This document shows, piece after piece, positions 1 through 14,498 of a stretch of DNA of 14,498 bases. The stretch lies in NCBI GenBank assembly GCA_963804955.1, contig CAWDSQ010000004.1, forward strand, positions 1 through 14,498. The letters are read 5' to 3'. The translations under genes were made by a program, and so were the position numbers. Below the pieces are notes generated by a model. The model was not told the origin of the DNA. It did not search any database and was given only the letters and a program-made list of their open reading frames with translations. Within the stretch, counting starts at the first letter, position 1. The number at the start of each line of letters is the position of its first letter. This stretch comes from an uncultured delta proteobacterium (GTDB taxonomy: Bacteria > Desulfobacterota > WTBG01 > CAIYCZ01 > CAIRTM01).

Positions 1-140
1 GCGCCGGCCATGGTATTGTGGTCTGTTATGGCAATTGCGGCGATGCCGAGGCGCCGGGCTGCTCTCTCGATTTGTTTCGGGCTCAGGCGCGCGCACAGCG
101 AGTGGCTTGTGTGAACATGCAGGTCAACCTTTATTTTCAT
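1..140 (-). CDS. PHP-domain metallophosphoesterase, N-terminal part (runs off the left edge)
   Basis: Not in the ORF track. Manual translation from ATG at 140: MKIKVDLHVHTSHSLCARLSPKQIERAARRLGIAAIAITDHNTMAG, containing the PHP motifs DLHxHT and AITDHN. Confidence 0.9.
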   Translation of the reverse strand, partial: MKIKVDLHVHTSHSLCARLSPKQIERAARRLGIAAIAITDHNTMAG

Positions 141-145
141 GCTCG

Positions 146-382
146 CTACAGCTCCTGCTGAACCCGGTCGATAAGCGCCTGCATTGAAGAGTGAAATGCC
201 GGGCACCGCGGACAGGTATCGTGCAGGTAGCTCTTCCACTGCAGCTGTTGCTCCCGGCTCATTGCTTTGAGTTCCGGCAGCCAGTCGTATTCCCAGCAGC
301 TTTTGTCATGGGTAAGCGCCGGGCAGGGAATGCCTTTTTTTGCCATGCAGGTTGGATTCAACTTGCTGCACTGATTTGCCAT
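146..382 (-). CDS. Small cysteine-rich hypothetical protein (78 aa, 6 Cys; CWE and CxxC motifs), probably metal-binding
   Basis: GGAG RBS about 6 nt before the ATG; tightly packed between co-directional neighbours (gaps of 16 and 5 nt); C5/C12/C20/C29 plus CPRC. Confidence 0.7.
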   Translation of the reverse strand: MANQCSKLNPTCMAKKGIPCPALTHDKSCWEYDWLPELKAMSREQQLQWKSYLHDTCPRCPAFHSSMQALIDRVQQEL

Positions 383-398
383 GGTCTGCTCCCGAATA

Positions 399-926
399 TT
401 ATGAAGTTTTTTTTATATGCTTCAGGTCAAAGTGATCCCGCAGACGGTTTGCCGCCGTGAGCAGATCACCGTCGCGGCCCACTGCTTTAACCAGTTGCCC
501 GGTAGACAGGTGCAGTAGCTGAGCTGCAGTGCTCAGACTCCCTCTGGAGGCAAAAAGCGCATCAAGCACGGCCGCGCACACCTGCGGATACAGCGGGTTC
601 CGGGCGTTTATCCGCACGGGTACGTCAGCAGAAAAAATTTCCCGCACGCTTTCGTGAAGCATAAAATTTACGCTTCGCACCTGCAGAGCAAGGGCCATAC
701 GGAGCCGGCCCAAAGCTTTGTTTTTATTTTCGTGCTGCGACCTGCGTTCTTCGCCCGTAACGGTCACGCCCGTGGGGAGATGCGTCAGCCGCACGGCGCT
801 ATAGGTGCGGTTGCGGTGCTGGCCGCCCGGCCCCGAAGCTATATAGGTATCCACGCGACACTGCTGCAGCAGGTGCCCGTCATCAGAGGCTAGCATGTTC
901 AAAGCCCCGCCCTCACGCACAATCAT
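399..926 (-). CDS. Peptide chain release factor-like protein (GGQ peptidyl-tRNA hydrolase domain with a C-terminal helical/HTH-like extension)
   Basis: [23 protein letters not shown]...[10 protein letters not shown] is RF-1 domain 3; codon-recognition domains are absent. Start placed at ATG 926 (AAGGA just upstream) rather than TTG 995. Confidence 0.85.
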
Positions 927-1000
927 TTCCTTCACGCCCGGCCCCGCTGAAAAACGCTTTAAGCCCCTGCCCGGCAGGGCAGCCAACGGCTTCAACTAAA

Positions 1001-1029
1001 AGAGTAGCTGTATTATGATGGGGTTGCAA
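1001..1029 (-). promoter_or_regulatory. Possible sigma70 promoter for the release-factor-like/Cys-rich/PHP operon
   Basis: Minus strand TTGCAA-17 nt-TACTCT, about 75 nt upstream of ATG 926. Confidence 0.35.
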
Positions 1030-1116
1030 TAAAAAATTGTCCTTTGGCCAAAATCCGGGGGGCAGCAAAACCAGGGGTCAGTATTCAGAAGCCGGCAGTA
1101 AGAAAGTATGGAAAGA

Positions 1117-1165
1117 AGTTCGGTGTTATGAGTTCGGTGTTGGGAGTGAAAAGTTCAAGGTTAAA
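1117..1165 (+). repeat. Degenerate heptamer tandem repeat
   Basis: agttcgg tgttatg agttcgg tgttggg agtgaaa agttcaa ggttaaa; includes an exact AGTTCGGTGTT repeated at 14-nt spacing. Confidence 0.6.
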
Positions 1166-1190
1166 AAAGGGAAAGTTTGAAGCGCAGGGA

Positions 1191-1204
1191 TCCGCCGTGG
1201 CGGA
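1191..1204. repeat. Short palindrome TCCGCC-GT-GGCGGA (small dispersed palindromic element or terminator-like hairpin)
   Basis: Perfect 6-bp inverted repeat followed by a T-rich tract on the + strand. Confidence 0.4.
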
Positions 1205-1283
1205 CGGATTTCTTTTTTAATGGACTGGTAGAATATCCACGGATAGATTGATGCTGAGGCGAAAATACCGGCATTGAAAAAAA

Positions 1284-1541
1284 TCATTCATCGTATGGTA
1301 AAAATTTTTCAATAATTCCGGTAGTCATACGAGAAACCCGGTGAAATATTGATGGCTGCGGGCGATATGGTTTGGGCAGCATGTCAAGTGCAATTTCAGA
1401 CTCGTCTCGGTCAAATTCAAAAGTATCAGAAAGATACTGTATAATCTGTTCTCTGTTCATGCCGCGCATGTGTAAGGCATAAATTGAATATAATATTTTT
1501 CGTGCATAAATGTCCTGATGTTCTATAAAATCATAAAACAT
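1284..1541 (-). CDS. Hypothetical protein (85 aa), AT-rich
   Basis: Only sizeable ORF in the interval; protein-like helical composition; no recognisable motif. Confidence 0.55.
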   Translation of the reverse strand: MFYDFIEHQDIYARKILYSIYALHMRGMNREQIIQYLSDTFEFDRDESEIALDMLPKPYRPQPSIFHRVSRMTTGIIEKFLPYDE

Positions 1542-1777
1542 AATTTTATACCCACTTTAAGCTAATAAAGAAGACTTGTTTAATATATTTAGTGATTATA
1601 AAAAAAATTTCAACCCTTTTTTGCAACAATCTGCAATTTTATCCGAATTATACCAGTACGCAGACTACAGTATCCGTGCAGAGCGTCAAATTGATTACTG
1701 ATTAAAGTATGATTAGCTCGGAGGTGATAGCGGTGCACGACTCAGGATCGCAGACGCTCGTGCATTAAAAACAGTGT

Positions 1778-3319
1778 TTATTTTCCCGGTCGGATGGCAG
1801 GGATATAACCGGGTTCTATCGTCTGCAGGACTTCGCTGCTGCGCAATGGCCGGGTCGCCCGTCCGGTCATGCTCAGTAGAAATGTTGCGCTGCTCGTCTG
1901 GTTGAGACCTCCATGTGAAGAGGCCATGTCGATAAAGGCTCTAAAGAGCGGATATCCGCTCATGTATCCATCATTGAGAGTTATCATCAGGTCGGACGGG
2001 CAAATGACAATGCCGTGAAAGGCATCCCATATCCGTGGGGGAGCATTGGGCCATTCATGGTCAGCCGTTGCTGCAAACCAGTCGTCTGCTGAGGCATACC
2101 CTTCCGCATCAGCTTTTCCGGCCATAGCCAGCAAAGCGTGTATCGGCTGGTAGCCCAGTACATCCCGGTCAATGACAACATAGCGTAGTTTGCCGCCTTT
2201 TTTTTCTATGGCTGCCGAGCCCCTGTTGTCACGCACGATAACCCTGTCGCCTTGCATATATAGTGCAAGCTGCATCTGAGTCTTCTGCAGCAGTACGTCG
2301 GCAACAGCCGCCGGTCGCTGCGTATGTATGCCCGCATAGGTGACCAGGCCTTCCGTGTCGATAACGATATCGGTATCCGACTGGATTTTGTCCCTCACGG
2401 TAAATCCTGCCTCGTTTAAAATATTTTTTATAGATACGAACTGCGACGGCATGAGGTTGTGGCCGTGGTCGGCCAGTATGGAAATTTTAAGGGCCCCCTG
2501 ACGCTCCCATAAAAGCTGAAGGCACAGACGCTCTATTTCGCGCAGGCAGTCATCGACGCCCTGCCTGCCATATCTGCAGACCATGGCTGCGGAACTGACA
2601 ACATACGCCAGCGTTACCCGGTCCGTGCTTTGGTCGAGGGTCTGCTTGATGCTTTCCAATTCGCGGTTGAATGTCTTGCGCGTGTTTACAAACCCCAGCC
2701 CTTCCCTCATATAGTCGGCGTTGTAGTGCAGGCAGCGCTGCCAGGCCGTCTCTCCGCCCGTGGCAGCATCCCAGAAACGATTACATATCCGATTGATGCG
2801 CTGATCGTAGAAATAATTGTTTGTTCCCGCCAGCGGAGGGGCCTGCAGTATCTGGTTGAAAATAACGGCGCTCAGCGTCGGAAAGGGCGCGATCACCTTC
2901 TGAGGTGGTGGAAACCAACTGAAATGGCCGGCAGTGTAATAATCGAGCATGCACTGATAGGGGATCGAATCCAACAGAATAATCAGATGGGGGACACTGT
3001 CTGTCTCATAGTCATTAATGCGGTATATCCGGGCATAGCGGCCGTCTTCTTTATTGGCATAGGCAAGAGCGGTCGTCCGGTTGTCAGAATCGGCCTGCAG
3101 CGCAAAGTCGGCCTTGCCATTGCCGTTGACATCATAGCGGATTTCCTGCGGCGTTCGGGAAAGCGGGGCCTCGGGAAAAAACAGGTTTTTTGAGGAGACG
3201 CACCCCAAAGTGCAGATGCATAGGATTACCGTGAGCACCTTTGAAACCAGCCGTATAAAAACAGCCTGGTCTGAACCAGCTCTTTGCTTCTTAACCAAAC
3301 CTGCAATCTCCCGTATCAT
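1778..3319 (-). CDS. Alkaline phosphatase superfamily (NPP/phosphodiesterase-like) lipoprotein
   Basis: Hydrophobic signal with lipobox-like TLGC; LIILLDSIPY (metal Asp), PFPTLS (Thr nucleophile position), ILADHGH and SSHGG motifs; Ca-binding-like loop YDVNGNGKAD. Confidence 0.75.
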   Translation of the reverse strand: MIREIAGLVKKQRAGSDQAVFIRLVSKVLTVILCICTLGCVSSKNLFFPEAPLSRTPQEIRYDVNGNGKADFALQADSDNRTTALAYANKEDGRYARIYRINDYETDSVPHLIILLDSIPYQCMLDYYTAGHFSWFPPPQKVIAPFPTLSAVIFNQILQAPPLAGTNNYFYDQRINRICNRFWDAATGGETAWQRCLHYNADYMREGLGFVNTRKTFNRELESIKQTLDQSTDRVTLAYVVSSAAMVCRYGRQGVDDCLREIERLCLQLLWERQGALKISILADHGHNLMPSQFVSIKNILNEAGFTVRDKIQSDTDIVIDTEGLVTYAGIHTQRPAAVADVLLQKTQMQLALYMQGDRVIVRDNRGSAAIEKKGGKLRYVVIDRDVLGYQPIHALLAMAGKADAEGYASADDWFAATADHEWPNAPPRIWDAFHGIVICPSDLMITLNDGYMSGYPLFRAFIDMASSHGGLNQTSSATFLLSMTGRATRPLRSSEVLQTIEPGYIPAIRPGK

Positions 3320-3348
3320 ATGGCTGTTGTATGCCAGCGGAATTCAAT

Positions 3349-3377
3349 TTGCAAGAACGATGTGTGTTTGGTACTGT
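3349..3377 (+). promoter_or_regulatory. Possible sigma70 promoter facing the lipid cluster
   Basis: TTGCAA-17 nt-TACTGT with TG extended -10, in the divergent intergenic region. Confidence 0.3.
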
Positions 3378-3557
3378 CTGTCCTTAAATCGCCTTGCGCA
3401 GAGTGGAGGGAACTTTTTTTCTATACGCGCATGCATGACAGGCCAAAGTACGGTTGATTTGTCATTCTGTGCGCAACGGTTGCCATCTTCATATTTATCT
3501 GTTCTGCGCAACTTGCTAGAAGAAGGTCTCATGAAGTCATAAAGGATTAAAAACAAC

Positions 3558-3665
3558 TGTCATTGCGAACGAAGTGAGCAATCTCTGCCGCGTCGCGGAG
3601 TTTATCCTGAGCAGTGCCGAAGGGCTCCTCGCAAGGCGTACCGATGCTTTTTACAAAGGCATCAA
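3558..3665. repeat. Composite/nested REP-like palindromic element
   Basis: GTCATTGCGA(3559)...GCAATCT...TCGCAA(3629) outer arms enclose ATCCTGAGCAGTGCCGAAGGG (3604-3624); followed by hairpin GATGCTTTT-TAC-AAAGGCATC (3643-3663). Confidence 0.6.
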
Positions 3666-3755
3666 AATTAAGTTGCACAGGACAGCTGTAAAAAGCTGAA
3701 AACAGCGTGCCCGGGGATACCCGCTTAAGAAAAATATTGAGAGAATAGAGCTCCC

Positions 3756-5108
3756 GTGACAAAACTACTACTGGTCTCTGCCAATCAGTATACCGACCCC
3801 TCACCTGTTTACCCGCTGGGCATTTCATATCTTGAAACCTATCTGAGAGAGAAAATACCCGGGCTCGAGACTCAGTTGTTTGATTTTGCGGTAAACAGCC
3901 CCGCCGATTATGCGGATTATCTGCAGACATATACTCCTGACTATGTCGGCATTTCGCTGCGCAATGTTGATGATGTGAATGTTTACCGGCAGGAAAGCTT
4001 CTTCCAGCACTACAGCGGCATCATCGACACCACGCGGCGGTGCAGCCGGAGCATTATCATTATCGGCGGGCCCGGCTATTCCATCTATCCCCGCCTGCTT
4101 TTTGAATATCTGAAGCCCGACTTTGCCATTTATGGGGAAGGCGAAGAGAGTTTTTATGAACTATTGAAGGCTCTGGAGAGCAAGGCGGACTATGCTGCTG
4201 TTGAAGGGCTGGTCTATACAGACAATAGTGCGACCCTGGTGAATGAAAAGAAGCGCTATTGCCCTGATCCGAAAGTCTGCTTTAACAAAAGGCTTCTTGA
4301 CTTTTACTGGAAGCACGGCGGCATGCTCAATATACAGACCAAACGCGGCTGCCCGTATGCGTGCATCTATTGCACCTATCCTTTAATTGAAGGTAGCACG
4401 GTCCGTACGCTCGATGCCGGCAGAGTTGCCGACACGCTGGCGGACCTTTATTTCAAAAAAAAGATCGACTATGTTTTTTTTACCGATTCGGTCTTCAATA
4501 TCAATAATGCCTACAACCTCGAGCTGGCCGAGCGCATGATCAGCAAAAAGATGGGCCTCAAATGGGGCGGCTATTTTAACTTTTCAAACCTCGATGAAAA
4601 ATTATTGCGGGTTTTTAAGAAGGCGGGCCTTGCCCACATTGAGTTCGGCACAGACGCGCTGTCTGATACCACTCTCAAGAAGTACGGTAAACATTTTACG
4701 GTTGCTGATATACTTGACGTATCCAAGACATGCAACCGGCTAAAGATCGACAGCGCCCATTTTCTTATACTGGGCGGCTACGGAGAAACTGAAGACACTC
4801 TGAATGAAACCTTTGAAAACTCAAAGAAAATAGAGCGGACCGTGTTCTTCCCTTTTGTAGGCATGCGCATGTATCCCGGTACAAAGCTTTCTGCCCTTGC
4901 ACTTCAGGAAAACAAAATCAGCAAAGACAATAGTCTGCTTCATCCCACGTACTATGTCTCGGATAAAGTGAATATTTCCCTCTTGAAAGAAAAGGCAAAA
5001 AAAACCGGCCGGCAATGGATATTCCCCGATGAGGATATGACAGGGGTGAAGCAGCGGCTGCGATCACGAGGCAAAAAGGGTCCGCTCTGGGAGTATTTGC
5101 TGCGTTAG
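3756..5108 (+). CDS. B12-binding radical SAM protein, lipid-biosynthesis type (TIGR04072-like)
   Basis: N-terminal cobalamin-binding domain (LLVSAN..P.PVYPLGISYL, VGISLRNVD, IIIGGPG); RGCPYACIYC (CxxxCxxC); FFTDSVFN, IEFGTD, GGYGET. GTG start. Confidence 0.9.
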   Translation: MTKLLLVSANQYTDPSPVYPLGISYLETYLREKIPGLETQLFDFAVNSPADYADYLQTYTPDYVGISLRNVDDVNVYRQESFFQHYSGIIDTTRRCSRSIIIIGGPGYSIYPRLLFEYLKPDFAIYGEGEESFYELLKALESKADYAAVEGLVYTDNSATLVNEKKRYCPDPKVCFNKRLLDFYWKHGGMLNIQTKRGCPYACIYCTYPLIEGSTVRTLDAGRVADTLADLYFKKKIDYVFFTDSVFNINNAYNLELAERMISKKMGLKWGGYFNFSNLDEKLLRVFKKAGLAHIEFGTDALSDTTLKKYGKHFTVADILDVSKTCNRLKIDSAHFLILGGYGETEDTLNETFENSKKIERTVFFPFVGMRMYPGTKLSALALQENKISKDNSLLHPTYYVSDKVNISLLKEKAKKTGRQWIFPDEDMTGVKQRLRSRGKKGPLWEYLLR

Positions 5109-5272
5109 CAGTTTGTTGAAAAAATTATTAACTACAGTTAACTTCAGGCTGTTCAAAAATGCTCAGATGCAAGGCGCGCGCAATTATGCGAATGAGGCGT
5201 ACTTTTTCGTACGCCGCAGTGAAGCATGATGAGCGCAACGCAGCAGATGGGCGTTTTTCAACAGCCTGCTAG
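5106..5272. mobile_element. MITE-like non-autonomous element with IS-type terminal inverted repeats
   Basis: Left end TAGCAGTTTGTTGAAAAA (5106-5123), a second left-end copy CAGGCTGTTCAAAAA (5145-5159), right end TTTTTCAACAGCCTGCTAG (5254-5272); internal hairpin GGCGTAC-N6-GTACGCC; no transposase. Confidence 0.75.
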
Positions 5273-5295
5273 GACCTCTTGCGGAGAACTTTATA

Positions 5296-5324
5296 TTGAC
5301 ACCCAAAAGCCCGGGGCCTATATT
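5296..5324 (+). promoter_or_regulatory. Sigma70 promoter for methyltransferase-U32
   Basis: TTGACA-17 nt-TATATT, about 40 nt upstream of ATG 5364. Confidence 0.7.
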
Positions 5325-5363
5325 CGCCTCATCCCAAAACGAGATTCTATCCGTCGAGACCCA

Positions 5364-6026
5364 ATGACTAAAGCAAGGGTTCCAGAGACAAAAGCTACGC
5401 TTTCAGGTCGCGTCTATGCCGAAGCCTATGACCGGATGCAGGCAAATCTCCGGGAGAAGGGATGGCTTGAGACAGAGGAGCTTCTGCTCAATGGCAGTGT
5501 GACTGGCTGTGCTCTGGAGGTCGGATCGGGACCCGGCTATCTCGGGCTGGACTTGCTGCTGCAAACGAAGGATACCCGCCTCATCGGTCTTGACATAAGC
5601 CCGGACATGGTCGCGATAGCCAGGAACCACATGCAGGAATTAGGCCTTGCCGGCCGCGCCGAATACCTTCTTGGCTCTGCTGAGGCCATTCCCTTTGAGG
5701 ACAATGCCTTTGACGCGGTATTTACCAGCCGCTCGCTGCATGAGTGGCTTAATCCATGTACGACATTCACCGAGCTTTGGCGGGTGCTCAAGCCCGGAGG
5801 AAGATTATATGTGTCCGATCTGCGCAGGGACCTGTCACGCTCGGCCTGCAACTTTCTTGAGCAAAGGGTGAATTCCGAAGAAATCAGGGAAACTCTCCGG
5901 GCCTCAATCGGCGCTGCCTATACCAGGACAGAGGTGCTGGCTGTCCTCACTATGGCAGGACTCGCCGATTGCGAGGTTGTCGAAACATCGTTCGGTTTGC
6001 GAGTGACGGGAATGAAGCCGGTTTGA
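5364..6026 (+). CDS. Class I SAM-dependent methyltransferase (UbiE/Methyltransf_11-like), 220 aa
   Basis: ALEVGSGPG (motif I), IGLDISPDM, AEAIPFEDNAFDAV, SLHEW, RVLKPGG. The ORF-track start at 5226 lies within the MITE and upstream of the promoter, so ATG 5364 is preferred. Confidence 0.9.
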   Translation: MTKARVPETKATLSGRVYAEAYDRMQANLREKGWLETEELLLNGSVTGCALEVGSGPGYLGLDLLLQTKDTRLIGLDISPDMVAIARNHMQELGLAGRAEYLLGSAEAIPFEDNAFDAVFTSRSLHEWLNPCTTFTELWRVLKPGGRLYVSDLRRDLSRSACNFLEQRVNSEEIRETLRASIGAAYTRTEVLAVLTMAGLADCEVVETSFGLRVTGMKPV

Positions 6027-6048
6027 TCCGCGCTTTTGGAGAACGGCC

Positions 6049-7242
6049 ATGAAATTGAGTGTTGCTGCTAATTGGGACATCGAACTTCTTGACGGACTCG
6101 CGCATATTCCCGAGGTGGCTTCGGTCTATGCAAAGCTGCCCTATGACCTCGTGGGTGGAGGCAGGGCTGGCTCCGTGCTGCCTTCAGTGGACCTTGCTGC
6201 TGCCGCCGCTTATATCCGGGAAGCCCATAAGCGCGGCTTGTCGTTCAGTTACCTTCTTAATGCCCCGTGTCTGGGGAATCTTGAGCAGACGCAGGAGGGC
6301 AAAGAGCGCCTGCTCGCGTTTGTCGGTCAATTAGTTGAACTCGGGGTTGACAATGTGTCGATCTCGAACTTAGCGCTTGTGTCGCTGGTTCGGCGCAACT
6401 ACCCGGACTTGAGCATCCGCGGAAGCGTGCTTAGCTGGCCCACCAATCTGCCCAGATTGAAGTATCAGGAATCCCTTGGCGTCGATCCGCTGCTCCTGCC
6501 ATACAGTGAGTTTAACCGCGACTTCCCGGCGCTTGAGCGCGTCAGCGCAAACCTCTCATGCGGCATTGTGCTTTTTGTCAACATTGCATGCATCTATCAT
6601 TGCCATTACCTGGCCGAGCACGCATGCAGCGTGGGGCATGCCTCCCAGGAGAATCAGAACGGCAAAAAAACGAACTCCCTGCTTGATTCCTACCTGTGGC
6701 AGTGTACCCGCCGGCGATTAGTACAGCCGGAGCTCTTCCTCTCAAGCCGCTGGATCCGTCCGGAGGATTTACACCGGTACGAGGCCCTGGGATTCGAGGA
6801 GTTTAAGATCATTGATCGATCGCGCTCCACGGCATGGCTTTTGCGTGCCACAAAGGCCTATGCTTCCCGGCATTATGACGGAAACCTGCTTGATATTCTC
6901 TCCATCGAGATGCTGGGAGATCCTAACGGCTTTCACCCAAGTATCGAGGAGCAGAGCCGAAAAAGCCTGTTCCAGCTCGACAGGGAAGAGCGGCGCCTGC
7001 AGCTTCGAATGTTCAGGTTGCGGCAGCGCCTGCTGGCTCTTAACGTCACCATCGACAACGGACTGCTTTCGGATTTTTTAGAGGGTTTCGGGAAAATCCG
7101 GTGCGAGGAGACCTTCTGCGATGACTGCCGCTACTGCCATCGCTACGCCGAGCGCGCTGTGCGCTTCGATCGCGACGAAGCGGCGCGCCTCGTGGCTGAA
7201 ATCGACGAGCTCGTCGACGATTTCATGACAGCAAAGATGTAA
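6049..7242 (+). CDS. Peptidase U32 family protein (Fe-S, putative O2-independent hydroxylase)
   Basis: YIREAHKRGLSFSYLLNAPC, FNRDF, ACIYHC...C, WIRPEDL..YE..G...FKIIDR; extra C-terminal CEETFCDDCRYC; GGAGA RBS. Confidence 0.85.
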   Translation: MKLSVAANWDIELLDGLAHIPEVASVYAKLPYDLVGGGRAGSVLPSVDLAAAAAYIREAHKRGLSFSYLLNAPCLGNLEQTQEGKERLLAFVGQLVELGVDNVSISNLALVSLVRRNYPDLSIRGSVLSWPTNLPRLKYQESLGVDPLLLPYSEFNRDFPALERVSANLSCGIVLFVNIACIYHCHYLAEHACSVGHASQENQNGKKTNSLLDSYLWQCTRRRLVQPELFLSSRWIRPEDLHRYEALGFEEFKIIDRSRSTAWLLRATKAYASRHYDGNLLDILSIEMLGDPNGFHPSIEEQSRKSLFQLDREERRLQLRMFRLRQRLLALNVTIDNGLLSDFLEGFGKIRCEETFCDDCRYCHRYAERAVRFDRDEAARLVAEIDELVDDFMTAKM

Positions 7243-7336
7243 CCCCCGGCTCTCCTGTTGTATCTTTTCTAATTTTTTTAGTGCATGTTCATAACGCACC
7301 GTCTGCCGCAGCCTCATGAAGGAAGACGCTGCCGTG

Positions 7337-7365
7337 TTGACAGTGGGGGGCTTTTTGTCTATAGT
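7337..7365 (+). promoter_or_regulatory. Sigma70 promoter for membrane protein-ACP1-KS/CLF-deacetylase
   Basis: TTGACA-17 nt-TATAGT, about 43 nt upstream of ATG 7408. Confidence 0.7.
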
Positions 7366-7407
7366 GTGGCGACAATCGCAAATTATACATGCAGGGCGCT
7401 TGAAAGC

Positions 7408-7803
7408 ATGATGAAGAAGCTGGTTCGAAACGGCCTGGAAAAGCTTGCACGCAAGCCGTATATCCAGCGCATTCTGCAGGAGGAGCTTGACCTGCGCTGC
7501 CTTAAGCGTCGGCCTACGGCCCGCGAGCAGTTCGGCATTGTCCTTGTGCTGTTCAGCTATGTAATCGGTTGGCCGGCGGTTGCTTTGTTCGGATTTCTCG
7601 CCCTGTATCTCAAGCAACCCCTGGTTCTTATCATCGGCGGGCCGCTTATTTACGGTTTTTCACATATCGTTTTTTTTGCGGGTATGTATATTGCCGGAAA
7701 GGATTACACCAAACTGTTTATAAAATGGTCCGTTAAAAAAATATGCGAAAAGATTGCACCCGGCGCTCCGGTGCTGCCGGCAGATGCTGCAAAAGCCCAG
7801 TGA
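7408..7803 (+). CDS. Small membrane protein of unknown function (about 131 aa, 2 hydrophobic segments)
   Basis: Basic N-terminus, then FGIVLVLFSYVIGWPAVALFGFLALYL and LVLIIGGPLIYGFSHIVFFAGMYI; start placed downstream of the promoter. Confidence 0.75.
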   Translation: MMKKLVRNGLEKLARKPYIQRILQEELDLRCLKRRPTAREQFGIVLVLFSYVIGWPAVALFGFLALYLKQPLVLIIGGPLIYGFSHIVFFAGMYIAGKDYTKLFIKWSVKKICEKIAPGAPVLPADAAKAQ

Positions 7804-7822
7804 TGCATACATGGAAGACCAC

Positions 7823-8089
7823 ATGGAAGAACTTATACAGGAACTCAAAGTCAAAATTGTCGAGACGCTCAATCTCATCAGCATAACCCCGGACAGCATC
7901 GATGCAGACGCCCTGCTTGTGGGCGGTGAGCTGGGCCTTGACTCCATCGATGTGCTTGAGCTGGTGATGATGGTTGAAAAGGATTATGGCCTTCGGATCG
8001 ACAGCAAGGAGCTCGGCATCAGGGTCTTTGCCTCCCTCAAGGCCCTGGCGGACTATATCCACAAGAACCGGCCGGAGACGAGCCCTTGA
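7823..8089 (+). CDS. Acyl carrier protein 1 (aryl-polyene/flexirubin-cluster type)
   Basis: MEELIQELKVKIVETLNL..ITPDSID....GGELGLDSIDVLELV; phosphopantetheine Ser in GLDSID. Alternative start at 7811. Confidence 0.92.
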   Translation: MEELIQELKVKIVETLNLISITPDSIDADALLVGGELGLDSIDVLELVMMVEKDYGLRIDSKELGIRVFASLKALADYIHKNRPETSP

Positions 8090-10247
8090 GCAGCATGCGG
8101 GTATTTGTCACCTCTCTCGGAATCATAAGCCCTCTCGGCAAAAACGCCATAGAAACATGTGCAGCTCTCACAGAATCGACATGCGGACTCGCGCCGCTTT
8201 CTCTCTTCCCCTCCTCCGTTGAGCCTCCCCTGCCGGCAGGGGAAATCAAATGCCTTCTGTCCGATGATGTCGCCCCGCACGCACGGCCTTGCGCTTATTG
8301 CAGCCCGTGAGGCTATGGCCGGTGTCGCCGGCCCCCCCGATGCCATCGTTGTGGGTGTTACAACGGGCGGCATGCCCGCAAGCGAGCCCCTTTTAAAAAG
8401 CGGCGCTGCCGACCCAGGCATGTATTCCCTGCATGGGGCTGGAACGGTTGCCCATTATGTGGCTGAAGCGCTCGGCTGTCAGGGCCCGGTGCTGACCGTG
8501 TCAACGGCCTGCTCCTCAAGCATGGCGGCTTTGAAATTAGCAGTTGAGCTTCTGCGAAGCGGCAGGGCGCGGCGTGTGCTTGCCGGAGGCGCTGACGGCC
8601 TGTGCCGTTTGACCTATTATGGTTTTCATTCCCTGCAGCTGGTCGATCCGGCAGGCGCCCGGCCTTTTGATAAAGACCGGCGGGGCATGAGTCTCGGTGA
8701 AGGAGCTGCCATGCTTTTCTTAGAGGCTGCCGCGGAGCCGCCGGCAGGGGCGCTGGCTGAGGTTCTTGGCGTTGGCCTGAGCTGCGATGCCTATCACCCC
8801 GCAGCTCCTCACCCTGATGGCGACGGGCGCTCTCCGCGCCATGCAGCAGGCCCTTTCTGCGGCTGGACTGCAAGCCTCTGAAATAGAGTATATTAATCTG
8901 CACGGCACCGGAACCCCAGACAATGATCTGGCCGAGGCGCGGGCAGTGCATGCCCTCTTCGACCTGTCCCCCCTGCCGCCGGTTTCATCTCTTAAGGGCG
9001 CCATCGGGCATACCCTGGGCGCAGCCGGTGCGGTCAATGCGGCAGTGTCTGTGCTGTGTATCAGCCACGGCATCATACCGGCCAATACCGGCTGCCGCGA
9101 ACCTGATCCGGCTGTGCACCTAAAGCCTGTTGCTGCGCCGCTGCGCAGGCCCGTTGCAGCTGGTGCTTTCCAATGCTTTCGGCTTTGGCGGCAACAATGC
9201 ATCAATCGTTCTCGGTAACCCAGCCGCAGCGAGAGTACCCGTGCACAACAGAAGCGGGAGCACTGTTTTTTCCGTGCTTGGCAGCGCCTGCCTCACCGGC
9301 GGGGGCAATCTGTATGCAGACCATGAAGCGCCTTGCCTCAGGAGAAACTATCTGCGGCATGGCACCGGCACAGGCCATTATGCAGGGGCTTCAAGAAAGC
9401 GCCGTGCGGCGGCTCAAGCGTCTGCCGCGCATGGTCCTGTCGCTTGCCGCAGCTGCCTGCGAAGGCCGGGATGGGCCGGCCGCAATATGTTTCGGCACCG
9501 GCTGGGGCGGGCTGTCTGAAACGAATGATTTTCTCGAGAGGCTCTTTGCAACGCAAGAGCGCTTTACCAGCCCCACCGATTTTATCGGCTCCGTGCACAA
9601 TGCCCCGGCAGGCCAGGCTGCCATGCAGCTGCAGGCACAGGGTGCGAACCTGACCCTTACGGATGGGGATTATTCTTTTGAGCAGGCGCTTTTCAGCGCT
9701 GGCCTGATTGCCCATGAGGCAGACGGGCCCCTGCTGGTGATGGGCGCTGATGAATACCATGAAAAGCTTACCCCGCTTTTTGACCCATCGGCAGCCTGCG
9801 GTGTAGACGGCGGCGGCGCTCTGCTGCTTCGCCCTTCGGCCGCGGCAGAGGCACTGAGCATCACCCCTGTTTTTCTTTCAAATGCACTACAGCCTGAAGA
9901 TGCTCTGCACCTGCTTATCCATGAGCTGGGAGGGCCTGTGGCTGTGGGAAAAAAGTTCGGCGCCATCTTTGCAGGCATTCCGGCAGCCCGGTCGTGATAT
10001 GGCCCGGGAGCAGCTCAGGCTGTTTCTGGAGATGACAGGCTGCACCTGTCCGGTCATTGATTATAGAAAAGTGACCGGCGAGTTCGCCTCGGCCTCGGCT
10101 GTGGCAGCAGTCATAGCCCTGGAGTGTGTCAGGGCAGGAGCATTGCCCGCAGCCGTGCATCCGGCCGGCCCGTGCCTTCTGCACAACAAAGCCGTACTGC
10201 TGCTGGGGTTGGGCCGGTGCATAACTGCTGTGGAGATACGGGGTTGA
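8086..10247 (+). CDS. Beta-ketoacyl-ACP synthase fused to a chain-length-factor domain (KS-CLF, about 718 aa once repaired); five +1 frameshifts as sequenced
   Basis: Six consecutive ORF pieces give VFVTSLGIISPLG / STACSSS / DAYH / INLHGTGTPDND / KGAIGHTLGAAG / SNAFGFGGNN, then CLF motifs RRLKRLPRM, FGTGWG, SPTDFIGSVHNAPAG, SFEQAL, YRKVTGEFASASA. Shifts near 8271, 8826, 9162, 9313 and 9988. TTG start overlaps the ACP1 stop, with GGAG upstream. Confidence 0.85.
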
Positions 10248-11073
10248 TGGATATGAACAATCCAGCTCCATCACCGCTTCTGCCGGTGGTAAAACTCGCC
10301 CTGCTGTGCGCCTGCGCATCAATGGCTCTTGCAATGATCAATGAGGTGCTCTGCGTGCTGCCGCTTGCGGTATTTGTCAGTTCATGCCTCGCAGCTCCGT
10401 TTTTGCCGCGGTACGGATTTTTTCTGCCGGTCATCAGCCGGGGATGCACGGGCAAAAACATGGTTGCCCTGACATTTGATGACGGCCCTGATCCTGCAAC
10501 AACCCCCCGGCTTCTTGAACTGCTTGAGAAATACAAGGCGAAAGCAGCCTTTTTTGTCATTGGAGAAAAGGCGCAGCGCCATCCGGAGCTTATGCGGGAT
10601 ATTATCGCCTGCGGCCATGCTGTGGGCAATCATTCCTACAGCCATGACGTGCTGCTCATGCTGCGGTCCCGCCGGACACTGGCGTCGGAAATCCGCACGG
10701 CCCAGCAGGCCATGAGCGCCTTTGACATACGACCGCTTGTTTTCAGGCCGCCCGCAGGAATCACCAATCCGAAACTGGGAAGCGTTTTAAGACAACAGGG
10801 CCTGCAGTGTCGTCACCTTCAGCTGCCGCGGCTTTGATGCCGGCAATCGCCGCATCAAGGGGCTGGCTGACAGGATACTGCGGAAAGTCCGGCCTGATGA
10901 CATTATTCTGCTGCATGATTGCATGCCCCGAGGGCCTGCCACGGTGGACATGTGGCTTGACGAGGTTGAAGCTCTTCTTGCGGGGCTTGCGGAAAAAAAT
11001 CTTGCTCCGGTGCCGCTTGAACAATCTGATCGGCAGGCCCGTCTGCAGCAGTCTGGTTGAAAAAGCTTTGTAA
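10247..11073 (+). CDS. Membrane-anchored polysaccharide deacetylase (CE4/NodB), about 274 aa once repaired; two +1 frameshifts as sequenced
   Basis: ATG overlaps the KS-CLF stop (TGATG); hydrophobic N-terminus; ALTFDDGP, GNHSYSH, FRPPAG; after a shift near 10809, VVTFSCRGFDAG...DIILLHD; after a shift near 11025, LIGRPV. Confidence 0.85.
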
Positions 11074-11095
11074 ATCTTGCTTTGCAGCAATTCAA

Positions 11096-11124
11096 TTGAC
11101 TCTGCACATGGTTTTTCATATACT
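11096..11124 (+). promoter_or_regulatory. Sigma70 promoter for lipoprotein-dehydratase-ACP2-radical SAM pair
   Basis: TTGACT-17 nt-TATACT, about 47 nt upstream of TTG 11171. Confidence 0.65.
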
Positions 11125-11170
11125 TGCGTACACTTGTCAGAACGATTAAATACCGTGATAGGGGGATCAC

Positions 11171-12043
11171 TTGAAAGCATATTCCGTGAGCTGGGGTGTC
11201 GCAGCGCTGTTTACTCTGGCATGCATGGCGACGGGCTGCGGGCACTTCAACAAAGCAGTGTATGAAAACTCATTTACCACCCTTCAGGAAAGCGCGGTCA
11301 AATACAGCGATCAGGGCAGATATGAAGAAGTGGTCTATATTACCCGGGCGCTGCTTGATTCCGAGCCAGACAATTATGATGTCCGACGACTGCAGGATAC
11401 GGCCGTAGCAGCCCAGCCGGCCACGGAGGCCATGGTCAATAAGTCGCTGTTTGGGGCGAATTTAAGCGACCGGATTACCGATGAAAACTTTCCCGTACTG
11501 GGAAGCATTTTGCTGTATATTCCCAATCGTATTCTCGATTTCATAGATCTTATTACGGTTGAAGCTGGACTTTGCCTAGGTATCGGCGCAAAAGCTCAGG
11601 CAACAGACGCCTTCAGCTTGGGCCTGCAGGGATCTGCGGGCGAGGCCATGTTCGGCCTCGTGGGCCGCAATTTGTCGGTACGCGCAACCCAGGAGGAGTT
11701 CTTCCATCTGCTGCCGGTCGGCAGCGCCTATCTGTCCGAGGCGCGAGCCTATACTGCCGGGACATACGGGATGATATCAAGCCAGGGCGGGCTGAAACTG
11801 CCCACAGATCATATTTATCAGAGGGCGCGTGACTACTGGGCCATCGGCGCACAGGCCGAGGCGCTGAGTGTTGCGGCCAATGTGAAATTTCACCCCATAG
11901 AGGTTTTTGATTTTATAGCGGGTTTTTTCTTTTTTGATCCACTCAAGGATGATATCGGCTCGACACGCCCTATCCATGTAGACCTTACGGATAATGAAAC
12001 CGAGGCTTTGGATAATCTGGCGTATCAAACGCGATTTCGGTAA
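11171..12043 (+). CDS. Lipoprotein of unknown function (290 aa)
   Basis: TTG start with GGGGGA RBS; signal peptide ending in lipobox-like ATGC; helical TPR-like N-terminal part; Gly/Ala-rich hydrophobic core bounded by NRILDFID and EVFDFIAGFFFFDPLKDD. Confidence 0.75.
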   Translation: MKAYSVSWGVAALFTLACMATGCGHFNKAVYENSFTTLQESAVKYSDQGRYEEVVYITRALLDSEPDNYDVRRLQDTAVAAQPATEAMVNKSLFGANLSDRITDENFPVLGSILLYIPNRILDFIDLITVEAGLCLGIGAKAQATDAFSLGLQGSAGEAMFGLVGRNLSVRATQEEFFHLLPVGSAYLSEARAYTAGTYGMISSQGGLKLPTDHIYQRARDYWAIGAQAEALSVAANVKFHPIEVFDFIAGFFFFDPLKDDIGSTRPIHVDLTDNETEALDNLAYQTRFR

Positions 12044-12048
12044 AGGCC

Positions 12049-12447
12049 ATGCCGCAAGCCTGGCAAAAATTTGAAATTAGCAGTATACATGAAGACAGCC
12101 TGGAAGCCCGCGGGGCAGCTCCTGCCGGGTCCCCATGGTTTGACGGGCACTTCCCCGGCCAGCCGATACTGCCCGGCATCGCCATGATTGCCATGGCCTA
12201 TGACGCTGCGAGGGAAAAAGAGGCGAACGGGGGGCATCGCATGCGGCTGAAAGCTGTAAAAAGGGTACGGTTTAAAAAGCCGGTCCGGCCTGATGAGCCC
12301 TTTACGCTGGCGCTCAAGCGCGAACAGAAGGAAAGCGGGGTCTTATATGCTTTCACGATTCTGCTGGCCGGCGAGGCGGCTTGCACCGGCATCGTACATC
12401 TTGAGCCGCTTGCCGGATACTCTGATAATAAAACAACTGTCTGTTAA
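12049..12447 (+). CDS. FabA/FabZ-like (ApeI-like) hotdog-fold acyl-ACP dehydratase subunit
   Basis: SPWFDGHFPGQPILPG and VKRVRFKKPVRP motifs. Confidence 0.85.
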   Translation: MPQAWQKFEISSIHEDSLEARGAAPAGSPWFDGHFPGQPILPGIAMIAMAYDAAREKEANGGHRMRLKAVKRVRFKKPVRPDEPFTLALKREQKESGVLYAFTILLAGEAACTGIVHLEPLAGYSDNKTTVC

Positions 12448-12460
12448 TGAAGGAGGTTGA

Positions 12461-12733
12461 ATGTCTGCTGGTATTAATGAAAAAGAGCTTCAGCTGCGTG
12501 TCGCGCAAATCATAATCAGCGAACTGAAGCTGCAGGATATCACAGCGGAAACGTTTGATCCTGATCTTGATCTTGTGGATGAAATCGGTATCGACAGCAT
12601 GGACCTTGCCACCATCGTGCTGGTGCTGCAGGATGAGTACGCCGTCAAGATCGATGAGGACGACTATCCCAAACTGCGCGCCATACGCCTTATAGCGGGC
12701 TATATTCAGGAGCGGCTTCAGGCAAAAGCCTGA
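12461..12733 (+). CDS. Acyl carrier protein 2
   Basis: AAGGAGG RBS; acidic 90 aa; DLVDEIGIDSMDLA with phosphopantetheine Ser. Confidence 0.92.
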   Translation: MSAGINEKELQLRVAQIIISELKLQDITAETFDPDLDLVDEIGIDSMDLATIVLVLQDEYAVKIDEDDYPKLRAIRLIAGYIQERLQAKA

Positions 12734-12748
12734 TACGCCCATCGCATT

Positions 12749-13815
12749 ATGAGCGCAGAACAGCCCTCCTCGACCCCGAAATACAGATTTGCCGACCTGC
12801 TTGCAGAGCCTGCCGTGCGCGAACGCTGGGAGCGGGTGCGCACGTATTTCTTCCTGCGCGAATCAACCTATGACATGACCCACCGTTGCAATATCCGGTG
12901 CGACGGCTGCTACTACTATGCCGGCGACAAGCAGTTTACAGCCGACAAGGGCGACCCTCAAGCCTGGCGCAAGCTTATGCGCGATGAGAAAGCACGCGGC
13001 ATCACCTTCGTAGTGCTGGCCGGCGCCGAGCCTGCCCTTGTTCCCGAGCTTCTGCAGGCCTGTTATGATGAGATTCCGCTTGGCTGCATTGCCACCAACG
13101 GGGTGAAGCGTATCGAACAATCGGTGGGGCACAAGATTCACGTGTCGGTCTGGGGAAATGACGCCACAAGCCTGCGGGTGCGAAAGCAGAAGGATATGCT
13201 TGAGAAGCAGCTAGATAATTACCGGGGCGACAGCCGGACCGTGTTTGTGTATACCTTTACGCATGACAATATCGATGAAGCAGGCCCGGTGATCGACTAT
13301 CTTGCAGCACATGACTGCAAGGTCACCTTCAATGTGTTCTCTGCGCCGGTCGGCTACACCGGAGCATTGCGGCACACGCAAGAGTCGCTTGCCCGGATGC
13401 GAAGGAGCCATGCTTGATCTGCTTGGCCGCATATCCGCGGCAGATGCTTTTTTCGCCCTACAGCGCTGTTGCCCACTCGCACCGGCTGGGGCTGCACGGG
13501 CTCTACGGCTGCCCGTATCCGCGCATGAACCATTCAGCGGATATCGGCCTGGGCCGTTCGTTCCGGCAGTACCGCTCGGATCTTACCTGGGACCGCAGCG
13601 CGTCCTGCTGCGTGCCTGATACGGACTGCGCCGATTGCAGGCATTATGCCGCAGGCAGCGCCGTGGTAACCTCAAAGCTCTATCGCCATGCAACCGATCC
13701 GGATACCTTCAAAGCATGGCTTGATTATGTGGATACCTATCTTGCCGTCTGGGTCACGGGGTATGAAAAAGGCGAGAACCTCTGCCGCGGTCCTGTTGAG
13801 CCGCCGGAGGGGTAA
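12749..13815 (+). CDS. Radical SAM protein A with C-terminal auxiliary Cys cluster, about 354 aa once repaired; two +1 frameshifts as sequenced
   Basis: YDMTHRCNIRCDGCYYY, LAGAEP, IATNG, VSVWG; shifts near 13405 and 13425 give ARMRR-AMLDLL-AAYPRQMLFSPY; C-terminal GCPYPR...CCVPDTDCADCRHY. Confidence 0.85.
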
Positions 13816-13824
13816 GTGTTTGCG

Positions 13825-13855
13825 AGTGCGCAGGGCGCACTATTTAATTTATTTT
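13825..13855 (+). terminator. Terminator-like hairpin between the two radical SAM genes
   Basis: AGTGCGC-AGG-GCGCACT (7-bp stem) followed by ATTTAATTTATTTT, starting 10 nt after the stop. Confidence 0.35.
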
Positions 13856-13903
13856 AGGAGCGCATGTATGCGCGATGATTTCGCGGCTGAAGCCGCTCCT
13901 ACA
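13855..13903. repeat. Inverted REP doublet of the GTAG family
   Basis: Right copy TCGCGGCTGAAGCCGCTCCTACA is the reverse complement of TGTAGGAGCGGCTTCAGCCGCGA; degenerate left copy TAGGAGCGCATGTATGCGCGA. Confidence 0.7.
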
Positions 13904-13933
13904 GTCTATAGCCCACAGCCTAAAGATTAAACT

Positions 13934-14498
13934 ATGCAACTCATAAGCTCAATGCTCGATCCTGACTGGTATGCGCGGTACAAGCGCATAGCAAGCCTCA
14001 ATATTCGCAGCTCCATCTACGATGTTACAAACCGCTGCAACCTGCGGTGCAAGGGCTGCTTCTTTTTTTCATCCGATGAAGATCAGGCCGCGCCCGAGGA
14101 GATGAGCATTGCAGCCTGGGAAGCCTTCGTGGAGCGGGAAAAAGAGCGCGGCGTCAATCTTGCCATTCTCATCGGCGGCGAGCCCACGCTCTATATGGAC
14201 CGCATCGACGCCTTCTACAAGCGCCTGCCCACCTACTGCGCCACCAACGGCCAGATCAAGGTGCCGCGCGACCGGTTTCCCGATCTGATGGTGGGCATAT
14301 CGCTCTGGGGCGATGAGGAGGATGAAAAGCTGCTGCGCGGCAAGGATACCTTCGCCGTTTCAAGCCGTAATTATGCGGGCGACCCCTACACGTACTATCT
14401 CTACACCATCACCCCGAAACAGCTGGGCCGCATCGACCGCATGGTTAAGAAGATACAAGATGTCGGGCTGAAAGTGCATCTGCAGCTTCTGTCAAATG
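13934..14498 (+). CDS. Radical SAM protein B, paralogue of A (runs off the right edge)
   Basis: Not in the ORF track. 188 open codons: MQLISSMLDPDWYARYKRIASLNIRSSIYDVTNRCNLRCKGCFFF...AWEAFVEREKERGVNLAILIGGEP...CATNG...ISLWG. Confidence 0.92.
   Translation, partial: MQLISSMLDPDWYARYKRIASLNIRSSIYDVTNRCNLRCKGCFFFSSDEDQAAPEEMSIAAWEAFVEREKERGVNLAILIGGEPTLYMDRIDAFYKRLPTYCATNGQIKVPRDRFPDLMVGISLWGDEEDEKLLRGKDTFAVSSRNYAGDPYTYYLYTITPKQLGRIDRMVKKIQDVGLKVHLQLLSN

Follow-up and report, generated by a model that had tools for sequence, protein, structure and literature searches.

The class to which the locus analysed here is assigned was described by comparative genomics in 2009 (Rattray 2009, PMC2649909); antiSMASH gives its members the label 'ladderane' in Desulfobacterota and in further phyla (PMC9902471). 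A syntenic cluster is known from Desulfotalea psychrophila, a species in which no ladderanes were detected according to the accessible part of the 2009 paper. No characterised product for the class was found in the literature, as far as the accessible parts of PMC13459092, PMC10139942, and PMC9902471 extend.

The window (14,498 bp) is the entire contig C4 of a MAG (G000) from an uncultured Desulfobacterota-type anaerobe. With a probability of roughly 0.8, it covers one half, the chain-building one, of a ~35–40-kb lipid/pigment supercluster that is conserved and falls into the class catalogued as 'ladderane-type' or aryl-polyene-like; the link to the Kuenenia and Desulfotalea clusters was set by gene content as described in the accessible part of PMC2649909. 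The novelty implied by the initial annotation is not supported in view of the earlier description and antiSMASH label. Features that appear particular to this copy are an undescribed, invariant methyltransferase–U32 pair and a B12-radical SAM gene that is both divergent and displaced.

Gene content of the window and frame breaks

All of the genes listed in the initial annotation are present at 3756–14498 on the + strand (Table 1). They were compared with those of G003 (same genus), G018 (another family), seven distant genomes, and 401 genomes sampled from the phylum.

Table 1. Features of the window, with positions, strands, and the basis of each assignment
Feature	Position	Strand	Basis or remark
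513-aa lipoprotein-like gene, N-terminal lipobox	1778..3319	-	divergent to cluster; ORF and sequence
Class B (cobalamin-binding) radical SAM, divergent TIGR04072 member	3756..5108	+	PF02310, PF04055
128-bp palindromic repeat element	5145..5272		between B12-radical SAM and methyltransferase genes
Class I SAM methyltransferase	5364..6026	+	PF08241, 78.8 bits
Divergent U32-family Fe-S protein, 397 aa	6049..7242	+	PF01136, 24.0 bits (cut-off 22.4)
Small membrane protein, two long hydrophobic stretches	7408..7803 (about)	+	head of core cluster
Acyl carrier protein 1 (PRK09184 type), LDSID serine motif	7811..8089	+	PF00550
Fused ketosynthase/chain-length-factor, ~720 aa	8086..10247	+	PF00109, PF02801, PF13723 on pieces
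CE4 polysaccharide-deacetylase-type enzyme, N-terminal hydrophobic stretch	10181..11073 (about)	+	PF01522, 109.4 bits
Lipoprotein, 290 aa, variable accessory gene	11171..12043	+	lipobox-like N-terminus
ApeI/FabZ-type hotdog dehydratase	12049..12447	+	PF07977, 32.3 bits; PF22818 (ApeI-like), 32.1 bits (cut-off 28.5)
Acyl carrier protein 2	12461..12733	+	PF00550
Radical SAM A, about 355 aa, paralogue of B	12749..13815	+	PF04055; CxxxCxxC
Radical SAM B, residues 1–188 of 332, truncated by contig end	13934..14497	+	PF04055, 37.4 bits

The proposed ACP-dependent, aryl-polyene-like type II system was upheld. ACP1, present in all seven distant clusters, scores 76.9 bits against NF006617 (cut-off, 70), and ACP2 is 68–73% identical across the phylum and always immediately precedes the radical SAM pair. 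The KS-CLF is likewise present, with the correction that both halves are fused into one reading frame: it is a single 724-aa ORF in G018, whereas five single-base indels divide it into six frame segments (frames 1-2-3-1-2-3) in the window. The KS half retains Cys-His-His; the CLF half, read from the 724-aa G018 sequence, has no such Cys. The CE4 enzyme, encoded in three of the seven distant clusters, contains the TFDDGP and HSYSH motifs, and its gene has one frame break near 10809–10812.

The small membrane protein has no Pfam match; its orthologue in G018 has 131 aa, and the gene occurs in five of the seven distant clusters. The 290-aa lipoprotein, also without a Pfam match, is absent from G018 and all seven distant clusters and mostly absent from G003; its protein-atlas neighbours, a lead only, are annotated as 'putative lipoprotein' of Spirochaetota. 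No match in Pfam or NCBIfam was obtained for the 513-aa lipoprotein-like protein, which possibly belongs to the alkaline-phosphatase/phosphodiesterase superfamily; its atlas neighbours, again a lead only, carry the name type I phosphodiesterase (score 0.98). The gene adjoins the cluster in syntenic position in G002, G003, G004, G018, L102, L105, and L108.

Radical SAM A contains a conserved C-terminal Cys set besides CxxxCxxC, with two frame breaks near 13400–13440, and shares extra conserved cysteines with radical SAM B (alignment of nine A and nine B sequences). By fold, the radical SAM B model comes closest to anSME, SkfB, and further SPASM/twitch enzymes, at a TM of about 0.4, and 1932 proteins matched radical SAM B at E≤1e-10. 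Together with the B12-radical SAM and the U32 protein with its nine invariant cysteines, four Fe-S enzymes are predicted, in agreement with the annotation.

The window thus carries eight frame breaks, namely five in the KS-CLF gene, one in the CE4 gene, and two in the radical SAM A gene, and the MAG contains a second copy of the locus (C35:79352-91371 and C21:36634-34191; 89–96% nucleotide identity). The two copies and the occurrence of frame breaks in both would be compatible with real mutations in a decaying, non-functional, redundant duplicate of the C35/C21 cluster, but this is very unlikely. The breaks in the C35/C21 copy are at sites other than those in C4, and at the radical SAM A junction, which was compared in four assemblies, G003 and G018 read through without a break. 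Short-read contigs from independent public runs show single-base differences at 9162, 9992, 10811/10812, and 13431-13440, i.e. they differ by exactly one base at four of the eight predicted break sites; at 10811/10812 in the CE4 gene, one base is omitted in the contigs of X1, X2, and X4, and in radical SAM A an X1 contig shows indels at 13431, 13437, and 13440. Genes in split pieces were also seen on other contigs of the MAG. In the U32 region, moreover, most substitutions that separate the copies are synonymous (96% protein versus 91.9% nucleotide identity), a sign of purifying selection between them. C4 matches the ends of C35 and C21 across their junction, as would be seen with an alternative strain contig rather than a tandem duplicate. 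Given the differing positions, the intact junction in G003 and G018, and the single-base differences in independent contigs, the frame breaks are very probably assembly indels or errors rather than signs of pseudogenes. The palindromic repeat, which is matched 24 times in the MAG, in 19 cases over ≥90 bp, and folds as a single long hairpin (-66.7 kcal/mol), sits elsewhere in the C35 copy (C35:86567-86693).

Conserved core and second half of the supercluster

G003 is collinear with the locus from the 513-aa gene to PlsC, lacking TylF and most of the lipoprotein, and the G018 cluster is collinear except for the B12 gene. The order dehydratase–ACP2–radical SAM A–radical SAM B–KS2–KS3–4HBT was found in all seven distant genomes, each of which also has a TIGR04072-type B12 gene and ACP1; the KS-CLF occurs in five, as a single full-length match in four. 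Because gene order is kept in G003, in G018, and, for the core, in all seven distant genomes, the cluster genes are, on the evidence of synteny, not chance neighbours, which answers an objection raised in the annotation itself. Radical SAM B was found in 31 of the 401 sampled genomes (71–80% identity in 28 others; the query was taken from G018, which therefore scores 100%). The A paralogue lies beside it in 29 of the other 30 genomes, and a TIGR04072-type match occurs on the same contig at a distance of ≤20 kb in 19 of these 30; TIGR04072 was above its cut-off in 79 of the 401 genomes. The modules thus co-occur widely, but a U32 gene adjoining the cluster was seen in only 2 of these 31 genomes. 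Treating three radical SAMs plus a U32 protein as one unit is not supported: the radical SAM pair and the TIGR04072 enzyme belong to the core, whereas the U32 gene is found only in a pair with the methyltransferase gene.

As anticipated, the locus extends past the window, with an acyltransferase on C21 and a ketoreductase in the second half on C1. On C21, the cluster continues for ~9 kb with three more ketosynthases (Cys-His-His intact in all three), a thioesterase, and the PlsC acyltransferase. In relatives, a contiguous aryl-polyene-like second half includes an aromatic ammonia-lyase, an AMP-ligase, a FabG-type ketoreductase, an ApeP-like dehydratase (below the Pfam cut-off; 22.9 versus 27), a phytoene-dehydrogenase-like oxidase, more B12 enzymes, LolA, an MMPL-methyltransferase, GT2, and an LpxL-like acyltransferase. 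In G003, G018, and G122, the ammonia-lyase gene shares a contig with PlsC and lies 5–11 kb past it. The second half of G018 is homologous gene by gene to about 55.9–76 kb of C1 in G000, so that in this MAG the two halves sit on separate contigs. An aryl starter is not universal: G056, a complete genome, contains the core cluster but no PF00221 match.

In agreement with the annotation, the window B12-radical SAM is a member of the B12-radical SAM family first noted beside anammox lipid candidate genes (TIGR04072; 406.6 bits; cut-off, 360). This membership and the antiSMASH label could be taken to point to ladderane lipids (concatenated cyclobutanes), like those of anammox bacteria, as the product of the cluster. 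Such a product is extremely improbable, considering the syntenic cluster of Desulfotalea psychrophila without detected ladderanes, the aryl-polyene hallmarks of the supercluster (ammonia-lyase, AMP-ligase, LolA, and MMPL), and an ApeI-like rather than amxFabZ-like dehydratase. The nearest solved relatives of this dehydratase include 3esi and, among others, 6qsr, which we take to be ApeI, whereas PDB chains named Beta-hydroxyacyl-ACP dehydratase, presumably the anammox amxFabZ, gave only E values of about 1e-4. Furthermore, the phylum in which the core was found (31 of 401 genomes) is not known to include anammox bacteria.

Methyltransferase–U32 pair and displaced B12-radical SAM

Identity of the window B12-radical SAM is 80% to its counterparts in L010, L011, and L102, all close relatives, and 73–77% to a copy found in pieces in G003, but only 30–37% to 40 other TIGR04072-type proteins compared. 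Because of this divergence and its absence from the otherwise collinear G018 cluster, the displaced enzyme may act differently from the core B12 enzyme.

The listed methyltransferase ORF (5226–6026) begins inside the repeat, and the G018 orthologue aligns from 5364; the true start is likely to be near the latter position. The protein has no specific NCBIfam family at its cut-off, and its gene is directly upstream of the U32 gene in all 15 loci examined. The U32 family profile matches PDB 5d88, a U32 peptidase (E 1.2e-12), which is also the best Foldseek match of the AlphaFold model (pLDDT 84.3; TM 0.73 on target). Nine cysteines are invariant (alignment positions 74, 171, 181, 185, 219, 352, 357, 360, and 363), four of them forming an extra C-terminal CX5CX2CX2C motif outside the stretch matched by PF01136 and 5d88. 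Across more than 120 clusters, orthologues show 68–93% identity. The pattern CXnCX9CX3C resembles CXnCX12CX3C of UbiV, as given in the accessible part of PMC6747719, and prephenate is described as the O donor for UbiU/V in that of PMC10990095. In two lineages, the pair is followed by genes for chorismate mutase/prephenate dehydratase and EPSP synthase.

The pair is not a core part of the cluster, judging from its distribution: a U32-like match at E≤1e-40 was found in only 3 of the 31 radical SAM B genomes (G000, G018, and G368, in the last of which it lies 430 kb away), and 6 of 15 close-family loci, representing three lineages, have no lipid-cluster gene within the stretch examined. The pair, perhaps with the displaced B12-radical SAM, might thus be an unrelated, self-contained module that merely adjoins the lipid genes in this lineage and acts, for example, on a quinone or on tRNA/rRNA (hydroxylation of the TrhP/RlhA type and subsequent methylation). 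The sole NCBIfam match of the U32 protein is TrhP (19 bits) and the methyltransferase weakly matches CmoB (25 bits), but both scores are far below the family cut-offs (534 and 275 bits, respectively). One of the six loci without lipid genes follows queuosine genes (queC/queD/queE-type), distant homologues (30–38%) have non-lipid surroundings and adjoin transporters, other B12-radical SAMs, or a methyltransferase of the UbiE type, and the U32 gene was found in none of the seven distant core clusters. Nevertheless, lipid-cluster genes share the stretch with the pair in 9 of the 15 loci, where four arrangements occur: the pair stands at the cluster head, after PlsC, in divergent orientation, or within a rearranged cluster. 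Elsewhere, the MAG has at least four canonical U32 genes already, and the protein considered here has the additional invariant four-Cys motif. An unrelated module is therefore considered unlikely.

Proposed biosynthesis

No member of the class has a known product, so we infer every chemical step. The ammonia-lyase would make an aromatic acid, which the ligase would activate and transfer to ACP1 for extension to a polyenoyl-ACP by the KS-CLF, the ketoreductase, and the ApeI/ApeP-type dehydratases, a scheme whose chances we regard as even. The ACP2 block (radical SAM A/B, KS2, KS3, and the thioesterase) would build or remodel the carrier-bound chain by radical C-H chemistry, e.g. C-C coupling or desaturation, and acyl-ACP is its somewhat favoured substrate. 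The B12-radical SAM might C-methylate an unactivated carbon, although the odds are slightly against this. The radical methylation, cyclisation, or cross-linking put forward in the annotation is likewise conjectural. Still more tentatively, the methyltransferase–U32 pair could perform O2-independent hydroxylation, with prephenate as the O donor by analogy with UbiU/UbiV, and subsequent O-methylation, most plausibly on the aryl ring of the head group. Finally, the acyltransferases, CE4, GT2, LolA, and MMPL may join the chain to a glyco- or phospholipid for export to the envelope, for which the case is about evenly balanced. The class to which this supercluster belongs, catalogued since 2009, is widespread in oxygen-free bacteria.

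Gene content and assembly state of the locus

The window spans contig C4 in full (14,498 bp). The contig belongs to a 36-contig MAG (G000; 87% complete), and its plus strand carries 12 co-directional genes from position 3756 to the contig end (Table). The gene list of the initial annotation, which had proposed an anaerobic lipid cluster dependent on acyl carrier proteins (ACPs), was correct, each gene being present on this strand. The ketosynthase (KS) and chain-length factor (CLF) form one fused frame: they make up a 724-aa open reading frame (ORF) in G018, a genome of another family in the same order, and give a full-length single match in the distant genomes G056, G133, G122, and G196, and in the window the C-terminus of the KS continues into the N-terminus of the CLF without a stop. 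The Cys-His-His residues are retained in the KS half and in three further ketosynthases; as read from the 724-aa G018 sequence, the CLF half has no such Cys. Searches of NCBIfam gave no family-specific match for the paired paralogous radical SAM proteins (rSAM A and rSAM B), the 513-aa gene, the membrane protein, the lipoprotein, or the TylF-like methyltransferase encoded past the window end. In the PDB sequence search, the methyltransferase and the second ACP (ACP2) matched generic relatives only, and the anammox methyltransferase structure was absent from the matches. Among 24 public sequencing runs, no RNA dataset was listed and none contained half of the sampled words (best, 0.23).

Features of the window contig and their supporting matches
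Feature	Position	Strand	Assignment and evidence
prfH-like release factor gene and PHP-domain fragment	3-995	-	contig start; unrelated to the cluster; TIGR03072 66 bits for the prfH-like gene, under the cut-off of 166.65
513-aa lipoprotein-like gene	upstream of the cluster	-	no Pfam match; phosphodiesterase-like in the protein atlas (lead only)
Repeat	3492-3688		~100-200 bp; just 5' of the start of gene 1
Gene 1 (B12 gene)	starts 3756	+	cobalamin-type radical SAM; PF02310 and PF04055; TIGR04072 406.6 bits, cut-off 360
Palindromic element	5145-5272		128 bp; hairpin of -66.7 kcal/mol
Gene 2		+	class I methyltransferase; orthologues align from ~5364
Gene 3		+	U32-family protein; PF01136 24.0 bits, cut-off 22.4
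Gene 4		+	small membrane protein
Gene 5		+	ACP (ACP1); NF006617 (PRK09184-type) 76.9 bits, cut-off 70
Gene 6		+	KS and CLF; PF00109/PF02801 and PF13723
Gene 7		+	CE4 deacetylase; motifs TFDDGP and HSYSH
Gene 8		+	lipoprotein
Gene 9		+	ApeI/FabZ-type dehydratase; PF22818 (ApeI-like) 32.1 bits, cut-off 28.5
Gene 10		+	second ACP (ACP2)
Genes 11 and 12		+	paralogous radical SAMs A and B; B interrupted by the contig end
Frame breaks in KS-CLF (5)	near 8237-8259, 8826, 9133-9158, 9312-9317, 9988-9993	+
Frame break in CE4 (1)	near 10809	+
Frame breaks in rSAM A (2)	near 13400-13440	+

The 128-bp palindromic element has 24 matches in the MAG, and the genes that flank it differ between the two cluster copies (see below), so it resembles a mobile MITE/REP-like repeat. 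The listed methyltransferase ORF begins inside this element, which supplies it with a false upstream start. The repeat preceding the B12 gene recurs on contigs C19, C25, C26, C13, and C11, and the C19 copy precedes a different B12-radical SAM gene; it may be a regulatory element common to these sites or nothing more than a repeat. Because no RNA family was found by Rfam in the whole window (E<=0.1), it is not a known riboswitch.

A blastn comparison with the rest of the MAG showed that C4 is duplicated over its full length by C35:79352-91371 together with the end of C21 (36634-34191, reversed), with 89-96% identity. C4 thus spans the C35/C21 junction and is another version of this locus, most likely derived from a second strain or a closely related species within the bin. 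The U32 region shows 91.9% DNA identity and 96% protein identity between the copies, indicating that their divergence is real and under purifying selection. Eight frame breaks in the window give KS-CLF, CE4, and rSAM A the appearance of pseudogenes, as decay of the locus would. Such decay was rejected: the breaks in the C35/C21 copy lie at positions other than those in C4, the rSAM A junction is uninterrupted in G003 (same genus) and G018, and contigs from independent public runs (X1, X2, and X4; 88-99% alike) show single-base differences from the window at 9162 (X1) and at 9992 and 10811/10812 (all three runs), an X1 contig also showing single-base indels at 13431, 13437, and 13440. In the best 12 of 22 matches, these single-base differences cover at least four of the eight predicted break sites. 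The breaks are therefore most likely assembly indels and the apparent pseudogenes artefacts.

Extent of the supercluster and conservation of its modules

As the initial annotation had anticipated, the locus extends beyond the window. On C21, the remainder of rSAM B is followed by three ketosynthase genes, the first FabF-type and the third closest to PRK09116 (393 bits for the G018 orthologue, under the cut-off of 470). A TylF-type methyltransferase gene lies between the first two, a 4HBT thioesterase gene between the second and the third, and a PlsC-type acyltransferase gene after the last. In G003, G018, and G122, an aromatic ammonia-lyase gene is found 5-11 kb past PlsC on the same contig. 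The second half of the G018 cluster encodes a phytoene-dehydrogenase-like oxidase, a B12-radical SAM protein, an AMP-ligase, an ApeP-like dehydratase (22.9 bits, under the Pfam cut-off of 27), a FabG-type ketoreductase, LolA, a B12-binding protein, the ammonia-lyase, a FakA-DegV fusion, a GT2, an MMPL-methyltransferase fusion, and an LpxL-like acyltransferase. This stretch is homologous gene by gene to ~55.9-76 kb of contig C1 of G000, indicating that the C4-type and C1 loci are halves of one supercluster of ~35-40 kb; the chain-building and the tailoring/export halves are contiguous in relatives and lie on separate contigs in G000. Genes for predicted functions absent from the window, i.e. 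aryl starter activation, ketoreductase, ApeP-like dehydratase, and LolA/MMPL export, are located past PlsC in relatives and on C1 in G000. The earlier remark that neither ketoreductase nor acyltransferase is visible thus holds for the window but not for the locus, which has the acyltransferase on C21 and the ketoreductase in the second half (C1). The complete genome G056 possesses the core cluster and no ammonia-lyase, so an aryl starter is not a feature of the whole class.

In a sample of 401 genomes across the phylum, rSAM B was detected in 31, with 71-80% identity in 28 of the other 30; those outside this range are G018, the source of the query (100%), and G077 (32%). The rSAM A paralogue adjoins rSAM B in 29 of the other 30 genomes, and in 19 of the 30 rSAM B has a TIGR04072-type match (E<=1e-60) at a distance of 2-20 kb on the same contig. 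TIGR04072 scores above its cut-off in 79 of the 401 genomes. Clusters were fetched from seven distant genomes (G056, G133, G122, G120, G318, G398, and G196), all of which share the order dehydratase-ACP2-rSAM A-rSAM B-KS2-KS3-thioesterase as well as ACP1 and a TIGR04072-type B12 gene beside KS-CLF/ACP. KS-CLF and the small membrane protein are each present in five of the seven, and CE4 and KS4-PlsC in three. None of the seven carries the U32 protein, its partner methyltransferase, the lipoprotein, or TylF; the genes for the last two are variable among relatives. The co-occurrence proposed in the initial annotation is therefore confirmed for the core modules, which are real partners rather than chance neighbours. 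These comparisons show a carrier-protein assembly line that is a dedicated one and is shared by different families.

A wider search with rSAM B returned 1932 homologues (E<=1e-10). The best 120 of these 1932 are 78-97% identical and include MAGs labelled Spirochaetes and Syntrophales, with no Kuenenia, Desulfotalea, or Geobacter name among them. The cluster proteins of G018 (locus L065, G018:C12:44000-63999) are 80-96% identical to those of G000 (KS4, 96%; ACP2, 96%; U32, 90%); this could reflect horizontal transfer of the cluster, extreme conservation, or an error of binning or taxonomy.

Relation to described lipid and polyene clusters

The gene content matches that of Kuste3335-3352 of Kuenenia stuttgartiensis and the syntenic loci of Desulfotalea psychrophila, Geobacter, and Pelobacter, as these are described in the accessible text of Rattray 2009 (PMC2649909). 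According to that text, those clusters contain two neighbouring radical SAM genes (Kuste3343/3342, corresponding to DP1855/DP1853), many FabF paralogues and ACPs, a polysaccharide-deacetylase-like gene (Kuste3351), a lipoprotein gene (Kuste3352), a SAM methyltransferase, phytoene-dehydrogenase-like and phenylacetyl-CoA-ligase-like genes, a new small membrane protein, and a B12-radical SAM (Kuste2803) (PMC2649909). A counterpart of each was found in the window, on C21, or in the second half, and adjacent paralogous radical SAM genes stand beside ACP and FabF-paralogue genes here as well, in the order ACP2-A-B-KS2-KS3 in 7/7 distant genomes. We infer orthology to the Kuenenia and Desulfotalea proteins from domain content and TIGR04072 membership, those loci being known by description. 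In contrast to them, the B12 gene heads the operon and KS and CLF are fused here, and the methyltransferase-U32 pair goes unmentioned in the accessible text, in which the word 'peptidase' occurs 0 times (PMC2649909). Clusters called 'ladderane' by antiSMASH in Desulfobacterota and eight other groups are expressed, with function reported as unknown (PMC9902471), and the radical SAM steps still count as unknown in a 2026 review (PMC13459092); the accessible parts of both sources report no product for any carrier of the class. The class had thus been catalogued in 2009 and again under the antiSMASH name (PMC2649909, PMC9902471), and the novelty implied by the initial annotation is not supported. 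The cluster is a methyltransferase-U32-bearing version, with the B12 gene displaced, of this known uncharacterised class.

Among solved relatives of the dehydratase, the best match is 3esi (2.5e-8) and the fifth is 6qsr (8e-7), which we take to be ApeI, while 7qv0 and 8ayc, presumably amxFabZ chains, score about 2e-4. The best structure matches of ACP2 are ordinary ACPs. The amxFabZ-type dehydratase and amxACP of the anammox-specific cluster were not found in the window, and because its dehydratase is not amxFabZ-like, the locus is not that cluster as characterized in the accessible part of PMC10139942. Ladderane synthesis was rejected on the same ground and because, according to the accessible text of PMC2649909, no ladderanes were found in Desulfotalea. 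The celluxanthene arylpolyenes of anaerobes are unrelated, being described as products of a type I iterative PKS (PMC12144888, accessible part).

Likeness to aryl polyene (APE) clusters of Gammaproteobacteria was tested with the Pfam ApeI-like and ApeP-like models, and the locus was found to possess KS and CLF (PF13723), a dedicated ACP of the PRK09184 type, and an ApeI-like dehydratase above the Pfam cut-off. It also shares with APE and flexirubin (Bacteroidota) clusters the PRK09185/PRK09116-type ketosynthases, a thioesterase, and a lysophospholipid-type acyltransferase, and, in the second half, an AMP-ligase, a FabG-type ketoreductase, GT2, LolA, and MMPL; the aromatic ammonia-lyase of the second half is a feature of flexirubin pathways. 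Unlike APE and flexirubin clusters, the present one encodes up to six radical SAM/B12 proteins, a U32 protein, CE4, a phytoene-dehydrogenase-like oxidase, and four ketosynthases predicted to be active; in addition, KS and CLF are fused and the ApeP-like match is under the cut-off. We know of no pigment from any carrier of the cluster.

Radical SAM enzymes and the methyltransferase-U32 pair

The B12 enzyme matches TIGR04072 (lipid biosynthesis B12-binding/radical SAM protein) over residues 3-449, aligning with positions 1-442 of the 443-position model and scoring 406.2 bits when the genome was searched, and its gene shares an operon with two ACPs and KS-CLF. The identity of the enzyme to 40 other family members amounts to only 30-37%. 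The gene is at the operon head only in the genus-level group of the window (C4, C35, G002, G003, G004, and locus L102) and is absent from the otherwise collinear G018, L105, and L108. rSAM A and rSAM B are 26-29% identical in the family alignment, and both carry CxxxCxxC and five conserved C-terminal Cys (C...CC-X6/7-C-X2-C); Pfam scans gave no SPASM match on either. The rSAM B model (pLDDT 71.7) has its Cys-rich stretch, residues 241-292, below 50, and its best fold matches, at TM about 0.4, are anSME, SkfB, CteB-type enzymes, BlsE, SuiB, and similar proteins. The two appear to be auxiliary-cluster enzymes of an unnamed family, the poorly modelled fold placing rSAM B broadly among SPASM/twitch enzymes.

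The PF01136 match of the U32 protein exceeds the gathering score and spans residues 89-151 only (63 residues), and the U32 fold is found in the AlphaFold model (pLDDT 84.3), for which PDB 5d88 is the best Foldseek match (TM 0.73 on target); the family profile also matches 5d88 (E 1.2e-12). Nine Cys are invariant in homologues down to 30% identity, arranged as C74...C171-X9-C181-X3-C185, then C219, then a C-terminal CX5CX2CX2C. The patterns expected for [4Fe-4S] clusters in the hydroxylase branch of the U32 family (UbiU/UbiV, TrhP, and RlhA) are CX6CX15CX3/4C or the CXnCX12CX3C of UbiV, and the putative cluster Cys set, whose first Cys lies far ahead of the others, resembles the latter with different spacing (PMC6747719, accessible text). 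At least four canonical U32 genes lie elsewhere in the MAG. The strongly conserved orthologue group comprises at least 120 clusters at 68-93% identity, with 967 proteins at E<=0.001; in the 401-genome sample, a close copy occurs only in G018 (90%), 31 other genomes have 30-38% homologues, and a scan of reference-genome contigs with the U32 protein returned only 7 loci.

The methyltransferase gene is directly 5' of the U32 gene in all 15 close-family loci with usable flanks. Lipid-cluster genes are on the same stretch in nine of these, in four different arrangements, and the remaining six come from three lineages. In two metagenomic lineages (L118-L120; L121/L032), the pair is followed by chorismate mutase and EPSP synthase genes, with prephenate dehydratase in one of them; in the other, it lies after queuosine genes and before genes for a B12-radical SAM and KAS III. 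In locus L031, a 5.8-kb insert (L031:1637-7118) carrying genes for a NucS-like nuclease, an AAA ATPase, and a sigma-54 activator separates the U32 gene from the rest of the cluster.

UbiU/UbiV are O2-independent U32 hydroxylases of ubiquinone biosynthesis that depend on prephenate (PMC6747719, PMC10990095), which is described as their O donor (PMC10990095). The present protein shares with them the PF01136 domain and U32 fold, a fixed SAM methyltransferase neighbour, comparable with hydroxylation followed by O-methylation in ubiquinone synthesis, and, in two lineages, the vicinity of chorismate mutase/prephenate dehydratase; by analogy, these neighbours are suggestive of prephenate as an oxygen source for a U32 hydroxylase. 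It differs from UbiU/UbiV in being a single gene rather than a U/V pair, with no neighbouring UbiT-like (SCP2) gene in Pfam scans, and in its short Pfam match, its extra C-terminal CX5CX2CX2C, and its lipid/polyketide context in place of quinone genes. To our knowledge, hydroxylation by every U32 enzyme characterised so far takes place at an aromatic or heteroaromatic C-H. Among the literature matches listed, 'U32' was not found in papers on ladderane, aryl polyene, or flexirubin clusters. We tentatively propose, at a probability of about three in ten, that the pair may be a portable prephenate-dependent, O2-independent hydroxylation/O-methylation module that strict anaerobes would have added to aryl-polyene-like clusters, where it would decorate the aryl head group.

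Among seven distant U32 genes, five have a B12-radical SAM gene directly downstream or one gene further, and the same adjacency is seen in L033, a locus of the close U32 family. Loci in further families of the phylum with a distant (30-38%) homologue followed by a B12-radical SAM are L067, L068 (G163), L069 (G368), L070 (G358), and L071 (G092); one of them also encodes LutA/LutB-like Fe-S proteins and a UbiE methyltransferase, and another LuxC/LuxE-type acyl reductases. That the arrangement recurs in other Desulfobacterota tentatively suggests a broader, as yet undescribed family of tailoring pairs made up of a U32 and a cobalamin enzyme.

In lyase-bearing versions, including that of the window, KS-CLF would extend an activated aromatic acid starter, the ketoreductase and the ApeI/ApeP-type dehydratases taking part as they do in aryl-polyene/flexirubin pathways. 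The highly conserved ACP2 block may perform radical chemistry on the carrier-bound chain, and the B12 enzyme would most plausibly catalyse C-methylation. The U32 protein would hydroxylate without O2, after which its partner methyltransferase would O-methylate, and the thioesterase, acyltransferases, CE4, GT2, LolA, and MMPL may attach and export the lipid. If the reading of the pair as a hydroxylation/O-methylation module is true, this would be a U32 hydroxylase acting in lipid/polyketide metabolism and not on quinones or RNA, a role for which we know of no earlier example.

The window by itself reveals no new kind of system. Its addition is modest but concrete: the chain-building and tailoring/export halves form one supercluster in relatives, the class has a fused KS-CLF, and the apparent pseudogenes are most likely artefacts. 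Of the gene clusters in anoxic environments that have no assigned product, the FAS II/aryl-polyene-like ones rich in radical SAM genes rank among the most widespread, and the accessory methyltransferase-U32 pair provides a specific handle on the product of the class.

Follow-up and report, generated by a model that had tools for sequence, protein, structure and literature searches.

Two adjoining genes for radical SAM enzymes, hereafter A and B, immediately follow the gene of a dedicated acyl carrier protein (ACP2) in the window, i.e. in the whole 14,498-nucleotide stretch of DNA analysed here, and comparison with related genomes revealed that nothing in such clusters is as constant as this pair, which retains 65–97% identity across phyla among the best 120 matches of each protein. 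The existence of the pair is confirmed and its conservation is strong, while clusters of this sort have been described before, and the window alone is another instance of a known, uncharacterised cluster type. The explanation that we favour as a whole, with modest confidence, is that A and B stem from an ancient duplication, are obligately inherited together within the operon core and may use canonical and auxiliary Fe-S sites for an oxidative step on an ACP2-bound chain.

Gene arrangement in the window

All features discussed below are on the plus strand. A gene at positions 3756–5108 encodes a protein of the TIGR04072 family (“lipid biosynthesis B12-binding/radical SAM protein”), which scored 406.6 bits (cut-off 360); proteins of this family are a marker of the ladderane-type cluster. 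ACP1 (7754–8089), a phosphopantetheine-binding protein of the PRK09184 type (76.9 bits, cut-off 70), precedes the fusion of an aryl-polyene-type PRK09185 ketosynthase with a Ketoacyl-synt_2 chain-length-factor half (KS-CLF, 8086–10238), now lying in six frame pieces, and a polysaccharide-deacetylase-family gene (10298–11021; Pfam Polysacc_deac_1, E 1.5e-31) with one frame break near position 10811. Then comes an ApeI/FabZ-like hotdog dehydratase, DH (12049–12447; Pfam FabA, E 9.1e-8; ApeI-like, E 1.6e-7), the opening gene of the conserved core. ACP2 (12461–12733) was recognized by the PP-binding profile (E 6.5e-8) and has a phosphopantetheine site with the serine motif DSM. It is divergent, and with none of the NCBIfam ACP models did its score reach the respective cut-off (at best 37.4 bits against 70). 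Aryl-starter genes were not noticed in the window.

Gene A starts 15 nt past the ACP2 stop codon, so that the gap and the gene coordinates given in the sequence-only reading hold. Immediately after the stop codon of A (13825–13841) a GC hairpin followed by a T-rich tail resembles a terminator, which is a consensus match only, as four such sites were found in total versus 2.7 expected from shuffled sequences. Gene B is represented by its N-terminal part (13934–14497; Pfam Radical_SAM, 37.4 bits, cut-off 29.5), and it is indeed truncated, running off the window end at 14497: 188 amino acids are present instead of the about 332 typical for relatives. These 188 residues are 97% identical to the relative P0121.

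Frame breaks in gene A

The gene for A (12749–13815) was previously noticed to be split, and this observation can be refined to two single-base insertions. They were placed by three-frame translation against intact relatives and by DNA alignment with three related loci (L001, L002 and L006) at about 13402–13406 and at about 13431, where the reading shifts from frame 2 to frame 0 and then to frame 1. The first piece (12749–13405, frame 2) comprises the CX3CX2C motif, the GAEP motif and the core barrel, and shares 87% of its residues with P0002, an intact relative of 354 aa. The second one (13407–13430, frame 0) encodes only AMLDLLGR and is flanked by the two insertions, while the third (13432–13815, frame 1, stop codon 13813–13815) provides the C-terminal domain. 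The C-terminal cysteine cluster CC-x5-C-x2-C ascribed earlier to A is real, but lies past the frame break.

Other genes of the contig are disturbed in the same manner. With the 727-aa fusion of locus L006 as a tblastn query, matches to KS-CLF were registered successively in frames 1, 2, 3, 1, 2 and 3, and matches to the deacetylase gene shift from frame 2 to frame 3. With KS-CLF in six pieces, the deacetylase gene in two and A split, the contig has at least eight frame breaks between positions 8086 and 13431. With so many breaks on the contig, data quality or decay is a likelier cause of the split in A than the biology of the pair; the split exists, but it is not special to A. Two insertions in the window copy imply that A was either mis-sequenced or is inactive in this organism.

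Paralogy, motifs and families of A and B

Intact A-type protein P0002 aligns with B of the window over 176 aa with 30% identity (E 1e-26), and full-length relatives of A and B align over 322 aa with 27% identity (E 3e-33), remaining colinear through the C-terminal cysteine motif. Such similarity is far beyond chance and confirms that A and B are diverged paralogues, as was proposed from the motif pairs, every one of which is present in the translations. In the phylogenetic tree the two families form sister clades (support 98/93).

The motif of the SAM-cleaving cluster, CX3CX2C, reads CNIRCDGC in A and CNLRCKGC in B. The unusual GAEP of A turned out to be a family property, since the residues A91, G92, A93, E94 and P95 are invariant in 26 A-family sequences, and GGEP is just as invariant in 26 sequences of the B family. 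Both families keep the C-terminal motif CX6CX2C, which relatives of B carry in the form CC-x6-C-x2-C. In the numbering of P0002, residues C47, C51, C54, G92, E94, C286, C293 and C296 are the same in all 56 superfamily sequences compared, so that three C-terminal cysteines are conserved universally, and two more are found in A and B. Judging by CX3CX2C and the conserved C-terminal cysteines, both proteins look catalytically competent.

The A family gave 2007 matches, the best 120 of which are 65–87% identical, and the B family gave 1652, with 77–97% identity and a length of nearly always 332 aa in the best 120. Each of the two makes up its own very conserved, unnamed family, and a protein-cluster search started from P0002 led to nothing but the unnamed clusters of this protein itself. 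The superfamily uniting them is small (431 representatives among 1.84 billion proteins); its more distant members occur in Acidobacteriota and Alphaproteobacteria. One B-like superfamily member of 724 aa (P0364) is fused to a TubC_N docking domain of polyketide synthases (PKS) and to a thioesterase domain, which ties this fold to the chemistry of carrier-protein thioesters. No relatives of A with a length of 621–2000 aa were found, and this weakly indicates that A–B fusions do not occur, which counts slightly against a complex of the two.

Family membership and structural models

Both proteins belong to the radical SAM superfamily, possessing CX3CX2C and a GGE-type motif with G and E preserved in 56 of 56 sequences. 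By the PF04055 profile the window fragment of A scores 26.2 bits, just below the cut-off of 29.5, B is above it, and the precomputed label of this family is present on most, not all, listed relatives of A. Profile searches against NCBIfam and Pfam agree with the earlier statement that A and B cannot be assigned to a characterised family: with the A- and B-family proteins of locus L006 no NCBIfam model reached E 1e-10. The best NCBIfam match of the window A was the tetraether synthase Tes (rSAM_GDGT_ether, NF045702; 32.1 bits, E 4.8e-8, residues 42–216). Membership of the Tes/GDGT-MAS family was rejected, as A and B (30.8 bits) have to be compared with an equivalog cut-off of 450 bits, and a score of about 32 means that the common core alone is matched.

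Enzymes of the SPASM type have a C-terminal pattern of seven cysteines, while A and B have CX6CX2C with three invariant and two family-specific cysteines. Membership of this group (PF13186/TIGR04085) was also discarded: piece 3 of A has no match in Pfam, and full-length A and B of L006 match only PF04055. Affiliation with families of RiPP maturases was likewise rejected on the grounds of scores or motifs.

In the PDB, the closest folds to the model of A are SuiB, SkfB and anSME, enzymes of the SPASM/twitch type equipped with auxiliary clusters, along with MoaA and GDGT-MAS (TMq 0.37–0.44, 13–22% identity), with the core alone being aligned, and the sequence search gave SkfB followed by GDGT-MAS. 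What A and B have in common with all these enzymes is a partial TIM-barrel core and extra C-terminal cysteine ligands. Twitch-type enzymes (BtrN, MoaA and SkfB) bind a single auxiliary Fe-S cluster close to the active site by a shortened C-terminal domain, and SkfB and MoaA are among the top matches of A by fold and sequence; however, the cysteine-bearing loop of the A model (residues 256–292) has pLDDT below 50, and the model of B, built from an alignment of 26 sequences, is poor (pLDDT 52).

Conserved neighbourhood across genomes

The genome scan matched 592 stretches of species genomes, of which 587 encode a relative, and the best 80 loci were kept for comparison. All of these 80 come from non-anammox taxa, the closest belonging to Thermodesulfobacteriota, Syntrophales, Spirochaetota and Myxococcales. 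Among them B directly follows A in 73 of 73 loci and a ketosynthase (KS) gene is located downstream in 66 of 67; ACP2 homologues, 58–92% identical, immediately precede A in 71 of 75 loci, and DH is upstream in 69 of 73. Thus, homologues of the pair are hardly ever separated from ACP and fatty acid synthesis genes; frequent separation is what the sequence-only reading had named as the outcome that would speak against it. In four of the 75 loci (L011, L053, L060 and L065) no ACP could be detected upstream of A, and in three of these DH is missing as well. The distance from the stop codon of A to the start of B has a median of 46.5 nt (n = 72), with eight overlaps.

The core order is DH–ACP2–A–B–KS–KS–thioesterase (4HBT)–DH/PPTase–PlsY, and usually a TIGR04072 B12-radical SAM gene is nearby. 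For 33 loci, flanked by 10 kb on either side, complete neighbourhoods could be compared: A and B were found in all 33, DH and KS2 in 32 each, KS3, 4HBT and the PPTase fusion in 31 each, ACP2 in 30, the TIGR04072-type B12 enzyme in 25, ACP1 in 24 and PlsY in 23. In locus L006 the in-cluster TIGR04072 protein (positions 6816–8162) scores 388.3 bits against 360, and KS2 and KS3 both keep the Cys-His-His triad. Cultured non-anammox organisms also carry the pair, namely Desulfosarcina variabilis (L078), Desulfosudis oleivorans (L044, represented by a metagenome-assembled genome, MAG, attributed to this species) and Smithella sp. SCADC (L021).

Possible function of the pair and alternative explanations

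The most probable substrate of A and B is an acyl intermediate tethered to ACP2, which they would convert by oxidative radical chemistry, perhaps as a heterodimer or one after the other, as the sequence-only reading suggested. The idea of ACP-tethered action, put forward in the sequence-only reading, is not new, since it is already a standing hypothesis for radical SAM enzymes of type II fatty acid synthesis (FASII) clusters (PMC2649909, PMC9821293). A and B form the centre of a conserved operon core within a specialised FASII cluster of anaerobes, and each of them combines the motif of a canonical SAM-cleaving [4Fe-4S] site (CX3CX2C) with a predicted auxiliary Fe-S site (CX6CX2C and extra cysteines). 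KS/CLF and the hotdog dehydratase may produce a short enoyl or polyenoyl thioester on ACP2, from which A and B would each abstract a hydrogen atom by the 5'-deoxyadenosyl radical, with the second electron passing to the auxiliary cluster. The net oxidative step could be either formation of a C–C bond (ring or branch) or oxygen-independent desaturation, after which the downstream KS pair would elongate the chain and PlsY or PlsC would direct the product into glycerolipids. Gene neighbourhood as such is not the same as mechanism. A bolder version, in which A and B are an obligate two-subunit machine closing a small ring or a mid-chain branch by a C–C bond on the ACP2-tethered unsaturated chain, the clusters make undiscovered carbocyclic or branched membrane fatty acids and the anammox pair serves an early step of ladderane synthesis, seems to us quite improbable. 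A mid-chain methyl-branched acid as the product was considered and dropped, as the literature searched gave no characterised function for the enzymes and no paper linking 10-methylhexadecanoic acid to radical SAM chemistry.

The pair may instead modify finished lipids, i.e. acyl chains bound to membrane phospholipids or glycerol, so that ACP2 merely supplies the chains. Models for such activity are tetraether synthase Tes/GDGT-MAS and, in bacteria, the membrane-spanning lipid synthases (Mss); Tes and Mss act on finished lipids and are not known to use ACP thioesters. Being the best NCBIfam match of A (E 4.8e-8, residues 42–216), Tes supports this possibility, as do GDGT-MAS, which is the second PDB sequence match (7tol, E 1.6e-3) and also a fold match, and the PlsY and PlsC-type acyltransferases of the cluster. 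Membrane-spanning lipid synthases couple alkyl tails of two fatty acids (PMC13159169), and a 2026 review covers lipid radical SAM enzymes of known substrate, for the most part acting on isoprenoid-based lipids (PMC13459092). Yet the Tes score of 32 bits versus 450 reflects the common core alone, A and B are situated between ACP2 and the elongating KS genes (71 of 75 and 66 of 67 loci) rather than by the acyltransferases, and one B-like relative carries a PKS docking domain and a thioesterase as fusion partners. Modification of finished lipids is therefore unlikely in our estimation. Even less can be expected from a role in maturation of proteins or peptides, RiPP-like or aimed at the carrier protein, with the operon shared with lipid genes incidentally. 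It would be in line with RiPP maturases SuiB and SkfB as the closest solved structures and with a weak match of ACP1 to the peptide-maturation ACP-related family TIGR04069 (E 4.5e-4), but TM-scores of only 0.41–0.44 correspond to the generic radical SAM core, Pfam revealed neither a RiPP recognition element nor a SPASM domain, the conserved core showed no recognisable gene for a precursor peptide, and all conserved neighbours are FAS/PKS or lipid-assembly genes, which makes such a role very improbable.

A different sort of doubt concerns the organism itself, where the pair may be a decaying pseudogene remnant in an inactivated cluster, leaving A without a functional product. Frameshifts in A (two), KS-CLF (five) and the deacetylase gene (one), together with the location of both A insertions outside long homopolymers, are what one could expect in this case. 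Nevertheless, the aligned pieces contain no in-frame stop codons and preserve 69–87% amino-acid identity to intact relatives, no damage is seen in the B12-radical SAM gene, DH, ACP2 or the 188 aa of B, and the entire pattern equally fits indel errors of the assembly, so that decay is possible, though we would not count it as the probable cause.

Comparison with known systems

The cluster is of the “ladderane-type” FASII/aryl-polyene-like kind, which has already been described and is common in anaerobic bacteria. It has the TIGR04072 protein above the cut-off, a dedicated ACP, a FabZ-like DH and multiple FabF-like KS, all on one strand. Its resemblance to aryl polyene (APE) clusters consists in the ApeI-like dehydratase, the PRK09184 ACP, the PRK09185 KS with Ketoacyl-synt_2 CLF, acyltransferases and an MMPL transporter; APE clusters are not known to contain radical SAM genes.

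The closest counterpart of the pair is found in Kuenenia stuttgartiensis, an anammox bacterium, where kuste3339 (FabZ), kuste3340 (ACP) and kuste3341 (FabG) are followed by the radical SAM genes kuste3342/kuste3343 (PMC4790861). Together with DP1853/DP1855 of Desulfotalea psychrophila the latter are referred to as adjoining “SAM radical enzyme” pairs (Rattray 2009, PMC2649909; Javidpour 2016, PMC4790861). Two adjoining radical SAM genes beside FabZ-ACP were thus noted in 2009 (PMC2649909) and, judging by the literature searched, have never been characterised, and upon expression in E. coli kuste3342 and kuste3343 were reported as undetectable (PMC4790861). FabF paralogues, a polysaccharide-deacetylase-like gene, SAM methyltransferases and a phytoene-desaturase-like gene also belong to the Kuenenia-type cluster (PMC2649909, PMC4790861). 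A and B occupy the same kind of FASII setting as kuste3342/kuste3343 and DP1853/DP1855, being likened to them by gene order and content rather than by sequence. FabG separates the ACP gene from the radical SAM pair in Kuenenia, but is absent from this place in the window and its relatives, which are MAGs of Syntrophales, Desulfobacterales, Spirochaetota and Myxococcales, whereas Kuenenia is an anammox organism. Name look-ups of 19 representatives and members of the A and B families gave no anammox record. In the literature searched no characterised function was found for A or B, and among enzymes of ladderane-type clusters this literature describes only FabZ, a methyltransferase and the FabF pair as characterised.

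Anammox Cluster I (KustE3603-3608) includes amxACP, amxFabZ, two FabF, a phytoene-dehydrogenase-like protein and a B12-radical SAM protein (PMC10139942; 2026 bioRxiv preprint). The window shares with it the TIGR04072 B12-radical SAM protein, the ApeI/FabZ-like DH, divergent ACPs and KS/CLF-type ketosynthases, and the relatives of the window also share a phytoene-desaturase-like gene. Cluster I as described has no A/B-type pair, and KS2 and KS3 of L006 keep the Cys-His-His triad, unlike amxFabFmut. Ladderanes are reported from anammox bacteria only (PMC9902471, PMC10139942), while the closest loci found here belong to taxa other than anammox Planctomycetota, and the cluster type of the window was encountered in at least 587 matched stretches. 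Presence of the pair in non-anammox organisms argues that its role is not ladderane-specific, and the cultured carriers among them make the role of these radical SAM enzymes approachable outside the uncultivable anammox bacteria.

Paralogy and family of the radical SAM proteins A and B

The coordinates and motifs quoted for the radical SAM pair in the sequence-only reading were all correct when compared with the translations: gene A (12749–13815, + strand) starts 15 nt past the stop codon of ACP2 (12461–12733, +), and gene B (+) extends from 13934 to the end of the window. The paralogy assumed there was also borne out, since an intact relative of A aligns with the B of the window at 30% identity over 176 aa (E = 1e-26), and full-length relatives of A and B are colinear over 322 aa (27% identity, E = 3e-33), the C-terminal Cys motif included. 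Relatives of A numbered 2007 at E ≤ 1e-3 among 2220 candidates; the best 120 of these 2007, with the window's own fragment left out, are 65–87% identical and, all but five, 345–389 aa long, and their annotations are no more specific than “radical SAM protein” or “MoaA/NifB/PqqE/SkfB family”. For B 1652 relatives were found among 2124 candidates, the best 120 of them showing 77–97% identity and, with few exceptions, a length of exactly 332 aa. A full HMMER search over 1.84 billion cluster representatives collected only 431 proteins at E ≤ 1e-3, of which 78 reached E ≤ 1e-30. The A/B superfamily is a small branch of its own among radical SAM enzymes. In the maximum-likelihood tree the A-like clade is sister to the B-like clade (support 98/93), and the pair therefore traces back to a single old duplication.

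Three cysteines of CX3CX2C, G92 and E94 of the GGE-type motif, N117-G118, R145 and the C-terminal cysteines C286, C293 and C296 are invariant in 56 aligned members (numbering of P0002, an intact 354-aa relative of A). Both A and B carry two extra cysteines, of which one adjoins the first C-terminal Cys to form CC and the other lies upstream. The earlier failure to assign the two proteins to any characterised family persisted with database models: none of NCBIfam matched A or B of the intact reference locus L006 at E 1e-10. The AlphaFold model of an A relative is reasonable (pLDDT 75, pTM 0.81) and weak in both Cys loops; its best fold matches in the PDB are SuiB, SkfB, AbmM, DesII and anSME, with TMq of 0.37–0.44, which reflect the common core only. 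By sequence, the best PDB matches of A are SkfB (E = 3.8e-9) and GDGT-MAS (E = 1.6e-3).

Gene content and frame breaks of the window

All genes of the lipid cluster are co-directional on the + strand. They comprise a B12-binding radical SAM gene (3756–5108), which matches TIGR04072, the curated NCBIfam model “lipid biosynthesis B12-binding/radical SAM protein”, with 406.6 bits at a cut-off of 360, a SAM methyltransferase (5226–6026), an ORF with a weak peptidase-U32-like match (6049–7242), a small ORF of no assigned kind, ACP1 of PRK09184 type (7754–8089), an aryl-polyene-type ketosynthase (KS) fused to a CLF-like half (KS-CLF, 8086–10238), a polysaccharide-deacetylase-family gene (10298–11021), a 290-aa ORF (11171–12043) and an ApeI/FabZ-like hotdog dehydratase (DH, 12049–12447), followed by ACP2, A and B. 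The N-terminus of the 290-aa product, encoded between the deacetylase gene and DH, is lipoprotein-like as judged from translation. It belongs to no Pfam or NCBIfam family, and BLASTP found its homologue in 0 of the 80 related loci, so that this ORF looks like an insertion specific to the lineage of the window. The TIGR04072-type gene stands upstream, together with the methyltransferase and U32-like genes (3756–7242), for which BLASTP gave a match in 0 of 80 loci; in relatives the TIGR04072-type gene is usually flanked by KS-CLF or ACP1 on one side and by the deacetylase or DH gene on the other, and the window enzyme is only 33–46% identical to these in-cluster copies. Two ORFs on the opposite strand lie outside the lipid cluster: one of 513 aa without family (1778–3319, −), where GC is low (0.42 at 1001–2000), and one for a 197-aa PrfH/ArfB-like RF-1-domain protein (399–995, −). 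A GC-rich hairpin followed by a T-rich tail was noticed at 13825–13841, 10 nt past the stop codon of A within the 118-nt A–B spacer; terminator-like sites are no more frequent in the region than in shuffles.

Gene A is indeed split, and B truncated, as had been proposed. Intact 354-aa relatives of A (the closest being 87% identical) read ...ARMRRAM(L/F)DL...YPRQMLFSPYS..., and the same text requires in the window a passage from frame 2 to frame 0 and then to frame 1. DNA alignment with three relatives placed single extra bases at approximately 13402–13406 and 13431. B is unbroken over its 188 aa present in the window (332 aa in relatives), and tblastn with L006 proteins found the B12 enzyme gene (3756–5108), DH and ACP2 unbroken as well, but KS-CLF broken into six frame pieces and the gene for the deacetylase into two. 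Together with three pieces of A this makes at least 8 frame breaks in 5.3 kb (8086–13431), and the split is therefore no peculiarity of A. The aligned pieces of the broken genes contain 0 internal stops and retain 69–87% identity to relatives, a pattern in which an indel-prone assembly and recent decay look alike; the breaks are either indel errors of the assembly or the result of such decay. True inactivation of A in the organism of the window is possible, though we consider it doubtful; whether A works there is a question apart from the mechanism.

Neighbourhood of A and B in related loci

The alignment of the A family was scanned against 185,579 species genomes, giving at least 592 matched stretches, at least 587 of which encode a relative. 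The best 80 of these were analysed, and the neighbourhood counts therefore describe close relatives of A. The 80 loci include MAGs of Syntrophales, Smithella, Desulfobacterales, Spirochaetota/Leptospirales and Myxococcales, as well as Desulfosarcina variabilis str. Montpellier (L078), a Desulfosudis oleivorans MAG (L044) and Smithella sp. SCADC (L021). Neighbours were counted by BLASTP, with the window proteins as queries and every ORF of these loci as a target. B lies directly downstream of A in 73/73 loci with enough sequence; ACP is present upstream in 71 of 75 (69 by script and two via tblastn; misses in L011, L053, L060 and L065), DH upstream in 69/73 and a KS downstream in 66/67 (all except L026). 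The refuting case named in the sequence-only reading, homologues that usually do not adjoin ACP or fatty acid synthesis genes, did not arise in these loci. The observation of a radical SAM pair behind a dedicated ACP is confirmed, and its association with fatty acid synthesis genes is strongly supported. The spacing is operon-like: the A stop and the B start lie 46.5 nt apart in the median (n = 72), and in 8 cases the genes overlap by 1–4 nt. In L001, the closest relative, a 153-aa ORF without any family separates A and B, and a Phd/YefM antitoxin and PIN-domain toxin pair (5486–6177) is inserted between the two KS genes 3′ of B.

Conserved and variable genes were counted in those 33 of the 80 loci that have 10 kb on both sides. 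The core consists of A (33), B (33), DH (32), ACP2 (30), the ketosynthases KS2 (32) and KS3 (31), a 4HBT thioesterase (31), PlsY (23) and a protein of about 511 aa (31; 19216–20748 in L006) with a weak PKS-DH-like N-terminus and a C-terminal 4′-phosphopantetheinyl transferase (PPTase) domain; this protein probably serves the ACPs of the cluster as their dedicated PPTase. More variable are the TIGR04072-type B12 enzyme (25), deacetylase (26), ACP1 (24), KS-CLF (17), a flavoprotein similar to phytoene desaturase (10), another B12 radical SAM enzyme (12), PlsC (8) and a fourth KS (9). KS2 and KS3 of L006 both keep Cys-His-His, as do all three stand-alone KS downstream of B (12123–16897); only the C-terminal half of KS-CLF is devoid of the active-site Cys.

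Discussion

A and B are paralogues, catalytically equipped as judged by their conserved residues, and are always inherited together. They occupy a fixed place between ACP2 with the hotdog dehydratase and a ketosynthase pair predicted to be active, in an operon that also encodes the probable dedicated PPTase as well as acyltransferases of glycerolipid synthesis. The C-terminal cluster of SPASM/twitch dehydrogenases and cross-linkers takes the second electron. A and B may act similarly: each would abstract an H atom from the ACP2-bound chain via the 5′-deoxyadenosyl radical, the C-terminal cluster would take up the second electron, and the outcome would be oxidative C–C bond formation or oxygen-independent desaturation prior to further elongation. 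We lean slightly towards such oxidative chemistry on the ACP2-bound chain before its elongation, and the action on an ACP-tethered chain suggested from the window sequence is in this sense plausible.

An independent hint that the fold may work with carrier-protein thioesters comes from P0364, a metagenomic protein of 724 aa that combines in one chain a thioesterase domain, the PKS/NRPS docking domain TubC_N and a B-like radical SAM domain; the last shares 29% identity with B along its full length (E = 5e-52). No relative of A of 621 aa or longer was found, and so no A–B fusion either, which weighs little as evidence. The main rival is that A and B act on finished lipids, as Tes and membrane-spanning lipid synthases do. 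Tes is the best NCBIfam match of the window A, with 32 bits against a cut-off of 450, and we regard action on finished lipids as unlikely. Modification of a peptide or protein substrate seems highly improbable.

Chemistry on the ACP2-bound chain is the same as the published hypothesis and is not new, and the window contributes one more cluster, damaged by frame breaks, of a type that is known but uncharacterised. The new elements are the quantitative picture with A–B as the invariant heart of the cluster, the small dedicated superfamily marked by CX6CX2C, the descent of A and B as sister clades, and the finding that cultured non-anammox bacteria also carry the pair.

The literature open without subscription yielded no characterised enzyme of A/B type. 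In Kuenenia stuttgartiensis, Rattray et al. 2009 (PMC2649909) described FASII clusters with numerous FabF paralogues, “SAM radical” genes, genes resembling phytoene desaturases and one resembling deacetylases; in their account these clusters are syntenic with Desulfotalea psychrophila (Kuste3343/DP1855 and Kuste3342/DP1853) and have similar counterparts in Geobacter and Pelobacter. Antibiotics and secondary metabolite analysis shell (antiSMASH) predictions place “ladderane” clusters with no known function in many non-anammox phyla (PMC9902471). More recent reports characterise amxFabZ (PMC10139942), a methyltransferase (PMC9821293) and the FabF pair (bioRxiv 2026.05.19.726425), but no radical SAM enzyme, and the radical SAM step is still treated as hypothetical in a 2026 review (PMC13459092). 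Javidpour et al. 2016 (PMC4790861) list kuste3339 as FabZ, 3340 as ACP, 3341 as FabG and 3342 with 3343 as SAM radical enzymes, these two proteins being undetected in E. coli. The stand-alone KS of L006, with their full triad, differ from the anammox amxFabF2/amxFabFmut pair as described in the 2026 preprint. In gene order, FabZ-ACP-(FabG)-rSAM-rSAM of Kuenenia matches DH-ACP2-A-B.
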